This document shows positions 1-64,000 of a DNA stretch of 64,000 bases, piece after piece. Location of the stretch: the NCBI GenBank assembly GCA_039714115.1, contig JBDLJY010000001.1:1749-65748 (forward strand). Reading direction: 5' to 3'. Position 1 is the stretch's first letter; each line of letters opens with the position of its first letter. Both the position numbers and the translations under genes were made by a program. Below the pieces are notes generated by a model that saw only the letters and a program-made list of their open reading frames with translations, searched no databases and was not told the origin of the DNA. The stretch comes from Pseudomonadota bacterium. Its GTDB lineage: Bacteria > Pseudomonadota > Gammaproteobacteria > Beggiatoales > Beggiatoaceae.

Positions 1-275
1 TAGGGCTTATCCAAGATGTTTGTAGCCGATTAGTTTTTTTGCTCCCACAAGAGCAGGCGTATTATATTTATAAAATATAACTTAGTCAATAAAAAAATCT
101 TATCTTTTTGAAATTTATAGTTTTTGTTTGCATTTTTAGTCGGCGTATAATATATAAACTAAAGGCTTGCCGATATTTTGTAACCGATTAGTTTTTGCTC
201 CCACAAGAGCAGGCGCATTATATTTATAAAAGATAATTTAGTCAATAAAAAATCTTATCTTTTTGAAATTTATCG
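1..275. repeat. Two imperfect ~115-bp direct repeats (1-120 and 160-275) upstream of the XRE-type regulator gene
   Basis: Both copies share CCGATTAGTTTTTGCTCCCACAAGAGCAGGCG..ATTATATTTATAAAA..TTAGTCAATAAAAAATCTTATCTTTTTGAAATTTAT. Each contains a small hairpin TGCTC-CCACAA-GAGCA. Copy 1 may be cut by the window edge. Confidence 0.85.
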
Positions 276-304
276 TTTTTTTATACATAAGGAAATAATC
301 AGTT

Positions 305-814
305 ATGAATACCAATTATATTGGTAAACGTGTATTAACTATCAGAAAAAAAAATAATTTGACCCAAGAAAAATTTTCTAAGTTGGCTGGTGTGGTACAG
401 AGTTATTTAGCTGTAATCGAAAAAGACAAAAAAACACCATCATTTAATTTTATAATGTCCATATTAGATGCCACGAAAGTGAGCGCAGATTGGCTTTTAA
501 CTGGCAAGGGATCAATGTATCTGCCGATAAAAAAAGGAAAACCAGAAATAAAAGGAATTAATAAAGACAGAATAGATTATGGTACTGACAATTCGTCAGG
601 GCTTGGTGACGTACTTGATGCCCTTAAAAGTCATTGGGGCGAATTAAGAAACGATCAAAAAAAGGTTTTGATGGTGATGCTTAAGGAGATGATAGAAAAC
701 AATGAGATGAGAAAAGAGAATTATAAGATAAGGGAATTTATAAACACGAATGCTGCAACTAAATCTGGAGACTCGTTACAAATTCCTTCATTATCAGAAT
801 CCTCATCGGAATGA
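305..814 (+). CDS. XRE-family helix-turn-helix transcriptional regulator
   Basis: 169-aa ORF. N-terminal HTH_3-like segment LTQEKFSKLAGVVQSYLAVIEKDKKTPS. AAGGAAA SD-like motif upstream of the ATG. Confidence 0.75.
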   Translation: MNTNYIGKRVLTIRKKNNLTQEKFSKLAGVVQSYLAVIEKDKKTPSFNFIMSILDATKVSADWLLTGKGSMYLPIKKGKPEIKGINKDRIDYGTDNSSGLGDVLDALKSHWGELRNDQKKVLMVMLKEMIENNEMRKENYKIREFINTNAATKSGDSLQIPSLSESSSE

Positions 815-999
815 GATATTTCTATTTTTTTTAAATGTAGCACAGGGATTGGCTCAATACCAAAATTTCCGGTTTATCATAATCCGATCCCTCAAGATCC
901 CTCCTCATACTGGACAGGCTTCGGGACAAGCTTTTCATTTCATTATGATAAACCTGATTTATAGTACAACAAAGCCCGCCAAAAAAGCTGCTCCACCAC

Positions 1000-1022
1000 A
1001 AGTTATCAGTTATCAGTTATCA
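1000..1022. repeat. TAACTGA-family heptamer repeat (3 units, read here as AGTTATC)
   Basis: AGTTATCAGTTATCAGTTATCAC read directly. Confidence 0.9.
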
Positions 1023-1068
1023 CTTGCATAATTAACAATTAACTAATGTGGTAGTGGTGTTTTTTTTG

Positions 1069-1112
1069 TCATTCGTTATTTTAATCATTCGTTATTTTAA
1101 TCATTCGTTATT
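1069..1112. repeat. 16-bp tandem repeat TCATTCGTTATTTTAA, about 2.75 copies
   Basis: Read directly from the sequence. Confidence 0.9.
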
Positions 1113-1337
1113 AGCGTCAGCCTTGCCGACAAGTGTGACACCGACATCAGCGCAACTTACTCTGGTGAAACCTACTTTGGGCCGATAACTGATAACTTCA
1201 AAAAAACACCAGAAATTGTTAGGAGTCCAAATCCCCTACTTTAGTTTGGACGATTCTAACGACCTGCGGGGGCTCCTATTGGTTTCCCCGCAGGTATATT
1301 GATTTTTGACTAATCATTGGCCTATTAATGCGTGCGT

Positions 1338-2579
1338 TTATAAACGAGCCATTAACAACTCTTCTACCCCATATAACAAACGACGAATAGTATCAGGATT
1401 ACTGGGATCAATACCACCGCCTCTTTCGGCTTGTCGGGCTTCAGCCGGGAGTTTGTTTATCAAGGTGCGAAATTCAGCACATAAAGCTTGTAAACCGTCG
1501 CCATCTTGGTGCAAGGAGCGTAGAAAATATTTTAATTCACCTAATGGTCCCTCATCTTGTAAAGCCTTGGCGCGAGGCGCTTGGGTTTTCAGGCTAATTT
1601 TTTCTACCCATACATTGCCTAAGCCAGCATCAGTCGCTGCGGCACGAATTTCGTTAGTCCAACGTTCTGAGTGACTGTACAAATTTTTATGCACTGGGCT
1701 TGCGCCTTCGATGATAAAACGCAATGCTAAAGGTTTCCCATCAGCAGATTTTTTTAGAGACTCTGTCACAGCCTCATGGGCTTTATCTACCACTTCATCA
1801 GCTTGAGTGAGATCACTGACATCGAGTTGACAGATTTCCCAGCGCAAGACATCGACTGGCATAAAAGTGACAGAGGCTTGTCCCTCTTCAACCTTAACTA
1901 AGGTGCAGCCTTTCGCGCCCGTTTCACGGGCATGTCGCCCTTGTAGGTTGCCGGAAAAAACGACCCAAGGTTTTTTATGTAGGATTTCGCGTTTGTGGAT
2001 GTGTCCGAGAGCCCAGTAGTCGTAACCGTGTGAGAGTAAACTGGGCATGGTACAAGGTGCATAATTGGCATGGTTTGGGCGACCATTTAAGGAGGTGTGG
2101 AGTAGGCCAATATTAAAATAGCCGGGAAGAGCGTTGGGATAGGCCGCGCTGAGATCGTTAGTGATAGCTTTATTGGCAAAACTTTGTCCATGTATCGCTA
2201 CCCCTAAATCTTCTAGCCGCTTGGTTTCGGGCTGAAGGTAACTGAATTCAGTCACATTGTCTGGTAGCCGTAATTGTCGTGTGATAATATTACCCGCGTC
2301 GTGGTTGCCAAGTACCATGAAGACGGGAATATTCGCTTCGCGTAAGCGGCTCATTTGTTGGTTGAAAAATAGCCCGGTGTTGTAGTCTTTCCAATCGACG
2401 TCGTATAAATCTCCAGCCAGCAATACGAAGTCAACGGCTTCGGTGCAAGCGAGATCAATCATGTTAATAAAGGCTCGCCGTGTAGCACTTTGCATTTGCT
2501 CAACGGGTGCGCCTTCATAACGCGCTAGACCACTCATGGGGCTGTCTAAATGAATATCAGCAGCGTGAATAAATTTCAT
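1338..2579 (-). CDS. Mre11/SbcD-like metallophosphoesterase (DNA repair exonuclease family)
   Basis: 413-aa ORF with calcineurin-like phosphoesterase motifs AADIHLD, LAGDLYD, LGNHD, GLLH, LGHIH. No SbcC-like ATPase partner on either side. Confidence 0.8.
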   Translation of the reverse strand: MKFIHAADIHLDSPMSGLARYEGAPVEQMQSATRRAFINMIDLACTEAVDFVLLAGDLYDVDWKDYNTGLFFNQQMSRLREANIPVFMVLGNHDAGNIITRQLRLPDNVTEFSYLQPETKRLEDLGVAIHGQSFANKAITNDLSAAYPNALPGYFNIGLLHTSLNGRPNHANYAPCTMPSLLSHGYDYWALGHIHKREILHKKPWVVFSGNLQGRHARETGAKGCTLVKVEEGQASVTFMPVDVLRWEICQLDVSDLTQADEVVDKAHEAVTESLKKSADGKPLALRFIIEGASPVHKNLYSHSERWTNEIRAAATDAGLGNVWVEKISLKTQAPRAKALQDEGPLGELKYFLRSLHQDGDGLQALCAEFRTLINKLPAEARQAERGGGIDPSNPDTIRRLLYGVEELLMARL

Positions 2580-2896
2580 ATTGTTTTTTCCTTTATTAAA
2601 GATTAAGTTACGAATATTATATTAAGATCAAATTTAATTCAAGAAATAACTGTAAATAAATAGCTCACTTATCAATTATCAGTGAACCGTGGAAAGGATG
2701 GTTTCATAAAGGAAACTGCATACTTTACTTTACACACACACACAAATTACAACTATTTCAAATAGTTAAGTAAAATAACAAAAATAATCAATGATTGGAA
2801 GTCTAAGTTCGTAGTAGGCGATAAATCGCCGACTACGAACCGGCACGAGATTAAACGGAGGACAAGAAAAATCTGCAAAAAACAATACTACTTATA

Positions 2897-4438
2897 GTGA
2901 TATTAAGTTTTTTTCTATCAGGCTGTCCGCACAATCCACAGCCTTTCGATGAAACAGGGGAGAACATCATTTTGGAGAATTCTGGGACAGTCGTGGTTAA
3001 AAAGGCCAAACACGCCTTGCTCATTGGTATCGAAAATTACCGTAACATCCTCCCCCCGAACAATGATGTGAAATTGATTCAAGGGGTGTTGCGTGAACGC
3101 TTTGCTTTTCAAGATAAGGATTTTATTATTCTCTTAAATGAGAGAGCCACTCACACGGGTATTGAAAATGGCTTCAAGACGCTGATTGAACGGCTTAAAC
3201 CCGGCGATTTTGTCTATATCCATTACTCCGGTCATGGTTCTCAAACGACCGATTTAAACGGTGATGAGCCCAGCGGCTATGACCAAACTTGGGTTTCTTA
3301 TGGGACTCGTGAACCCGGAGGGGAAGGCGATAAAGATAACTATGATGTGTTAGATGATGAAATCAACGCTTGGTTGGCCGCGATTTATGCCAAAACTAAG
3401 CAAGTGATATTTGTCTCTGATTCTTGTCACTCTGCCACCGTCAGCCGGGGTAAAGTGCCCATCAGTCGCGGCTTAGAAAGAGATGAGCGCTATCATCCCT
3501 TGGGCAACATGGGCTATACTCAAATTGACAAATCTCATGGTATCCGTGTTGGCGCGGCACGGGATAAGGAACTGGCTGCCGAGACGACTGGAACTGATGG
3601 CAAAGAGTATGGACTATTCACTTGGTACTGGGCTAAAGCTTTGCGAGAGGCGCAAGTGCGGGAGACTTGGTCTGATGTGTTTAAACGGACTTATACGCCA
3701 GTCGTCTCTGAGCGCGGGCAAGCGCAAATGCCACAGATAGAAGGTGAGCATAATCGACAAGTTTTTGGTGGTGATTTTGCGCCACTGGTACAGACGGTTT
3801 CGGTGAGTCAAGTGAAAGCTGAATGGGTGGAAATTCAAGCAGGCGCAGTGGCGGGTGTGACTGTCGGCTCTGTCTATCGCTTGCATCAGTCCCAATATCC
3901 CCGCCTTGAAATCACCCAAGTCGAAGCGTTTAAGAGTTCCGGCAAAATTCTCCAAGGCACGTTCAAGCGCGGTGATTTAGTGGTAGAAAAAAGCCATGCC
4001 TATCATTTTGATCCTATCAGGGTGTACCTTTCTGCTGACTATCCCAAAGATCGGGTGCTGTTGAAAACGATACAAGCCGCCTTTCAGCCCGAACCAGACA
4101 GCGGTACGCAAGCAGTCCCCGGCTACGTCCTCACGGACGATCCGTATAATACCGATCTGCGTTTGCATCTGTTGCGCCCCAAACGAGTAAACGGGCTGCC
4201 CATTTATGAAAAGGATGAGGATGCTTTGCCAAAATTTTCACTTTGTACAATAAATCCAAGCAGGATTATTATTGATGTGTTGTTGTTTGAGCAGGAAGTA
4301 TTTAGGCAACGTGGTGAGGAGGCGAATTTGAATCCGTTAGAGCAGATATTGGGGAAAGCGGCGCATGGAGAACGGGGGTTATCGCAGGTGCAGAATGTTG
4401 AATGGGTGACGGGGCAGGTGACGTTTGAGGTGAAATAA
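2897..4438 (+). CDS. Caspase-family (peptidase C14) protein, metacaspase-like, probable lipoprotein
   Basis: Catalytic dyad contexts YIHYSGHG and FVSDSCHSA. N-terminus ..ILLIVILSFFLSGC looks like a lipoprotein signal. The frame is open from 2855, so a CTG start at 2873 behind GGAGGA (2857-2862) is possible instead of GTG 2897. Confidence 0.8.
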   Translation: MILSFFLSGCPHNPQPFDETGENIILENSGTVVVKKAKHALLIGIENYRNILPPNNDVKLIQGVLRERFAFQDKDFIILLNERATHTGIENGFKTLIERLKPGDFVYIHYSGHGSQTTDLNGDEPSGYDQTWVSYGTREPGGEGDKDNYDVLDDEINAWLAAIYAKTKQVIFVSDSCHSATVSRGKVPISRGLERDERYHPLGNMGYTQIDKSHGIRVGAARDKELAAETTGTDGKEYGLFTWYWAKALREAQVRETWSDVFKRTYTPVVSERGQAQMPQIEGEHNRQVFGGDFAPLVQTVSVSQVKAEWVEIQAGAVAGVTVGSVYRLHQSQYPRLEITQVEAFKSSGKILQGTFKRGDLVVEKSHAYHFDPIRVYLSADYPKDRVLLKTIQAAFQPEPDSGTQAVPGYVLTDDPYNTDLRLHLLRPKRVNGLPIYEKDEDALPKFSLCTINPSRIIIDVLLFEQEVFRQRGEEANLNPLEQILGKAAHGERGLSQVQNVEWVTGQVTFEVK

Positions 4439-4442
4439 TTAA

Positions 4443-5672
4443 ATGAATGAATTAGCAGTAAAAAAATTCAGAGTCAAAAATTTCAAAGCCATTTGGGACA
4501 GTGGCACCGTTGAACTTGAGCCATTGACGGTGTTGATTGGCAATAATGGCTCCGGCAAAAGTAGCTTTATTGAAGGTTTGGAAACTTATCAATCCATTCT
4601 TAAGCATGGTTTAGACGTTGCCATGAATCGCTGGCAAGGTTTTGAACAGGTGCGGAATCGCAGGCATCACGAGTGTGAGAGTACCATGGCATTTGAAGTG
4701 TGCAGGACAATGGAAACTTCGACATTTCGCGCTAATTTGTCGGTGACACTTAGCTCAGAAAGTGAGCCGCTGATTCAGAATGAACAACTTTTTTTTGGCG
4801 AACAATTGATTGTTGAGCGTCAAGCCGATAATGCCTTTTATTTTCCAGAACTTGAATCGTTTGACTTTTCTGCGCCAGCGAGCAGTGAGTTTTCAATACT
4901 TTCAAGGGGCAATTCTGCACTTTGGGCGGCATTATCAAGGTATGTGAAACGCATACAATCTACATCGTCGTCAACGATGTTGATGAAGTGGTTAGAATAT
5001 GTCAATAAAAACAAACGATTTTGGGAGAGTTTCGATTGTCAATTTATGACGCTGAATTCTTGTATGATAGGCAGCTCGAAACGGACGGGGCGTGAAGTCC
5101 AACTCAATAAAGATGGTTCCAACATCGCCAAATATCTGTTGAACCTCCGCAAATTGAACCAAGCTGCCTTTAACGGTATTTTGGAGACATTGCAAGTGCT
5201 GCTGCCGTATGCGAAAGATTTGCAGGTCATATTGAGTACAGAATTGAAACGCAGCGTTTATCTGCAATTGACTGAGGGAGAGTGTCAAATTGCTGAGTGG
5301 TTATTGTCCAGCGGCACTTTGCGAATCGTAGCATTATTGGCATTATTGCGACATCCTAAACCACCTCCTTTGATTGTGATTGAAGAAATTGAAAATGGTT
5401 TGGATCCGCGTACTCTTCATTTAATATTAGAAGAAATACGCAATGTTGTGAATTCTGGTAAAAGTCAGGTGATTGTGACCAGTCATTCGCCTTATTTTTT
5501 GGATTTATTGCGGCTAGAGCATATTATATTGGTTGAGCGTGATGAGAGCGGGCAACCGACATTTTTTAAGCCTGATAATAATGGTTCGCTGGCGGATTGG
5601 GCTAAAAAATTCAGTCCTGGTAAGCTTTATACTATGGGTAAATTGAGTCGTCAAGCCAGTTTATCCCCTTAA
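4443..5672 (+). CDS. AAA_21/AAA_15-type (ABC/SMC-like) ATPase
   Basis: Walker A GNNGSGKSS, signature-like LSSGTLR, Walker B LIVIEEIENGLDP, H-loop VTSHSP. GAGGTGA SD lies inside the end of the upstream metacaspase gene, with a 4-bp intergenic gap. Confidence 0.8.
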   Translation: MNELAVKKFRVKNFKAIWDSGTVELEPLTVLIGNNGSGKSSFIEGLETYQSILKHGLDVAMNRWQGFEQVRNRRHHECESTMAFEVCRTMETSTFRANLSVTLSSESEPLIQNEQLFFGEQLIVERQADNAFYFPELESFDFSAPASSEFSILSRGNSALWAALSRYVKRIQSTSSSTMLMKWLEYVNKNKRFWESFDCQFMTLNSCMIGSSKRTGREVQLNKDGSNIAKYLLNLRKLNQAAFNGILETLQVLLPYAKDLQVILSTELKRSVYLQLTEGECQIAEWLLSSGTLRIVALLALLRHPKPPPLIVIEEIENGLDPRTLHLILEEIRNVVNSGKSQVIVTSHSPYFLDLLRLEHIILVERDESGQPTFFKPDNNGSLADWAKKFSPGKLYTMGKLSRQASLSP

Positions 5673-5709
5673 TGCCATTAAGTGAGAAATCCTATTTTTA
5701 CGGTATTTT

Positions 5710-5763
5710 GGAGTCCAAGATTTATCTTGGGCGACCGCACGGAGAAGATAAATCTTGGACTCC
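5710..5763. repeat. REP-like palindrome pair (GGAGTCCAAGATTTATCTTGG ... AAGATAAATCTTGGACTCC)
   Basis: Read directly. Member of a family with at least 12 copies in this window. Confidence 0.9.
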
Positions 5764-5771
5764 AAAAAGTC

Positions 5772-6221
5772 TTACCTTTTTAAGATTTTTAAAGGATAAT
5801 TTGGCCATTGTTTTTGAAGCTTTTTGAGGGTTTGCTTAGCTTGCTCAAGTGTATAAGACATACCAGCGCCCTTTTTATGCCATCCTGTCCCTGACCATTC
5901 TATAGGTGAATCTGGATTGAACATTAAGGCAATGATATAGCTCTTCGTGCTTGCCGTCTTTTGTGGCTTAATATCTTCTTTGTCTATGCCTACTAATTCT
6001 CTTTCGAGTCTCTCAGTTTCCTTGAGATCGCGTAGCTGACTGAAGTCGGTTTTCTGAGGCTTTTGCTTGAACTCATAATTGTCAATCTGTGCTAATGTTC
6101 TTTCAAGGCGGCTAACAGATGTCTCAAAATCGCTCAGTTCATTTAAGGCATCCTCCTGAATGTTTTGCTCTTGTTCCAACTGTCTCAAACGTTTTTCTAA
6201 TTTGCTACTAAGAGATGTCAT
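5772..6221 (-). CDS. Hypothetical protein with coiled-coil N-terminal half
   Basis: 149-aa ORF with no recognisable motif. Its start codon is 3 bp from the divergent recD start. Confidence 0.5.
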   Translation of the reverse strand: MTSLSSKLEKRLRQLEQEQNIQEDALNELSDFETSVSRLERTLAQIDNYEFKQKPQKTDFSQLRDLKETERLERELVGIDKEDIKPQKTASTKSYIIALMFNPDSPIEWSGTGWHKKGAGMSYTLEQAKQTLKKLQKQWPNYPLKILKR

Positions 6222-6224
6222 AGT

Positions 6225-7931
6225 ATGTTAACCCTCATCGAAAATTTACGTGATCTTGGCATTTTTTCTGACATAGATGTACATTTTGCAAAATTTATGG
6301 CAACCCTCTCTGAGAGTGCGGATGATGCCTTATTGTTAGGGGCGGTACTCGCCAGTCATTTTACCGGACTTGGCTCCTCTTGCGTGGATTTAAAGGCTTT
6401 GGCTGCTCAATCATTCCCGCCGCTGCCCGAACCGGGCATGGATACTTTGCCTTGTCCCAGTTTATCCCAGTGGCAAGAGGCTCTATTCAATTGTCGCGTG
6501 GTTGGTCAACCGGGGGATTATACGCCATTAGTCCTTGATAAGCATCGTTTATATTTGTATCGCTATTGGGATTATGAACAGCAGCTAGCGGCACAGATTC
6601 GCGCCCGCTGCGCTATGCAACGTACTGATATCAACCATGATACTTTGAAAGAGGGCCTTTTGCGATTATTTCCCAGCCAAGATCAGAGGCTCGCTGCATT
6701 GGCGGCGGTATTACGCCATTTTTGCATCATTTCCGGGGGCCCAGGTACGGGAAAAACCTCCACGATTGTTAAGATTTTAACATTATTACTTGAACAAAAT
6801 CCAAATTTTAATATTGCTTTAGCGGCTCCGACGGGTAAAGCGGCGGCTCGTTTGCAGGAGGCTATTACGCTGGCTTTACATGATTTGAATTGTGCTCCCA
6901 CGATTAAAGCGGCTATTCCTCAAGAGACTTATACAATACACCGTTTACTCGGTAGCCTGCCCAATTCGCCTTATTTTATCAGCCATGCGGGCAATCTGTT
7001 ACCGTATGACGTAGTGGTTATTGATGAAGCTTCAATGGTCGATTTGGCGTTGATGGCGAAATTGGCACAAGCGATACCTAAATCTGCCCGTTGGATTTTG
7101 TTGGGTGATAAGGATCAATTGGCATCGGTGGAGGCGGGCACGGTGCTAGGTGATATTTGTGAGGCGGGAATAGAAGAGAGTATCGTGTTGTTAGATAAAA
7201 GTTATCGGTTTGGCGAGGATAGCGGGATATGGACATTGGCACAGGCGGTTAAGCAAGGGCAGAGTGAGAAGGCATTGCGTATTTTGAAATCTGATAAGTA
7301 TCCCGATGTCAATTGGCATCATTTGAGTCTATCAGAGGAATTGCCTGCTGTTTTGATCGAGCAAATACTGAGTGATTTTTCCCGTTGTTTAAAGGAAAGG
7401 CAACCGGCAAAGGTATTGCAATTATTTAATAAAAATATCATTTTATGTGCGCTGCGTCGTGGCCCTTATGGGGTAGAGGCGATTAATCGCAAGATAGAAA
7501 ACGAATATCGCCGTAAAGGATTAATACGGGGTTACTCTCGTTGGTATCACGGTCGCCCTATTATGATTACCCGCAATGATTATCGGCTTCAATTGTTTAA
7601 CGGTGATATTGGTATCATTCTCAGAAGTGGTTATGAATTACAAGCTTTTTTTCCGGATCAAGCGGAGCAAGTCCGTACATTTTGGCCTAATCGTTTGCCC
7701 GATCATGAAACTGTTTATGCTATGACTATTCATAAAAGCCAGGGCTCAGAATTTGATAATGTCTTGATATTGTTACCGGAGCAATTTTCACCCGTTTTGA
7801 GCCGTGAATTAATTTACACTGCTATGACTCGCGCTAGACAAAGTGTGAGCGTGTGGGGAAATGAGCAGGTGTTTATGCAGGCAGTCTCACAAAAAATTAG
7901 CCGTTCATCGGGGTTGCGTGATCAGCTATAG
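6225..7931 (+). CDS. recD: Exodeoxyribonuclease V alpha subunit RecD
   Basis: 568 aa. RecD-type N-terminal domain, Walker A GGPGTGKTS, AAPTGKAAARL, Walker B VVVIDEASMVD, GDKDQLASVEAG, C-terminal YAMTIHKSQGSEF. Confidence 0.85.
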   Translation: MLTLIENLRDLGIFSDIDVHFAKFMATLSESADDALLLGAVLASHFTGLGSSCVDLKALAAQSFPPLPEPGMDTLPCPSLSQWQEALFNCRVVGQPGDYTPLVLDKHRLYLYRYWDYEQQLAAQIRARCAMQRTDINHDTLKEGLLRLFPSQDQRLAALAAVLRHFCIISGGPGTGKTSTIVKILTLLLEQNPNFNIALAAPTGKAAARLQEAITLALHDLNCAPTIKAAIPQETYTIHRLLGSLPNSPYFISHAGNLLPYDVVVIDEASMVDLALMAKLAQAIPKSARWILLGDKDQLASVEAGTVLGDICEAGIEESIVLLDKSYRFGEDSGIWTLAQAVKQGQSEKALRILKSDKYPDVNWHHLSLSEELPAVLIEQILSDFSRCLKERQPAKVLQLFNKNIILCALRRGPYGVEAINRKIENEYRRKGLIRGYSRWYHGRPIMITRNDYRLQLFNGDIGIILRSGYELQAFFPDQAEQVRTFWPNRLPDHETVYAMTIHKSQGSEFDNVLILLPEQFSPVLSRELIYTAMTRARQSVSVWGNEQVFMQAVSQKISRSSGLRDQL

Positions 7932-7958
7932 ACATCCTAAATCACTTGTAAACGTTAC

Positions 7959-7981
7959 GGACGGGGTTGCAAACCCCGTCC
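7959..7981. repeat. Hairpin repeat GGACGGGGT-TGCAA-ACCCCGTCC between convergent recD and the sigma-54 activator gene
   Basis: Perfect 9-bp stem. Related copies at 27145-27174 and a split copy at 62830-63012. No T-run, so a terminator role is uncertain. Confidence 0.8.
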
Positions 7982-7999
7982 AGCTAAAAGATTTATCGC

Positions 8000-8950
8000 C
8001 TACAATTCAATCGCATGTTTTTTTATTCGATACAACAAAGTATCCCGTGTCAAGCCGAGTAGCCGCGCCGCTTGACTACGGTTGCCATAAGTTTTATGGA
8101 GAGCTTGGCGAATCATTTGGATTTCCAAAGCCTCCAGATTTATCCCCGTTTCCGGCAAATTAAATCCCTCCGCAGGCTGAAACCGTTTTTTAGAACCCGG
8201 ATGAAATTCACGGGGCAAGTGAGTTGGCTCAATGCTTTTTCCACTGAAAAAAATGAGCATGCGTTCACAAAAATTGCGTAATTGTCGAATATTGCCGGGC
8301 CATTTATAACGATGTAATTGTTTCAGCGTTGCCTTATTGTAATGTGGTGGAGAGAGATTGTGGCGCTCTGCTAATTGCTTGGTGAATGTGTGTAGTAGCA
8401 ATTCTAAATCGTCTAGGCGTTTGCGTAAGGGCGGCAATTCTAAAGGCACAATATTTAAACGGTAATATAAATCTTGCCGAAATTCGCCCCGTTGCGTTTG
8501 TGCATATAAATCGCGATTAGTTGCGGCGATGATGCGGGTGTTAACGTGTTCTACGCGGCTTTTACCGATGACTTGACATTCGCCAGTTTCTAAAAAACGT
8601 AACAATTTGGCTTGAATGGAAAGCGGTAATTCTCCGATTTCATCTAAAAAGAGTGTGCCGCCATTGGCGGCTTGTATGCGCCCTTGTTGATCAGCAACGG
8701 CACCAGTAAAAGCCCCTTTACGGTGTCCAAATAATTCAGATTCCGCCAAACTTTCCGGTAAGGCGGCACAATTAATAGTAATAAAAGCACCTTGCGCTCT
8801 GGGGCTATGTTGATGAATGCTTTGTGCTAAGAGTTCTTTACCGGTACCACTTTCACCTTCGATGAGTACTGTCACATCTGTCATGGCAACGATGCGAGCG
8901 GCGCGGATGACGGTACAAAATTCTCCTGATTTGCCTAGTAAGTTTGACAT
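8000..8950 (-). CDS. Sigma-54-dependent transcriptional activator, AAA+ and Fis-type HTH only (PspF-like, no sensory domain)
   Basis: 316 aa. Walker A GESGTGKE, GAFTGA loop, Walker B LFLDEIGE, C-terminal HTH GNRSQAARLLGLTRDTLLYRIKKH. Confidence 0.85.
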   Translation of the reverse strand: MSNLLGKSGEFCTVIRAARIVAMTDVTVLIEGESGTGKELLAQSIHQHSPRAQGAFITINCAALPESLAESELFGHRKGAFTGAVADQQGRIQAANGGTLFLDEIGELPLSIQAKLLRFLETGECQVIGKSRVEHVNTRIIAATNRDLYAQTQRGEFRQDLYYRLNIVPLELPPLRKRLDDLELLLHTFTKQLAERHNLSPPHYNKATLKQLHRYKWPGNIRQLRNFCERMLIFFSGKSIEPTHLPREFHPGSKKRFQPAEGFNLPETGINLEALEIQMIRQALHKTYGNRSQAARLLGLTRDTLLYRIKKHAIEL

Positions 8951-9088
8951 TGGATTTTAGTAATGGTTCGCAGAGCGATTTATCGCCTATTTATAGTGAA
9001 GTGTTATATAACATAAAAATAGATCAAATCACATACCCCACTCACACTAAAATTTAGTATCTCATTGATAATTAATATTTTTATTGAT

Positions 9089-9104
9089 TGGTACAAAAAA
9101 TGCC
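9089..9104 (+). promoter_or_regulatory. Candidate sigma-54 (-24/-12) promoter TGGTACAAAAAATGCC
   Basis: GG and GC elements have the spacing of the consensus TGGCAC-N5-TTGC. It lies about 40 bp upstream of the receptor ATG at 9144 and next to the divergent sigma-54 activator gene. Confidence 0.5.
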
Positions 9105-9143
9105 TACGAGACTGTTCATTTTAATAATGATCTAACAGACAAT

Positions 9144-11168
9144 ATGACACGTCAACCGCTTATTTTAAGTATCGTTTTAGCAGCGACTCCAATCTCTCTA
9201 CTGGCTGAAGAGCCGACAACGCTACCCACTGTCACAGTCGAAGGTGAACGCTTGCCTGAACCCGGCGTGTCACACGAAGAGACAGAGGATATTTTAGGAA
9301 CGCCAGTCGATGCGGGTGAATTTCTACGCAGTATCCCCGGCGTCTCTGGCACACGTATGGGCGGACACGGTATTGATCCCATTATTCGTGGACAAAGCCA
9401 AAATCAACTAAATATTTTATTAGATGGGGCTTATGTTCATGGTGGCTGCCCTAACCGTATGGATCCGCCAACGTCTTATTCACCGATAGAAACTTATGAT
9501 AGTGTGACAGTGATTAAGGGCTCTCAAAGCGTCATTTATGGGGGGGGCGGTAGTGGTGGCACCGTGCTGTTTGAGCGAAAAACGCCACGTTTTACTAAAA
9601 ATAAATTTCTGCGGGGTAAAGTCGGCGGCGGTTATACCAGTAATTCTGAGACTCAAGAATTGTTTGCTGATCTAACCGTCGGTAGTACACAAGGTTTTGC
9701 GCGTGGCATTGTTGAATATCAGGATGGTAAAAATTATGAAGATGGTGATGGCAATGAAACACGTTCTGCCTTCACCACTCAATCGGGCAATCTGCTCTTT
9801 GGTTACACGCCAACTGAAAAAACCAGTTTTGAACTCGGTTTAGAGGCGACTCGCACAGATGATGTTTTATATCCCGGGGCTGGCATGGATGCGCCCAAGG
9901 CGGATAATGATGCCATTCGTTTAAAATATGAAAATGAATGGGGGACTAAACTAGAACTTTATCATTCTGAGGTTGAGCATGTGATGGATAATTTTTCTCT
10001 ACGTTTACCATCAGCACCGATGAAAATGTTAGTAACAGCCGATTCCAAGACGCTAGGGGGGCGTATGAGCCACAATTGGTTGACTGACAATGATGTAGAA
10101 TGGACAGTGGGGTTAGATTATCAACACAATAATCGGGATGCAAATCGTTTAGCTGGTGTCTCTACACCGACCAAGATTCAATCAATTATGTGGCCTGATG
10201 TTGATTTAAAACAGATCGGGCTGTTTGGTGAAATGCTGCTACCTGTCCGTGAAGTTAATACGCTCAAGCTGGGATTGCGCTATGATCGGGTGACAAGCGA
10301 GGCGGCAATGGGCGGCGTTTCGCCAAATAATTTATATAATAAATATTATGGCAAAAGTGCGGCAGATCACGATGAAAATAATGTGGCTGGTTTTATCCGT
10401 TATGAACATGAATTGAGCAATGCTGATAATTGGATTTTTGTCAGTCTCAGTCGCAGTGTGCGTACTGCCGATGCGACGGAACGCTTTTTAGCGGCTAATA
10501 ATTCTAATAGCGCGATACGTTGGATCGGTAATCCAGATTTAGCGCCAGAGCAGCATCACCAGATAGAGCTGGGTTTATCTTGGCAAAGAAATCGCTGGGA
10601 TAGCAGCGCATCGGTATTCTATAACAATGTCAGCGATTATATTTTAAGGGATCGTGCCCATGCCCAAGAGGGTATTTTGCAAAATGATAATGCCACGATC
10701 TATCGTAACGTGGATGCACGGCTCTATGGTTTTGAATGGGAAACGCAGCTTAAGTGGAGTAAAGATTGGTTGAGCGGTTTCACGGTGGACTTTGTCCATG
10801 CGACTAATACAAGCGATGATCGCCCGATTGCACAAACGCCTCCGCTGTCAGGTACGCTCAGTTTTGATTACAAGACGGCGTTGGGTGGCAAGCTGCGACT
10901 GTTTGCTAAACAAGATAGGGTTGATGATGATATTAATACTGGTAGTGGCTTAGATCTTCAAAAAACGCCAGGCTTTGCTGTCCTAGATTTTTACGGTAGC
11001 ATGGCTATCAACAAACAAACCCAGATCAAAATTGGCGTAAACAATGTGTTCGATAAAAATTATACCTACCATGTCAATCGTGCGAATATTGATCCTTTTA
11101 ATCCTGAGCCCGTACAAGTGAATGAACCGGGGCGGGCGTTTTGGCTTAATATCACGGCTGCATTTTAA
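9144..11168 (+). CDS. TonB-dependent outer-membrane receptor (OprC/NosA-like, copper-type)
   Basis: Signal peptide MTRQPLILSIVLAATPISLLA, plug motif DPIIRGQSQNQLNILLDGAYVHGGCPNRMDPPTSY, C-terminal Phe. The ORF track starts at TTG 9084, but ATG 9144 gives a proper signal peptide. Confidence 0.85.
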   Translation: MTRQPLILSIVLAATPISLLAEEPTTLPTVTVEGERLPEPGVSHEETEDILGTPVDAGEFLRSIPGVSGTRMGGHGIDPIIRGQSQNQLNILLDGAYVHGGCPNRMDPPTSYSPIETYDSVTVIKGSQSVIYGGGGSGGTVLFERKTPRFTKNKFLRGKVGGGYTSNSETQELFADLTVGSTQGFARGIVEYQDGKNYEDGDGNETRSAFTTQSGNLLFGYTPTEKTSFELGLEATRTDDVLYPGAGMDAPKADNDAIRLKYENEWGTKLELYHSEVEHVMDNFSLRLPSAPMKMLVTADSKTLGGRMSHNWLTDNDVEWTVGLDYQHNNRDANRLAGVSTPTKIQSIMWPDVDLKQIGLFGEMLLPVREVNTLKLGLRYDRVTSEAAMGGVSPNNLYNKYYGKSAADHDENNVAGFIRYEHELSNADNWIFVSLSRSVRTADATERFLAANNSNSAIRWIGNPDLAPEQHHQIELGLSWQRNRWDSSASVFYNNVSDYILRDRAHAQEGILQNDNATIYRNVDARLYGFEWETQLKWSKDWLSGFTVDFVHATNTSDDRPIAQTPPLSGTLSFDYKTALGGKLRLFAKQDRVDDDINTGSGLDLQKTPGFAVLDFYGSMAINKQTQIKIGVNNVFDKNYTYHVNRANIDPFNPEPVQVNEPGRAFWLNITAAF

Positions 11169-11170
11169 AC

Positions 11171-11309
11171 GTCCAAGATAAATCTTGGACTCCTAGAAGC
11201 CTTGAAATTTATTTCAAGGCTTTTTTTTTGGCACGCGAATAGAACGATATTTATGTTATCATTCATCGCACGATTTCACGTATTTAGGAGTCCAAGATTT
11301 ATCTTGGAC
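11171..11309. repeat. Inverted pair of REP units (11171-11193 and 11287-11309) bracketing the intergenic terminator
   Basis: GTCCAAGATAAATCTTGGACTCC and its exact reverse complement GGAGTCCAAGATTTATCTTGGAC. Confidence 0.85.
11198..11229 (+). terminator. Rho-independent terminator after the TonB-dependent receptor gene
   Basis: AGCCTTGAAAT-TT-ATTTCAAGGCT followed by T9. Confidence 0.85.
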
Positions 11310-11346
11310 GTCTAAATAAAGTTACAATAGGAGCAAAAAAAAAATC

Positions 11347-12018
11347 ATGTCTGACTACCTCATAGCCCCATCCATTTTATCAGCCGATTTTGCCCGCTTA
11401 GGGGAAGAAGTGACTAACGTCTTAGCGGCGGATGCGGATATAATCCATTTTGACGTGATGGATAATCATTACGTGCCTAACCTGACTATAGGTCCCTTAA
11501 TCTGTGAAGCCTTGCGTAAACATGGCGTGATTGCCCCAATTGACGTACATTTAATGGTCAAACCAGTGGATCGCATCATCCCCGATTTTGCCAAAGCGGG
11601 TGCCACCTATATTACATTTCACCCAGAAGCCAGCGAACATATTGACCGTTCCTTACAACTGGTGCGTGAGAATGGCTGCAAATCGGGCCTGGTTTTCAAT
11701 CCTGCAACCCCGTTGGACCATCTGAAATATGTCTTAGACAAGGTAGACATGGTATTATTGATGTCCGTTAATCCCGGTTTTGGGGGCCAATCCTTCATTC
11801 CGGCAACCTTGGAAAAATTACGCGAAGCACGTAAAATCATTGACGACAGTGGGCGCGAGATTCGCTTAGAAATTGATGGCGGAGTTAAAATCAACAACAT
11901 TCGTGAAATCGCTCAAGCGGGTGCTGACACTTTTGTGGCAGGATCTGCCATTTTTGGAACGTCCGATTACAAGGCGACGATTGCCGCGATGCGGGCAGAA
12001 TTAGCAAAGGTGCAATAA
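11347..12018 (+). CDS. rpe: Ribulose-phosphate 3-epimerase
   Basis: 223 aa. [31 protein letters not shown], and the conserved rpe-gph-trpE order. Confidence 0.95.
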
Positions 12019-12020
12019 TA

Positions 12021-12698
12021 ATGACAGTGTCTAACCCAGAATTAATTCTGATAGACTTAGATGGCACATTGATAGACACGGTGCCAGACTTAGCTTATGC
12101 CATTGATGGCATGATGTCGCAATTAGATTTGCCGCAGCGAGGTGAGGAGAAAGTTCGGCGCTGGGTTGGTAACGGCATAGAACGCCTCGTCAAACGAGCA
12201 TTGCTTGACAGTGATGATGGTGAACCAGACGACAAATTATTTCAATCAGCACTACACTTATTTAAAGTGGTGTATGCCGATTGTAATGGTCGTCATAGTA
12301 CACTATTTCCGGGCGTGCGCGAAGGCTTGGACTGGCTAAAATCACAACACTCTGTGTTAGCCTGTATTACTAATAAAGCGGCGCAATTTACCACGCCTTT
12401 GCTGAAAGCATTCAAAATCAATCAAGATTTTAAATTGGTAATAAGCGGAGATAGCCTACCAAAAAAGAAACCGGATCCTTTGCCCTTATTACATGCTGCC
12501 GAGTTTTTCAAAGTTGATCCGCACAAGGCATTGATGCTGGGCGACTCGATCAACGATGTACAAGCCGCACGGGCGGCTGGCTTTCAAATTATCTGCGTCA
12601 GTTACGGCTATAATCACGGCCAAGATATTCGCAAGACTAATCCTGATGCAGTCATTGATTCATTTGCACAATTACCTTCAGTTATCAGTTATCAGTAG
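12021..12698 (+). CDS. gph: Phosphoglycolate phosphatase (HAD family)
   Basis: 225 aa. HAD motif I LIDLDGTLIDT, and its position after rpe. The last codons (SVISYQ-stop) are encoded by TCAGTTA heptamer repeats. Confidence 0.85.
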   Translation: MTVSNPELILIDLDGTLIDTVPDLAYAIDGMMSQLDLPQRGEEKVRRWVGNGIERLVKRALLDSDDGEPDDKLFQSALHLFKVVYADCNGRHSTLFPGVREGLDWLKSQHSVLACITNKAAQFTTPLLKAFKINQDFKLVISGDSLPKKKPDPLPLLHAAEFFKVDPHKALMLGDSINDVQAARAAGFQIICVSYGYNHGQDIRKTNPDAVIDSFAQLPSVISYQ

Positions 12699-12759
12699 GC
12701 GATAAATCGCCTACTACGAACGGCTTAACTTGTTCGTAGTAGGCGATTTATCGCCTACC
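12696..12759. repeat. Perfect 25-bp inverted repeat (TAGGCGATAAATCGCCTACTACGAA / complement) with a 12-nt loop
   Basis: Read directly. Related TAGGCGATAAATCGCC units occur at about 2812-2840, 8968-8990, 27210-27232 and 55092-55106. Confidence 0.9.
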
Positions 12760-12791
12760 ACGCCTACTATAACTGACATATGATAACTGAT

Positions 12792-14288
12792 ATGACACCA
12801 GAACAATTTTCCCAATTAGCAGCCGAGGGATACAACCGTATCCCCATCCAGCGACAAGTTTTAGCTGACTTAGACACCCCCTTGAGTGCCTACTTGAAAT
12901 TAGCCAAGGGGCTGCCCTATTCTTACCTATTAGAATCCGTAGAAGGCGGCGAAAAATGGGGGCGTTACTCAATCATTGGACTACCGGCACAGACCATTGT
13001 GCGGGTACATGAACACGACATCACCGTCAAAACGGGCGCAGAGATCACCGAACACACACAAGTGACCGATCCACTCGCATGGATTGCCGACTTTATAGAA
13101 CGCTTTCGTGTTCCAAAATTACTTGACCTACCGCGCTTTACCGGTGGCTTAGTGGGCTATTTTGGCTATGACACAGTGCGCTATATCGAGCCCCGCTTAG
13201 CGAAAAAAAACCTCAAAGATCCATTAGACACACCGGACATTCTCCTAATGGTCTCCGATGAAGTGCTCGTTTTTGACAACCTAAAAAACAAATTGTATTT
13301 TATTATCCATGCCACGCCATCACAGCCGGACGCATACGCCAAAGCCGAACAACGCCTAGAAGTCTTAATCAAGCGATTGCACGAAAATATTATCCCATCC
13401 CAACTTGATACCGCCTCTGGTGACACTACTATTACAGAAACCGACTTCAAATCAGGCTTTCCCCGTCCGGCATTTTTACAAGCGGTAGAACGCGCCAAAG
13501 AATACATTGTTGAAGGCGATATTATGCAAGTCGTGCTATCGCAACGCCTCTCAATCGCTTGCGAAGCACCGCCCCTAAACGTATACCGTGCCTTGCGCTG
13601 CTTAAACCCATCGCCGTATATGTACTACTTAAATTTAGACGACTTTCATATTGTCGGCTCATCACCAGAAATCCTGGTACGCTTAGAAGCGCAAAAAATG
13701 ACAGTACGCCCCATTGCTGGCACCCGTCCGCGTGGACGTGATGAGGCGGAGGATTTATCTCTGGAACAAGAATTGCTAGATGATCCTAAGGAGCGTGCTG
13801 AACACCTCATGCTCATTGACTTGGGCCGAAACGACGTTGGACGAGTGAGCCAAATTGGCAGTGTACAATTAACCGAAAACATGCTTATAGAACGATACTC
13901 CCACGTCATGCACATTGTATCTAATGTCACAGGACAAATAAGACCAGAACTCAAAGCACTAGATGCACTCAGAGCCGCCATCCCAGCCGGTACATTAAGC
14001 GGTGCCCCGAAAATACGAGCGATGGAAATTATTGACGAACTGGAACCGATTAAACGTGGGATTTATGGCGGTGCCGTCGGCTATCTCACTTGGCACGGAG
14101 ACATGGACACAGCGATAGCTATCCGCACAGCGGTGATAAAAGATCAAACCTTACACATTCAAGTAGGGGCCGGCATTGTGGCAGACTCCGTGCCCGCAAA
14201 GGAATGGGAAGAAACCATGAATAAAGGTCGTGCTATCTTCAAAGCGGTGGCAATCGCATCGGCGGGAGGAGAATTGCCATGTTATTGA
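12792..14288 (+). CDS. trpE: Anthranilate synthase component I
   Basis: [19 protein letters not shown].. N-terminus is typical of TrpE, with the chorismate-binding C-terminal domain ([15 protein letters not shown]). ATG 12780 (ORF track) lies inside heptamer repeats, so ATG 12792 is preferred. Confidence 0.93.
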
Positions 14289-14851
14289 TGATAGACAACT
14301 ACGACTCCTTCACCTACAACCTAGTCCAGTATTTTGGTGAATTAGGCGCAGAGGTACAAGTATATCGTAATGACCAAATCACAGCTGACCAGATCAAGGC
14401 ACTCGCCCCACAACACCTCGTCATCTCACCTGGTCCCTGCACCCCCAATCAAGCCGGGATATCCGTTGCCGCTATCCAAAGCTTTGCTGGTAAAATACCA
14501 CTGCTAGGTGTATGCCTTGGACACCAAAGCATAGGACAAGCCTTTGGAGGTAAAATTGTCCATGCTCGCCAAATCATGCATGGCAAAACCTCAAATATTT
14601 ACCACACCGGCACCGGCATTTTCAAAGGCATACCCAACCCCTTTGAAGCGACACGTTACCACTCTCTCGTCATAGAACGAGTGCCCGACTGTTTAGAAAT
14701 CACCGCATGGACACAAACACCTAATGGTGAGATGGAAGAAATTATGGGGGTGCAGCATAAAACTTTAGCTGTCATTGGCGTACAATTTCACCCTGAATCT
14801 ATCCTCACACAACAAGGACATGCTTTACTCAAAAACTTTTTAGCGTTTTAG
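14279..14851 (+). CDS. trpG: Anthranilate synthase component II (glutamine amidotransferase)
   Basis: 190 aa. [19 protein letters not shown], catalytic GVCLGHQ, FHPES. Overlaps the trpE stop. Confidence 0.92.
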
Positions 14852-14853
14852 TA

Positions 14854-14898
14854 GGAGTCCAAGATGAAACTCCTCGTCCAAGATAAATCTTGGACTCC
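14854..14898. repeat. REP-like palindrome cluster
   Basis: GGAGTCCAAGATGAAACTCCTCGTCCAAGATAAATCTTGGACTCC. Confidence 0.85.
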
Positions 14899-14929
14899 TA
14901 TTTTACTGTAGGATAACTGATAACTGAAA

Positions 14930-16651
14930 ATGGCCGCCCAAGAAAAGTATAAATCCAACCTCACCGGGATCCCCCATAAATTAGTCACTTTAGGCGCGTT
15001 GAGCGAAACTGACGCAAGAAAGGCGATTGAAGAATCGCGGTCAGAACGCACCCCTATTGTAACTTACCTGGTGAATAAGAAACTTGTTAAGCAGAGTGCG
15101 CTAGCCCAGGCCTTGAGTGAAGAGCTTGGCATTCCCCTGATTGACATTGATACTCTCGAACTCAATCTTGATGTCATCAGGCTGCTTAACGAAAAACTGT
15201 TAGAAAAGCACAAGGCCCTCCCTCTCTTCAAGCGAGGGAAACGCCTGTTCGTCGCCCTCTCCGACCCGACTAATCTAAACGCGCTGAAAGAGATTCAATT
15301 CCATACCAAAACACCTACAGAGCCCATTATAGCCGAAGCGGACAAACTTGCTAAGATCATTGAACGCGCCATCGATTTTTTCGATGATGACATGGAAGCA
15401 TTTGAGGGCGAGGACACAGACTTTGAGCTTGTTGACGACGAAGAGAAACAAGAAGAAGAAACAATAAGCGTACCCGAAGTAGAAGCCCCAGTTGTCAAAT
15501 TCGTCAACAGCATGCTCTTTAAGGCCATCAAATTGGGGGCTTCCGACTTACACTTTGAACCTTATGAAAAAATATACCGGGTGCGCTTTCGCATCGATGG
15601 CGTACTCAAAGTGTTTGCTAAACCGCCCGTCGCCATTGCTCGAAAACTGTCAGCACGTATTAAAGTCATGTCACGCTTGGACGTTGCAGAGCGGCGCGTT
15701 CCCCAAGACGGACGTATAAAACTCAAAGTTTCCGCCAAAAAGTCTATTGACTTTCGGGTTAGCACCTGCCCAATCTTATGGGGCGAAAAGATAGTCATGC
15801 GAATCCTCGACTCATCTGCCGCCAACCTCAACATAGACATACTTGGCTATGAAGAAGAACAAAAGCGCCTCTATCTTGAAGCCCTCGCCAACCCTTATGG
15901 CATGGTATTAGTGACCGGGCCCACCGGGAGCGGCAAAACCGTCTCCCTTTACACAGGCATAAACATCCTTAACAAAGAAGGTGTTAATATTTCCACAGCC
16001 GAAGATCCGGTAGAAATTAACCTCCCAGGTGTCAATCAAGTACAAATTGATGAAAAAACCGGCATGACTTTTGCAAAGGCACTTAAAGCATTTCTACGCC
16101 AAGACCCTGATATCATACTTGTCGGCGAGATACGAGACTTAGAAACCGGGGGTATTGCGATTAAGGCGGCCTCCACTGGTCACATGGTCATGTCCACCCT
16201 ACACACCAATGACGCGCCGCAAACTTTGACCCGCATGATCGATATGGGCATTAAACCCTTTGCAATTGCCAACGCCGTCAACCTCATTATGGCACAACGG
16301 CTATGCCGCCGCCTATGTAGTTGCAAAATAGAACAGGACTTACCTGAATCGGTGTTAACGGATGCCGGATTTAAAAAAGAAGAAATTCATGATCTTAAAT
16401 TGTATGGCCCCAGGCAGGGTGGCTGTGAAAAATGCGGTGGCTCGGGTTACAAGGGTCGAGTTGGTATTTATCAAGTCATGCCCATATCGGAGTCTATGAA
16501 ACGCCTGATCATGGAAGGTCGCAATGCCATTGCACTGGCTGACCAAGCCAGCCAAGAAGGCATTCCTGACCTGCGCGAATCTGGCTTAAAAAAAGTTAAA
16601 GATGGTCTGACCTCTTTGGAAGAGGTTGACCGTGTTGTCAGCAAAGAATAA
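14930..16651 (+). CDS. pilB: Type IV pilus assembly ATPase PilB
   Basis: 573 aa. T2SSE N-terminal domain, Walker A VTGPTGSGKTVS, tetracysteine motif CRRLCSC..CEKCGGSG. Followed by pilC and pilD. Confidence 0.92.
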   Translation: MAAQEKYKSNLTGIPHKLVTLGALSETDARKAIEESRSERTPIVTYLVNKKLVKQSALAQALSEELGIPLIDIDTLELNLDVIRLLNEKLLEKHKALPLFKRGKRLFVALSDPTNLNALKEIQFHTKTPTEPIIAEADKLAKIIERAIDFFDDDMEAFEGEDTDFELVDDEEKQEEETISVPEVEAPVVKFVNSMLFKAIKLGASDLHFEPYEKIYRVRFRIDGVLKVFAKPPVAIARKLSARIKVMSRLDVAERRVPQDGRIKLKVSAKKSIDFRVSTCPILWGEKIVMRILDSSAANLNIDILGYEEEQKRLYLEALANPYGMVLVTGPTGSGKTVSLYTGINILNKEGVNISTAEDPVEINLPGVNQVQIDEKTGMTFAKALKAFLRQDPDIILVGEIRDLETGGIAIKAASTGHMVMSTLHTNDAPQTLTRMIDMGIKPFAIANAVNLIMAQRLCRRLCSCKIEQDLPESVLTDAGFKKEEIHDLKLYGPRQGGCEKCGGSGYKGRVGIYQVMPISESMKRLIMEGRNAIALADQASQEGIPDLRESGLKKVKDGLTSLEEVDRVVSKE

Positions 16652-16665
16652 CTGGGAGGTTATTT

Positions 16666-17892
16666 ATGGCCGCAATAGCTACAACCCAAAAAGAAGTTAT
16701 ATTTATCTGGGTAGGCACAAACAAAAAAGGCGAAAAACGCAAAGGAGAAATGCGTGGGATTAGTGAATACCACGTCAAAGCTGCACTGCGAAGACAAGGC
16801 TTACGTCCTATCAAAGTCAAGAAAAAGCCCAAGGACCTATTCGGTGGCGGCGGAAAACCTATAGACACCGCCGATATTGCTATGTTTGCACGCCAAATGG
16901 CGACAATGATGACATCAGGCGTGCCCCTGATCCAAGCGTTTGACCTTGTTGGGCAAGGCCACGACAAGCCAAAATTTCAAGAATTAATGATGGCTCTCAA
17001 AGCCGATGTTGAAGCGGGCGGGACGATGGCTAATGCCCTGCGTAAATATCCCCAATACTTTGATCCGCTTTTTTGCAACCTCGTACATGCCGGTGAACAG
17101 GCCGGTATTTTAGAAACACTTTTAACTAAACTCGCGATTTACAAAGAAAAAAGTGAGAGCATTAAGAAAAAAATAAAAAGCGCAATCAAATACCCCATCG
17201 CGGTTATTATCGTTGCTATGATCGTCAGTGCCATCCTGCTCATTTACGTCGTTCCCATCTTTGCCGACATGTTCAAAGAGTTTGGAGCCGATCTACCGGC
17301 CTTTACACAAATGGTAGTGAACATGTCGAACTTTTTAGTAGCGTATTGGTTCTATGTTTTTGCAGGCATTGCACTTTTTGTCATTGGCTTCACACAAGCC
17401 AAGAAACGTTTTGTGGGCTTCCATAATTTTTTGCAAAGGCTCTCGTTAAAATTACCGCTGTTCGGAAAACTCCTCACACTGTCGGCGATAGCCCGTTTTT
17501 CAAGAACATTAGCCACCATGTTTGCCGCGGGGACACCCTTGGTGGAAGCGATGGACTCAGTCGGTGGTGCGACAGGAAATATCGTCTATTACGATGCCTG
17601 CATGAAAATCAAAAATGACGTATCAGGCGGGATAACATTAGCGGATAGTATGCGTGAGGTTAAGGTATTTCCCAACCTATGTGTGCAGATGACGCAAATT
17701 GGTGAAGAATCGGGTGAGCTTGATAAAATGTTAAACAAAGTCGCTGACTACTATGAAGAGGAAGTGGACAATCTGGTCGAATCACTCAGTTCCTTGATGG
17801 AGCCGCTTATCATGGCTTTCTTAGGTATTGTGATTGGTGGATTAGTCGTGGCGATGTATTTGCCTATCTTTCAAATGGGATCTGTCATTTAA
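16666..17892 (+). CDS. pilC: Type IV pilus platform protein PilC
   Basis: 408 aa with two GspF-type repeats, in pilB-pilC-pilD context. Confidence 0.92.
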   Translation: MAAIATTQKEVIFIWVGTNKKGEKRKGEMRGISEYHVKAALRRQGLRPIKVKKKPKDLFGGGGKPIDTADIAMFARQMATMMTSGVPLIQAFDLVGQGHDKPKFQELMMALKADVEAGGTMANALRKYPQYFDPLFCNLVHAGEQAGILETLLTKLAIYKEKSESIKKKIKSAIKYPIAVIIVAMIVSAILLIYVVPIFADMFKEFGADLPAFTQMVVNMSNFLVAYWFYVFAGIALFVIGFTQAKKRFVGFHNFLQRLSLKLPLFGKLLTLSAIARFSRTLATMFAAGTPLVEAMDSVGGATGNIVYYDACMKIKNDVSGGITLADSMREVKVFPNLCVQMTQIGEESGELDKMLNKVADYYEEEVDNLVESLSSLMEPLIMAFLGIVIGGLVVAMYLPIFQMGSVI

Positions 17893-18749
17893 TGAATGTA
17901 CTCACCTACCTTGCAGCAGAGCCCAACGCAGTTCTCATCCTTGTCGGAGTTTTAGGACTTATCGTGGGCAGCTTTCTCAACGTCGTGATTTACCGTCTGC
18001 CTATTATGATGGAACACCAATGGCGGACGCAATGTGCGTCCATTTTGAACGTATCGGTACCGACACCCAGCGAACCCTTTAACTTGAATCGACCACGATC
18101 TCGCTGCCCCCACTGCGGACATCAAATTACTGTACTAGAAAATATCCCGATATTGAGCTATATTTGGCAACGTGGCAAATGTACAGCTTGCCATCAAGCC
18201 ATTTCTCTGCGTTATCCGTTGATTGAAGCGGTGAGCGCGTTTTTAGCTATCATCACCGCATGGCACTTTGGATTTGGCTGGCCTTTGTTGGGCGCCTTGG
18301 CACTGACATGGGCACTGCTGGCTAGCAGCATGATTGATTTTGACCATCAATTATTACCCGACAGTATTACCTTACCTTTTCTATGGTTTGGATTATTGTG
18401 TAATCTTTTTGGATTGTACACGGATATTGAATCCAGTCTGATAGGCGCAATGGCAGGCTATCTGTCGCTATGGTCAGTGTATTGGCTTTTCAAGCTTTTC
18501 ACCGGAAAAGAAGGCATGGGGTATGGTGACTTCAAATTATTGGCCATGTTGGGCGCCTGGATGGGATGGCAAGCATTACCGGTCATAATCTTAATGTCCT
18601 CAGTCATTGGCACGGTGGTTGGTATAACACTTATTTTAGGGCGCGGACACGATAAAAATATACCTATCCCGTTTGGCCCCTATCTCGCCGCCGCCGGCTG
18701 GTTCAGCCTACTGTGGGGGGACAGCCTCACACAATCCTATCTTTTCTGA
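17892..18749 (+). CDS. pilD: Prepilin peptidase / N-methyltransferase PilD (A24 family)
   Basis: 285 aa. Cys motif CPHCGHQI..CTAC and polytopic membrane domain with GMGYGDFKL. Confidence 0.92.
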   Translation: MNVLTYLAAEPNAVLILVGVLGLIVGSFLNVVIYRLPIMMEHQWRTQCASILNVSVPTPSEPFNLNRPRSRCPHCGHQITVLENIPILSYIWQRGKCTACHQAISLRYPLIEAVSAFLAIITAWHFGFGWPLLGALALTWALLASSMIDFDHQLLPDSITLPFLWFGLLCNLFGLYTDIESSLIGAMAGYLSLWSVYWLFKLFTGKEGMGYGDFKLLAMLGAWMGWQALPVIILMSSVIGTVVGITLILGRGHDKNIPIPFGPYLAAAGWFSLLWGDSLTQSYLF

Positions 18750-18843
18750 AAACGTCAAAATTGTTATCTATGTCTCGATGTTCAAGTTTTTTTTTACCAC
18801 CAACATACATAAAGGAGATATTGCTGCCTTTTTTCCCGAAGTT

Positions 18844-19467
18844 ATGTATAAACCCCTGAAAATAGGCTTGACTGGGGGCATCGCCTCTGGTAAAACTACC
18901 GTATCCAACAGCTTTGCCAAACTCGGTGTCCCCATCATAGACGCTGACGTGATTGCCCGTGCGCTAGTCGAACCCGGACAACCAACACTTGAACTTATTA
19001 TCCAAACTTTCGGACCAGAGATAATAAACACCACAGGTAGGCTCAATCGTGCTAAACTACGCCAACAAATTTATGCCGACAAACTTGAGCGCCAACGTTT
19101 AGAAGCGATTTTACATCCACGTATCAAAAAAACCATGCAAGAACAAATAGCGAGGTTGCGTGAGCCCTATTGTCTGTTAAGTATCCCATTATTACTGGAA
19201 ACTGGGATGCTGGACATGGTAGATCGTGTGTTAGTGGTTGACATCCCACCCGCGTTACAACGCCAGCGCCTCAAAGCTCGCGATGGACTTAACCCGAAAG
19301 AAATAGAACAGATAATCAAAGCCCAAGCCACTCGAGAGGCACGGCTTGCTATAGCGAATGAAGTGATTTACAATGACTCAAGTTTGGAGGACTTACAAAA
19401 ACTGGTTTTAGCTTTGCACCAAGGATACTGTGCAATCAACTACCCTCAAGGGCACCAAACATTCTGA
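18844..19467 (+). CDS. coaE: Dephospho-CoA kinase
   Basis: MYKPLKIGLTGGIASGKTT P-loop sits directly at the N-terminus. The ORF-track start 18673 overlaps pilD and is unlikely. Confidence 0.9.
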   Translation: MYKPLKIGLTGGIASGKTTVSNSFAKLGVPIIDADVIARALVEPGQPTLELIIQTFGPEIINTTGRLNRAKLRQQIYADKLERQRLEAILHPRIKKTMQEQIARLREPYCLLSIPLLLETGMLDMVDRVLVVDIPPALQRQRLKARDGLNPKEIEQIIKAQATREARLAIANEVIYNDSSLEDLQKLVLALHQGYCAINYPQGHQTF

Positions 19468-19501
19468 AAACTTAGGATAAATAAGTAAAGTAGGGCACTT
19501 T

Positions 19502-20272
19502 GTGACAAAAAAAATTGTTTATGAACAACCCCTTAACGAGCGCATGAGAAATATACTGCGACTTGAGTACCTGTTTGCATACATCAGCTACTGCCTCAAG
19601 GGCCCCGCTGAATGGGACAGTCGCGCCGTCATTAATTGTATCGTTGAAGTCTTAAACTGTATAGATCGTATTGACTTCAAAGCTGAACTCATCAAAGATT
19701 TAAATCAGCACACGCAAACCTTAGAACATTGGCAAAGCACAACCAATGTAAATACAGAAGGCTTTGACAAATTGTTAAATAAAACCAGAACAGTTATAAA
19801 TAAATTAGGAGAACTAGAAGAACCGCTAGGAGAAAGCCTGTCACAACATCAACTGATTCGCCTCGTGCGGCAGCGAAGCAAGATTTCTGGTGGGGCATGC
19901 CGCAGTGATTTGCCCGGCTATTATCACTGGTTGCAGAAAAATCCCAAACAACGCCAAAATGAATTAAGCGACTGGTTAGCACCCTTAAACCCACTGCGTG
20001 ACGCGACTGACTTAGATTTATACCTCATTCGCAACAACGCCGTCATCTCACAAGAGATTGCCACTAAGGGTTTTTTTCAGTCCAAATTGGATCCCAATGC
20101 CCAAAGCCAGATTATTCAAGTGATGATGCCGAGGGAACACCCCTGCTATCCAAAAATTCAGGCTGGCAAACAACGTTTTACAATCCGTTTTTTTGAACAA
20201 CCTCATGTCGAGGAACAAGCAAAGCCAACTGAACAAAACATTAATTTTAAACTATGCTGTTGTATGATCTAA
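19502..20272 (+). CDS. zapD: Cell division protein ZapD (YacF)
   Basis: 256 aa, GTG start. YEQPLNERMRNILRLEYLF resembles the ZapD N-terminus, and the gene follows coaE as in other gammaproteobacteria. Confidence 0.8.
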   Translation: MTKKIVYEQPLNERMRNILRLEYLFAYISYCLKGPAEWDSRAVINCIVEVLNCIDRIDFKAELIKDLNQHTQTLEHWQSTTNVNTEGFDKLLNKTRTVINKLGELEEPLGESLSQHQLIRLVRQRSKISGGACRSDLPGYYHWLQKNPKQRQNELSDWLAPLNPLRDATDLDLYLIRNNAVISQEIATKGFFQSKLDPNAQSQIIQVMMPREHPCYPKIQAGKQRFTIRFFEQPHVEEQAKPTEQNINFKLCCCMI

Positions 20273-20321
20273 ATCATGCCACAGCGTTTTAGATGAACCA
20301 AACAGGAAATGGTATCTATCT

Positions 20322-21149
20322 ATGGATGAGAGAATCTTTAAAATAGGTGTATTTGGCCTGACATCCAATGAACAAAATACCTTGGGCAGCATTTTCAAGC
20401 TTGCCGCTGCACGCCCGCGAAAATACACCTTGGTAGGCCCCACAGATCGTGCGATGGCTGATATTGTACTCGTTGATGTTAATGATACTAATGCTGAGAA
20501 TGAGTGGCGTAGTTTTAGCGTACATTACGGCAAGATCCCCTTAGTCAAAGTGACCAAAACCATGCCACAGGCTGCCACCGACGATGTGTACCTACGCCGA
20601 CCACTCACTTTGAAACGGGTACTCGAAACCCTTGATGACGTAACTATCAATGTCCATAAATTCGTACCCGAAATTACGATTGATGACAACATGATATTGC
20701 AGGCTGGCGACAATGCTGCAACCATCGATCTTGTCACAAAAAGAGCCCAAACAACCGATGCGAGTGGCATTAAAGCCCTCGTTGTTGACGACAGTCTACC
20801 AGTACGCAGAGCTATGGAGCTTCAACTCAGGCTGTATGGCATGGGCATAGACTTTGCCGAAAGCGGTGAAGAAGCACTTGAATACATACAAGAAAACGTT
20901 TACGACATTATTTTCTTAGATGTGATGCTACCTGGCGTTGACGGACTGAAAGTCTGTAGGCAAATTAAATCGGATAAAACTTCTAAGAAAACGCCGGTTG
21001 TCATGTTGACTGGCAAGGATTCCCGCTTTGACAAAATCAAGGGGACAATGGCGGGTGCTAATGAATATTTGACCAAGCCAGTACAACAAGAACAACTCAA
21101 AGAAGTTATCAAACAATTCTTGCCCAATACACTCATCAGTCATCAGTGA
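20322..21149 (+). CDS. Response regulator: degenerate receiver-like N-terminal domain plus C-terminal CheY-like receiver (first gene of the chemosensory operon)
   Basis: 275 aa. C-terminal REC KALVVDDS..IIFLDVMLPGVDG..KP. The last codons (LISHQ-stop) are built from degenerate heptamer repeats. Confidence 0.8.
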   Translation: MDERIFKIGVFGLTSNEQNTLGSIFKLAAARPRKYTLVGPTDRAMADIVLVDVNDTNAENEWRSFSVHYGKIPLVKVTKTMPQAATDDVYLRRPLTLKRVLETLDDVTINVHKFVPEITIDDNMILQAGDNAATIDLVTKRAQTTDASGIKALVVDDSLPVRRAMELQLRLYGMGIDFAESGEEALEYIQENVYDIIFLDVMLPGVDGLKVCRQIKSDKTSKKTPVVMLTGKDSRFDKIKGTMAGANEYLTKPVQQEQLKEVIKQFLPNTLISHQ

Positions 21150-21188
21150 ACAGTTTCTAATAACTGACAAAGGAGATTGTATTAACTA

Positions 21189-21554
21189 ATGTCCATCAAT
21201 AAAATCCTAGTGGTTGATGATTCAAAAGTGGATATGATGAGTCTTCAACAGGTAGCTGAAGATGCCGGTTATACGGCCATCACCGCTACTAATGGTGTCG
21301 AAGCCATTGAAAAAGCTAAAACTGAGAAACCAGATCTCATTTTTCTGGATGTGATGATGCAGCCAAAAGACGGTTACCAAGCTTGTCGGGAACTTCTCCA
21401 GAACGATTCTACCAAGAATATTCCGGTTGTTTTTGTCACTGTCAAAGGGGAAAAGGCGGATCGCTTATGGGCGGAAATGCAAGGTGCTAAGGGATTTGTA
21501 CAAAAGCCCTTCACTTATGAAGAAATTATTAGGGAAATCAATAAGTTTAAATAA
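21189..21554 (+). CDS. CheY-like single-domain response regulator (PilH-like), copy 1
   Basis: 121 aa. ILVVDDSKVD, LIFLDVMM, KP motif. Confidence 0.88.
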   Translation: MSINKILVVDDSKVDMMSLQQVAEDAGYTAITATNGVEAIEKAKTEKPDLIFLDVMMQPKDGYQACRELLQNDSTKNIPVVFVTVKGEKADRLWAEMQGAKGFVQKPFTYEEIIREINKFK

Positions 21555-21574
21555 TAATTTCCGATTTATAGGAC

Positions 21575-21597
21575 GTCCAAGATAAATCTTGGACTCC
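21575..21597. repeat. REP unit GTCCAAGATAAATCTTGGACTCC
   Basis: Read directly. Confidence 0.9.
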
Positions 21598-21619
21598 TAC
21601 CAAAATAAATCTGAGGAAA

Positions 21620-22168
21620 ATGCCAGAAACTAAGTTAACCCCAAGCCAAGCCTTAAACCGTCCCCTTAGTCGTCAAGCCGATACTAGCAGTGACGTCTTT
21701 GAAGAAGGGATTAAAACCACCCGTCGGCTAGGGTTCCATATAGGCGATCTTGGCTTTTTGATTGCCCAACAGACAATCAGTGAATTGACCGATCTATTAC
21801 CAATTTGCCCTATTCCTTTTACTGCGGCTTGGCTATTGGGCTTAATTAATCTGCGCGGCAATTTGGTGCCTGTCTTTGACTTACACAAATTGTTGCAACT
21901 GGAAAAGAGGACGGTCAAAAAGCAGATGTTATTGATTTTAGGAGAAGGCAATTCCGCTGGCGCGATTGTGATTGATGATCTACCGATACCTCTGACTTTC
22001 ACTGACAGTGAAGAACTCACCAGCTTACCGCCTTTACCGGCTATTATTAAGGCTTATGCTACCACCGGCTATGAGAAGAAAGATGATGATGATAAAAAGG
22101 GTCAACTGTGGTTTAACTTCGACCATCAGGGCCTTTTTGAATCTCTAGCCACCGAGGTTGCTTTGTAA
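21620..22168 (+). CDS. CheW-like coupling protein (PilI-like)
   Basis: 182 aa. CheW-type segment PFTAAWLLGLINLRGNLVPVFDLHKLL, in operon context. Confidence 0.8.
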   Translation: MPETKLTPSQALNRPLSRQADTSSDVFEEGIKTTRRLGFHIGDLGFLIAQQTISELTDLLPICPIPFTAAWLLGLINLRGNLVPVFDLHKLLQLEKRTVKKQMLLILGEGNSAGAIVIDDLPIPLTFTDSEELTSLPPLPAIIKAYATTGYEKKDDDDKKGQLWFNFDHQGLFESLATEVAL

Positions 22169-22172
22169 AATG

Positions 22173-23503
22173 TATAGTACATAAAAATCTTGATAACTAT
22201 CCATAAGTATATATTGTACGTTTATATTGCATAATTGCTACTGATATTCTAAAAGACTTTCTGAAATATTGTTTATAGCAATAGAATCTATTCCAAACGG
22301 TGCATTAAATGCACAATCGAGGTACATTATTCGAGCACTGAAAATAAAAATTAGAGGTTTGAAAAAGGCTCAATTTGAGCGACTTAGAGACTTAACCTAT
22401 CATGCAAAAAAAAAACCTCTATAATCAAACATTATGGACTCTGCGACAAGCTTTGATCGTCGCTCCGCTCCGTTACTTCGTTTGAGGCAACCGGTAAATA
22501 CTTTAGCTATCCTCAAATGGATAAAGCCATGAAACAAGTTGAGAATCTTGAGGGTGAAGTTAATTACCGGCTTCTCAAGGCCAAGATGGCTCAACAAATC
22601 CTTAGACGTGTTGATCATAATTTTAAATCGTTCTTCAAAGTCAATGAGGATTTTAAAAAGAATCCTAGCAAGTATAAAGGGCAACCAAGGCCTCCTCGGT
22701 TTAAACAGAAAAAGCATGATAACTTTATTTTTAATTATCAAGCTTTTAAAATAAAAAAAGAATTGGTGGTTTTGAACGATCATTTTAAAATAAAGTCGTT
22801 CAAAATGCCGAGTGGTAAAATTATTAAATCAGTAGAAGTCCTTGTTAGAGAAAGTTTTGTTGCCTTAGAAAAAGGCTTGGAAATAAAATTGCCTAAACAG
22901 CTGATAGGTAAAGCTATCAAGCAAGTTGAGGTTATTCCAAAATACAAGTCTTTTCATGCTGTTTTGGTTTATGATGATGAGCAAACTGACATTTATCAAA
23001 TAGTTAAACCAGCAAAGAAAGTCTGCCAAGTCGAATTTGATAAACTAGACCAGAAAGGCGAATTTCAGTCCAAGGAAGTTTTGCTTCATGAATCGGTCAT
23101 GTCTATTGATTTAGGACTCAACAACCTTGCTACTTGTGTCACCAATGGAGTCGTTAAAGCATTTATTATTGATGGTAGGCGGCTGAAATCGGTAAATTAA
23201 ATGCTTATTACAATAAACGCAAAGCAAAAATACAATCAACACTCGAAAAAACGAGAGGAAGGAAGTGGTCGCGTCAACTTCAAAATATCACCAATTGGCG
23301 TAATGCTGTCGTGAATGACTATATACATCGAGCCACCCATTTTGTGGTAAAAACTTGTGTGGAAAATAGTATTTCCAAAGTGGTTGTGGGTGATGTGACT
23401 CAATCGCTAAACTGCATCAATTTGGGCAAAAGAACCAATCAAAATTTTGTTAATTTATCTCTGGGCCAGTTTGTAGATTCAAAAGCGAGTTTTGTGGATG
23501 GGG
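22173..23503 (+). mobile_element. Remnant of an IS607-family element (copy 1): left end, last bases of tnpA, and a degraded tnpB
   Basis: The left end TATAGTACATAAAAATCTTGATAACTAT matches the left end of the copy at 59398. 22290-22340 aligns with the tnpA 3' end / tnpB start of that copy. Confidence 0.75.
22329..23503 (+). pseudogene. tnpB: tnpB (IS200/IS605-type OrfB) pseudogene
   Basis: It aligns with the 60040-60926 copy but carries ATT in place of ATG, an A10 frameshift at 22404-22413, and a 27-nt insert with a TGA at about 22457-22483. It also has an in-frame TAA near 23198, a 63-nt deletion removing the NESYT RuvC segment, and a 3' end replaced by intron sequence. RuvC-I SIDLGLNNLA is retained. 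Confidence 0.85.
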
Positions 23504-23883
23504 CGAGCGTAGTAAATAATGGTAATCTCTTTAAAATCAGTAACCGTTAGGCACAAACCTTATACGTGCCAAAACATGGATGGTATATCATTGTTATAAG
23601 GATGATATGCAGTTACTCAAAATCCATCTGACAATTGGGGATAACCTAAGTTTACAGGTAAGACATGCTAGAGGAACGAGTAGAAACGATGTAGCTAGAG
23701 GGGTAACAAAGTCTAAAAAGTTATCTAGCGGCAGCATCGGGTAGGATTGTGTACTAAGCAAACGCCTTTTGAAACCAAGAAGTTGGGGGATTATGGATCT
23801 GCCGAATTACACACTGGACGGTTTAACTTAAATAAGTATGAGCAGATACTGGGCAACCAGTTAATGATGATAAATCGAGAGAT

Positions 23884-24567
23884 TTGAATTATGAATACTA
23901 TACCGAAACGCTTCAGGACCGGTATATTGCAACCCAGTCAATCCATATTAGCTGCAATATACCCGCAGCTACATCTTCGGAATATGGAAAGGTGAATTAT
24001 AGCATTGGATACCATGATTGGAACGCAATTAACTGGAAAAAGGTGGAAAAGTTAGTCTTCCGTTTGCAAAAGCGTATTTATAAAGCTGTCAAATCAGGTA
24101 ACAACAAGAAAGCCAAAAGCTTAATGAGGCTTTTGCAGTACTCAACATGCGGTATCGCTCTGGCCGTGCGTAAAGTCACAACGGACAACACTGGCAAACG
24201 CACGGCTGGGGTGGACAAAAGAAAAGCCACCACACCCAGAGCAAAGATAAAGTTGATAGAAGAGGTAGTCCAAGCGGTGAGAAAGGATTGGGATAATTAC
24301 AAAGCCCAACCATCTCGTAGGGTAATGATACCAAAAAGTAATGGTAAAATGCGCCCGCTTGGAATACCAACTATCAAAGACAGAGCAATGCAAGCAGCTA
24401 CCAAGCTCGCCCTCGAACCCTATTATGAAGCCAAGTTTGAATCCTGTAGCTATGGATTTAGGCCTGGTATGGGCACGCATGACGCCATTAACAAAATAGC
24501 GTCTAACTTACTCCTGAAACCAAAATGGGTCTTGGATGCTGACATCAAAGGCTGCTTTGACAGATAA
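23884..24567 (+). pseudogene. Group II intron reverse transcriptase, N-terminal fragment (RT domains 0-2)
   Basis: RVMIPKSNGKMRPLGIPTIKDRAMQ, YGFRPG, LDADIKGCFD, then a stop. The palm domain (YADD) is missing. Confidence 0.85.
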
Positions 24568-24608
24568 GTTATCGCTCAAACCTCTTCAGTTTATAAAACC
24601 TCGGGCAG

Positions 24609-24825
24609 ATTGAAGTTGTTTCGGGAATTTCGCTCCGCGGATTGAACGTCGCAAGCGAGGGCAACCACAAGGGATTGCCCCTACGAGTTGCCCGAAACCC
24701 AGTCGATAGTTTCGGGCAACGAAGTAACTTTCGAGGTAAAAGAAGTTCTCTTTACACGAGACGAAAACTTTTACCTCGAAAGCTTGCGACGTTCAATCCG
24801 CGGAGCGAAATTCCCGAAACAACGA
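24609..24825. mobile_element. MITE with ~41-bp terminal inverted repeats inside the intron ORF
   Basis: GTTGTTTCGGGAATTTCGCTCCGCGGATTGAACGTCGCAAG and its complement at the other end. It is flanked by a 14-bp direct repeat AAAACCTCGGGCAG (24595-24608 and 24826-24839). Confidence 0.8.
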
Positions 24826-24837
24826 AAAACCTCGGGC

Positions 24838-25341
24838 AGGGTAATGGAGAAATACTTCGGCTACAAAGATGGCAGAAACTGGGTATTTACAGATTTTAAT
24901 ACCGGCAAAAGCATCAAAGCCTATGCCAAGCACAAAGTCAAAACGGGTAGTTATGCCCGCGTTGGTTATCAAGATGTACTCCCAGCACAAAGAAAAAACC
25001 GGCCGTTAAGAGTGGGTTATGACCGGTCGTATTATGATGGAGATACAGCCTATTGGGCAGATAGACTGTCCAAAGGTTACGGTGACATTACGCCAGCTAA
25101 GGCAAAGATGTTGAAAAAGCAAAATGGTATTTGTCCGTATTGCAATAGCAGACTCACTAATGAGGACTTGCTGGAAGCTCACCATAAGAAGTATAGGGCA
25201 AGAGGCGGTGAGGACAAATATCACAATTTTGTATTGCTACATCGGCACTGTCACGACGCTTTACACAGAGAACAGACCAGGAAGCACCGTGAACATAGTC
25301 AGTTCATAGGTGGAGGGGTGGACCAGAGGGTTTGGTACTGA
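24838..25341 (+). pseudogene. Group II intron-encoded protein, C-terminal fragment (maturase end plus HNH endonuclease domain)
   Basis: CPYCNSRL..EAHHKKYRARGGEDKYHNFVLLHRHCHDALH is an HNH motif. The first about 50 codons of ORF 24688-25341 are MITE sequence. Confidence 0.8.
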
Positions 25342-25437
25342 CCTTAGTTGCTGTTGGTGAAAACCTAACGGCTGGTTAACAAATGACTAGAAGTAAAAAC
25401 GTTAATGCTTACTCTGGGACAAGGGTAAGTACTAGAG

Positions 25438-25473
25438 GAGCCGGATGAGGTCGAAAGTCTCACGTCCGGTTTT
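25438..25473 (+). ncRNA. Group II intron domain V-like hairpin
   Basis: GAGCCGGATGAGGTC-GAAA-GTCTCACGTCCGGTTT: AGC triad, GAAA tetraloop and bulged stem. It sits about 100 nt after the IEP stop, as expected. Confidence 0.7.
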
Positions 25474-25609
25474 GAAGACTGGCTTTATGGGGTGAAGTTC
25501 AAACTCGCTGCTTCGGTAGGATAAGGGGTGTGACCTATATTGCCAAGTTTAACTGATACTTAACAACAGAATTGTGATCTTATGATAACTGACAAAGGAG
25601 ATTGTATTA

Positions 25610-25975
25610 ATGTCCATCAATAAAATCCTAGTGGTTGATGATTTAAAAGTAGATCTGACGAGTCTTCAACAGATAGTTGAAAATGCTGGTTATACGGTCA
25701 TCACCGCCACTAATGGTATCGAAGCCATTGAAAAAGCTAAAACTGAAAAACCCGATCTCATTTTTCTGGATGTGGTGATGCAGCCAATGGACGGTTACCA
25801 AGCCTGCCGGGAAATTATCCAGAACGATTCCACCAAGAATATTCCGGTTGTTTTTGTCACTGGCAAAGGGGAAAAGGCGGATCGCTTATGGGCGGAAATG
25901 CAAGGAGCTAAGGGATTCGTACAAAAGCCCTTCACTTCTGATCAAATTATTGAGACAATCAATAAGTTGAAATAG
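25610..25975 (+). CDS. CheY-like single-domain response regulator (PilH-like), copy 2
   Basis: 121 aa, paralogous to 21189-21554 along its full length and sharing the leader ATAACTGACAAAGGAGATTGTATTAA. Confidence 0.88.
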   Translation: MSINKILVVDDLKVDLTSLQQIVENAGYTVITATNGIEAIEKAKTEKPDLIFLDVVMQPMDGYQACREIIQNDSTKNIPVVFVTGKGEKADRLWAEMQGAKGFVQKPFTSDQIIETINKLK

Positions 25976-26076
25976 GTATCTCATTGGGTGCAACATAAAA
26001 TTAACGATAATTTAAGAGCTACGGGGTGTGGGTTCTATGCCGTAGCTCTTAAATCCGAAAATAGGAGTTTAAAAAA

Positions 26077-27132
26077 ATGCAGTTTTATCACATAATAGCA
26101 GTGTACATAGTGTTATCCTTGAGCGGATGCGATTTTAGTGGAGGTAGTGCGACTGGAGACAATGAAAATCACCCGACAACACAACTCACCTTAGCAGTTG
26201 CGCCTCAGATTGCTTGGATGCCTTGGTATCTTGCTAATGAAGAAGGATTATTTGATAAAATGACTACCAAACATCAAATCCAAGTCAAATTTATCTCCGA
26301 GAACTACAACGATGCCATCGAAAAATTTCTCACTGAGGAAGTCCATGCGATTGCCATATCCAACATCGACGCTATCGCCCAGATCATCAGACGCGATATA
26401 AAGGCCGATGTTATATTAATCACCAATAATCATATTGGAAATGAAGCCATCTTGCTGCCCCAGCAGGCCGAGAGTAGTACACAAAGTCTCAAGGGTAAAA
26501 CCTTTGCCCTTGTCCAGCACTCAGTGGCTCACTATCTCCTTGACCGTTATTTAATCCGCCATCAAATCCCCTTCGATCAAGTCAATATTCTCAACACCAC
26601 TGAGCTTGATATACCTAACAAATTTATTAATGAACAGGTTTATGGCGTTGTCACCAGCAATCCTAACCTATATATGCTAAGCAGGCATTCGGCAACCACC
26701 AAAATACTATTTGATAGCCGCCAAATACCCAAGGAAATCTTTGACCTTATTGTAGTCCGCCGTGAAACCTTAGTTGAATATCCCGAGTTTGCCCAAGTTT
26801 TATTAGCGAGTTGGTTTTCAGTGATGAAAAGACTACAAGGTTCTAAGAAAAACACAACCTTGGATGCTATGGCCGGTTTAGCTCAGATATCCCGCCAAGA
26901 GTTTGAGAAACAATTAGCAAGCCTGCCTTTCAATGACACGCCAAGTAAGGCTTTAGCCGCTATTCGTGACCGCCGCCGACTGAAAAAATCCATGCGTCAC
27001 CTACGTTATTTTATTGAACGTCATGGTCTGATGGGTAATCAGCCAATTAGCGAGTGGGTTTCTTATCCGGGCCGCACCCCGGCTTTACTGCATTTTAACG
27101 GTCAACCTTTACAAAATTTGCTCGTTCCCTAG
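26077..27132 (+). CDS. Periplasmic substrate-binding lipoprotein (NMT1/SsuA/NrtA-like)
   Basis: 351 aa. Lipobox LSLSGC. The LTLAVAPQIAWMPWYLANEEGLF pattern is typical of nitrate/sulfonate/bicarbonate-type SBPs. Confidence 0.65.
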   Translation: MQFYHIIAVYIVLSLSGCDFSGGSATGDNENHPTTQLTLAVAPQIAWMPWYLANEEGLFDKMTTKHQIQVKFISENYNDAIEKFLTEEVHAIAISNIDAIAQIIRRDIKADVILITNNHIGNEAILLPQQAESSTQSLKGKTFALVQHSVAHYLLDRYLIRHQIPFDQVNILNTTELDIPNKFINEQVYGVVTSNPNLYMLSRHSATTKILFDSRQIPKEIFDLIVVRRETLVEYPEFAQVLLASWFSVMKRLQGSKKNTTLDAMAGLAQISRQEFEKQLASLPFNDTPSKALAAIRDRRRLKKSMRHLRYFIERHGLMGNQPISEWVSYPGRTPALLHFNGQPLQNLLVP

Positions 27133-27144
27133 AAATAAACGTTT

Positions 27145-27174
27145 CGGACGGGGTTGCATTAAAAACCCCGTCCG
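27145..27174. repeat. Hairpin repeat CGGACGGGGTT..AACCCCGTCCG
   Basis: Same family as 7959-7981. Confidence 0.8.
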
Positions 27175-27258
27175 GCACAATCATGATGCCAAGTTCGTTC
27201 GTAGTACTAAAGGCGATTTATCGCCTATTTCAATAAAAAAATGAAGTGAGAAATAGTT

Positions 27259-29778
27259 ATGAAATTACGACAAAAAATGTTTATTGGATCAGCCTTTCTC
27301 TCCGTGATTCCAGTTGTCATCACGGCCCTATTCACCAGTCAAATTGCCAGTACGCTAGGCCAACAAGCCCTCACGGAGGCTGCTAAAAGCCATATTACTT
27401 ATATCCGAGATGCCAAAAAGACTCAAATTGAAGACTACTTTAATAGAGTCTTTAACCAAGTCCAAGTTTACGCCAATGCTAAAACCATCATCGAAGCTAT
27501 GCGTGGCTTTAAAGATGCTTACCCTAAGTTTAAAGACGAGGCTAGCCACCCTGATGAAGCTACCCTGCCTATTGAAAAAGCCTTGAGAGATTACTATATC
27601 AACGAATTCTCCGAAGAATATCCCATCCTCAACAACAATGAGGCCCCCAATATGACGGAGAGACTCAATCAACTGGACGATAACAGCATTTCCCTACAAT
27701 ACCACTATATTGCCACTAACCCTAATCCCCTTGGCACCAAAGAAGAATATTTCGCAGCTTCCGATGCCTCTAACTACACGCAACTGCATAGCCATTATCA
27801 TCCTTATCTCCATGATATTCAAACACGTTTTAACTTTGAAGACATCTATTTAGTTGATGCTGATACCGGTCATATTGTCTATTCAGTACTCAAAGAACTG
27901 GATTTTGCCACTTCCCTTAAAAAGGGCCCCTACGCCAAAACCGGCCTCGCTCAATTGTTTTACAAGGCGAATCAGTCCCGTCATGGTGACATTGTCCTAG
28001 TAGACTTCGCCCCCTACCTGCCCTTTTATGATGGTCAAGCCGCCTTTATCGGTGCGCCCATTTATGCTGAGGGCGAACAAAAGCTAGGTATTCTGATCTT
28101 TCAAGTTTCTATTGACAGTATTAACGACATTATGACCAACCACCGCGTTTGGCGATTTGATGAGTCTGGTCGCACTGGAGAAGTTTATCTCGTTGCCGCC
28201 GATGGGACTATGCGAAACGATAGTCGCAGGCTAGTCGAAAACAAAGAAAAATATCTGTTCGAGGTACAACAGGTAGGTTTACCCGATGAGCGCCTCAATG
28301 AGATTAAACTCAAAGATACCAGCGTAGGCTTCCAAAAAGTCGATAACCCCGGCACTCGTTCTGCCTTTTCAGGTGTCACCGGCTTTGATCTCTACGAAGA
28401 CTATCGTGGAGAATTTGTACTCTCCGCCTTCGCCCCGATTAATGTCTCCGGGTTACAGTGGGCTATTTTTTCTACTTTACAAGAGGAAGAGTCGCTGGAG
28501 CGTTTGGAGGCTTTAACGGCTGAAATTACGAAAGGCGCTATTCCCATCGCTTTGTTGATCTTGTTAGTTGGCGGCGTTGCCGGCTTTTTCTTTTTTGGGC
28601 GCATTGCCGCGCCCATCAGCCACATGGAGGCGACTGTGACCAAAGTCGCTCACGGCGACTTTACCGCCCGTGCCGATATTAAAACGGGTGACGAATTGGA
28701 AACATTGAGTAATACTTTTAATGGATTGCTGGATGATCGTCTCACCGCCTTAGCCAAGGCAGAAAGAGAAAACGAGCTGCTCAATAATTCTATCATTGAA
28801 CTGCTTAAGGCTTCCTTCCAGTTGAGTCAACGTGATCTGACGGTGCAAGTGCCGGTGACTGAGGATGTGACGGGACCCTTAGCAGATGCAATTAATCAGA
28901 TGGCAACGGAAACCAGTAAAGTGTTATTGAATGTGCGGCAGGTTGCTGATGAAGTGGAAGGTGCTTCTCAACATGTTAAGGTGCAGGGTGATAATGTATC
29001 CAAAGTCGCTGAAGCCGAGCGAGAAGTGGTGGATAGTACGATGGCAGAGTTGGCGGCCGCAGCTGAGGCGATGAATAAAATTGCTGAGGTGGCACATTCG
29101 TGTAATGAAATTGCCGAGCAAGCCATCCGTTCTACCGACACGGCCTTAAAAACAGTGACTGGTACCGTTGATGGTATAGGAAACATTCGGGAAACGATTC
29201 ACGAAACTGAAAAACGGATTAAGCGTTTGGGAGAACGTGCTCAGGAAATTAGTGGTATTGTAGATATGATTAACAACATTGCTGAGCGTACCCATGTACT
29301 AGCCTTAAATGCCAGTATGCAGGCGGCTGCCGCTGGTGATGCAGGACGCGGCTTTTCGGTGGTGGCTGATGAAGTGCAGCGGTTGGCGGAAAGTTCGCGT
29401 CAGGCGACTTCACAAATTTCGGCCCTGGTGAAAAATATTCAGGTGGAAACCAATGAGACGATTGCAACGATGGATAGAACCATCGGGCAAGTGGTGGAGG
29501 GTTCGCAGTTAGCCGAGCGTGGTGGTGAGCAGATGAAGGATACCCAAAATACGACGTCGAATTTGGTGCAAGTGGTGGGGCAAATCGCTGTGGCTTCCAG
29601 ACAGCAGGCGCAAATCAGTAATGATTTGCGCGAAAGGGCGAGTACGATTCAACTCAGTACCCAAGAAACGGGTAGACAGTTAGAAGAGCAGACGATACAA
29701 ACTGAACGTTTGGTGAACTTTTCCAAGCAGTTGATTGAATCTGTTCGGGTATTTAAATTGCCAGATAGCCATAACTGA
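27259..29778 (+). CDS. Methyl-accepting chemotaxis protein with a large periplasmic (Cache-like) domain and HAMP (PilJ-like)
   Basis: 839 aa. Two TM segments, HAMP PISHMEATVTKVAHGDFTARAD, signalling hairpin ERTHVLALNASMQAAAAGDAGRGFSVVADEVQRLAE. Confidence 0.9.
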   Translation: MKLRQKMFIGSAFLSVIPVVITALFTSQIASTLGQQALTEAAKSHITYIRDAKKTQIEDYFNRVFNQVQVYANAKTIIEAMRGFKDAYPKFKDEASHPDEATLPIEKALRDYYINEFSEEYPILNNNEAPNMTERLNQLDDNSISLQYHYIATNPNPLGTKEEYFAASDASNYTQLHSHYHPYLHDIQTRFNFEDIYLVDADTGHIVYSVLKELDFATSLKKGPYAKTGLAQLFYKANQSRHGDIVLVDFAPYLPFYDGQAAFIGAPIYAEGEQKLGILIFQVSIDSINDIMTNHRVWRFDESGRTGEVYLVAADGTMRNDSRRLVENKEKYLFEVQQVGLPDERLNEIKLKDTSVGFQKVDNPGTRSAFSGVTGFDLYEDYRGEFVLSAFAPINVSGLQWAIFSTLQEEESLERLEALTAEITKGAIPIALLILLVGGVAGFFFFGRIAAPISHMEATVTKVAHGDFTARADIKTGDELETLSNTFNGLLDDRLTALAKAERENELLNNSIIELLKASFQLSQRDLTVQVPVTEDVTGPLADAINQMATETSKVLLNVRQVADEVEGASQHVKVQGDNVSKVAEAEREVVDSTMAELAAAAEAMNKIAEVAHSCNEIAEQAIRSTDTALKTVTGTVDGIGNIRETIHETEKRIKRLGERAQEISGIVDMINNIAERTHVLALNASMQAAAAGDAGRGFSVVADEVQRLAESSRQATSQISALVKNIQVETNETIATMDRTIGQVVEGSQLAERGGEQMKDTQNTTSNLVQVVGQIAVASRQQAQISNDLRERASTIQLSTQETGRQLEEQTIQTERLVNFSKQLIESVRVFKLPDSHN

Positions 29779-29791
29779 GAACTGATTAGCC

Positions 29792-32700
29792 ATGTGCAAT
29801 GACATCGAATCTATTGAGTCGGCGGTGCCGGAACAGATATGTGCCCAACTGACACTTTCCACAGAAGATTTATCAGCCGCCCTTTTAGCTTGTGTATCAC
29901 TAGAAAATGATGATCCGGCCATCTTAGAATTTAGTGAAAACTACATCAATCAAGTACTGGATATCAGGGAGTCAGCCAAAATGGCGGGCTTGAGTGGATT
30001 GCAAGTAGTCTGCACATTTGTCAATAACAATTGGAAGGCTTTTATTATTCAGGATAAAGACCAAAAAGTTGCCTTCCAATCCTATTTTGAACAATGGCCT
30101 GCGAAAGTTTTAGAATATTTGCAAAAACAGAGTGAGGGTGCCGGACGCATAGTGAGCTTTATGCAAGACGCTGGCTGGCCTGTACCTTTAAAAGCAGAGG
30201 CGGCAAATCATTTATTGACTCTGCTGACCACCAAAGCCGCTGAGCCGACACCGGAACCTGTCTCTGAGACACCTTTGATCGCGCCGGACGTATTGGAATC
30301 GATATGTGCCCAACTGAAGGATTCTACAGATGAATTATCATCCGCTCTTTCAGCTTGTGTCTCACTAGAAAATGATGATCTGGCCCGGTTAGAAATCAGT
30401 GAAAACTATACCAATCAAGTAGAGGCTCTTTGGGAGGCAGCCGAAATGGCCGACTTGAGTGGATTGCAAGAAGTCTGCACATTTTTCATTGAGAATTGGA
30501 TGGCCTTCAGTCTTCAGGAGAAAGACCAAAAAGTTGCCATCCAATCCTATTTTGAACAATGGCCTGCGAAAGTTTTAGAATATTTGCAAGAACCGAGTGA
30601 GGGTGCTACCCGCTTAGTGAGCTTTATGCAAGACGCTGGCTGGCCGGCACCTTTAGAGGTTGAGGCGGCAAATCATTTATTGATTCAGCTGACCACCAAA
30701 GCCGCTGAGCCGACCGAGGATCAAGTCTCTGAGACACCTTTGATCGCGCCGGACGTATTGGAATTGATATGTACCCAACTGAAGGATTCTACAGAGGATT
30801 TATCATCCGCTCTTTCAGCTTGTGTCTCACTAGAAAATGATGATCCGGCCATCTTAGAAATCAGTGAAAACTATACCAATCAAGTAGAGGCTCTTTGGGA
30901 GGCTGCCGAAATGGCGGGCTTGAGTGGATTGCAAGAAGTCTGCACATTTGTCAATGAGAATTGGATGGCCTTCAGTCTTCAGGAGAAAGACCAAAAAGTT
31001 GCCATCCAATCCTATTTTGAACAATGGCCTGCGAAAGTTTTAGAATATTTGCAAGAACCGAGTGAGGGTGCTACCCGCCTAGTGAGCTTTATGCAAGACG
31101 CTGGCTGGCCTGTACCTTTAGAAGCAGAGGCGGCAAATCATTTATTGACTATGCTGACCACCAAAGCCGCTGAGCCGACCGAGGAGACACCTGTCGCCTT
31201 ACCGAATGAAGAGCCGATAGGGGGTGAGGACGTTGATACGCAAAGTTTAAATATTGAGCCAAAAAGCCCTCCTTCTAAGACGCAGCAGGACAATGAAGAT
31301 GATGATAAAATAAAAATATCGTTAGATCATGAACTTTTAGAAATGCTCCGTAGTGAGCTTGAGTCTGCCAAGGAAGAATTGGCAACGAAACTCAATAAAT
31401 TTAGCTCGCTTGCCAATGCAGATGTGGCGCTTGTAGAAGCGTCAGAAAATTATACTGAAATTGTGCAAAATTTATCTAGGGCTTCAAGCTTGGTGCGTTT
31501 TGAAGGATTGCAAACTGTTTGTGCTTTTATTATATCGAATGTAAGCGCCCTGAGTGTTGCAAATACAGAAGCCAGAGCGGAAGCAAAAAAACTTTTAGAA
31601 GCGTGGCCTGGTTTGGTGTTAGCTTATCTGCACACACCAAACGACAGTGTGATTCCAATGGTGAATCACTTCCGTGATCCTCAATGGGCAAAACCCTTAA
31701 GCGATGATAAAGCCCATAGCTTATTGAATCAAGTGATAGAGGTTTCACGTCCTAATAAGCAAAAACCAAAACGTCCCCCCCCCCAGCCAGAAGACGTACA
31801 AATATATATTCCAGAGGATATTGTTCCTGAACTTTGGGATGCCTACTTACAAGAAACACCCGATAATGTGGCTCAGTTTTCTGCTATTATTCAAGAAATT
31901 ATTCAGAATCCTGAAACGAGTCAAATTAAAGAGGCCCAGCGTCTCGCGCATAGCTTGAAGGGTTCATCGAATATTATCGGTATCAAAGCTATTGCCAACA
32001 TTGCCCATCCTCTTGAAGATTCATTGGAATATCTTGCCACTCATCATCTTGTTCCCCCCAAAGCATTGACTGATATGATGGTGGGGGCTGCTGATTGTCT
32101 GGAGAACATGGTTGAAACCCTATCAAGTGCTCAACCTGAAACGCCGCCGGAAGCCCTGTCTGTTTTACAATCAGTGGTGGATTGGGCGAATCGTATTGAC
32201 GAGGGTGATATGGATGCCCTGCCCATTGATGAAACTAACACAAAAACTTTTGCCTCGACAGCCCCCAAGCCAACGGTGACTGCCGCTGGCACACCAGAGC
32301 CGGTTTTGAAGGTGCCAACTACGACAATTGACGAATTAATGCGCTTAGTGGGTGAGTTGTCTATTTCGGTGGGGCAAATTCAAGAAAAATTGAAGCATCT
32401 GATGCTGAGTACGCACAGTTTGTCTGATCAAAATTTAATTCTTCAGCAGAGGACGTTTGATCTGGAAGAACTGGTGGATGTGCGTGGTGTCACGGGGGTA
32501 GAAAGACGCTATCAAAAAACGGCAGAAATTAAAGAGTACCCTGAGGATGAGTTTGATCCGCTGGAATTTGAAGAGTACAACGAGTTACATAGCGTGGCGC
32601 ATAGTTTTATTGAGTCTATTGCGGACAATCGTGAACTGGGGATGTCGATACGTGATGATCTCATTGAATTGGAAACGATGTTTGTTCACCAAGAGCGATT

Positions 32701-34141
32701 AAATAAAGATTTCCAAACGAACATTATGAAGTCGCGCATGGTGTCGGTGAATAATCTCGTTGCTAAGTTGCAGCGTAATGTTCGACAGACGTGTCGCATG
32801 ACGGGTAAACAAGCTGAACTCGTCCTCAGCGGTACGGATGTTTTGATTGACAGCGATGTTTTGAATAATCTGGCGGATCCCTTGCAGCATATTTTGCGTA
32901 ACGCGATTGATCATGGGATAGAAAAAGATGCTAAGGAACGAACTCTTCAAGGAAAACCCAAAGCTGGCCAAATTCAATTGAGTTTTTACCGCGAAGGCAA
33001 TAACGTTGTTGTGAAGTGTGAGGATGATGGGCAAGGCTTGAATTATAACAAGATTCGTGAGACGGCTATTCAACGTGAATTAATCACTGAGAATCAGGAG
33101 CAGACCAAACAAGAACTAGCTCGTTTAATCCTGCTCTCAGGTTTCTCGACTAAACCGGGCGTAACGCAAGTTTCAGGGCGCGGGGTTGGCATGGATGTGG
33201 TGCATTCCAATATTAGTCAGATGAAAGGGATTCTTGATTTGACTTCAGAAACGGGCAAGGGTACGACGATTTTGATTAAGTTGCCTATGACGTTGGTGAC
33301 TGTGCATGTGTTATTGGTGCGTATTGGAAAACGCAAGTTTGGGATTCCTACTAATTATCTGGAACAAGCGCTAGCGCCGGGTGTGAGTGAGATTAATAAG
33401 GTTGGTAATGAAATATCCTTAAAAATAGATAAAAACATGTATGCTCTGAAATATTTGGCGAATTTACTGAATGTGCCGGGGGATATGTTAGATATTAAGG
33501 AAGAGGAAAGCTATCCTGTCATTTTGGCGCATGAAGAAACGAGTATAACTGCCGTCATCGTAGACGAATTTTTAGATACTCATGATCTCGTTATGAAGAG
33601 CATGGGCAAGCATGTTCGGAATATTCATGGTGTGGCGGGTGCTTCCATTCTTGGTGATGGTAGTTTGGTGCCATTGTTAGATTTGCCTGATTTGTTGCGC
33701 TCACCCATGCAGGCTGTGAGGTCGTCTTATCAGGCAGCGCATCAGGCTGAGGAGGCGGTGTCAGGCGGAATCCCTCGTATTTTGATTGTTGATGATTCTT
33801 TCAGCGTGAGAAAAGCGACGTCGTTGTTAATTGAAAATGCTGGTTTTGAAACCTTGTTGGCGAAAGATGGGGTAGAGGCGATTGAAATTATGAATCAAGA
33901 GCAGCCCGATGTGATGTTGACAGATATGGAAATGCCGCGTATGGATGGTTTTGAACTGACGGCTTATGTCCGTGCCAATCAAGCCACTCAAAAACTGCCC
34001 GTTTTTATGATTACCTCGCACTCAAGAAAGATATATCGTGAGCAAGCAAAAGCGGCGGGGGTTGACGTTTATCTAACAAAGCCCTATCAAGATAGTGATT
34101 TGTTAAATTTGATTGAGCAAGCATTGCAAAATAATAACTGA
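29792..34141 (+). CDS. Hybrid CheA-type histidine kinase (ChpA-like): repeated Hpt-like modules, one canonical Hpt, kinase, CheW-like and receiver domains
   Basis: 1449 aa. Hpt AHSLKGSSNIIG, HATPase DHGIE..GRGVGMDVV, C-terminal REC ILIVDDS..MLTDMEMPRMDG..KP. Confidence 0.9.
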   Translation: MCNDIESIESAVPEQICAQLTLSTEDLSAALLACVSLENDDPAILEFSENYINQVLDIRESAKMAGLSGLQVVCTFVNNNWKAFIIQDKDQKVAFQSYFEQWPAKVLEYLQKQSEGAGRIVSFMQDAGWPVPLKAEAANHLLTLLTTKAAEPTPEPVSETPLIAPDVLESICAQLKDSTDELSSALSACVSLENDDLARLEISENYTNQVEALWEAAEMADLSGLQEVCTFFIENWMAFSLQEKDQKVAIQSYFEQWPAKVLEYLQEPSEGATRLVSFMQDAGWPAPLEVEAANHLLIQLTTKAAEPTEDQVSETPLIAPDVLELICTQLKDSTEDLSSALSACVSLENDDPAILEISENYTNQVEALWEAAEMAGLSGLQEVCTFVNENWMAFSLQEKDQKVAIQSYFEQWPAKVLEYLQEPSEGATRLVSFMQDAGWPVPLEAEAANHLLTMLTTKAAEPTEETPVALPNEEPIGGEDVDTQSLNIEPKSPPSKTQQDNEDDDKIKISLDHELLEMLRSELESAKEELATKLNKFSSLANADVALVEASENYTEIVQNLSRASSLVRFEGLQTVCAFIISNVSALSVANTEARAEAKKLLEAWPGLVLAYLHTPNDSVIPMVNHFRDPQWAKPLSDDKAHSLLNQVIEVSRPNKQKPKRPPPQPEDVQIYIPEDIVPELWDAYLQETPDNVAQFSAIIQEIIQNPETSQIKEAQRLAHSLKGSSNIIGIKAIANIAHPLEDSLEYLATHHLVPPKALTDMMVGAADCLENMVETLSSAQPETPPEALSVLQSVVDWANRIDEGDMDALPIDETNTKTFASTAPKPTVTAAGTPEPVLKVPTTTIDELMRLVGELSISVGQIQEKLKHLMLSTHSLSDQNLILQQRTFDLEELVDVRGVTGVERRYQKTAEIKEYPEDEFDPLEFEEYNELHSVAHSFIESIADNRELGMSIRDDLIELETMFVHQERLNKDFQTNIMKSRMVSVNNLVAKLQRNVRQTCRMTGKQAELVLSGTDVLIDSDVLNNLADPLQHILRNAIDHGIEKDAKERTLQGKPKAGQIQLSFYREGNNVVVKCEDDGQGLNYNKIRETAIQRELITENQEQTKQELARLILLSGFSTKPGVTQVSGRGVGMDVVHSNISQMKGILDLTSETGKGTTILIKLPMTLVTVHVLLVRIGKRKFGIPTNYLEQALAPGVSEINKVGNEISLKIDKNMYALKYLANLLNVPGDMLDIKEEESYPVILAHEETSITAVIVDEFLDTHDLVMKSMGKHVRNIHGVAGASILGDGSLVPLLDLPDLLRSPMQAVRSSYQAAHQAEEAVSGGIPRILIVDDSFSVRKATSLLIENAGFETLLAKDGVEAIEIMNQEQPDVMLTDMEMPRMDGFELTAYVRANQATQKLPVFMITSHSRKIYREQAKAAGVDVYLTKPYQDSDLLNLIEQALQNNN
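29837..31190 (+). repeat. In-frame tandem repeat, 3 units of about 465 bp, inside the CheA-type gene
   Basis: Units start at ATATGTGCCCAACTGA (29837, 30302) and ATATGTACCCAACTGA (30767). Units 2 and 3 are nearly identical. Confidence 0.9.
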
Positions 34142-34166
34142 TAGTGGATGGATAATTAATTAATTA

Positions 34167-34589
34167 ATGTACATTTTATTAGTATTTGATGGAATCTATC
34201 TGTTTGTTCCTCAAGAGGAAGTGCATTCTGTGGAAATCATGAGCGATGTGACGCACACGTCTCAGGGTGGTGTCGTATGGTTTTTGGGGCATGGCTTAGA
34301 ATCGCCTGTATTTTGTTTAGGCTCAGATTTGTCTTTGTTGTTAGATGTACCCGAAAACAGTCAGTATTTGGTTTTACTCAAAGCTGATCCACAGCCTTTA
34401 GGAATTGCCTGCGAAGATGTGGAAAATATCAATTTCAAAGTAGAACACCTCCACCCGCAAGATTTACAGGTAGTGATGAAAACGCCTGATTCACCTATCA
34501 AGCAATTGGTGAGTTATCAAGATAAGGTGGCTTATGTCTGTAGCGGTGCTGCCTTGATAAAACATTTATCAGTAGAGAGTGAGACATGA
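34167..34589 (+). CDS. CheW-like domain protein
   Basis: 140 aa. LLVFDGIYLFVPQEEVHSVE and GIACEDVENI resemble a divergent CheW fold. Confidence 0.6.
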   Translation: MYILLVFDGIYLFVPQEEVHSVEIMSDVTHTSQGGVVWFLGHGLESPVFCLGSDLSLLLDVPENSQYLVLLKADPQPLGIACEDVENINFKVEHLHPQDLQVVMKTPDSPIKQLVSYQDKVAYVCSGAALIKHLSVESET

Positions 34590-35071
34590 GTGAAGATGCA
34601 AAAAGTAGTCGGGCGTGGTTATTAGATTTTGGTGGCGGTTTACAAGCCGCCATCGGATACCACGAAATGTGGCAAGCGCTTGTCTCGCCAACTTTGTTTA
34701 AGGTACCTTGTACGCCACACTACTGTAGCGAAGTCTTGATTTTTCAAAAGGAGATATTGCCGGTGCTTGATATGTCTTCTCTGTTAGAAAGAGATAAAAT
34801 CAGCCCTTTGATGAGTCAAGTGGTAGGGATTGCGGTTTACCAAGAAGTGCCCACTTTGCCTATCCGTTATGCTTGCTTGCGTTTGGCAAGCATGCCAAAG
34901 GGTATTTTTGTGAGTGATGATCAAGCTTGTGATTTGCTAGCCGATCAATTTTATTGGAAACCTTTGGCATTGTCCAGTTTTTCCCGCGATGATGTTGTTA
35001 TTCCTATTATCGATCTGGCTTATCTGTTTTCAGAAGATTTTAATGCTTTTAAACAAGGTTCTCTGGTATGA
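34586..35071 (+). CDS. CheW-like domain protein (ChpC-like)
   Basis: 161 aa. VPCTPHYCSEVLIFQKEILPVLDMSSLL and C-terminal VVIPIIDLAYLF fit the CheW pattern. Overlaps its neighbours by 4 bp on both sides. Confidence 0.65.
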   Translation: MSEDAKSSRAWLLDFGGGLQAAIGYHEMWQALVSPTLFKVPCTPHYCSEVLIFQKEILPVLDMSSLLERDKISPLMSQVVGIAVYQEVPTLPIRYACLRLASMPKGIFVSDDQACDLLADQFYWKPLALSSFSRDDVVIPIIDLAYLFSEDFNAFKQGSLV

Positions 35072-36333
35072 ATAATCTTGAGGTATTTCAGCCTGAATTC
35101 CGGCTACAACAGGTATCTCTCCAAAACTTTAGGGGGTTTGAACACCTAGAATTTTATTTTAAATCGGATTTAGCCGTTTTTATAGGGGAAAATGGGGCTG
35201 GAAAAACGAGCCTTTTGGAGGGGATTGCTAAGTTATTAATTGCTTTTGAAAATCAATTCAGGGGTGAGGATAGCCGCGATTTTAAAGATTTAAAAACAGT
35301 TTTTGATTTTTTTGATATCAGAAAAGGTAGCGTTGAATCTATTAATAGGATGTTCTTATCTTTCGCGGATCATGATTTAAATTGTGAGATTATTTTTCGA
35401 AAAAAATCTGCCCCTGTTTTAGGACAATGCAATTTTGAGGGTTTAAATGAATTTGTCCGTCTCTTTTATAGTTATAAACCGTTTAATCTCCCTTTGTTGG
35501 TTTATTATCCTGTTAGTAATGCTCCCGTTAATTATATTGATTTTGAAGAAGCCAGTAATGATTTTGAGATTGATAGTTTTACGGCTTTAGATGGTGCTTT
35601 GGATAATTCTTTTGATTTAATCCGCTTTTTCAGTTGGTATAAGTGGCAGCAAAACATTGAAAGGCAATTAGGCGAAAATAAAGTTTTGAATGTGGTGCGC
35701 CGTGTCATTTATAAGATGTTGAGCGATGAGCATAATAGATTCGATAAGTTATCTATCAATTGGGTTAAGAATCCTAATGGTGAAATGCTCATTCATAAAA
35801 ATGATTTATGTTTAAATATTAATCAACTTTCTTCGGGTGAAAAAATGCTTTTGGCTTTAGTGGCTGATCTTGCGCGTCGTTTAGCCCTTGCTAATCCATA
35901 CCGAGAAAATCCGTTGTTAGGTAACGGGGTTGTTTTGATTGATGAAATGGATTTGCATTTGCATCCGCGCCGGCAACGTGAGGTGATTCCTCAATTGCAA
36001 GAGACTTTTCCAAATTGTCAGTTTATTGTGACTACCCATTCTCCGCTGATTTTGAGCAATTTGCGGCGCGATAATGTGATTATTTTGGAGGATTTCAAAA
36101 CAGTCAAAAAGACGCCGCATACTTTTGGTAGAGATAATAATTCTATTTTATATGAATTAATGGGGGTTAAACAGCGTCCTGATGATGTCCAACAACAAAT
36201 TGACCAAGTTTATGAATTGATTGATGATGGAAATAAGGACGAAGCACAAGCCTTATTAAGGGAGCTATCCGAGCATTTGGGTGAAAATGATATTGCGATA
36301 GTCAAAGCTTATACACATTTGGCTTTTTTTTAA
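35068..36333 (+). CDS. AAA_15/AAA_21-type ATPase, Septu PtuA-like
   Basis: 421 aa. Walker A GENGAGKTSLLEGI, signature LSSGEKMLLALVADLARR, Walker B VLIDEMDLHLHP, VTTHSPLI. ATGA overlap with the upstream CheW-like gene. Confidence 0.75.
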   Translation: MNNLEVFQPEFRLQQVSLQNFRGFEHLEFYFKSDLAVFIGENGAGKTSLLEGIAKLLIAFENQFRGEDSRDFKDLKTVFDFFDIRKGSVESINRMFLSFADHDLNCEIIFRKKSAPVLGQCNFEGLNEFVRLFYSYKPFNLPLLVYYPVSNAPVNYIDFEEASNDFEIDSFTALDGALDNSFDLIRFFSWYKWQQNIERQLGENKVLNVVRRVIYKMLSDEHNRFDKLSINWVKNPNGEMLIHKNDLCLNINQLSSGEKMLLALVADLARRLALANPYRENPLLGNGVVLIDEMDLHLHPRRQREVIPQLQETFPNCQFIVTTHSPLILSNLRRDNVIILEDFKTVKKTPHTFGRDNNSILYELMGVKQRPDDVQQQIDQVYELIDDGNKDEAQALLRELSEHLGENDIAIVKAYTHLAFF

Positions 36334-36335
36334 TT

Positions 36336-36482
36336 ATGAAACAAATTAAAAAAGGCAAAGAACCGGCTTCGTTATTGGCACATCGCAAAAAGATTCATGC
36401 TGACTATGACAATTACCCCGAAAAAGATGAATTGCTTTACTATCTCAAAAAACGTTTTGCAAAAGAATTAGGAAACTCTTAA
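36336..36482 (+). pseudogene. Truncated N-terminal stub (48 aa) of a TIGR02646/PtuB-type HNH protein
   Basis: MKQIKKGKEPASLLAHRKKIHADYDNYPEKDELLYYLKKRF.. matches my recollection of the N-terminus of retron/Septu-associated HNH proteins. It stops before any Cys/His HNH motif, 2 bp before asnB. Confidence 0.5.
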
Positions 36483-36484
36483 AT

Positions 36485-38254
36485 ATGTGTGGCATCTGCG
36501 GCGAATTTAGATTTGATGGTAACACGCCCGAACTGAGTACGCTCTCTAAAATGATGGAGAGCTTAGCGCGGCGTGGTCCTGATGATTCGGGACATTTTAT
36601 CCAAGGGGCTGTCGGTTTAGGGCATCGGCGTTTGTCTGTTATTGATTTATCTGCCCGCGCTCATCAGCCGATGGTGGATGAGGGGCTGGCTTTGGTATTT
36701 AATGGTACGATTTATAATTATCGTGATTTGCGCCGTGAATTATTAGCACTCGGACACAGTTTCCGTTCTGAGAGCGATACTGAAGTCATTCTCAAAAGTT
36801 ACGCTGAATGGGGCGAAGAGTGTGTCAGTCATTTGCATGGCATGTTTGCTTTTGCGATCTGGGATAGTCGCAAGCAACAAGTTTTTTTGGCGCGTGATCG
36901 TTTAGGCATTAAGCCTTTATATTTTAGTCAAACGCAGCACTGTTTGCGCTTTGCTTCAACGATCCCCGCTTTGTTGGCGGCAGGCGGAGTAGATACTCGG
37001 ATTGATCCGATTGCTTTACATCATCATTTGACGTTGCATGCCGTTGTGCCAGCACCGCGCACGGTGTTGCAAGGGGTGCGGAAAGTCGCGCCGGGGACAA
37101 GTTTGACGGTACAAGCTAAAGCTTGTACTCCAAGGCGTTATTGGCAATTACAGGCGTGTCGTCCACAAACGCCGTTGAGTGAAAGTCAATGGATAGAGGC
37201 TATTCATGCCAGTCTCCGAGCCGCTGTTGATAGTCATCTTCATGTCGCTGATGTGCCAGTGGGGGTATTATTATCGGGGGGCTTGGATTCTAGTTTGTTA
37301 GTGGGTTTATTGGCTGAAAATGAGAATGTCGAAAATTTATTAACCTTTTCAATCGGTTTTGAAGATACCCCTGAGGAGCGGGGTAGTGAGTTTGAGTTTT
37401 CTGATCAAGTCGTTGCCCGTTATCAGACTCATCATCATCGCTATACTATTCCCAATGAGCAGGTTTTAACGCGCTTACCGGAGGCTATTGCTGCTATGTC
37501 GGAGCCGATGGTGGGACAAGATGCTGTGGCATTTTATTTGTTAGCGGAGCGGGTGTCGCAATCGGTGAAGGTGGTGCAAAGTGGGCAGGGGGCGGATGAG
37601 GTTTTTGCGGGCTATTTTTGGTATCCGTTGATGCAGGCGGCGCAAGGTGTTGATTTAGAGCGTTTTAAAAGGTATTATTTTGATCGTTCCCATGAGGAGT
37701 TTTTGAGAACGGTTCATGATGATTATCATGGTGAGGATTATACTTCTCAAACTGTGGCTGATTTGTTGGCAGAAGAGGGGGCGGAGTCTTTTTTGGATAA
37801 GGTGCTTCGTATGGATGTGACGACGTTAATTGTCGATGATCCGGTGAAGCGGGTGGATAATATGACGATGGCGTGGGGCTTGGAGGCGCGGGTGCCTTTT
37901 TTGGAGCATGGTTTGGTTGAGTTGGCTGCTTCAATGCCGCCTGATTTGAAGTTGAGGGAAAATGGTAAGTATCCTCTTAAAGCGATTGCGCGTGATTTGT
38001 TGCCGGCGGCGGTGATAGATCGTCCTAAGGGTTATTTTCCGGTTCCGGCTTTGAAATATGTGCGTGGTCCTTTTTTGAAATTTATGTGTGATGTGTTAAA
38101 TTCTTCCGCTTGTCGTCAGCGTGGATTATTTCAAGAGGATTATGTTGATAGTTTGTTGACTACTCCTGAGCAGTATATGACGCCTTTGCAGGGGAGTAAG
38201 TTGTGGCATTTGGCGTTGTTGGAGATGTGGTTGCAAACGCATGTTGATCAGTGA
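36485..38254 (+). CDS. asnB: Asparagine synthase (glutamine-hydrolysing), AsnB/AsnO-like
   Basis: 589 aa. N-terminal nucleophile MCGICGE, GATase II domain, PP-loop VLLSGGLDSS. Confidence 0.9.
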   Translation: MCGICGEFRFDGNTPELSTLSKMMESLARRGPDDSGHFIQGAVGLGHRRLSVIDLSARAHQPMVDEGLALVFNGTIYNYRDLRRELLALGHSFRSESDTEVILKSYAEWGEECVSHLHGMFAFAIWDSRKQQVFLARDRLGIKPLYFSQTQHCLRFASTIPALLAAGGVDTRIDPIALHHHLTLHAVVPAPRTVLQGVRKVAPGTSLTVQAKACTPRRYWQLQACRPQTPLSESQWIEAIHASLRAAVDSHLHVADVPVGVLLSGGLDSSLLVGLLAENENVENLLTFSIGFEDTPEERGSEFEFSDQVVARYQTHHHRYTIPNEQVLTRLPEAIAAMSEPMVGQDAVAFYLLAERVSQSVKVVQSGQGADEVFAGYFWYPLMQAAQGVDLERFKRYYFDRSHEEFLRTVHDDYHGEDYTSQTVADLLAEEGAESFLDKVLRMDVTTLIVDDPVKRVDNMTMAWGLEARVPFLEHGLVELAASMPPDLKLRENGKYPLKAIARDLLPAAVIDRPKGYFPVPALKYVRGPFLKFMCDVLNSSACRQRGLFQEDYVDSLLTTPEQYMTPLQGSKLWHLALLEMWLQTHVDQ

Positions 38255-38304
38255 TTGTAGTAGGACGGCAGGCATTCCCACGCTCCGCGTGGGAACGATA
38301 AAAA
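38192..38304. repeat. Left copy of a ~113-bp direct repeat (last ~63 nt of asnB plus downstream REP)
   Basis: GGGAGTAAGTTGTGGCATTTGGCGTTGTTGGAGATGTGGTTGCAAACGCATGTTGATCAGTGATTGTAGTAGGACG... recurs at 39019-39144. Confidence 0.9.
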
Positions 38305-38311
38305 CTCTTTC

Positions 38312-38340
38312 TTGACATTCATAATGAATGAGAATATCAT
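38312..38340 (+). promoter_or_regulatory. Sigma-70-like promoter TTGACA-17 nt-TATCAT with an overlapping palindromic operator CATTCATAATGAATG (38316-38330)
   Basis: Read directly. It lies about 40 bp upstream of the antitoxin start. Confidence 0.6.
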
Positions 38341-38380
38341 TTCAGCCCTTTGTAAATTTGTAAGTCAGGAGTAGCTTTAA

Positions 38381-38626
38381 ATGAATCTTGTCGCTATACC
38401 TGCACACTTTGATGGTAAGCAAATTCGTTTAGATAATCGAGTTAATATAGAACCGGGTGCAAAATTAATTATTACTGTGTTGCCAATTGTCAAAAACATT
38501 GAATTGAAAAATGATGATTGGACGCAAGTAGCAATGGCAGGCTTAGAAAGTGCTTATGGTGACAATGAGCCAGAATATTCGTTGGATTTAATTATTGAGC
38601 CGAATTCTGATTATGATAGAAGGTAA
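38381..38626 (+). CDS. Putative antitoxin of the MazEF-like pair
   Basis: 81 aa, overlaps the downstream MazF-like gene, acidic C-terminus. No firm family motif. Confidence 0.55.
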   Translation: MNLVAIPAHFDGKQIRLDNRVNIEPGAKLIITVLPIVKNIELKNDDWTQVAMAGLESAYGDNEPEYSLDLIIEPNSDYDRR

Positions 38627-38960
38627 CGTAGTCCTTACGCCAATCACTCAAGCATATGGCAAAGTTAAAAATCGACCAGCAATTGTCTTACGGAGCATGC
38701 CCCTCCACAATGATTTACTGGTTTGCGGCGTGAGTACGCAATTACACCATTATGTTGATGGTTTTGATGAAATCATCTCTCCTAGCGATGCTGATTTTTC
38801 CTCAAGCGGACTATTGGCAAAATCATTAATACGACTTGGCTTTCTGGCAGTATTGCCACATCACCATATCGTAGGCACAATTGGCTCTATTGCACCAGAA
38901 CGACATCAACGCTTGCTCAAAGCACTGAGTAAATACCTTACTAGCAATATTATGACTTGA
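38613..38960 (+). CDS. PemK/MazF-family toxin
   Basis: MIEGNVVLTPITQAYGKVKNRPAIVLRS...LLVCGVSTQL fits the PemK pattern (GD/NvV..fp...K.RPalVl...ivv.iTs). ATG 38613 is preferred over TTG 38595. Confidence 0.7.
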   Translation: MIEGNVVLTPITQAYGKVKNRPAIVLRSMPLHNDLLVCGVSTQLHHYVDGFDEIISPSDADFSSSGLLAKSLIRLGFLAVLPHHHIVGTIGSIAPERHQRLLKALSKYLTSNIMT

Positions 38961-39018
38961 CGGTTGTTTTTTGCTAGTACATTCCTGGTTCCCACGCAGG
39001 CGCGTGGGAACCATAAAA

Positions 39019-39144
39019 GGGAGTAAGTTGTGGCATTTGGCGTTGTTGGAGAAGTGGTTGCAAACGCATGTTGATCAATGATTGTAGTAGGACGCGGAGC
39101 GTCCAGGCAGGCATTCCTTTGCCCCGCGTGGGAACGATAAAAAA
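39019..39144. repeat. Right copy of the asnB-3'-end direct repeat (contains a 12-bp insertion)
   Basis: Aligns with 38192-38304 with few mismatches. Confidence 0.9.
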
Positions 39145-39163
39145 GGTTGTTTTGATGGGTAAT

Positions 39164-39218
39164 GTAGGGTGCGTCCTACGCACCTTTTGAGCGTCATGGT
39201 GCGTAGGACGCACCCTAC
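39164..39218. repeat. Palindromic REP GTAGGGTGCGTCCTACGCACC ... GGTGCGTAGGACGCACCCTAC
   Basis: Read directly. Its right edge is the target of the MITE at 39224. Confidence 0.85.
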
Positions 39219-39223
39219 AACAC

Positions 39224-39481
39224 AATGCCATTAAGTTAAGCAGCTTTATACCATAAGGGATTCAGTTGTGTGGAGCTTAAGGAGCGGAGCGGATTGAACG
39301 TCGCAAAAGCCTGTCCCTCGCGCTAGCGAGGGATCTTCGAGACTACTTCGTTGCCCGAAACCATCGACTGAAAGTTCCCTACGGGAGGAAATCCGCTCCG
39401 CTCCTTAAGCTCGAAACAACCCGTCCTGCACAGATTTTTTGATTTAAAAATAAATCAGTTATCCTTAACTTAATGGCATTG
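39224..39481. mobile_element. MITE with AATGCCATTAAGTTAAG terminal inverted repeats and an internal GGAGCGGAGCGG palindromic core
   Basis: TIRs at both ends, flanked by the direct repeat CCCTACAACAC (39213-39223 and 39483-39493). Confidence 0.85.
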
Positions 39482-39522
39482 ACCCTACAACACCCATCAA
39501 TTTAACATTGACAGAGTACTAG

Positions 39523-40520
39523 TTAAGTATAAGGATAAGTTTCTGACTCGTAGTAAGACTTTCCTGCGAGAGGGTTTTGATAAGGGCTGGTTTTGACCAT
39601 GCCATACCAATGTATGCTTTGATTATCAGCAATAAAGTCCGATGACTTTCTTTCGGTTTTTGTGAAATATTTCCCTTTTACCCAGCCTGAGCCCTTATTT
39701 GGGTGTCTGCGTTTGGACCATTTCCACAATTTTTCCCATAGCCAATAATCTAGCTTAGAGAATGTCTCACGGGATGTGACATGTTGGTATTCATGAGTCC
39801 ATGCTCTGATAATCGGGTTTAGTCTTCTAATAAGGGCTTCTTGTGGCGCCGCTTTCATTTTGTCGAAAACTTCCCGTATAGCGTCCCGGTGTTTCTTTAT
39901 GGCACTTGCTGATGGTCTTATATTTAGGAATTCTTTTTGCTTATATTTAGGAATTCTTTTTGGTATTTGCCCTGCGAGATGAGTTGCCTCTTGTAGTGAG
40001 CATTAATCCTTCTCTCCGCGTAGAATTGGATATTGTAAGTCAGAAAATCAAAGCCTTCTGTTGATTGTACCACTTGAGTATTGACTTCTGTTAACCCCCT
40101 GTCACCTAACCATTTTTTGAGCAGTTCTTGGCATTGTAAGATTATCTGGTTATCCTCATGAATAACGAGAATGTCACAGCTGTATCGAATCACTTTTAAG
40201 GTGCTGGCATCGGAAAATCCTGTTTCGATTTCTGCTTTCAAATATCTTTCCATGCCATCCAACACTATGTTGGCTATTAGTGGACTGATTATTCCATATT
40301 GCGGGGTGGTTGTTGGATCTAAGTGCCGGTCATCCATATAACCCGCCTTATAAATCCGCTTTTGGAGATTGAAGACTAGCCATTCAATTCTTCTCCAATC
40401 GTCGTCGGAGAGGGTATTCAAATCATTCTGAAATTCTGTCTGCACTTCGTTGGGTTCCAGTTGGCACAAAGCAAGCTTTTCGCTTGAATAAAAAAAACTT
40501 ATGGGATATTTGGAGTCCAA
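39523..40520 (-). pseudogene. Degenerate group II intron-encoded RT/maturase gene
   Basis: Two ORF fragments. The upstream one has LQKRIYKA joined directly to ..QYGIISPLIANIVLDGMERYL and YSCDILVI in place of YADD. The downstream one has the maturase motif RRLNPIIRAWTHEYQH. A 23-bp tandem duplication at 39917-39962 breaks the frame, and no domain V lies downstream. Confidence 0.8.
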
Positions 40521-40534
40521 GATTTATCTTGGAC
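40512..40534. repeat. REP unit GGAGTCCAAGATTTATCTTGGAC
   Basis: Read directly. Confidence 0.9.
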
Positions 40535-40656
40535 GATCCTAAGGAGAAATTATTTTCTCAGGCATTGATTGATCTGGTAACAATCTCTCAAATGCCACCC
40601 CAGATGATCTATAATTACCGCTCCAACATCACAAACAGTAAACCTTATTATTAATT

Positions 40657-43600
40657 ATGCAATACGCAGAACTCATTCACTTTGAAAATTTAGAGCCTGT
40701 TATCCAGCTCCGCCATGCTGATCTGTCGGCTAAGGTAAAACGCTTAATAACAACCTATGTCATTTCAGAAGAAATGGCTGCAAAATTGATTCATTCTGTC
40801 TTTGAACAACTCAGTTTTGATCATAAGACGGATAAAAAAGGTTTGTTTATCGTGGGCAATTATGGCACCGGTAAATCGCATCTCATGGCTGTCATTTCGA
40901 GTATCGCAGAAAATGCTGATTTATTGGAATATTTAAGCCATCAACAAGTTGCTAAAGCCGCCAAACCTAGCATTGCTGGCAAATTCCATGTTATACGTGT
41001 GGAAATGAGTGCCGTTGAACGTTCTCTACGCGATTGTCTCACGGCTGAAATTGAGGCTTATCTTGGTAGCATCAATGTCAGTTTCCATTTTCCGCCGGCT
41101 AACCAAATTACTAATAATAAGGGTGCATTTGAAAAGATGATGGCTGCTTTTGAGGCGCATTGTCCAGGGCAAGGTTTGTTGATCGTCGTTGATGAGTTAT
41201 TGGAGTTTTTAAGTAGTCGAAAAGATCGAGAACTCATTCTCGACTTGAGCTTTCTCCGCGAAATCGGCGAAGTTTGTCAAGATTTACGCTTTCGCTTTAT
41301 CGCTGGTTTACAGGAGACTGTTTTTGATAATCCGCGCTTTAAATTTGCCGCTAATGAGTTGCGTCGCGTTAAAGATCGTTTTGAACAGGTGCTGATTACG
41401 CGCAAAGATATTAAATTTGTCGTAGCTGAGCGGCTGCTGAAAAAAAATGCTCAACAAAAGGATAAAATCCGCGCCTATTTGCAGCCCTTTGCTAAATTTT
41501 ACGGCTCTATGAATGAGCGCTTGGATGAGTTTGTCGAACTTTTTCCGGTACATCCTGACTATATTGAGATTTTTGAGCGGATTATCGCTGTCGAACAGCG
41601 CGAAATCTTGAAAACCTTAGAACGCGCTATGCAAACTTTGCTGGTTCAACAGGTGCCCGCTACTTATCCCAATTTGCTCGCCTATGATAGTTATTGGAAT
41701 ACTCTCCGCGAAAATTTCTCCTTTCGTGCCACCGACGAGATTCGAGAAGTCATTAATTGTAGCCAAGTTTTAGAAGATCGCATCGCCAGCGCTTTCACGC
41801 GCCCGAATTATAGGGCAATGGCATTGCGGATTATTCACGCCCTCTCTGTGCATCGGCTCACCACACCTGATTTTTATACCCCCGTCGGTGTCACTGCGCG
41901 GGAACTTTTGGACAATTTATGTTTGTATCAGCCGGGTATTGAGGATTTAGGTAATCCCGCTGATGATTTGCTGTCTCAAGTTGAATTAGTTTTGCATGAG
42001 ATTTTAAAAACGGTTAATCGGCAATTTATTTCTGCAAATCCGCATAATGGGCAGTATTATCTTGATCTTAAAAAGACGGAGGATTTTGATGCTATTATCG
42101 AAAACCGCGCAGAAATTGTTGAGGATAACGAACTTGATCGTTATTATTATGTGGCACTCAGGCAGGTGATGGAACTCACAGACGAGCCTTATGTGGGGAA
42201 TTTTCTTATCTGGCAACATGAACTAGAATGGCTTAGCCATAAAGTCACTCGCCAAGGCTATTTGTTTTTTGGTACGCCCAATGAGCGGGCTACGGCGGTG
42301 CCGTCACGGGATTTTTATCTCTATTTGTTACAGCCTTATGATCCGCCTAAATATAAGAAAAATGCGTCTACGGCGGATGAAGTCTTTTTTCGCCTCATAG
42401 AAAAAGATGATGATTTTGTGCAAAGCTTACGCAATTTTACTGCCGCTTCTATTTTAGTCTTGAATTCTTCGGGACATCCGAAGTCGGTGTATGATTCTAA
42501 GGCTAAGCTTTATCTCAATCAGTTAGTGGCATGGCTACAAGCGCATCTCACGGATGCTTTTGAAGTCACTTATCAAAACCGCACAAAGCCTTTGTTAGAT
42601 TGGACAAAGGGTAAAAATGTCCGCGAAATGGCTGGGCTTGGCACGGATGCGCGTTTCAATTTTCGTGAATTGATAGAATTGGTGGCAAGCATTTGTTTGG
42701 AAAGTTATTTTTCTGATAATGCTCCTGAGTATCCAGTTTTTACGACGCTGATCACTGGCGAAAACTTGAGCCAAGCTGCTCAAGATGCTTTGCGTGGTAT
42801 CGCTAGCAAAAAACGTTCTAAACAAGCTAATAGTATTTTAGATGCTTTGCAATTATTGGAGGGAGAAGATTTCAAACCGTTAAAGGCGCAATATGCTACT
42901 GATATTCTCAATTTGCTGCATAAAAAACCGCAAGGGCAAGTGCTGAATCGGGGTGAATTGCTCCCCGAATATTATTTTGCTCCTGAAAAGTACCGCCTTG
43001 AGCCAGAATTTGTCATCGTCTTGGTGGCTGCTCTTGTTTTTGCTGGAGAAGTGGTACTCGCTTTACCGGGGCAAAAGTTGGATGCTTCAAATTTTGCGCG
43101 ACTCGCTGAAACGCCGATTAAGGATTTATTGGCTTTTAAACACATCGAGCGTCCTAAGGATTTTAATGTGCCGGCGTTAAAAGCTTTATTTGAGCTGTTA
43201 GGTTTACCCAGCGAATTGGCGATTAGTCTGACACAAAATGATGATGGGGCGGTGCATCAATTACGCAGTCAAGTTAATAAGCGCTTAGAAAGCTTAGTCA
43301 AAGCCTTGGATGAGTTAGTCAATGGCATTATATTTTGGGGGAAAGCGGTGCTGACTGAGGCGGATATCGAAATTTATCGAGGGCGGCTGTCAGAGTGTAA
43401 ACATTTTTTAGAAACGTTGCACTCTTATGCTACGCCTGCTCATTTCAAAAATTTTCGCTATACGGCTGAGGAAGTCTCGGCACAATTGGGGGGGGTTGAG
43501 ACTTTAGATGAAATCAGTCAGTTGCAGAGCATCCTCCAAGATTTGAATACGGCGACGGCTTTTTTGATGACGGCGGAAGTGGTGTTACCGCCAGATCATG

Positions 43601-44373
43601 TTTGGGTTGTTGAGATGAAAAAGGTGCGTGATAGTCTGTTGCCGCGCTTGATGGATAAGACGCAACGGGCGAGTAGTGGTTTTAGTTACCACACGCAACA
43701 AGAATTGGGTGCTTTACAAAAAGACTATCGGCAAATTTATCTTGATTTACACCAAGAGGCGAAATTAGGGGCGACTGAGAGTGAGGAGAAAAAACAGTTG
43801 TTGCAGGATGCTCGCTTGGCTCAGTTGAAAAATTTGGCTAAAATTGATTTGATGCCTCGACAACAATTGGAGGATTGGGAGGCGCGTCTGAATCAATTGG
43901 CGAGTTGTTTTGATTTGAATGAGTATGATTTATTTGTTCATGCGTTTTGTCCGCATTGCGAATTTAAGCCGTCTTCAGAATTGCAAGAGCCGGCTGCTGA
44001 TAAGCTGGCGGAGTTCAGCGAGAGCTTGGAACAATTCTATGGTGCTTGGACACAAATATTGTTGACGGAGTTAAAAGGGGTTGCTGATTCGGAACAATGG
44101 GGTTTACTCCAGGCGAAAAACCGCCGTTTGTTGGATAAATTTTTGAGTGAGAAAGTGCTGCCGGAGGAGATTAGTTTGGAATTTCTGGAGGCGGTGCGAG
44201 AGGCTTTGACGGGTTTGGAAAAGGTATGCTTTAATTTCAATGATTTGCAAAGTGCCATCGCGAGGGGTGGCTTTCCGGTGACGCTGCTAGAATTGCAGGT
44301 GCGGATTGAGCGCTATTTGCGGAAAATCACGAAGGATAAAGATGGGCATAATGTTCGGATTGTTTTAGAGTAA
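40657..44373 (+). CDS. Large (1238 aa) P-loop NTPase of unknown function, possibly DUF6079-like / BREX-type large ATPase class
   Basis: Walker A GNYGTGKSHLMAV and Walker B LLIVVDELLEFL in the N-terminal ~250 aa, followed by a long helical remainder and CPHCEF near the C-terminus. The family assignment is from memory only. Confidence 0.85.
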   Translation: MQYAELIHFENLEPVIQLRHADLSAKVKRLITTYVISEEMAAKLIHSVFEQLSFDHKTDKKGLFIVGNYGTGKSHLMAVISSIAENADLLEYLSHQQVAKAAKPSIAGKFHVIRVEMSAVERSLRDCLTAEIEAYLGSINVSFHFPPANQITNNKGAFEKMMAAFEAHCPGQGLLIVVDELLEFLSSRKDRELILDLSFLREIGEVCQDLRFRFIAGLQETVFDNPRFKFAANELRRVKDRFEQVLITRKDIKFVVAERLLKKNAQQKDKIRAYLQPFAKFYGSMNERLDEFVELFPVHPDYIEIFERIIAVEQREILKTLERAMQTLLVQQVPATYPNLLAYDSYWNTLRENFSFRATDEIREVINCSQVLEDRIASAFTRPNYRAMALRIIHALSVHRLTTPDFYTPVGVTARELLDNLCLYQPGIEDLGNPADDLLSQVELVLHEILKTVNRQFISANPHNGQYYLDLKKTEDFDAIIENRAEIVEDNELDRYYYVALRQVMELTDEPYVGNFLIWQHELEWLSHKVTRQGYLFFGTPNERATAVPSRDFYLYLLQPYDPPKYKKNASTADEVFFRLIEKDDDFVQSLRNFTAASILVLNSSGHPKSVYDSKAKLYLNQLVAWLQAHLTDAFEVTYQNRTKPLLDWTKGKNVREMAGLGTDARFNFRELIELVASICLESYFSDNAPEYPVFTTLITGENLSQAAQDALRGIASKKRSKQANSILDALQLLEGEDFKPLKAQYATDILNLLHKKPQGQVLNRGELLPEYYFAPEKYRLEPEFVIVLVAALVFAGEVVLALPGQKLDASNFARLAETPIKDLLAFKHIERPKDFNVPALKALFELLGLPSELAISLTQNDDGAVHQLRSQVNKRLESLVKALDELVNGIIFWGKAVLTEADIEIYRGRLSECKHFLETLHSYATPAHFKNFRYTAEEVSAQLGGVETLDEISQLQSILQDLNTATAFLMTAEVVLPPDHVWVVEMKKVRDSLLPRLMDKTQRASSGFSYHTQQELGALQKDYRQIYLDLHQEAKLGATESEEKKQLLQDARLAQLKNLAKIDLMPRQQLEDWEARLNQLASCFDLNEYDLFVHAFCPHCEFKPSSELQEPAADKLAEFSESLEQFYGAWTQILLTELKGVADSEQWGLLQAKNRRLLDKFLSEKVLPEEISLEFLEAVREALTGLEKVCFNFNDLQSAIARGGFPVTLLELQVRIERYLRKITKDKDGHNVRIVLE

Positions 44374-44380
44374 CGGCTTT

Positions 44381-44412
44381 GGAGTGCCCGCCCAAGATAA
44401 ATCTTGGACTCC
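44381..44412. repeat. REP-like unit directly after the NTPase gene
   Basis: GGAGTGCCCGCCCAAGATAAATCTTGGACTCC. Confidence 0.85.
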
Positions 44413-44432
44413 TACTTGTTTAGGAGTGTTCC

Positions 44433-44466
44433 AAAAAATCCGATTTTTTCAAAAAATCGGATTTTT
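44433..44466. repeat. Palindrome AAAAAATCCGATTTTTT-C-AAAAAATCGGATTTTT (bidirectional terminator-like)
   Basis: Read directly. The same motif occurs twice inside the MITE at 54495-54707. Confidence 0.85.
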
Positions 44467-44474
44467 CACGACTG

Positions 44475-44585
44475 CTATGGGGATTTCCGCCCTCCTGCAC
44501 TAGAAAGTGAATAAACGACTAATCCGACGAAAACGACGATATTTACAGCTATGACAAGTGCGGGTACAAACAATAATTCTGACAT
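44475..44585 (-). CDS. Small hydrophobic peptide, 36 aa (paralog 1)
   Basis: MSELLFVPALVIAVNIVVFVGLVVYSLSSAGGRKSP. GAGGAA SD 6 nt upstream. Shares the core P-A-x-x-I-A-V-N-I-x-x-x-V-G-x-V-V-Y-S-L-S/T-S with the two paralogs. Below the ORF-track cutoff. Confidence 0.55.
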   Translation of the reverse strand: MSELLFVPALVIAVNIVVFVGLVVYSLSSAGGRKSP

Positions 44586-44620
44586 GATTCGTTCCTCAAA
44601 ATGATGAAAATTAATGCAAA

Positions 44621-44660
44621 CCAAAAAGCTCGCCGCTCAAAACTTCGAGAGAGCGACGGC
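44621..44660 (-). terminator. Hairpin plus T5 downstream of peptide gene 2
   Basis: Minus strand GCCGTCGCTC-loop-GAGCGGCGAGC-TTTTTGG (imperfect stem). Confidence 0.5.
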
Positions 44661-44666
44661 TAATAA

Positions 44667-44828
44667 TCAAACGGCCTTACCTTCAGTATGGTAAAAACTT
44701 TCTCTTATCCCACTAGTAAGTGAGTAAACAACGATACCAACGAGAGCGAGAATGTTTACAGCTATGATAACTGCGGGAGCAAATATGACACCCAAGACAA
44801 CTAGAGGAACTAATAGTGCTTTTAACAT
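44667..44828 (-). CDS. Small hydrophobic peptide, 53 aa (paralog 2)
   Basis: MLKALLVPLVVLGVIFAPAVIIAVNILALVGIVVYSLTSGIRESFYHTEGKAV. AGGAGA SD upstream. Confidence 0.6.
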   Translation of the reverse strand: MLKALLVPLVVLGVIFAPAVIIAVNILALVGIVVYSLTSGIRESFYHTEGKAV

Positions 44829-44953
44829 GATTCAATTCTCCTAATGAATGAAAATAATAAAACTCCAATCGCAATATAATTATATTATTATTTTATAATA
44901 TACTAATATACAAAATGACTAACTATCGGACATTGGAACAGAGATATCTTAAA

Positions 44954-44987
44954 GCCCGCAGATCAAAACATCGAGATATCTGCGGGG
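44954..44987 (-). terminator. Hairpin downstream of peptide gene 3
   Basis: Minus strand CCCCGCAGAT-loop-ATCTGCGGGC followed by TTTAA (weak T-run). Confidence 0.4.
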
Positions 44988-45010
44988 TTGTGGCAAACAC
45001 ATCATATTGT

Positions 45011-45181
45011 TTAGACTGCCTTACCCTCCGTATGGTAAAAATGACCAAAACTTTCTCTTATCCCACTAGAAAGTGAGTAAACAACGATACCAACGAGAGC
45101 GAGAATGTTTACAGCTATGATAACTGCGGGAGCAAATATGACACCTAAAACAACTAGAGGAACTAATAGTACTTTTAACAT
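45011..45181 (-). CDS. Small hydrophobic peptide, 56 aa (paralog 3)
   Basis: MLKVLLVPLVVLGVIFAPAVIIAVNILALVGIVVYSLSSGIRESFGHFYHTEGKAV. GAGGA SD upstream. Nearly identical to paralog 2. Confidence 0.6.
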   Translation of the reverse strand: MLKVLLVPLVVLGVIFAPAVIIAVNILALVGIVVYSLSSGIRESFGHFYHTEGKAV

Positions 45182-45275
45182 GACTCAATCCTCATAAAAT
45201 GATGAAAGTTAATGCAAACTTTATGCCAAAAAGCCCTTGGGGCACACCCAGCCTTGTTGGCGTAAATAACATTAC

Positions 45276-45776
45276 AATATTATAAACTAACAATATTATT
45301 AGTTGCTGATACTTAATCCACAGGCTGTCAGACAGTCGGAGCTGGGAAATGATTGTGTCCATCGCCAGCCCATAAGCAAAACTAAAAAAAAAAAGACTAA
45401 TATTCAAATAGCCATGCTCAGATTATGGACATAGATAATAATATTGTCAAGCTTTTTGTGGAATTTTTGGGCTAAAAACGTATTAACTACTTGAAAAAAA
45501 AACATTTTTTTTTTACAGTTGTTTTTAGTTACAACTGATAACTGATAACTGATAACACGCTACCACAAAATGATACAGTGGCAGATTATATGCCTAAAAT
45601 CAAATTTAACAAGGCAAACAAAGTAAAAAAACGTGATTTCTTACTTTGTTGAAAGCAGTATCAAGTAATAAACTCACACAGTTATATAGGAATCAGACGA
45701 ATGGTCGTTTATATCCGACAAACGGTTCTAGACCTAAAAAAAAGGGACAAGTCTAATAAATAATCGCTTACAATAT
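45276..45776. repeat. Mosaic repeat, full copy A (~0.5 kb)
   Basis: Aligns along its length with 46084-46568. Contains an A11 tract (45383-45393) and 3 CTGATAA heptamers (45535-45555). Confidence 0.9.
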
Positions 45777-46083
45777 ATTATATAGCCATATACTAACTAA
45801 ATGACTAACTATCTGACATTGGAACGGAGCTATTTTAAAGCTCGCAGATCAAAACATCTCCAGACCATAAGCAAAACTAAAAAAAAAAGACTAATAATAA
45901 AATAGCCATGCTCATAGTATTGACATAGACAATAATATTGTCAAGTTTTTTTTGGTTAAAAACATATTAACTACTTGAAAAAACACAGTTTTTTAAGTAA
46001 CAAAAAAACATTCTACAACTAATAACTCATAACTGATAACACGCAACCACAAAATGATACCGTCAATTGATAGACATGTTTAG
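45777..46083. repeat. Mosaic repeat, partial/recombinant copy B
   Basis: It starts with a segment matching 44922-44990 (AAATGACTAACTATC.GACATTGGAAC.GAG) and continues into the CATAAGCAAAACTA-A10-GACTAAT part of the repeat. Its heptamers are degenerate (46016-46040). Confidence 0.8.
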
Positions 46084-46568
46084 AATATTATAAACTAATA
46101 ATGTTATTAGTTGCTGATACTTAATCCACAGATTGTCAGCCAGTCGGAGCTGGGAAATGATTGTGTCCATCGCCAGCCCATAAGCAAAACTAAAAAAAAA
46201 GACTAATATTCAAATAGCCATGCTCAGATTATGGACATAGATAATAATATTGTCAAGCTTTTTGTGGAAATTTTTGGCTAAAAACCTATTAACTACTTGA
46301 AAAAAAAACATTTTATTTTTAATTGTTTTTTTTTTGTTACAACTGATAACTGATAACACGCAACCACAAAATGATACAGTGGCAGATTATATGCCTAAAA
46401 CCAAATTTAACAAGGCAAACAAAGTAAAAAAACGTGATTTGCTGAAAGCAATATCAACTAATAAACCCTCACAGTTAGATAGAAATCAGACGAATGGTCG
46501 TTTATATCCGACAAACGGTTCTAGACCTAAAAAAAGGGACAAGTCTAATAAATAATCGCTTACAATAT
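46084..46568. repeat. Mosaic repeat, full copy C
   Basis: As copy A, but with an A9 tract (46192-46200) and 2 heptamers (46342-46356). Confidence 0.9.
46391..46555 (+). CDS. Possible 54-aa lysine/arginine-rich small protein encoded in repeat copy C
   Basis: MPKTKFNKANKVKKRDLLKAISTNKPSQLDRNQTNGRLYPTNGSRPKKRDKSNK. The copy-A homolog is frameshifted by an 8-nt insertion. No clear SD. Confidence 0.3.
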   Translation: MPKTKFNKANKVKKRDLLKAISTNKPSQLDRNQTNGRLYPTNGSRPKKRDKSNK

Positions 46569-46712
46569 GGGACGCTGAAATCTCGACGAGAGCCCAAACA
46601 AACATACTACTAATAAAAATATTTTTTCCGATACTTGCATAATATTTCTCCGTTAATTAGAATGGCTTCCCGTGTTTGTCGCCCTTTAACCCTTAAATAG
46701 GAGGCAACCAAA

Positions 46713-46958
46713 ATGGCGGGCAAAATCAAAAAAATGATTGATACAATCATTGAACAAAGATCAAAGGGAAGTGGTATCATCGCCGGCACAATCAAAGTTA
46801 AATTAATTTTGAAAGGAATCAATCCTGATAACTTTAATCATCAATCCAATGATAACCCATTGATTATCAATCAACTCGACAAATTTGCCAAAGATTTTGG
46901 GGTGGATTTCGGTAGTAGCTTGTCAGAGAATGAAAAACGCTTTTCGATTTGGACTTAG
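46713..46958 (+). CDS. Hypothetical 81-aa protein
   Basis: AGGAGG SD upstream of the ATG. No family recognised. It ends 10 nt before the FIST gene start. Confidence 0.5.
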   Translation: MAGKIKKMIDTIIEQRSKGSGIIAGTIKVKLILKGINPDNFNHQSNDNPLIINQLDKFAKDFGVDFGSSLSENEKRFSIWT

Positions 46959-46968
46959 GAGAAAATCA

Positions 46969-48084
46969 GTGAATATCATCACCGCTGAAAGTACGAAAGA
47001 TATAATTGAAGACATTGTACCAGACATCAAGCTGCAAATTGGCGATTTTGATGCCAAAATGGTGCTCTTTTTTGCATCAGCAAAGTTTGATCCGGCTCAA
47101 ACGGCTGAAAAAATGCAACATGCTTTTGGAGAGAGCTTAGTTTTTGGATGCTCCACTGCCGGCGAAATCGTTTCGGGTCAAATGCTAAAAAATTCTGTGG
47201 TGGCAATGGCTTTCAATTCGGAAATAATTGGCGAGGCTAAAATCGAAGTCGTTGAAAACATTAAAGATGAAAGCGGAGTCAAAGGGATTGATAAAGCTTT
47301 TGCCGCTTTTGAAAACTACTTTGAAATGCCTATGCGAGCGCTGGATTTTCAAAATTATGTGGGAATTGCGCTCATCGACGGACTCAGCGGCGCTGAAGAA
47401 GGGTTAATGGATCGGATTGGCGATCTCACTAATGTGTTATTTGTGGGCGGCTCTGTTGGTGACGATTTGAAATTTGAAACTACTTATGTTTATGCCAATG
47501 GGAAAGTTTATACAAACGCTGCTTTACTCGTCTTAATTAAGCCGAAAGTTAATTTTGGTCTGCTCAAGACTCAAAGTTTTTGCCAATTGCCTCAAAAATT
47601 GGTGGCGACAAAGGTTAATGAATTTGAAAGGACGGTTATCGAATTTAATAATAAACCGGCTGTTGTTGCTTATGCTGAAGCCGTTGGTAGCTCTGTAGAA
47701 GAGGTTTCAAGTCGTTTTATGGTCAATCCTGTGGGATTGATGATAGATGATGAGCCTTATGTTCGCAGCCCTCAGCAGATAAAAGGCAATAATATGGTCT
47801 TTTATTGTAATGTTCTGGAAGGGATGGAACTGACTTTGCTTGAATCTGGAGATATTATTGGTGATACAAGGGTGGCTATCGAGGAAAAACAGAAAGAAAT
47901 GGGGTCGATTTCCGCGATTATCAATTTCCACTGTATTCTGAGAACATTAGAATTGGAAAAAAAGGGTTTAACGGGGAGTTACGGAGAAATATTTTCTGAT
48001 ATTCCTACGATTGGCTTTAGCACTTACGGCGAAGAATATATTGGGCATGTCAATCAGACGTCGACAATGTTGGTTTTTGAATAA
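46969..48084 (+). CDS. FIST-domain sensory protein
   Basis: FIST_N/FIST_C-like pattern (LVFGCSTAGEI.., GFSTYGEEYIGHVNQTSTMLVF). GTG 46969 behind AGGAGA is preferred over the TTG 46885 of the ORF track. Confidence 0.7.
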   Translation: MNIITAESTKDIIEDIVPDIKLQIGDFDAKMVLFFASAKFDPAQTAEKMQHAFGESLVFGCSTAGEIVSGQMLKNSVVAMAFNSEIIGEAKIEVVENIKDESGVKGIDKAFAAFENYFEMPMRALDFQNYVGIALIDGLSGAEEGLMDRIGDLTNVLFVGGSVGDDLKFETTYVYANGKVYTNAALLVLIKPKVNFGLLKTQSFCQLPQKLVATKVNEFERTVIEFNNKPAVVAYAEAVGSSVEEVSSRFMVNPVGLMIDDEPYVRSPQQIKGNNMVFYCNVLEGMELTLLESGDIIGDTRVAIEEKQKEMGSISAIINFHCILRTLELEKKGLTGSYGEIFSDIPTIGFSTYGEEYIGHVNQTSTMLVFE

Positions 48085-48146
48085 AGCGACAATTTTGATG
48101 AAACTGCGGGGTATTGGTCTCCCCGCATGAAACCGGTAATAATATT

Positions 48147-48317
48147 ATGACTCGCGCGGCAAAAGTGGGACTGATGGGCGTGATGTGTGTTAGTGGTGTT
48201 TATTTCTTTCATATTGGTGTTATAACTGCGGGCGTATTGTATAACCTAAGTTTGGGGGCTGGTGTGGGAAACGCGATGTTACCCAAACTGAAAAACAAAA
48301 GCGTTTCAAAAATATGA
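48147..48317 (+). CDS. Small (56 aa) membrane protein translationally coupled to xdhA
   Basis: MTRAAKVGLMGVMCVSGVYFFHIGVITAGVLYNLSLGAGVG.. has two hydrophobic segments. ATGA overlap with the xdhA start. Confidence 0.4.
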   Translation: MTRAAKVGLMGVMCVSGVYFFHIGVITAGVLYNLSLGAGVGNAMLPKLKNKSVSKI

Positions 48318-49744
48318 TGATAACATTTATTTTAAATAACAAAAAAATAAGCACAGACTTACCATCAGGCATGGTGACTTTAGACTTTATACGTCGTTCT
48401 GAACGATTGGTTGGTACTAAAGAAAGTTGTCGGGAAGGCGATTGTGGCGCTTGCTTGATTTTGGTGGGCGAATGGGATGGTAAAGCGGTTTCTTATCAAT
48501 CCATTAATTCTTGTCTGTTGCCTTTAGCAGAACTTCATGGAAAACATGTTGTCACCATTGAAGGCTTGAACAACCATGGTTTAAGTCCTATTCAACAAGC
48601 CATTGTGGATGAAGGCGCAACGCAATGCGGCTATTGTACGCCCGGTATCGTTATTTCTCTAACAAGCTTTTTCTGTAATCAATCACATTTTGATGAAAAT
48701 CAAGCCATTGCCGCTCTTGATGGAAATATCTGTCGTTGCACGGGCTATCAAGCCATCAAACGTGCCGCTAGTCAACTTTGTCGAAAATTGAATTCGTCAG
48801 TGCTTAGTGATACCAAGAAAAATCACCTAAAATGGCTGGTTGACGCGCAAATTTTACCCCATTATTTTTTGCAAATTCCGGAACAGTTGCATAAATTATC
48901 CTTAGCTAACAACGAGGTAGCAACCAAAAATGCCTCAGAAGCGATTATTGTGGCAGGTGGCACCGATTTATGGGTGCAAAAACCCACCGAATTGTATAAT
49001 GCAAATTTAATGATACTTTCTCAGCGAAAAGATTTAAAGGGCATAAGGATTAAGCAAAACAGCTATTATATTGGGGCTACAACAAGTATTGAAGAAATAA
49101 AAAAATCGCATATTATACATAAATTTTTTCCAAAAATTAACGACTATTTTAAACGCATTGCTTCTACGCCCATTCGGCACCGTGCAACCCTTGGCGGAAA
49201 TATAGTTAATGCCTCACCCATTGGCGATTTAACTGTTTTTTTTCTTGCATTAGAAACCTCAATAACTATAACTGATTTCCCTAATAAACGTAAATTGGCT
49301 CTAAAAGATTTTTTCAAAGCTTATAAGCAAGTTGATAAGCATAACAATGAGCTTGTAGAAGAAATCAGTTTTCCATTGCCTACTCAAAAAACCTTCTTCA
49401 ATTTTGAGAAAGTTTCTAAACGGACTCATCTTGATATTGCCAGCGTAAATTCAGCCATACAAATAGTTATAGACAATGACATGATTCAACAAGTCCATCT
49501 GTCAGCGGGCGGTGTAGCACCCATACCGCTTTATTTATCGCGGACTGTGAATTATTTGAGGGGCAAAAAAATTCATATTGATTCTATTCGTGAAGCGACT
49601 TCTATTGCACAATCGGAAATTTCTCCTATCAGTGATGTACGTGGCTCTGCCGACTATAAACGTTTATTACTACGTCAACTGATTTATGCCCATTTTATTA
49701 CACTGTTTCCAGAACGGTTTAACGAAGGAGAAGTACTACGATGA
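48314..49744 (+). CDS. xdhA: Xanthine dehydrogenase small subunit (2x[2Fe-2S] plus FAD-binding)
   Basis: 476 aa. CREGDCGACLILV, QCGYCTPG, CRCTGY, FAD domain AGGTDL. Confidence 0.88.
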   Translation: MMITFILNNKKISTDLPSGMVTLDFIRRSERLVGTKESCREGDCGACLILVGEWDGKAVSYQSINSCLLPLAELHGKHVVTIEGLNNHGLSPIQQAIVDEGATQCGYCTPGIVISLTSFFCNQSHFDENQAIAALDGNICRCTGYQAIKRAASQLCRKLNSSVLSDTKKNHLKWLVDAQILPHYFLQIPEQLHKLSLANNEVATKNASEAIIVAGGTDLWVQKPTELYNANLMILSQRKDLKGIRIKQNSYYIGATTSIEEIKKSHIIHKFFPKINDYFKRIASTPIRHRATLGGNIVNASPIGDLTVFFLALETSITITDFPNKRKLALKDFFKAYKQVDKHNNELVEEISFPLPTQKTFFNFEKVSKRTHLDIASVNSAIQIVIDNDMIQQVHLSAGGVAPIPLYLSRTVNYLRGKKIHIDSIREATSIAQSEISPISDVRGSADYKRLLLRQLIYAHFITLFPERFNEGEVLR

Positions 49745-52041
49745 AAAACATTGATACCTTTCTCCATGTCAGGGGTGAGTCGCAATTTGTGGATGATGTG
49801 GTTGTGCCTGAAGGTTTGCTTTATGCCGCTGTTTTCTCATCTCCCATAGCCTGTGGCAAAATCACGCGATTGAGTCTGGCAGCTGCCAAAGAAATTGATG
49901 GCATATATGACATTTTGACAGCCGATGATATTCCCGCCGATAATCAAATTGGCAATATTATAAGGGATGAACCTTTATTGGCAGAGTCAGAAGTCAATTT
50001 TATTGGGCAACCGATTGCGCTTGTGGTAGGTCACAGTGCTGAAGTAGCTCGTATGGCAATGCAGGCGATAGAGATTGAATTTGAAGAACTACCCAGCATT
50101 TTTGATGCGCGTGAAGCTTATGCACAGGGACAATTGATTATCCCACCTCGTATTGTTTCTTTAGGAGAGATTGAGGAAACTTGGCAAAAATGTGATGTTA
50201 TTGTTGAAGGGCAAGTGGAATCTGGTGGACAAGAACATCTTTATTTAGAAATGCAAGGTGCCTTTGCCTATTCAACTGAAATGGGTGGAGTGAAAGTGAT
50301 AACAGCCACGCAGGCTCCAAGAGATGTACAAAATCGGATTGCTAAAGTGTTAGGTTTGGCACTGCATCATGTTGAAGTCGATGTTTTACGATTAGGTGGG
50401 GCATTTGGAGGTAAAGAAGTTCAAGCCACTACTTGGGCTGCTCTGGTTGCCTTAGCTGCTTTTAAACTTAAAAAACCAGTCAGACTGATCTTGCGCCGTG
50501 ATGAAGATATATGTATGACTGGGAAACGGCATCCTTATTCATCCGATTTCAAAATGGGCTTGGCTCATGATGGGAAAATTCTAGCTTATGAAGTGACTTA
50601 TTATCAAAATGCGGGGGCGTTTACTGATATCTCACCTGCTGTTTTGGATCGGACACTTTTGCACAGTACCAATAGTTATTTCGTACCCAATGTTAAAGCC
50701 ACCGGCTTCTGTTGCCGCACCAATCTACCGCCCAACACCGCCTTTCGTGGTTTTGGTACGCCACAGGCTATGTTTGTGATTGAATCTGCCATTTTTAAAG
50801 CGGCAGAAAAAATGGGCGTTGAACCATCAGTCATCCAAAAAAAGAATCTGTTGCAAGAGAATGATGAATTTCCTTATAGTCTTAAGGTAAAAAATAGTCA
50901 GGCACGTCGGTGTTGGGAACAAGCAGAACAAGTTTATCAACTAGAACAAATTCGCCAAGACATTCAAGATTTCAATTCAAGCCATTCATTCCAGAAAAAA
51001 GGGCTTGCTCTGATGCCCCTTTGCTATGGCATAGCATTTAGCAGTGCTATTTTTTTATGTCAAGCCTCTGCCTTATTACACATTTACAGTGATGATGGTA
51101 GTATCAGTGTTAGCACGGGTGCAGTCGAAATGGGGCAAGGTCTCAACATGAAAATTCGGCTGGTGGTGAGCGACATTTTTTCAATCAATGTTAATCGAAT
51201 CAAAGTCGAAAGCACGAATACGACTCGCGTGGCTAATGCGTCTCCCACATCTGCAAGTTATAGTGCCGATTTATATGGCAATGCCACCAAATTAGCTTGT
51301 TTAAAACTCTTAACTCGTATCAAAGAATTTGCGGCTAAACAACTCAATACGCCGCATACCAAGGATATCGAAATTAAAAACGAAACCCTTTATTTGCGTG
51401 GCAAACCCACCGAGTTGACATGGGACAAGCTCATTTCCGAGGCTTACTTGAATCGGATCAATCTGTCGGCAGAAGGCTATTACACCACGCCTAACATCCA
51501 TTTTGATCAAAGTCAATATAAGGGTAAACCTTTTGCTTATCACGTTTTTGGTACTGCTATAATAGAGGTAACGGTGGATTGTCTGCGTGGAACTTACCAA
51601 ATTAATGCCGTCAAGCTAGTACATGATTTTGGTAAAAGTCTCAATCCGTTAATTGATCGTGGGCAAGCAGAAGGTGCCATTGTGCAAGGACTTGGTTGGA
51701 TGACACTAGAAGAGTTAAGCTATGCTAACAATGGGCGTTTAACCTCTGGTACTTTGTCAACCTATAAAGTGCCAGATATTTATTTTGCTCCGCAAGAAAT
51801 ACAGGTACATTTTTTGGAAAATTCCGAAAATCCGCAGGGCATATTTAATTCCAAAGCCATTGGTGAGCCACCATTTATATATGGTATCGGGGTTTATTTT
51901 GCCATTTGGCAAGCTATGAAAGCCTTTCGTCCAGATTTGCAAATGCGGTTTTCAGCACCCATGACACCTGAAAAAGTGTTGCTTTCTTTGTATGACAATC
52001 ATATTCAACTCATGAAGGAGAAAAAAAATGGCAGTTTATGA
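49741..52041 (+). CDS. xdhB: Xanthine dehydrogenase molybdopterin-binding subunit
   Basis: 766 aa. Aldehyde oxidase/xanthine dehydrogenase a/b hammerhead and MoCo domains (GGAFGGKE, AFRGFGTPQ, GEPP). Confidence 0.88.
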   Translation: MKNIDTFLHVRGESQFVDDVVVPEGLLYAAVFSSPIACGKITRLSLAAAKEIDGIYDILTADDIPADNQIGNIIRDEPLLAESEVNFIGQPIALVVGHSAEVARMAMQAIEIEFEELPSIFDAREAYAQGQLIIPPRIVSLGEIEETWQKCDVIVEGQVESGGQEHLYLEMQGAFAYSTEMGGVKVITATQAPRDVQNRIAKVLGLALHHVEVDVLRLGGAFGGKEVQATTWAALVALAAFKLKKPVRLILRRDEDICMTGKRHPYSSDFKMGLAHDGKILAYEVTYYQNAGAFTDISPAVLDRTLLHSTNSYFVPNVKATGFCCRTNLPPNTAFRGFGTPQAMFVIESAIFKAAEKMGVEPSVIQKKNLLQENDEFPYSLKVKNSQARRCWEQAEQVYQLEQIRQDIQDFNSSHSFQKKGLALMPLCYGIAFSSAIFLCQASALLHIYSDDGSISVSTGAVEMGQGLNMKIRLVVSDIFSINVNRIKVESTNTTRVANASPTSASYSADLYGNATKLACLKLLTRIKEFAAKQLNTPHTKDIEIKNETLYLRGKPTELTWDKLISEAYLNRINLSAEGYYTTPNIHFDQSQYKGKPFAYHVFGTAIIEVTVDCLRGTYQINAVKLVHDFGKSLNPLIDRGQAEGAIVQGLGWMTLEELSYANNGRLTSGTLSTYKVPDIYFAPQEIQVHFLENSENPQGIFNSKAIGEPPFIYGIGVYFAIWQAMKAFRPDLQMRFSAPMTPEKVLLSLYDNHIQLMKEKKNGSL

Positions 52042-52756
52042 CAATATAGCCGAGCTGTATCAAAAAATTGATTATGTAGCAAATATGCCTATTAATGTGT
52101 ATACACATCTTAATTTGATTGGCGATGTAACAGACAAATCAATTCTTGATTTGGCTTGTGGAGATGGACTTTACACTAGAATGTTCAAGCAAAGCGCTAA
52201 ATACGTGGTTGGAGTGGACATTTCTGAAAAAATGATTGAGCTTGCCAGACAGCAAGAAGCTAGAGAGCCGCTTGGTATTGAATATCTTGTCCGTGATGTG
52301 CTTGAACTTGGCGAAATTGGTCATTTTGATTTGGTAGTTGCTGCTTATCTTCTAAATTATTCACAAACGAAAGAACAACTGCTCAAAATGTGTCAGAACA
52401 TTTATGTCAATCTGAAAACAGGCGGTCGTTTCCTCACCATCAACGGTAATCTTGATATGCCTCCTGAAATATATCCGAAATGGCAAAAATACGGCTTTAC
52501 CAAAAGTATTTCGGGTCCACTTGAGGAAGGTACACCCATTACTTTAACCTTCACTGCTGAAGGTAAACAATTCAGTTTTGATAACTACTACCTTAGCAAA
52601 GCCACGTATGAGTGGGCATTGCAAAAAGCGGGTTTTAAAGAAGTTTATTGGCATCAACCTCAAGTATCTCCAGAGGGTATTGAGAAATTTGGGCAAGAAT
52701 TTTGGCAAGATGCCCTTGATTACCCCTTTAATTGGTTTATTGAGTGCGTGAAATAA
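52028..52756 (+). CDS. Class I SAM-dependent methyltransferase
   Basis: 242 aa. Motif I ILDLACGDGLYT. Overlaps the xdhB end by 14 nt. Confidence 0.8.
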   Translation: MAVYDNIAELYQKIDYVANMPINVYTHLNLIGDVTDKSILDLACGDGLYTRMFKQSAKYVVGVDISEKMIELARQQEAREPLGIEYLVRDVLELGEIGHFDLVVAAYLLNYSQTKEQLLKMCQNIYVNLKTGGRFLTINGNLDMPPEIYPKWQKYGFTKSISGPLEEGTPITLTFTAEGKQFSFDNYYLSKATYEWALQKAGFKEVYWHQPQVSPEGIEKFGQEFWQDALDYPFNWFIECVK

Positions 52757-52768
52757 CAAAAGCGCATT

Positions 52769-53740
52769 ATGAAAGACAAAAAGGTGTGGCAATTTATTTG
52801 CGATAGCTTGCAACAAGATATTCCCGTCGCTTTGCTAATAGTGGTAGCAAGCGAAGGGAGTTCTCCGGGACGAGCTGGTTTTAAAATGGCAGTGTCTATG
52901 GATAAGACAATGGTAGGTACAATTGGTGGGGGTATTATAGAATACAAATTTGTCAACCAAGTACGCGCTATGCTAAAAAAAGGGAATTTTTTACCCTTGC
53001 TACAACGTCAATTCCACAAGCAAGAAGCCACAACAGAACGATCAGGTATGATCTGCGGCGGGATGCAATCTGTTGTTTTATATTCTTGTAAGAAAAATGA
53101 TCTTGTTATTCTACTTAGGTTGTTAGAGTCGCTTGAAACTCACGAAGGAGGGACTCTACATTTATCGCCTTCTGGCATGTTATTTACGCCTAACCAGCGC
53201 AATGTAGAGAATTACAAATTTATATTTGAAGCGGCAAATGAATGGCAATACGAGGAGCATATCGGTTTAATCAACACTGTCTATATTATTGGGGGTGGAC
53301 ATGTGGGATTGGCATTATCTCGTCTTTTGGCAATGCTTGATTTTTATATTGTCGTTTTAGATGAACGTCCTGATATCAATACTTTTAAAAATAATACTTA
53401 TGCCCACGAAAAAATCATTATCTCTTATAAAAATATTCAGGTACACATTCCAGAAGGTGAAGAAAATTATGTGGTGATTATGACACCGAATCATCGGGCT
53501 GATGAACTGGTTTTAGGGCAGTTGATTGATAAGAAGTTGCGTTATTTGGGGATGATGGGTAGTGCTTCAAAAGTCAAAAAGATTCTTGAGCATTTGCAAC
53601 AAGATGGCATTCCCCCTGAGAAGTTACAACAGCTTAGGGCACCGGCTGGTTTACCGATAAAAAGCCACACAGCTATGGAAATTGGCATCAGTATCGCGGC
53701 TGAAATCATTTCAGTTAAAAACAATGACTCAAAAATATAA
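52769..53740 (+). CDS. xdhC: XdhC/CoxI-family accessory (MoCo insertion) protein
   Basis: 323 aa. N-terminal XdhC_CoxI segment, Rossmann-like VYIIGGGHVGLALSRLL. Confidence 0.8.
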   Translation: MKDKKVWQFICDSLQQDIPVALLIVVASEGSSPGRAGFKMAVSMDKTMVGTIGGGIIEYKFVNQVRAMLKKGNFLPLLQRQFHKQEATTERSGMICGGMQSVVLYSCKKNDLVILLRLLESLETHEGGTLHLSPSGMLFTPNQRNVENYKFIFEAANEWQYEEHIGLINTVYIIGGGHVGLALSRLLAMLDFYIVVLDERPDINTFKNNTYAHEKIIISYKNIQVHIPEGEENYVVIMTPNHRADELVLGQLIDKKLRYLGMMGSASKVKKILEHLQQDGIPPEKLQQLRAPAGLPIKSHTAMEIGISIAAEIISVKNNDSKI

Positions 53741-53793
53741 ATGGGTGTGTATAGGACGCAATGCCAGTATGATAAACCCCCAAAGACGTTCTT

Positions 53794-53869
53794 TTGTAGG
53801 GTGGGCAAAGCCCACCTGTCGGGGCTGGTGGGCAACTTTTGCCTCGAAAACACCTTGCCCACCCTACAA
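53794..53869. repeat. Palindromic element TTGTAGGGTGGGCAAAG ... CTTGCCCACCCTACAA
   Basis: Read directly; nested inner palindrome GCCCACC..GGTGGGC. Confidence 0.85.
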
Positions 53870-53986
53870 TATCTCTTAACTTAAATTGCGGAGGATTTAC
53901 TTTTTTTGAGCAGAAATAACAGTGAATTTGGCTCTTTGGCTAATGAATTAGAGCAATATATTCTAAATAAACCCAAATGGGATTGC

Positions 53987-55069
53987 TTAACGCTCTCCCC
54001 ATTGAAATAAACCCAATCCGCCTAACACTACAGCTGCGCCCAGCCAGACTGTCGCGTGAATTATTTCTCCATTCAAATATTGTCCTAAAAACAGTGCCGT
54101 AATCGGGGTGATTAGGGTAATCAAAGCTACTCGTTTTGCATCAATCTGCTTGAGGATATAGTAGTAGAGTATAAATCCTAGCACTGAGCCAAATATCCCT
54201 AAATAGACAACCGATAACAGGGTGCGTGCGGTAAGGTTTTCCGGCAATGATTCTCCGAGCAATATCCATGTGATGCCATATAAGGGCAAAGCTATTAATA
54301 ATCCACCGCCTGTCATCGCTAAAGGGGAGATGGATACATTCAGGCGTTTTATCCAAACGGCACTGAATGAATGTAAAAACACTGCGATCAAGATGGCTAA
54401 TAAGCCTTTTACATTGTCTGCTTCCATTTTCAATTCGGTATTAAAAATCAGGCCCAAGCCTATTAGGCCTAATAACATGCCCGCCCATTGAGTCAATGCC
54501 ATTAAGTTAAGGATAAATGATTGATTTTAAAATAAAAAAAACTATTTTAAGAACAGATTCTGGTTTTTTTTTAACATAGATGCTCCGTTAAAAATCCGAT
54601 TTTTTGAAAAAATCGGATTTTTTTGACGTAGCAGCTCCGTTAAAAATCCGATTTTTACGTCTTCTCTCCAATAAAATCAATCAGTTGTCCTTAACTTAAT
54701 GGCATTGGCCCATTGAGTCGGGCTGATGGTGCGATCATTTAACCAGATAATGCTTAGTAAACTGGTCACTATCGGCGAAATGCCAAAGAGTACTGAAATT
54801 AGCCCCGATGGAATAAATTGTGCGCCCCAATAGGTTATTATCATGGCTCCGTAAATTGTTACACTGGCTGCCCAATAACTACGTCGAGCGGCACGATGCC
54901 AAGGAAATTCTAGGCGCCATAAGGCGATAATCAGGATACATAATAAGGCTCCCAATAGCATACGTCCGCTGACACCAAACAAAAAGCCGGTTTCGCCACT
55001 CCATTTGATCGCTAATGGCGTAGTGGACCAAATAATGATAACTCCTAAATACGCTGCCGGGACAGACAT
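53987..55069 (-). pseudogene. EamA/DMT-family transporter gene split by a MITE
   Basis: The N-terminal half (54677-55069) and C-terminal half (53987-54502) are both multi-TM EamA-like. The junction residues of both ORFs are encoded by MITE ends. Confidence 0.8.
54495..54707. mobile_element. MITE (AATGCCATTAAGTTAAGGA TIRs) inserted in the EamA gene
   Basis: 19-bp TIRs, flanked by the 12-bp direct repeat GCCCATTGAGTC (54483-54494 and 54708-54719). Confidence 0.88.
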
Positions 55070-55106
55070 TTTTTTTACTCCTCAAAGAAATAGGCGATAA
55101 ATGCAC

Positions 55107-55475
55107 TTACGGCGCACCGACAAATCCCACCAACACTGCCACCGGTGCCCCATCTTGGCGGCTTTGTACTTGTACATCCAAGCGCCGTAATTCATTGTCT
55201 GCCGTTTCTGATACGGTCATATTCCAATACCACTCCCGTTCCGCCATCATAGCGGCACCCTCCTTTTTGCCCAATTCTGGCCATTCACTCCGCACTTGAA
55301 TTTCTGTCAGTACATTCATCGCTACCCAGTGTGCTAAGGTTTTGTCGCGCAAATAACGGGCATTTTCTGCATTTTCTGCACTAACCTTTATCGCTGCCGC
55401 TAGGGCAACGGCAAGAATAGCCAACGCCACTAATACTTCTAATAATGTAAATCCTTGTTTATTAAAAATATTCAT
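55107..55475 (-). CDS. gspI: Type II secretion pseudopilin GspI
   Basis: Prepilin-type N-terminus KQGFTLLEVLVALAILAVAL. ATG 55475 gives an ATGA overlap with the gspH stop. Confidence 0.8.
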   Translation of the reverse strand: MNIFNKQGFTLLEVLVALAILAVALAAAIKVSAENAENARYLRDKTLAHWVAMNVLTEIQVRSEWPELGKKEGAAMMAEREWYWNMTVSETADNELRRLDVQVQSRQDGAPVAVLVGFVGAP

Positions 55476-55978
55476 TTGTTTGTAGGAGTCCAAACTTGAG
55501 TTAATTCCCCCGTCGCTGTCCCAATCAACCGATAACGCAACTTATCATCGGACTCTGCCGTGAATATCACTTCAAACGGTGTCATTTCTCCGCTAGAAAG
55601 TAATAACAGTTGCGGCGTATTATTGGTGCCTGCTTCAATAGATTCACCATCTAAGCGAATTTCTATCTGCATCCCTAGCGGCAAAGAGCGGGGACGGAAA
55701 ATGTCATCCCGCGCTGTGATTGTTTGCCATTCTTGTTTTTGCAGTACGTGAAAACGATAGCCTTCTGTCTTGAAAGAAACTCCCATTTCTTTGGATTGCA
55801 TAATAGCTTCTTGGCTTGCCAATTTTAATAGCGATGCTAAGCGTTGCGCTTCTTGCTCTAAATTTTGCGCCAACCCGCCGCCGATAGATAGTGTAGCAAA
55901 GCTTAAAATGACCCCAATAATGATCATGACAACCATGATTTCTATCAGGGTGAAGCCGTCATTGGTACGCCAATTCAT
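55472..55978 (-). CDS. gspH: Type II secretion pseudopilin GspH
   Basis: Start at MNWRTNDGFTLIEIMVVMIIIGVILSFA (ATG 55978). The 257-aa ORF-track version runs into the upstream gene and is rejected. Confidence 0.78.
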   Translation of the reverse strand: MNWRTNDGFTLIEIMVVMIIIGVILSFATLSIGGGLAQNLEQEAQRLASLLKLASQEAIMQSKEMGVSFKTEGYRFHVLQKQEWQTITARDDIFRPRSLPLGMQIEIRLDGESIEAGTNNTPQLLLLSSGEMTPFEVIFTAESDDKLRYRLIGTATGELTQVWTPTNK

Positions 55979-56036
55979 GTCGTATTCTTGTTCGGGTATT
56001 TTGGTGTCCAAAATAAATTTTGGACTCCAAGATTTG

Positions 56037-56969
56037 TTAGGGGTGTCTGACGATCCTAAATCCGATTGCTTTGTCGCGCTCTGCCGGTTGCCCTTTGTGA
56101 CGCTCTGTCGAGCGCAGCCGCCAAGCGACGCTGTTCCACGAGCCTCCGCGCAGGACGATAAGGTTGTCATTCTTGGTGTCTGAACAGTGCTGTTCTTTGC
56201 CGCTATATTTGTTTTCATACTCAGAGCATGTCCATTCCCAGACATTCCCTATAATGTCATACAAGCCAAAAGAATTTGGTGCGTATGTTCCAACGGGTGC
56301 CGTCTCTTCAAATTTGTCTCCACAATAACTTTTCCAACAATTGGCTTTATTAGAGCCAATCGCATTGCCCCGCCAATATTGAGTTGTCGTTCCTGCCCGT
56401 GCTGCATATTCCCATTCGGCTTCGGTTGGCAAGCGATATTTTTTTCCGGTTTGCTCGCTTAGCCATTCAACATAAGCCTTCGCTTGGTTCCAAGAAACTT
56501 CGACCACTGGCAGGTTGTCGCGCTCACTGGATTTTGTGGCTTTTGCAAATTTTTGATACTCTGCAATGGTCACTTCATAGCGCCCCATGGCAAAAGCTTC
56601 AATTGATACGGGGTGTACTGGTTGTTCATCAGCATCTCCGCTGCCATGAATATTCCCCATTTGAAAACGCCCTGCTGGTATCCACACCATTTCAGGGCCT
56701 TTGCTGCCATCCTTTAAACGGTCACGGAACATTTGACCTGCAACCGCTGGCGATTGACTTTCTAAAGGGGGTAAATCTGGCGATTGACTTTCTAAAGGGG
56801 GTAAATCTGGCGATACTTTTTTTGGGGCTGGGGCAACGGCAACGTCGTGCGTTGGAAAATCTGTGGTGTTGCTGGGTTGTTTGTCCTCTTTTACACAAGT
56901 CGCTAAGATAAATAGAGCGACAACTAGCATAAGAGTGCTTATTAGCATTAAGCCTTTTTTTAGTAACAT
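56037..56969 (-). CDS. Formylglycine-generating-enzyme (SUMF1/FGE-sulfatase) domain protein, membrane-anchored or secreted
   Basis: LPTEAEWEYAARAG, GNVWEWT, RGGSW motifs. ATG 56969 behind GAGGA gives the signal/TM segment MLLKKGLMLISTLMLVVALFILATC. Confidence 0.82.
   Translation of the reverse strand: MLLKKGLMLISTLMLVVALFILATCVKEDKQPSNTTDFPTHDVAVAPAPKKVSPDLPPLESQSPDLPPLESQSPAVAGQMFRDRLKDGSKGPEMVWIPAGRFQMGNIHGSGDADEQPVHPVSIEAFAMGRYEVTIAEYQKFAKATKSSERDNLPVVEVSWNQAKAYVEWLSEQTGKKYRLPTEAEWEYAARAGTTTQYWRGNAIGSNKANCWKSYCGDKFEETAPVGTYAPNSFGLYDIIGNVWEWTCSEYENKYSGKEQHCSDTKNDNLIVLRGGSWNSVAWRLRSTERHKGQPAERDKAIGFRIVRHP
56747..56815. repeat. 30-bp in-frame tandem repeat (about 2.3 units) encoding SPDLPPLESQ in the FGE-domain protein linker
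   Basis: CTGGCGATTGACTTTCTAAAGGGGGTAAAT occurs twice, plus a partial unit. Confidence 0.9.
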
Positions 56970-56987
56970 GATAATTTTTCCTCGCAA

Positions 56988-57015
56988 GTCCAGTCCAAGA
57001 TAATTCTTGGATTCC
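56988..57015. repeat. Degenerate REP unit
   Basis: GTCCAGTCCAAGATAATTCTTGGATTCC. Confidence 0.7.
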
Positions 57016-57441
57016 AAAATAGCCTAACAGCCTAATTTTATCAAACACTGCCTGAATTTATTGCTCAATTTGATACGCCGCGCCCGCCTTAATCTGTGTC
57101 ACGCGCAATATGCTTTCTCTAATCAGAGTGGCACCCAAGGTTGGGCAGAGGAGAGGGCCAACAGGATTGACAATTCATTTCGCTGGCTTGCACACGGCGG
57201 CGATATTCTGGTTCGGCAGCTGTTTTAGCGCTGTTGTATGCGTTTGGCAGAGTCTGCTAAAATTTTGTCGCGTTCTTGTTGAGCGGCTTGCAGATGGTTA
57301 TCTATCGCGCTTTCTAATTGTTCAAGTTGGGTGTTGGTAGTCATCATTTATGCTTAACTAGGTTTAGGTTGTAGTATATCCACAAAAAAGGGTACAATGC
57401 AAAAATAAAATGATGTCCGATAGCATAAAAGAGAGATTAAT

Positions 57442-59409
57442 ATGCCTAAAAAATTGAAATGGAAACAAGCTGTTTGGAAAGCATTGAACCGCTTTGCGTC
57501 TCGACACCAGATACAAGCGATTAACTTTAAAGTGTTCTATGAAGAAGAACAAGAGCGCATTTTAGCGGATACTCAATCTAATACAGCATCACCACGCTCA
57601 GTAATCCGTTCAACTTTACAAAGACTATGTAATGATGGTGTCCTTAAAATTGAGCCGAAGACGCGAGGGACTTATATCTTAGTCGATGAACCTGTGTTTA
57701 ATACGTCACTCTCACAACCCTGTGCAGTAGATTTTGAAGCCTATCGCGCTGAATGGCTTAAAGACGTTATTGACGGTAATCGATCTACTATAGAATTGGG
57801 AAGACGCTTTGCACACAAATTGATTAGTCAATGGTTTGAAATAGATGATTCATCAGATGACATTGTTTATTGTGACGGTGCTGGAGACGGAGGTATTGAT
57901 ATTGCCTATTTGAAACGTGCCGGTATTCAAGGAGATACGTGGTACATTGTGCAAAGTAAGTACAGTGTCGCTTCAAGTCGGCAGCTTTTTTCTGAAGCTC
58001 GGAAGATGATAGGTACGCTTGATGGTAAAAACAAAAAGATCTCTTCATCAACTCAGGATTTATTAGAACGTCTGAATAATTTTCGCGCTCAAGCGTCTCC
58101 AAATGATGGGCTTATTTTTGTCTTTGCTACAGATAGATCATTAAGTGAAAATCAAAAAGAAATATTATTAGACATACGCGATTATGGTAAAAAGCGGCTT
58201 GGGAGTATTTTTGATGTACAAGCGGTTTCAATAGAGACACTTTTTCAGCGTCTACAAGAAAAGCCTCTGCCACTGAGTGTTCCGATTAAAATCCAACTTT
58301 TCCATTATGGGGAAAATTTGAGCATTGGTTATGCTCAGTTGGACGATCTATATGAGTTCTTGAAGGCTTACCGCGATAAAACAGGTGATTTAGAACCGCT
58401 GTATGATAAGAATATACGCCGTTATCTGGGATTACAACCACATCGGAAAACTAATCAGGCGATAAAGAAAACTCTTGAGGAAAAGCCTCAAAATTTTGGG
58501 TTCTACAATAATGGCATAACGTTGGTGGTTAAGAATTTTCGGGCACTTTTGAATGGTTATTTTGAGTTGACTGAGCCTTATATAGTTAATGGTTGTCAAA
58601 CAGTTGGTACTATCTGGAATGTTTTATTTAAAAAACTTGAGTCGGGGGGAACAGGCTCTGATCAACAATTAGAGGATTGGAAAGAAAGATTTGCAAAAGG
58701 TATTGTCGTGCTTAAAATTGTTCAAATAGATTCTGACGTGGAGGAAGAGTTACTTAACGATATTACACGTTATACTAATCTCCAAAATCGTGTTGAGGAG
58801 AAGGATTTTATAGCTTTAACTTCAAGTTTTAAACAATGGCAAAGTAAAATGAAGCGATATGGTGTGTACCTTGAACTTCAACGCGGGGATTGGGAGGCTC
58901 AGAAGGCTTTTCAGAATAAGCATCCAACGAGCTTTCAATTTAAGGCTCATGCAAAGGTACTTGATTTGATTAAAGTTTACAGTGCCGGCTGGTTAGGTGT
59001 TCCCGGCGTTGCCTTGGCCCAAAATCCGCCATTTTTACCGGGCGGGGCAATTTTTAAAAAGATTCTCGATGCTTCAAGAACGGTGCCATTTGGTGTGGAT
59101 GATCTATATGCTGCTTATCTTTTGCAAATCGGAACAGAAGAAAAGCCTTATGGCCCTTTTGGGAGAAAGGCTGCTAGGGATAAGAAAGACAGTCGCGGTT
59201 CAACTCGTTTTTTGTTTTACCGGATTGTCATAGAACTACTCAAAGATGTTATGCTTGATGCTCAAATAGAGCAATCTGAGGTTAATATTACACAATCGCT
59301 TTTAAAACTTTTTCGCAGGGAAAATTACACTGCCCTTTTAATGCAGGCGATACAATTGTTAGATGAATACTTTAAAGAAGATCTGGATAATTCGGTTTAT
59401 AGTATATAA
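57442..59409 (+). CDS. AIPR-family (abortive-infection phage-resistance-like) protein with an N-terminal winged-helix-like segment
   Basis: 655 aa. CDGAGDGGIDIAYL and WYIVQSKYS resemble the AIPR N-terminal signature. The last codons and stop appear to be supplied by the IS left end. Confidence 0.65.
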   Translation: MPKKLKWKQAVWKALNRFASRHQIQAINFKVFYEEEQERILADTQSNTASPRSVIRSTLQRLCNDGVLKIEPKTRGTYILVDEPVFNTSLSQPCAVDFEAYRAEWLKDVIDGNRSTIELGRRFAHKLISQWFEIDDSSDDIVYCDGAGDGGIDIAYLKRAGIQGDTWYIVQSKYSVASSRQLFSEARKMIGTLDGKNKKISSSTQDLLERLNNFRAQASPNDGLIFVFATDRSLSENQKEILLDIRDYGKKRLGSIFDVQAVSIETLFQRLQEKPLPLSVPIKIQLFHYGENLSIGYAQLDDLYEFLKAYRDKTGDLEPLYDKNIRRYLGLQPHRKTNQAIKKTLEEKPQNFGFYNNGITLVVKNFRALLNGYFELTEPYIVNGCQTVGTIWNVLFKKLESGGTGSDQQLEDWKERFAKGIVVLKIVQIDSDVEEELLNDITRYTNLQNRVEEKDFIALTSSFKQWQSKMKRYGVYLELQRGDWEAQKAFQNKHPTSFQFKAHAKVLDLIKVYSAGWLGVPGVALAQNPPFLPGGAIFKKILDASRTVPFGVDDLYAAYLLQIGTEEKPYGPFGRKAARDKKDSRGSTRFLFYRIVIELLKDVMLDAQIEQSEVNITQSLLKLFRRENYTALLMQAIQLLDEYFKEDLDNSVYSI

Positions 59410-59488
59410 AAGTATTGATAACTATTGACATGTAAATAGTATATGTGTATATTCATGCCCCATGAAAGCAAAAGACGTTTGAAAAATT

Positions 59489-60043
59489 ATGGGGATTACA
59501 CGCTACCATCTGTGCAGACTTGTAAAGCAGGGTAAAATAGGCGTGACAAAGCAGCCTAATGGCTATTACATTTACAATGCCGAAGATGTTTACAAATATG
59601 TTGGAAAAAAACGTCTTAATCTCCACACATTATTTATGCGCGGTACCAGCAAACAAAAAGCAGACTTAGGACGTCAAATCGAGACTCTTGAAAATTTTTG
59701 TTTGTCCCAAGGCATAAAAGTTGATCAGGTTTTTTCTGATGTTGCCAGTGGCATCAATTTTGAAAAACGAAAACAATTTTTTACCCTACTCGATTTAGTA
59801 TTTGATGGGCAGGTTGAAAAACTTTTCATTAGTTATAAAGATCGTCTAAGTCGGGTTGGATTTGGATTGTTTAAACACTTGTTCCTAAAATTTGGAACCG
59901 AAATAATTGTGGCCAATGGCCATGCTAACGAGAAAATGGATAGTGAGGAAATCATGAATGAGATTATCACATTAATTCATTGTTTCTCACTTCGGACATT
60001 ATTCAAAACGGCGCGTCAAACGTGCAATCGAGGTGCTAAATGA
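59489..60043 (+). CDS. tnpA: IS607-type serine recombinase TnpA (MerR-like HTH plus resolvase domain), probably impaired
   Basis: SKQKADLGRQIETLENF..ISYKDRLSRVGF. The same frame opens at ATG 59462 (MKAKDV) but hits an in-frame TGA at 59480. The active-site context reads MRGTS rather than the usual ARVSS. Confidence 0.75.
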   Translation: MGITRYHLCRLVKQGKIGVTKQPNGYYIYNAEDVYKYVGKKRLNLHTLFMRGTSKQKADLGRQIETLENFCLSQGIKVDQVFSDVASGINFEKRKQFFTLLDLVFDGQVEKLFISYKDRLSRVGFGLFKHLFLKFGTEIIVANGHANEKMDSEEIMNEIITLIHCFSLRTLFKTARQTCNRGAK

Positions 60044-60926
60044 GAGCACTGAAAACGAAAATTAAAGGCTTGAAAAAGCCCCAATTTGAGCGACTTAAAG
60101 AGTTGACTGGTCATGCTAAAAACCTCTACAACCAGACATTGTGGACGCTGCGAGAGGCTTTTGAAGCAACTGGAAAGTACTTCTCGTACTTCCAAATATT
60201 GAGCCTTTCATTATCGATGGCCTGAAACTGAAGTCAGTCAATGCTTATTACAATAAGCGCAAGGCTCAAATGCAATCCAAACTATCTAAAAGGGGAAAAA
60301 AATGGTCGCGTAGGCTCCAAGGTCTAACCGATTGGCGCAATGCTGTGGTAAATGACTACATGCATAAAGCGACTTCAATTGTTGTAAAAACGTGTGTAAA
60401 GCATGGCATATCTAAGGTTGTTGTCGGTGATGTTGTTAAGTCATTAAACGGAATCAACTTAGGCAAAAGAAACAACCAAAACTTTGTGAATCTATCTCTA
60501 GGCCAATTTGTGGACTTACTGAGCTACAAACTTGGGTCACACGGCATCGAGCTGGTAGTGACAAACGAGAGCTACACAAGCAAAGCTAGTTTCTTGGATG
60601 ATGACAAAATGCCTAAGAAGTACAACCATAAAGCCAAGAATAAACATACATTTAGCGGTAAACGGGTGAAACGCGGTTTGTACAAATCCAGCAATGGAAC
60701 GCTTCTTAATGCCGATGCCAACGGCGCGTATAATATTTTACGAAAAACGGATTCGGATTTGTCCTTTTCAAAATTGGCAAAAAAGGTAGGCGCAAGAATA
60801 AAAGAATGGTTGCACCCAACCAAGCGAATACACCCTTTGCCCACCTGGAAAGAACAATTTTTCATTGATTTGGATAGTCATAGAATAAGCAAACAAAAAA
60901 TGAAAAGTAAGCTTAGCTTCCATTAG
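60040..60926 (+). pseudogene. tnpB: tnpB pseudogene (internal deletion of about 200 codons plus a frameshift)
   Basis: N-terminal 61-aa ORF and C-terminal 218-aa ORF are in different frames. Comparison with copy 1 shows loss of the segment from PQMDKAMKQ.. to ..VVKAF. NESYTSK and NADANGAYNI RuvC motifs are retained, but the RuvC-I Asp region is lost. Confidence 0.85.
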
Positions 60927-61003
60927 GCGAATGTATCAAGGGTTGATACCTCCCTTATTCACACTATTGAAATGTCTGCCTCATTACGTGGTCATGTCAA
61001 TAG

Positions 61004-61210
61004 TTGTCAATAGAATTGCTATCTAAAGAGGGCAGTTATTTAAAAAGCCGTAATTTAAGTGTATATTTGAAATCAGATAAGCTCGGTGATAAACTTTTTT
61101 CTAAAAAATTTAATGAGTTATTGAACGATTATAAGAGACTTATGAAGCGGCAGGGTTCTAATGAGGAAAAATCACCTTCTCAATTTATCTTAGAGGCGAT
61201 AAGCTCTTGA
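61004..61210 (+). CDS. Possible ribbon-helix-helix-like small protein (or 5'-truncated remnant)
   Basis: LSVYLKSD..(helix)..SPSQFILEAI resembles an RHH fold pattern. There is only a TTG start, and it lies inside the IS end. Confidence 0.3.
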   Translation: MSIELLSKEGSYLKSRNLSVYLKSDKLGDKLFSKKFNELLNDYKRLMKRQGSNEEKSPSQFILEAISS

Positions 61211-61345
61211 TATATTCAGACGGGTTTTGCCAACACCGAAGGCCCCAACACCCGCGCCACCAGTTCTTCCACCGAGGTGTCTGGCGCACTGAGCGGGCGC
61301 GTAAAAACAGACCTGCGGGTCGTTGTCAACTCAGGAGAGCATATA

Positions 61346-61912
61346 TCATTTATTTCTCTGTTCTTTACGCCATTCCCAAGGCGTTTGATGGATGCCCGGT
61401 TGTGACCATATCCCTTGTTTAGCCGCTTTCGCTTGATTTTCAGCCACCTTATATTCTGGCTTTTTGCAATAAGCCTCATAAACGGCAGCTTTACCAGCCT
61501 TGACTTGGGCCAAATTAAGGTTGATTTCACCGCTATACACTTCTCCTACAATCCGCCCATAACGATCTTTATCAACTTGAACTAATTGCACTCTGTCTCC
61601 GGTGATGGAGCGTAGATGTTCGCGTGCCTGAGTACCCCACGACTCCTGCTTGATTTCCGGGGTGTCGATACAATACATACGCACTCTGGTTTTCTCGGTT
61701 TGTCCATGACATTGCAAAGTCATCGTATCGCCATCGTAAACTTTTAACACTTTGCATTCGTCAGGGGCGATTGGAAAAAAAATGTTTTGTAGCCAGTCGT
61801 TGTTGATTAATAGTGATGCCACCACGATGATGACTATCACTATCACTGGATATTTTTGCTTGTGCAGGCGACTACTCAGGGCAATTAGTGATTTGATTTG
61901 CTTTTCATTCAT
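61346..61912 (-). CDS. Thermonuclease (SNase/micrococcal nuclease) family protein with an N-terminal TM anchor
   Basis: 188 aa. VYDGDTMTL, RMYCIDTPE, GRIVGEVY and the AKAAKQGIWS pattern of SNase. Confidence 0.8.
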   Translation of the reverse strand: MNEKQIKSLIALSSRLHKQKYPVIVIVIIVVASLLINNDWLQNIFFPIAPDECKVLKVYDGDTMTLQCHGQTEKTRVRMYCIDTPEIKQESWGTQAREHLRSITGDRVQLVQVDKDRYGRIVGEVYSGEINLNLAQVKAGKAAVYEAYCKKPEYKVAENQAKAAKQGIWSQPGIHQTPWEWRKEQRNK

Positions 61913-62020
61913 AGCAGTATCTTTCCTCTTGTGAACAACGGGGCATTATCTTTAAATTAAGGCTCGTAGTAGTCGCTTTAGCGACTTGGTGGATTATATC
62001 ACGAACGATGTAAAATTCTG

Positions 62021-62815
62021 ATGAAACAATATTTAGATTTAATGCAAGACGTTTTAGATAACGGTATCCAAAAAGATGATAGAACTAATACGGGTACACT
62101 GTCTATCTTTGGGCGGCAATTGCGCTTTGATTTGTCTGAAGGTTTTCCGCTGCTGACGACTAAAAAGTTGCATATTCGCAGCATTATTTATGAGCTGTTA
62201 TGGTTTCTCAAAGGTGATAGCAATATCAAGTATCTGCTTGATAATAATGTTCATATTTGGGATGCTTGGGCTGATGAGCAGGGTGATTTGGGCCCTATTT
62301 ATGGTTTTCAATGGCGATCTTGGCCAAACGCGGGGGGCAAGTCTGTTGATCAAGTCAGCGAACTTGTGGCGCAAATCAAACAGACTCCTGATTCGCGTCG
62401 CCTCATCGTCTCCGCGTGGAATGTTGCTGACATTGATAAAATGGCTCTCCCGCCTTGTCATCTCTTATTTCAATTTTATGTGGCGGCGGGCAAACTTTCT
62501 TGCCAATTATATCAGCGTTCGGCAGATGTTTTTATAGGTGTTCCCTTTAATATTGCTAGTTATGCTTTACTAACGCATATGGTAGCGCTGCAGTGTGAAC
62601 TGGCGGTGGGAGATTTTGTCTGGACGGGCGGTGATGTTCATCTTTATCTGAATCATTTGGAGCAAGCTAGGTTGCAATTGATAAGGAAACCGTATCCGTT
62701 GCCAAAGTTGTTGATTAAGCATCAACCGGATTCTATTTTCGGTTATCAATTTGAAGATTTTGAAGTTGTTGATTATCAAGCGCATCCACATATTAAGGCG
62801 GCTGTGGCTGTTTAA
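62021..62815 (+). CDS. thyA: Thymidylate synthase
   Basis: 264 aa. [26 protein letters not shown] active site, full-length ThyA pattern. Confidence 0.95.
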
Positions 62816-62838
62816 TCAATTTAACGTTACGGACGGGG

Positions 62839-62993
62839 GTTAAGCCTCCAAATCAGACCTGCCAGGTATCCAAAACATGGCAGGTCGTTGTAAACTCAAG
62901 GAAAAATTTTTCGTTGTTTCGGGAATGGAGCGGAGCGGATTTCCCGAAACAACTGAATCCCTTATGGTATAAAGCTGCTTAACTTAATGGATA
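62839..62993. mobile_element. MITE fragment inserted into a GGACGGGG..CCCCGTCC hairpin repeat
   Basis: The hairpin halves ACGGACGGGG (62829-62838) and GGTTGCAAACCCCGTCCGG (62996-63012) are separated by sequence ending in the GCTTAACTTAATGG TIR. That sequence also contains the GGAGCGGAGCGG core. Confidence 0.7.
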
Positions 62994-63051
62994 TGGTTGC
63001 AAACCCCGTCCGGCATAAAATAGCCGTTCTTTCGCTAACCTCAAAACCTGA

Positions 63052-63149
63052 GTACAGGGATTTACGGAATAAAAGGATTGGTGTATTGATTGTATTGGGT
63101 TAATCCTTGTACTAATATTGAGCCAATTCCCCAATCATTAGTCCTGTAC
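63052..63149. repeat. MITE-like element with GTACAGGGATTTACGGAATAAAAGGATT arms
   Basis: The arm at 63052-63079 has degenerate inverted copies at 63102-63112 and 63123-63149. Confidence 0.55.
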
Positions 63150-63335
63150 TATTATATATATATTGGTTTTAGGAGTCCAACCATAACAACTACACGGATT
63201 GCATTTAAGAATGGATAAGTCAAAACAAAAGGACCAATCCGTTGTACTAGATTGGCAGCGTGGCAAATCACGGTTCCCCTACTGAAGTGGTTGCCGGTTT
63301 ATCATACTGGCATTGAGCCTAACAGACAACCAAGC

Positions 63336-63502
63336 ACAGGGATTGACGGAATAAAGGGATTAGCTCAAAAGCTGATCAAACCGGAGCGCACCCCAGCCAA
63401 GATAAATCTTGGACTCCTAAAACCAGCCTGAGCACTCCCACCATTAAACGGACAATCTTAACATACCAATCCCCTTATTCCGTCAATCCCTGTACTAGCT
63501 TT
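63336..63502. repeat. MITE-like element: 26-bp inverted arms ACAGGGATTGACGGAATAAAGGGATT / complement, enclosing a REP unit
   Basis: Arms at 63336-63361 and 63477-63502; REP at 63405-63426. Confidence 0.75.
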
Positions 63503-63645
63503 GTCATTTCGACGTGAGGATAAATCTAGCCAGTTAAGGGCAACCATAAAGGATTGCCCCTACAAACCGTTATATGGGATTGATTTGTTGACAAGGTAGC
63601 TTTCTATTAGTTTTTTAGGTTTATCATAACTCGTATAAGCTTTTA

Positions 63646-63666
63646 GGAGTCCAAGATTTATCTTGG
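63646..63666. repeat. REP unit GGAGTCCAAGATTTATCTTGG
   Basis: Read directly. Confidence 0.85.
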
Positions 63667-63723
63667 CTACTCAAATTTAAGTCAATCCGATCCCTCTCCG
63701 CTTTGAACAATGTATCCACGCGA

Positions 63724-63795
63724 TTAATGGATAGCTCAAATCCCCTACTATATATAATAAGAGACGTATTAATATAGTAGTGAGCTATCTATTAA
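63724..63795. repeat. Long imperfect hairpin TTAATGGATAGCTCA..CTACTATAT-loop-ATATAGTAG-TGAGCTATCTATTAA
   Basis: Read directly. Confidence 0.75.
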
Positions 63796-63822
63796 TTGCT
63801 CATCGACACTGCTTGTCATTAC

Positions 63823-63844
63823 GTCCAAGATAAATCTTGGACTC
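63823..63844. repeat. REP unit GTCCAAGATAAATCTTGGACTC
   Basis: Read directly. Confidence 0.85.
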
Positions 63845-63857
63845 AGAAAATCTATTT

Positions 63858-64000
63858 TTACCGCTTGAGCGTTTTGAGGGCTATGCCTAATTTCAACTCT
63901 TCTGTCAATTTTGATAGCTCACGTAGTCTTTCCAACAATGCTTGTAAATACTTCCCTTCTTGCTCATGAATATAAAATTTATCGTGATCGGCTTGGAAAT
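63858..64000 (-). CDS. 3' end of an unidentified gene running off the window
   Basis: Open frame ..FQADHDKFYIHEQEGKYLQALLERLRELSKLTEELKLGIALKTLKR-stop. No family recognised. Confidence 0.3.
   Translation of the reverse strand, partial: FQADHDKFYIHEQEGKYLQALLERLRELSKLTEELKLGIALKTLKR

Follow-up and report, generated by a model that had tools for sequence, protein, structure and literature searches.

The open reading frame (ORF) at positions 40657-44373 on the plus strand of the window, i.e. the whole 64,000-nt stretch of DNA that was analysed, starts with ATG, ends with a single terminal stop and encodes an intact protein of 1238 amino acids, hereafter BrxC. Its N-terminal part carries a Walker A stretch (GNYGTGKSHLMAV, residues 67-79) with G67-S74 (GNYGTGKS, 67-74) and a Walker B stretch (LLIVVDELLEFL, residues 174-185) with VVDE at 177-180 and D179-E180, as in ORC/Cdc6-like AAA+ ATPases. 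Towards the C-terminus, a CPHC motif (residues 1098-1101) contributes to a conserved cysteine cluster formed by C1084, C1098 and C1101. The first-pass annotation had quoted the Walker A/B and CPHC motifs, all of which could be located in the ORF, and had noted a likeness to DUF6079. A profile search, as it had proposed, bore this out: Pfam PF19557 (DUF6079) covers residues 1-1238 of 1238 with 1542.5 bits (cut-off 23), and the PADLOC model of BrxC (PDLC02482) also matches end to end (1635 bits; protein 1-1238, model 1-1231 of 1231). The NCBIfam model of type 1 BrxC (BREX_BrxC, NF033441) yields 61.6 bits and stays below its cut-off of 400, and the SspC models of PADLOC reach ~29 bits on the same protein versus 1635 for the BREX BrxC model. 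DUF4007 (SspB/BrxP) gave no match in the host genome (G000), but the control genomes gave no match either.

To complement the profiles, we employed AlphaFold2 to model residues 1-560 of BrxC (pLDDT 77.2) and compared the model to solved structures with Foldseek, a further check suggested by the first-pass annotation. The top seven matches were BrxC structures from Acinetobacter (9zdx, 9zll and 9zn5; E-values of 2.7e-10 to 5.9e-8, TM-scores of 0.44-0.51), with ORC/Cdc6 proteins coming next. The model comprises residues 1-560 only, and the assignment of the central wHTH/alpha+beta and the C-terminal dimerisation regions rests on the end-to-end profile match. Sequence searches of the PDB with the single protein and with a profile of 14 sequences returned 0 matches. 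Judging from profiles, motifs and fold, the ORF product is a BrxC of type 3 BREX, a large ORC/Cdc6-like AAA+ ATPase that is predicted to be functional. The original call of a giant ATPase of the BrxC/PglY class was therefore right, and is sharpened to type 3 by the PADLOC profile and by the operonic relatives described below.

The gene is framed by short repeats. A REP-like palindromic repeat with the core GTCCAAGATTTATCTTGGAC lies at 40500-40539, ~120 nt 5' of the start codon; it has 956 blastn-short matches in the genome, and the read depth in that bin is ~23x baseline. Just past the stop codon, the stretch 44384-44473 holds this palindrome once more (44384-44413; ~950 blastn-short matches) and another high-copy hairpin repeat (44434-44473; ~750 blastn-short matches), with a read depth of up to ~180x baseline. 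These downstream repeats may serve as a putative terminator or mRNA-end structure. Further upstream, a degenerate group II intron ORF persists in fragments at 39523-40520 on the minus strand (Pfam matches to GIIM maturase at 39523-39858 and RVT_1 at 39924-40520), and a putative toxin-antitoxin pair is found at 38381-38960 on the plus strand, consisting of an 81-aa ORF followed by a MazF/PemK-like toxin (38595-38960; PF02452, 26.7 bits). The former is a neighbouring mobile-element remnant and the latter a neighbour only; both lie outside the BREX-derived set. Downstream of brxC follow small peptide ORFs and repeats. The surroundings thus agree with those described previously, i.e. a decayed intron ORF, short repeat elements and a TA cassette on the 5' side and a 3' peptide/repeat region. 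An Rfam scan of 37.5-47.5 kb found just two sub-threshold matches to miRNA models, on a hairpin repeat, and a promoter/terminator scan gave no excess over shuffled expectation. One assembled contig from run X1 covers 39470-44460 with zero differences, showing that the local assembly is sound. Read 'joints' that skip ~3.85 kb over the ORF were considered as deletions and rejected; their sides measure 18-27 letters and derive from the flanking high-copy repeats.

In line with the earlier statement that the window contains no other gene of a BREX or DISARM system, none of the 30 ORFs that we scanned from 21.6 to 59.4 kb was recognised as a gene for a DNA methyltransferase, for PglZ or for another BREX/DISARM protein. 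The sole methyltransferase in this range is a small class I SAM enzyme within a xanthine-dehydrogenase cluster (52028-52756). Likewise, tblastn with all partner proteins at E-values up to 10 revealed no partner remnants beside brxC (contig C1, 38-50 kb).

Outside this lineage, close relatives of BrxC are encoded within type 3 BREX operons of the canonical kind, as became evident from the homologue neighbourhoods whose analysis had also been recommended. The reference set comprised the 80 loci nearest to the query BrxC, of which we used 56 full-length loci with sulfur-bacterial records left out. Their canonical order is BrxF-BrxC-PglXI-BrxHII-PglZ-BrxA, the type 3 gene set being that of the Goldfarb classification as given in the available text of bioRxiv 10.1101/2025.10.09.681413. 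BrxF lies 5' of BrxC in 47 of 53 reference loci, PglXI lies 3' of it in 44 of 45, and PglZ is found no more than 10 kb away in 28 of 41. Names for the partner clusters came from NCBIfam and PADLOC models (BREX_3_BrxF 190 bits, BREX_PglZ_3 798, PglXI 1194, BrxHII 1535 and BrxA 321). An accessory gene (c3), which separates BrxC from PglXI in 31 reference loci and encodes a Schlafen/AlbA_2-HATPase_c_4-wHTH protein, was considered and dismissed as a specific partner because it has many paralogues in G000.

The first-pass annotation had regarded the gene as an orphan without recognisable partners, which is true of the window, whereas the genome (87% complete, 680 contigs) does contain partners. A second BrxC with 58% identity to the first is encoded on contig C233, which terminates 14 nt upstream of it, so that the upstream neighbour lies off the contig. 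Moreover, tblastn revealed two full PglXI genes (C55:23107-25926 and C538:190-3009; 58-59% identical to their operonic counterparts) and a single BrxA gene (C88; 45% identity to operonic BrxA). The BrxC, PglXI and BrxA genes reside on separate contigs, in contexts that are mutually unrelated. A junction of C538 (PglXI) with C233 (the second BrxC, BrxC-B) found no support, the contig ends being without overlap, and tblastn of partner proteins on C233 found generic AAA similarity only. A complex prediction for the unlinked BrxA with residues 1-560 of BrxC, i.e. a fragment of BrxC only, gave a score of 0.00, which speaks neither for nor against a contact. Neither BrxF nor PglZ was found in G000 by tblastn with every partner protein of the 80 loci; a PF08665 profile search of G000 also gave no PglZ, and BrxHII was not found in this genome. 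Weak BrxF-like matches (E-values of 1e-4 to 1e-6) to the N-terminus of a ~1080-aa protein in 11 family genomes were discarded, the G000 protein being a ClpB-like AAA+ protein that carries AAA_2 and ClpB_D2-small.

We surveyed the family with 55 genomes of the large sulfur bacteria lineage. BrxC is present in 24 of them and strong PglXI, with a score of 631 bits or more, in 23; the two coincide in 22 genomes. BrxA occurs in 16 genomes, every one BrxC-positive. The flanked family loci (29 BrxC, 25 PglXI and 11 BrxA) contain no other BREX gene, the sole exception being an 81-aa PglXI fragment in L105, and BrxC and PglXI lie ~2.5 Mb apart in the closed genome G005. The unlinked trio of BrxC, PglXI and BrxA is thus a lineage-wide pattern. 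BrxC has no locus in common with PglXI or BrxA, and a search for a 9-mer present upstream of at least eight of the genes, with all three classes represented, found none; neither feature gives a direct link between the genes. The coupling is not a strict one: G017 encodes a divergent BrxC (DUF6079) without PglXI or BrxA, G076 (80% complete) has PglXI and no BrxC, and in the sister species G001 the clade-B BrxC is reduced to fragments, with PglXI and BrxA being intact. An RpoB tree of 48 genomes requires only two changes of the BrxC label and keeps all 21 BrxC-positive genomes together to one side of its deepest split, with a sister clade of 21 BrxC-negative genomes. Within the BrxC-positive half, a single clade is without BrxC, namely genus g22 (6 of 6 genomes), which is also devoid of PglXI and BrxA and lost all three genes together.

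This distribution bears on the explanation that BrxC works alone or with non-BREX partners, as a DNA-handling factor or as the single-gene defence already considered in the first-pass annotation, and that PglXI is an independent orphan methyltransferase of common origin. It would account for the three genes being monocistronic and unlinked, for the DUF6079 protein of G017 lacking PglXI and BrxA, for the decay of BrxC-B in G001 where PglXI and BrxA are kept, and for BrxC copies often outnumbering those of PglXI (two versus one in G002, G030, G075 and G078). However, PglXI accompanies BrxC in 22 of the 24 BrxC genomes, 30 of the 31 BrxC-negative genomes are also without a strong PglXI, and one genus lost the whole trio at once. 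No solo activity of BrxC is known either, the studied BrxC acting in BrxB:C:Z:X complexes according to the available text of PMC13326643. We therefore consider independent genes unlikely. It should be kept in mind that the co-occurrence mostly goes back to one ancestral gain, so that there are few independent events and the concerted loss counts as a single one.

The second group of BREX genes is missing throughout the family. No genome out of 55 yielded BREX_PglZ_3 or BrxF above cut-off, and generic PglZ exceeded it in one, which is BrxC-negative. The best family match to BrxHII was partial (363 bits versus 1535 for the true one), and the control genomes match through generic SNF2 helicases. 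It could be argued that a complete system was missed, with PglZ, BrxF and BrxHII hidden in unassembled parts or replaced by too divergent analogues, as G000 is incomplete and fragmented, C233 ends at the second BrxC and non-homologous replacements are invisible to profile searches. Yet the absence extends over 16 BrxC-positive genomes with a completeness of 90% or more, among them the closed single-contig G005 and a 10-contig genome, and the same search recovered PglZ in five of five operon-bearing outside genomes, which served as positive control. Together with the tblastn searches that gave no BrxF or PglZ, these results render a missed system quite improbable.

BrxC, PglXI and BrxA are all under purifying selection, with dN/dS values of 0.08-0.23 for BrxC (11 pairs), 0.09-0.19 for PglXI (7 pairs) and 0.18-0.31 for BrxA (4 pairs). 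All 28 family BrxCs conserve the Walker A lysine and the three cysteines, and 27 of the 28 also the Walker B D-E; Walker A/B are conserved in 48-49 of 49 operonic BrxCs, and the DPP core of both catalytic motifs of PglXI (DPPY and DPPF) in 23 of 23. The 28 intact full-length copies of BrxC spread over at least 10 genera. BrxC falls into two paralogue clades (A and B), each following the species tree. The operonic clade appears as sister to clade A in the BrxC tree, a placement that may reflect sampling because the reference loci were those nearest to the query. Several BrxC copies are broken, by a frameshift in G031, into three pieces in G009:C278 and as a fragment in G078:C304, and one PglXI of G027 carries a stop. 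Taken together, the three genes are old and vertically inherited, with some copies decaying. The notion that brxC survives from a degraded system, as proposed in the first-pass annotation, was correct insofar as PglZ, BrxF and BrxHII are gone; it does not apply in the sense of recent wreckage, since the genes go back a long way, have been inherited vertically and duplicated, and evolve under purifying selection. That brxC has lost its function and, as the relic of a degraded BREX-3 operon, is drifting to loss, as the absence of PglZ and BrxF, both essential members of the core, the mobile-element debris around it and the broken copies in G001, G031, G009:C278 and G078:C304 might indicate, is disfavoured and very improbable, because the intact copies with their low dN/dS and conserved ATPase motifs and the two clades tracking the species tree argue for long retention, and neutral decay would not spare a 3.7-kb ORF.

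We therefore lean, with a confidence slightly above even, towards a dispersed and old derivative of BREX-3 that has no nuclease and probably functions as a BrxC-assisted methylation module, for which we infer a coupling of the retained proteins. A six-gene BREX-3 operon would have been cut down to BrxC, the N6-adenine methyltransferase PglXI and, in most genera, also BrxA, with loss of PglZ as the nuclease, of BrxF as its adaptor (the counterpart of BrxB) and of the helicase BrxHII. The retained genes have been dispersed singly over the chromosome and passed on by vertical descent, and their three products may still cooperate in trans. BrxC dimers would bind to DNA in a manner that depends on ATP and would license PglXI, or position it, to methylate specific sites, and BrxA would tune the DNA binding by BrxC. 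Such a role would match type 1 BREX, where BrxA binds BrxC and reduces its DNA binding (available text of PMC13326643). BREX would thereby be reduced to its methylation half, without the half that restricts, and a remaining phage defence through an unrecognised effector is conceivable. A more specific proposal, which we regard as possible and rather doubtful, is a methylation-only BREX in which the scattered BrxC, PglXI and BrxA write site-specific m6A without PglZ, BrxB/BrxF or a helicase and which was domesticated, possibly twice in view of two BrxC clades whose sister groups differ. In all type I BREX systems tested, methylation by PglX requires BrxB, PglZ and BrxC (same source, as far as its text is available), so that a methylation module lacking PglZ contradicts the only experimental precedent. 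In that work, a BrxB mutant with a broken BrxB-BrxC contact lost restriction and largely kept methylation.

Compared to type 3 BREX, BrxC and PglXI (50-59% identity) and BrxA (45%) are clear homologues of the operonic proteins, with equal lengths and the same best models. In contrast, there is no operon here, the trio is unlinked with ~2.5 Mb between BrxC and PglXI in the closed genome, and none of the 24 family genomes with BrxC yielded PglZ, BrxF or BrxHII. Type 1 BrxC from Acinetobacter and E. fergusonii (9zdx, 9zll and 9zn5; PMC13326643, available text) likewise has an N-terminal AAA+/wHTH fold, the Walker motifs and a large helical C-terminal region, and ATP-dependent DNA binding and dimerisation are probably common to both. 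It differs by an identity of only ~14-15% in the aligned fold and by the BREX_BrxC score (61.6 versus 400), and the BrxB:PglZ partner of its N-terminal domain has no counterpart in G000. The BR systems (bioRxiv 10.1101/2025.10.09.681413, available text) are also reduced BREX-derived sets with a BrxC-like ATPase and a PglX-like methyltransferase; theirs, however, is a DUF499 protein in a compact operon that always includes a nuclease or a minimal PglZ, whereas here DUF6079 and dispersed genes are found and no nuclease partner was seen. In orphan DNA methyltransferases, too, modification is kept by vertical descent after loss of the restriction partner. Unlike there, the accessory ATPase and often BrxA are kept as well, which suggests that the methylase still needs helpers. 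We found no literature on BREX in Thiomargarita or Beggiatoa, and none on orphan or solitary BrxC, orphan PglX, BREX remnants or partial BREX; incomplete BREX gave a single match, an Acinetobacter preprint. The genomes studied here may be listed in the supplement of the survey (10.1101/2025.10.09.681413).

BREX occurs in roughly 10% of prokaryotes (PMC13326643, available text). Its mechanism is unsolved, and current models centre on a BrxB:BrxC:PglZ core for both methylation and restriction. As BREX is thought to require all of its components, a dispersed trio is unexpected. Defence surveys based on gene neighbourhoods overlook dispersed systems; the survey mentioned above dropped matches with incomplete neighbourhoods, according to its available text. 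With BrxC, PglXI and BrxA kept long after the loss of PglZ, BrxF and BrxHII, the lineage represents a natural deletion experiment, which asks which BREX activities outlast the nuclease module and offers a minimal set of proteins. Were the genes independent, they would reflect the ordinary gene-by-gene erosion of a defence island. If the methylation-only proposal were true, the BrxB:PglZ 'anchor' would not be universally required for BREX methylation, and a defence system would have been turned, by domestication, into an epigenetic or self-marking function that is inherited vertically.

The gene brxC (40657-44373, + strand) is a single unbroken ORF of 1238 codons. It carries the motifs quoted in the first-pass annotation, namely GNYGTGKSHLMAV at residues 67-79, LLIVVDELLEFL at residues 174-185 and CPHC at residues 1098-1101. 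The likeness to DUF6079 and BrxC-class proteins that had been proposed earlier was borne out by a Pfam profile search, in which PF19557 aligned over residues 1-1238 to model positions 1-1238 with 1542.5 bits. The PADLOC BrxC model PDLC02482 also matched the protein end to end (1635 bits), whereas the NCBIfam type 1 model BREX_BrxC yielded 61.6 bits and thus stayed below its cut-off of 400. Judging from these scores, the protein is a BrxC-class ATPase of the DUF6079/BrxC family and not a type 1 BrxC. PDB sequence searches returned no match. We employed an AlphaFold2 model of residues 1-560 (39 aligned relatives, mean pLDDT of 77.2) for a Foldseek search of the PDB. The best seven matches were Acinetobacter BrxC structures (9zdx, 9zll, 9zn5; E 2.7e-10 to 5.9e-8, TM 0.44-0.51, identity 14-15%), followed in the ranking by ORC/Cdc6 proteins.

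The local assembly was confirmed by public contigs, one of which (read run X1) spans 39470-44460 with zero differences. Repeats excepted, read depth is flat across the brxC region at ~35 in X1 and ~7 in a second run, X2; at the repeats bracketing the gene it rises to 20-180x baseline. These include a REP-like perfect palindrome on both sides of brxC (40500-40539 and 44384-44413; ~950 blastn-short matches across the genome's 7.2 Mb) and, downstream, another hairpin repeat (44434-44473; ~750 matches). A chemotaxis cluster, a PtuA-like AAA ATPase (35068-36333, +; PADLOC PtuA, 412 bits) and an asparagine synthase are encoded upstream of brxC. The start codon of the PtuA-like ORF overlaps the last CheW-like ORF of the chemotaxis cluster, and no PtuB/HNH partner is adjacent. 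The accessory genes described earlier around brxC were recovered: a toxin-antitoxin cassette, MazF-like, at 38381-38960, a decayed group II intron ORF with RT/maturase fragments at 39523-40520 (-) and, downstream, a locus of small hydrophobic peptide ORFs and A/T-rich repeats. The latter comprises three tandem ORFs (44475-45181, -) for very hydrophobic, similar peptides of 49-56 aa with no Pfam match. Beyond them, at 45200-46600, an A/T-rich repeat unit (~0.8 kb) appears, by eye, to occur in two copies. Another group II intron ORF has decayed into pieces at 23884-24567 (+, RVT_N/RVT_1) and 24688-25341 (+, HNH). Further downstream of brxC follow a FIST protein and a xanthine-dehydrogenase cluster; an AIPR-domain protein (57442-59409, +; PADLOC AbiU, 93 bits) is a candidate abortive-infection gene. 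An EamA-family transporter at 53987-55069 (-) shows up as two ORFs (171 and 130 aa) and may be a broken gene.

To place brxC among known systems, we scanned one genome per species for relatives, confirmed 579 and kept the best 80 loci with 10-kb flanks. Clustering of their ORFs revealed a conserved operon, whose cluster representatives were identified as BrxF (NCBIfam BREX_3_BrxF, 190 bits), PglXI (PADLOC, 1194 bits), BrxHII (PADLOC, 1535 bits), PglZ (NCBIfam BREX_PglZ_3, 798 bits) and BrxA (PADLOC, 321 bits). Neighbours were counted in 56 loci with a full-length BrxC and titles other than sulfur bacteria. Of the 53 loci long enough to tell, 47 have BrxF upstream of BrxC; PglXI is found downstream at 44 of 45, and at 28 of 41 PglZ lies no more than 10 kb away. 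BrxHII is present in 8 of the 13 loci lacking PglZ, so that the operon probably extends past the 10-kb flank there. Five further genomes without PglZ in the flank all encode a bona fide BREX-3 PglZ (727-915 bits), and at three loci (L089, L067, L083) PglZ resides on the same contig, 1.5-3 kb past the flank. The conserved operon and this recovery of PglZ identify the family of the window gene as the BrxC of type 3 BREX. Accessory genes common in the reference operons encode a MAD1-like HTH protein and a protein of the Schlafen/AlbA_2 type. The latter, which combines Schlafen/AlbA_2, HATPase_c_4 and wHTH, separates BrxC from PglXI at 31 of the 80 reference loci (L015-L094); distant paralogues of it are dispersed in the window's genome.

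The brxC gene had been described as lacking recognisable partners. This holds for the window, where the 30 ORFs scanned at 21.6-59.4 kb include no BREX, DISARM or DNA-methylase gene and the 38-50 kb interval of its contig, C1, shows no BREX partner remnant even at E up to 10, but it does not hold for the genome (7.2 Mb in 680 contigs, 87% complete). A tblastn search that used all partner proteins of the 80 loci as queries revealed two full-length PglXI genes on other contigs (C55:23107-25926 and C538:190-3009; 58-59% identity to operonic PglXI) and a single BrxA (C88:9211-9957, 45% identical). The same search found neither BrxF nor PglZ, and a PF08665 search of the genome gave no match. A second full-length DUF6079 gene (C233:6620-10339, -) is 58% identical to the window BrxC, whose closest named homologues are Thiomargarita, Parabeggiatoa and Thiotrichaceae records. 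Each of these BREX genes stands in an unrelated context, with radical SAM and glycosyltransferase genes next to the C55 PglXI and Cas6 and an AAA_15/21 ATPase next to BrxA. Downstream of the C233 BrxC come an ORF of 90 aa and a candidate defence pair, HEC-01A/HEC-01B (AAA_21 ATPase and DUF4276; L003 4654-6332, -).

The same arrangement recurs across 55 Beggiatoaceae genomes. DUF6079 BrxC is encoded in 24 of them (16 of these being at least 90% complete), strong PglXI (at least 631 bits) in 23, of which 22 are BrxC-positive, and BrxA in 16, every one BrxC-positive. Co-occurrence of BrxC and PglXI is broken in G017, G074 (59% complete) and G076 (80% complete). In seven further genomes, the PglXI model gave no more than weak matches of ~100 bits, which stem from other methylases. 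Neither BREX_PglZ_3 nor BrxF scored above cut-off in any of the 55 genomes, BrxHII was absent from all (top match partial, 363 bits), and a generic PglZ domain passed its cut-off in one BrxC-negative genome (G022). With flanks of up to 7 kb per side, 29 BrxC, 25 PglXI and 11 BrxA loci were inspected, and none contained a second BREX gene, except for an 81-aa N-terminal PglXI fragment directly upstream of BrxC in L105, and no further neighbour was conserved beyond genus level. In the closed, single-contig genome G005, which is devoid of BrxA, BrxC (3,401,722) and PglXI (861,796) lie ~2.5 Mb apart. G017, which has neither PglXI nor BrxA, hosts a divergent DUF6079 protein (L124, G017:C78:83217-86885; 637 bits) with a Walker B D-D and a very long branch, which may belong to a different system.

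The dispersed genes are under purifying selection. Nei-Gojobori dN/dS for sequence pairs within the family is 0.08-0.23 for BrxC (11 pairs; 0.136 for the window gene against its G002 orthologue), 0.09-0.19 for PglXI (7 pairs) and 0.18-0.31 for BrxA (4 pairs). Family protein lengths equal those of operonic relatives. The Walker A lysine and three C-terminal cysteines are present in 28/28 family BrxCs and the Walker B D-E in 27/28, while both PglXI motifs, DPPY and DPPF, retain their DPP core in 23/23. In a FastTree phylogeny of 85 BrxCs, the family copies fall into two deep clades with parallel species sets, A, which has 11 rows and contains the window gene (support 100), and B, which has 17 rows and contains the C233 copy (support 99), with three early singles separate. 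The 49 operon-linked reference BrxCs form one clade, sister to clade A; since they were picked for closeness to the query, we infer neither direction nor number of acquisitions from this tree. In the PglXI tree, 22 of 23 family sequences share one clade (support 100).

An RpoB phylogeny was built for the 48 genomes that carry rpoB; on it, the BrxC label needs two changes, compared to a mean of 16 for shuffled labels (0/500 shuffles as low). BrxC occurs in none of the 21 genomes on one side of the basal split and throughout the 27 on the other, save for the nested genus g22 (6/6 genomes; support 100, and 95 for the enclosing group). BrxC, PglXI and BrxA are all absent from g22; this concerted loss of three unlinked genes, a single event, is suggestive of their coupling. 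RpoB open frames reach 1490-2135 aa in G011, G036, G017, G012, G004, G030, G014, G023, G021, G026, G025 and G078, compared to ~1370 in other family genomes, and in several of them the HMM matches in two separate parts, which suggests large RpoB insertions in parts of the family.

Several observations point the other way. In G001, the sister species of the window's genome, PglXI and BrxA are intact while the clade-B BrxC is reduced to fragments (L211, L212; C330, C294). One contig carries residues ~25-110 and ~197-307, the other ~1153-1244; this is ongoing copy decay. Broken BrxC copies also occur in G031 (frameshift), G009:C278 (three pieces) and G078:C304 (58-residue fragment), one G027 PglXI has an internal stop, and PglXI is shortened in genus g4. 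Moreover, BrxC copies frequently outnumber PglXI copies, and the BrxC, PglXI and BrxA genes share no upstream motif. In type 1 BREX, PglX methylation requires BrxB and PglZ besides BrxC (PMC13326643).

Compared to canonical type 3 BREX, an adjacent BrxF, an adjacent PglXI, BrxHII and PglZ are each absent, which places the gene set outside that type. It also differs from DUF499-based BR systems, which a large BREX survey describes as compact operons with a nuclease or minimal PglZ (10.1101/2025.10.09.681413). The same survey dropped matches with incomplete neighbourhoods (10.1101/2025.10.09.681413). In the literature outside its supplementary tables, we came across no account of BREX in these bacteria, nor of an orphan or dispersed BrxC and PglX.

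Type 1 BrxC forms dimers that are anchored at the C-terminus and bind both ATP and DNA through their AAA+ domains, BrxA binds BrxC and lowers its DNA binding, and BrxB:PglZ docks onto the AAA+ domain; a BrxB mutant breaking this contact leaves methylation largely intact and abolishes restriction (PMC13326643). The retained BrxC, PglXI and BrxA correspond to BREX-3 minus its restriction side, i.e., the PglZ nuclease, the BrxF adaptor and the BrxHII helicase. We therefore infer that they cooperate in trans as a methylation module without a nuclease. In such a module, BrxC would bind DNA with ATP and support PglXI, while BrxA would modulate BrxC, and the output in these Beggiatoaceae would be methylation.

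Follow-up and report, generated by a model that had tools for sequence, protein, structure and literature searches.

Tandem genes for small hydrophobic membrane peptides in giant sulfur bacteria, with a probable link to sigma-54 control

What do three very short tandem genes on the minus strand of the window (the whole 64,000-nucleotide stretch of DNA analysed) encode, and how is their expression controlled? The initial annotation proposed a small membrane-toxin-like locus undergoing duplication, possibly of the type I toxin-antitoxin (TA) kind. The three ORFs that it described (g1 to g3) are all present at their coordinates, each with a Shine-Dalgarno site 6-8 nt from the ATG and a hairpin downstream:

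44475-44585, minus strand: g1, short-class mini-gene from the ORF list, 36 aa (MSELLFVPALVIAVNIVVFVGLVVYSLSSAGGRKSP)
44667-44828, minus strand: g2, long-class mini-gene from the ORF list, 53 aa
45011-45181, minus strand: g3, long-class mini-gene from the ORF list, 56 aa (MLKVLLVPLVVLGVIFAPAVIIAVNILALVGIVVYSLSSGIRESFGHFYHTEGKAV)
44597-44592, minus strand: Shine-Dalgarno site of g1, GAGGAA
44842-44837, minus strand: Shine-Dalgarno site of g2, AGGAGA
45193-45189, minus strand: Shine-Dalgarno site of g3, GAGGA
44434-44466, no strand assigned: perfect 16-bp palindrome 3' of g1 (AAAAATCCGATTTTTT/AAAAAATCGGATTTTT), between g1 and the convergent DUF6079 gene
44621-44660, minus strand: intrinsic terminator 3' of g2, a 10-bp GC-rich stem with one bulge followed by TTTTTGGTTT
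44955-44986, minus strand: hairpin 3' of g3, a 9-bp stem (CCCGCAGAT/ATCTGCGGG) with a 14-nt loop and no T run

The palindrome between g1 and the DUF6079 gene is probably a bidirectional terminator. The stem of the g2 terminator (44628-44660) runs into TTTTTGG, and the g3 hairpin, lacking a T tail, may be a weak terminator or a stabiliser. As the annotation had noted, g2 and g3 are almost identical (96% apart from a 3-codon in-frame GHF indel). Among the three, only g3 matches an annotated NCBI protein, being identical to MEN8214808.1 (ABFS56_00200).

The substitution pattern identifies g1-g3 as homologous, real genes under purifying selection. Between g3 and g1, 16 of 28 synonymous but only 16 of 77 non-synonymous sites have changed (Fisher p = 5e-4), and the comparison of g2 with g3 is biased in the same direction (p = 0.004). 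The g1 gene differs from its orthologue at the related locus L001 by four synonymous changes, one non-synonymous change and one in-frame codon. Ratios of dN/dS are 0.11-0.39 for g3 against g2 and the L001 orthologues and 0.14 for g2 against L001 gene A; they stay between 0.08 and 0.5 in all close pairs, and the long and short forms have diverged to a dS of about 1 with a dN of about 0.3. For this coding constraint, Fisher p values run from 5e-4 to 2e-7. Since substitutions are significantly biased to synonymous sites, all indels among the compared genes are in frame and the frames are kept in relatives, these are not chance ORFs.

The genes belong to an undescribed family confined to giant sulfur bacteria (Thiomargarita and Beggiatoaceae-type Thiotrichaceae). 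Consistent with the earlier failure to place the peptides, no Pfam, NCBIfam, PHROG or PADLOC model matched them above threshold; at E <= 10, Pfam and NCBIfam returned only weak CcmD_alt noise (E 0.013-0.14), and the Pfam models of Pmp3/YqaE, DUF1328 and Flp pilins did not match. A PDB profile search gave 0 matches. Profile searches recovered 11 clusters at E < 1e-3 among 1.84 billion representatives and 15-19 clusters, all of 36-56 aa, among 5.8 billion proteins; altogether about 20 clusters were recovered from billions of sequences. Where a source is named, it is either a Thiomargarita sp. MAG (P0018) or a Thiotrichaceae MAG (L007). Scans of Metagenome_contigs with a protein pattern or a degenerate DNA motif gave 0 matches, as did plasmids, phages and viral contigs.

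Family members fall into two classes. The long class (51-56 aa) has a basic residue at the N-terminus (K3 or R5 in 16/16 long forms of alignment A6) and the short class (36-38 aa) starts with Met-Ser-Glu (6/6 short forms). Both have polar, neutral to basic tails and a common core in which Pro18, Asn25 and Tyr35 are nearly invariant. The classes co-occur in five locus types, in the order long-long-short in the window and L001, short-long-long in L010, short-long-short in L022 and short-long in L024. The initial annotation had described g1 as lacking the first hydrophobic segment and, indeed, g1 aligns with the second hydrophobic half of g2 and g3 (tblastn E about 1e-8). However, its Met-Ser-Glu class also occurs in L010, L022 and L024, and because this class is conserved and co-occurs with the long one, g1 is a member of a conserved short class and not a truncated copy.

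Both classes are predicted to carry one shared transmembrane core. The uncharged core spans 29-38 aa across the forms, and the tails contain R, K, H, Y or E, giving the polar/aromatic C-terminus that a small hydrophobic type I toxin with a transmembrane segment would have. The earlier description of hydrophobic membrane peptides therefore stands. The two-helix hairpin proposed for g2 and g3 is uncertain: the long form has a 38-aa uncharged core, and AlphaFold2 models it as one continuous helix (residues 2-51). We also considered a signal peptide at the N-terminus of the long form (A-P-A), but a conserved cleavage site is unlikely because position -1 is V, F or N in several members.

The conserved leaders of g1 and g3 are a 24-nt repeat (44598-44621 and 45196-45219, 96% identical), as the annotation had observed. 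The leader noted upstream of g3 is, as judged by motif match, a full sigma-54 -24/-12 promoter motif, and it is one of several candidate control elements at the locus:

45228-45213, minus strand: sigma-54-type -24/-12 promoter of g3 by motif match (TGGCATaaagtTTGCA)
44598-44621, minus strand: g1 copy of the leader, TTTTTGG followed by TTTGCATTAATTTTCATCATTTT, without the 7 nt required for GG-N10-GC spacing
45422-45450, minus strand: distal sigma-70-like promoter, TTGACA-N17-CATAAT, in a conserved block (TTCCACAAAAAGC TTGACA...), 11/12 consensus

The g3 element ends 31 nt upstream of the ATG and would place the transcription start near 45202. No other stretch of the 64-kb window matches TGGCAYN5TTGCW exactly (0.29 matches expected). 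The same -24/-12 element lies 35-39 nt upstream of the mini-genes in L006 and L007; between g3 and L006 the consensus positions are conserved and 4/5 spacer bases differ. A weighted sigma-54 motif (score of at least 13/15) matched 23 times in 282,630 positions, and eight of these matches fall within 320 nt upstream of family genes on the correct strand. Eight of 11 first-gene upstream regions carry the motif against 0.026 expected per region (binomial 3e-11), or 5/8 when counted by independent lineage (p 6e-7). Related elements precede genes in L006, L007, L008, L010, L016, L018, L020 and L024, the last with a perfect copy (TGGCACaagcaTTGCA). The motif is absent for g2, g1, all three L001 genes, L013 and the long gene of L022.

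The g1 leader is ruled out as a sigma-54 promoter by its missing GG-N10-GC spacing. This GG-less form is also found directly upstream of genes in L018, L020, L008 and L013. In these loci, as in g1, the -12-like half (TTTGCATTAA) is kept near the ATG despite the missing GG, and it may have another role, possibly post-transcriptional. Sigma-54 control may also be only one input at the locus because the sigma-70-like promoter is conserved as well: the block, its hexamers and the 17-nt spacing are shared by the window, L001, L006 and L022. Transcription from this promoter would put about 235 nt of leader ahead of g3. The element could alternatively be an enhancer (UAS) dyad. Such dyads would be expected 80-200 nt before a sigma-54 promoter; in the window, TTGACA-N13-TGTC(A/C)A is found 200 nt upstream, which fits a sigma-70 promoter equally well. 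Other candidate upstream sites are the TGTCATAATTGACA dyads before the promoter in L020, with related repeats in L018, and the TATCA/TGATA repeats upstream of the promoters in L010 and L024. A (TTATCAG)n repeat was discarded as a locus-specific operator; it corresponds to the TAACTGA heptamer that occurs genome-wide in Beggiatoaceae (PMC4679880). We likewise discarded the idea that the T run preceding the sigma-54 motif marks the end of an sRNA or a leader terminator, because the small GC hairpin of g3 is conserved in neither L006 nor L007.

The link to sigma-54 extends to the neighbouring genes of the relatives. A gene with Sigma54_activat and HTH_8 domains adjoins the mini-genes in L010, L024-26, L018/19 and L020/21, which makes four activator-linked locus types; in L010 and L024 the mini-genes lie just downstream of the activator gene, separated from one another by spacers of 33-39 nt and 62 nt, respectively. 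These linked activators are NtrC-type response regulators or PAS-domain bacterial enhancer-binding proteins (bEBPs). No activator gene adjoins the locus in the window, whose sole sigma-54 enhancer-binding protein gene is unlinked, 36 kb away:

8000-8950, minus strand: bEBP gene, 316 aa (Sigma54_activat E = 8e-69)

Its product has the AAA+ sigma-54 interaction domain and HTH_8 without an N-terminal sensor domain, and is 43% identical to the core of the L018 and L020 activators. It is a candidate trans-activator only.

We propose that g1-g3 probably encode signal-induced, sigma-54-linked small membrane proteins that act as an oligomerising pair of short and long forms. Expression would be set mainly at transcription initiation, with a proximal sigma-54 (RpoN) promoter and a distal sigma-70-like promoter serving g3, and an enhancer-binding protein that senses the signal would turn the mini-genes on. 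The peptides would then insert in the cytoplasmic membrane, the short form N-out/C-in and the long form either as a short helical hairpin whose two ends both face the cytoplasm or as one long tilted helix. Assembly via the intramembrane Asn could yield homo- or hetero-oligomers that modulate a membrane complex or change the permeability or energisation of the membrane. A more specific version is speculative and, in our view, has a small chance of being right: a two-component intramembrane peptide system of giant sulfur bacteria, made up of a short N-out helix and a long hairpin or long helix, in which a redox, sulfide or oxygen signal, relayed by sigma-54 activators, controls a regulated pore or ion leak assembled through the Asn. 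Such a pore, if real, would be an activator-controlled, antitoxin-free analogue of membrane toxins and holins and would reset membrane energisation in very large cells.

The proposed arrangement resembles the Psp regulon of Enterobacteria (PspF, the pspA operon and pspG), in which small inner-membrane proteins are likewise controlled by sigma-54 promoters and a dedicated enhancer-binding protein. The Psp activator often adjoins or diverges from its target, as in the relatives of the mini-genes, and the bEBP of the window is PspF-like in that both are without a sensor domain. However, the activators linked to the mini-genes in relatives differ from PspF in having PAS or receiver domains, and no pspA was found among the window ORFs scanned. 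Unlike the Psp proteins, the mini-peptides are much shorter and come as a short and long pair; neither Pfam nor NCBIfam revealed any similarity of their sequences to PspB, PspC, PspD or PspG. A JGI label of 'PspC' on one family member (P0008) is not supported by any domain match.

Enterobacterial MgrB, AcrZ, MgtS and KdpF are 30-60 aa proteins with a single span or hairpin that are induced by regulators and bind larger membrane proteins. The mini-proteins can be set beside them for their similar size and link to regulators, but there is no sequence relationship, and the family described here is multi-copy, has two classes and shows no evident conserved partner protein. Flp/Fap (Tad) pilins are also hydrophobic (50-70 aa) and often encoded in tandem paralogous copies; the mini-proteins differ in having neither the G/XXXXEY processing motif nor a Pfam Flp_Fap match, nor tad genes nearby. 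Small membrane proteins are badly under-annotated, and beyond model organisms almost nothing is known of them. This family is a lineage-specific, multi-copy pair of mini-proteins with a regulatory handle (sigma-54 promoters and PAS- or receiver-domain activators), whose loci sometimes adjoin cytochrome c and sulfide dehydrogenase genes. It thus offers a testable way into the signal-controlled membrane physiology of unculturable organisms.

A type I TA array would explain the locus differently: the peptides would depolarise the membrane, a cis- or trans-encoded antisense sRNA would block their translation, and the duplication and conserved leader would reflect control at the RNA level. Search criteria for type I toxin loci have been described (Fozo et al., 2010; PMC2887945), and the features they list recur here: ORFs below 70 aa with a transmembrane stretch and a polar/aromatic C-terminal tail, copies arranged in tandem within a long intergenic region, and similarity that extends past the ORF. 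Like the ldr/rdl, ibs/sib and zorO/orzO loci (PMC2887945), the mini-genes encode hydrophobic peptides of less than 60 aa with a polar tail, and they share with tandem type I loci the paralogues in a long intergenic gap, the conserved untranslated flanks and a narrow taxonomic range. The conservation of the segment from TTTGCATTAA to the Shine-Dalgarno site near the ATG even where a sigma-54 promoter is impossible, and the 84-87% complementarity of a 30-nt AT-rich segment upstream of g2 (44877-44907) to the leader (45271-45301 and 46080-46109), also agree with RNA-level control. Furthermore, a sigma-54 promoter stays off until its activator is present, an arrangement that would suit a toxic product.

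However, no antitoxin RNA emerged from the sequence. Apart from the low-complexity AT match, the 2.5-kb gap has no complementary sRNA-like unit. Antisense promoter candidates are weak (9/12), arise as by-products of Met-Leu-Lys codons and are not kept in L006; none that the loci share was found. We also dropped a structured riboregulatory leader, as the minimum free energy folds predicted for the g3 and L006 leaders do not exceed those of shuffled sequences in stability (z = -0.2 and 0.0). Rfam searches of the 2.7-kb gap (E <= 10) and of 11 related loci (gathering score) returned nothing credible; a CRISPR-DR3 match in the AT-rich UTR of L010 (E = 0.09) was dismissed. Between the window and L001, the mini-genes have a synonymous divergence of 0.13-0.19, which lies between the values for the genes on either side (0.12 and 0.24) and gives no sign of an overlapping RNA constraining the ORFs. 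In L010 and L024, a single promoter precedes mini-genes that are only 33-62 nt apart, and a dedicated protein activator is encoded beside them, which leaves no room for per-gene antitoxin units. Unlike known type I toxins, two peptide classes are conserved together, and no Pfam match links them to Hok, Ldr, Fst, TisB, Ibs, ShoB or TxpA. The duplicating, hydrophobic part of the original proposal holds, but the type I reading finds no positive support in the sequence and we consider it unlikely. The locus also carries a caution: tandem small hydrophobic ORFs need not be type I toxins.

We also weighed whether the peptides could be co-regulated with a respiratory or sulfur-oxidation complex that they serve as accessory subunits or membrane anchors. 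In L024 (Thiomargarita), genes for cytochrome c and the response-regulator bEBP, the short and long pair, and genes for a LolA-like protein, cytochrome c and flavocytochrome c sulfide dehydrogenase follow one another on one strand; L010 repeats the order cytochrome c, response-regulator bEBP, mini-genes; and the L006 genes lie between H+-pyrophosphatase and V-type ATPase genes. Yet the neighbours differ at every other locus type: DUF6079 and FIST in the window, a nuclease in L007, MoxR/DUF58 in L013, an aminotransferase in L016, and HNH and AAA proteins in L018. As a rule the mini-genes converge with the adjacent genes and have a promoter and a hairpin of their own, and the bEBP is the only partner gene conserved across loci. 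We regard a dedicated respiratory partner as quite unlikely, and signal-induced, sigma-54-linked membrane proteins remain our preferred reading.

An effector or partner of the neighbouring ATPase, as part of a defence system, is very improbable. The mini-genes do converge on this gene in the window, as the initial annotation had remarked, and in the syntenic L001-L005, and the window is rich in defence-type genes (a PtuA-like ATPase, AAA_21 and a caspase). But the 'orphan giant NTPase' belongs to the DUF6079 / BrxC-PglY family of ATPases, and its adjacency is incidental because DUF6079 is near the mini-genes in none of the nine other locus types. The lack of co-occurrence largely refutes the defence reading; moreover, the orientation is convergent with a terminator between the genes, and the peptides match no PADLOC model.

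The repeat block that abuts the mini-genes is also real (45272-46570) and records a locus that has been duplicated and has partly decayed:

45272-45776, minus strand: repeat copy B, the upstream regulatory block running into the g3 leader, 79% identical to L001 5023-5484
46080-46568, minus strand: repeat copy A, an orphan unit lacking an ORF that carries this block and ~120 nt from the start of the leader
45796-46063, minus strand: repeat copy C, a unit that has lost its gene but keeps a promoter variant (45944-45916) and some 30 nt of leader

Recent duplications and gene-deleted units are thus abundant, and L001 retains a 12-codon remnant of a long gene, but the idea that g1-g3 are repeat debris, ORFs open by chance in a recently duplicated AT-rich repeat, is barely credible and is refuted by the significant excess of synonymous changes, by frames maintained up to saturated dS in at least 10 divergent lineages and by the conserved Pro, Asn, Tyr and Shine-Dalgarno sites. 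A basic plus-strand ORF (46334-46555) was rejected as a divergent regulator or as what is left of a bEBP gene; its frame is broken in copy B and in L001, and it has no similarity to the bEBPs. The claim of a duplicating locus is borne out by these rearrangements, which left two orphan promoter/leader copies with the gene deleted. Copy A includes a TTGACA-N17-CATAAT element at 46256-46228, and in copy C the promoter variant and leader piece are joined, at a GATG microhomology, to the 3' half of a hairpin like that of g3, the 3' half of the g3 hairpin being copied at 45796-45858.

The minus strand was read over 44200–45500, with ORFs of at least 20 aa listed, and it holds three mini-genes (g1–g3), each with a Shine-Dalgarno (SD) sequence 6–8 nt from its ATG and a hairpin on its 3′ side:

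44475–44585, minus strand: g1, 36 aa, SD GAGGAA
44434–44466: hairpin 3′ of g1, a perfect 16-bp palindrome
44667–44828, minus strand: g2, 53 aa, SD AGGAGA
44621–44660: hairpin 3′ of g2, a GC-rich stem and then a T run
45011–45181, minus strand: g3, 56 aa, SD GAGGA
44955–44986: hairpin 3′ of g3, a 9-bp stem without a T tail
40657–44373, plus strand: gene for a 1238-aa protein (DUF6079), one border of the gap
46885–48084, plus strand: FIST-domain gene, the other border

The gap is 2.5 kb long, ORF-poor and AT-rich (GC 0.29–0.36). The ORFs have exactly the coordinates of the initial annotation, the SD sites are as it described them, and repeat analysis of the window sequence showed the mosaic repeat block next to the array to be real. 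An 81-aa ORF (46713–46958, plus strand) overlaps the annotated FIST start and is kept in the loci syntenic with the window (L001–L005), where it is called as a gene without a Pfam domain.

Nei-Gojobori counts gave dN/dS ratios of 0.11 for g2 versus g3, 0.08–0.39 against the orthologues of the syntenic metagenome locus L001, and 0.22–0.35 between long and short paralogues (dS about 1, dN about 0.3). Fisher tests of synonymous versus non-synonymous changes returned p-values of 5e-4 (g3/g1), 0.004 (g2/g3) and 2e-7 (a divergent paralogue pair in locus L010), and all indels (GHF and one Phe) are in frame. The reading frames are conserved in relatives with substitutions biased to synonymous sites and, judged by this constraint, the three mini-ORFs are real coding sequences. 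Non-coding repeat debris is ruled out by the substitution pattern.

Family alignment distinguishes a long form (51–56 aa; g2 and g3), which begins MLK... or MSELR..., from a short form (36–38 aa; g1), which starts MSE in all members and matches the long form's second hydrophobic half. Three residues, Pro18, Asn25 and Tyr35 in the numbering of g3, are almost invariant. Genes of the two classes adjoin in five locus types (long-long-short in the window and in L001–L005, short-long-long in L010–L012, short-long-short in L022 and L023, and short-long in L024–L026). Thus, g1 does match the second hydrophobic half only, as first described, but the recurrence of both classes side by side indicates that it is not a truncated paralogue but a member of a conserved partner class. 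Long forms all carry a basic residue at position 3 or 5, short forms all carry Glu3, and the C-terminal tails are neutral to basic. Under the positive-inside rule, these charges fit a short form oriented N-out/C-in. The same rule fits the two-TM hairpin initially proposed for the long form, with both ends in, but its uncharged core is only 32–40 aa long and AlphaFold2, with a 22-sequence alignment, gives one continuous helix instead (residues 2–51, mean pLDDT 82).

The peptides had no match in Pfam, NCBIfam, PHROGs, PADLOC or PDB sequences, consistent with their initial placement outside known families. With a single sequence as query, only three clusters emerged from 5.8 billion proteins, whereas a profile gave 11 among 1.84 billion representatives; two more profile searches found 15 and 19, every member being 36–56 aa long. 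Only three sources are named: 'Thiomargarita sp.' (protein match P0018), a 'Thiotrichaceae bacterium' MAG (L007) and the window's own record, the NCBI MAG 'Pseudomonadota bacterium' (ABFS56_00200). Scanning 185,579 species-representative genomes yielded a single locus, and the plasmid, phage and viral collections held no family member. The family is concrete and testable, yet narrow in taxonomic range. More divergent, single-copy members occur in L013 (P0008) and L016 (P0014); their JGI sample series overlaps that of L001, so the family may have several dispersed loci within a single genome.

The 24-nt leader reported as conserved between g1 and g3 includes TTGCA. Two promoter-like elements lie upstream of g3:

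45228–45213, minus strand: sigma-54 −24/−12 motif, TGGCATaaagtTTGCA, with the correct GG-N10-GC spacing
45450–45422: sigma-70-like TTGACA-N17-CATAAT (11/12 matches), within a conserved block some 235 nt before g3

The sigma-54 motif ends 31 nt upstream of the ATG, and neither strand of the 64-kb window has a second exact match to TGGCAYN5TTGCW (0.29 expected). Locus L006 has this element 35 nt upstream of its gene, and L007 has it 39 nt upstream. The window and L006 copies agree at 10 of the 11 consensus positions but differ at four of the five spacer bases, a pattern that would be expected of a functional promoter. Weighted motif scores of at least 13/15 were reached at 23 of 282,630 positions, eight of them on the correct strand and no more than 320 nt upstream of family genes (window g3, L006, L007, L008, L010, L016, L018 and L020). 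Each upstream region is expected to have 0.026 such motifs, which puts the binomial probability of 8 in 11 regions at 3e-11, or at 6e-7 when only independent lineages are counted (5 of 8). A perfect TGGCACaagcaTTGCA is present in L024 (Thiomargarita), and the motif scan found none at g2, at any L001 gene, in L013 or at the long L022 gene. The leader similarity is real, the g3 copy being the sigma-54 motif, but the g1 copy lacks 7 nt (TTTTTGG|TTTGCA) and for this reason is not a sigma-54 promoter. A GG-less leader near the ATG also occurs in L018, L020, L008 and L013, so the conserved TTTGCATTAA...SD stretch may serve a further function, perhaps after transcription. The sigma-70-like block is shared with L001, L006 and L022 (in the last, just 65 nt from the ATG). 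Two promoters are probable for g3, although the block, which has dyads, could be an enhancer instead. L001 also carries a sigma-54-like TGGCATTGACCTTGCA (10563–10578, minus strand) 15 nt before the DUF6079 gene begins; the window's DUF6079 upstream region has no equivalent site scoring at least 13/15.

Independently of the promoter motif, a gene for a sigma-54 enhancer-binding protein (bEBP) is the immediate neighbour of the mini-genes in four locus types. In L010 and L024–L026 it encodes an NtrC-type response regulator (Response_reg, Sigma54_activat and HTH_8) directly upstream, itself preceded in both by a cytochrome c gene; in L018/L019 and L020/L021 it encodes a PAS_4, Sigma54_activat and HTH_8 protein and is divergent from the mini-genes. 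Dyad repeats, which are typical of activator sites, precede the promoter in L020 (TGTCATAATTGACA), with related repeats in L018, and TATCA...TGATA repeats precede the promoters in L010 and L024. The short spacers between the three L010 genes (33 and 39 nt) and the two L024 genes (62 nt) suggest co-transcription from a single upstream promoter. The window has one bEBP gene, 36 kb from the mini-genes and divergent from a TonB-dependent receptor gene (9084–11168):

8000–8950, minus strand: 316-aa bEBP with AAA+ and HTH_8 domains, PspF-like architecture and no sensor domain

The repeat block upstream of g3 comprises three units:

45272–45776: copy B, running on into the g3 leader
45796–46063: copy C, a gene-deleted unit
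46080–46568: copy A, an orphan that has the promoter block and some 120 nt of leader and lacks an ORF

In copy C, a GATG microhomology marks the junction between about 30 nt of leader and the 3′ half of a hairpin of the g3 type. L001 retains a 12-codon remnant of a long-class gene (5640–5675; MLKVLLVPLVFI) with its own SD, immediately upstream of gene A, which points to a recent deletion or duplication inside the locus. Together, the three copies and this remnant show that the locus gains and loses units via recombination between repeats. A very basic small ORF (46334–46555, plus strand; 54 aa from the ATG at 46391, MPKTKFNKANKVKKRD...) follows TAACTGA repeats and diverges from the orphan promoter. 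Only copy A has it intact; it is frameshifted in copy B (45542–45750) and L001 (5056–5209, minus strand), has no similarity to bEBPs and is probably a pseudogene or remnant.

The initial view of a duplicating, unplaced small-membrane-protein locus is borne out by the coding constraint, the lack of a family match and the repeat copies. The best-supported reading is a lineage-specific family of mini membrane proteins that are putatively induced by a signal, have links to sigma-54 and bEBPs and work as a short and long pair. The peptides would oligomerise via the Asn and so alter permeability or modulate a complex.

The type I toxin-antitoxin locus raised in the initial annotation is an unlikely alternative, even though the mini-genes fit the heuristic criteria for type I toxin loci (Fozo et al., 2010; PMC2887945). 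No antisense promoter is conserved across loci (a 9/12 candidate is made up by the Met-Leu-Lys codons and is absent from L006), there is no complementary unit at the locus beyond a 30-nt pure A/T stretch, an Rfam search returned no family and the leaders are not unusually stable (z about 0). Synonymous sites lack extra constraint (window versus L001 dS of 0.13–0.19 for the mini-genes, 0.24 for DUF6079 and 0.12 for FIST). These negatives, along with the short spacers between mini-genes and the protein activators in relatives, leave the type I reading a minority position; the peptides could be harmful when over-produced. That the peptides serve respiratory or sulfide-oxidising complexes as accessory subunits is suggested only by the cytochrome c and FCSD neighbours in L024, the context of L010 and the H+-PPase and V-ATPase neighbours in L006, yet no partner gene other than the bEBP is conserved across loci. 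A functional link to the neighbouring DUF6079 ATPase is contradicted by nine other locus types without DUF6079.

The neighbour itself, initially described as an orphan giant NTPase, is a full-length match to DUF6079 and PADLOC BrxC-PglY (40657–44373, plus strand; E = 0), and no other BREX genes were recognised adjacent to it. Group II intron reverse transcriptase and maturase fragments lie just upstream (39523–40520, minus strand). Defence-type genes in the window encode a caspase-domain protein (2897–4438) and an AAA_21 ATPase (4443–5672), a 1449-aa protein (29792–34141) whose C-terminal ~130 aa weakly match PADLOC models (PD-T4-6, SduA/DUF4263), and a Septu PtuA-like ATPase (35068–36333).

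Two repeats extend beyond the locus. TAACTGA direct repeats have eight double-unit matches in the window (0.03 expected); three sets fall within the repeat block, on the other strand from the mini-genes:

45532–45552, 46023–46036 and 46340–46353, plus strand: TAACTGA repeats in the repeat block
1006, 12678, 14914 and 29772: TAACTGA repeats elsewhere
44401–44412 and 13 other sites (e.g., 5710, 5752, 11182, 14854, 21586, 40512 and 63406): REP-like palindrome

Several marine Beggiatoaceae genomes are rich in TAACTGA direct repeats, which usually lie shortly before start codons (MacGregor, 2015; PMC4679880). A large sulfur bacterium is therefore the probable host, in agreement with the initial guess. 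The REP-like palindrome, GGAGTCCAAGAT(N)ATCTTGGACTCC, has 14 window matches with at most one mismatch (0.17 expected), mainly at gene ends and frequently as inverted pairs; it is also present in L001, L006 and L013 and looks like a genome-wide intergenic repeat.
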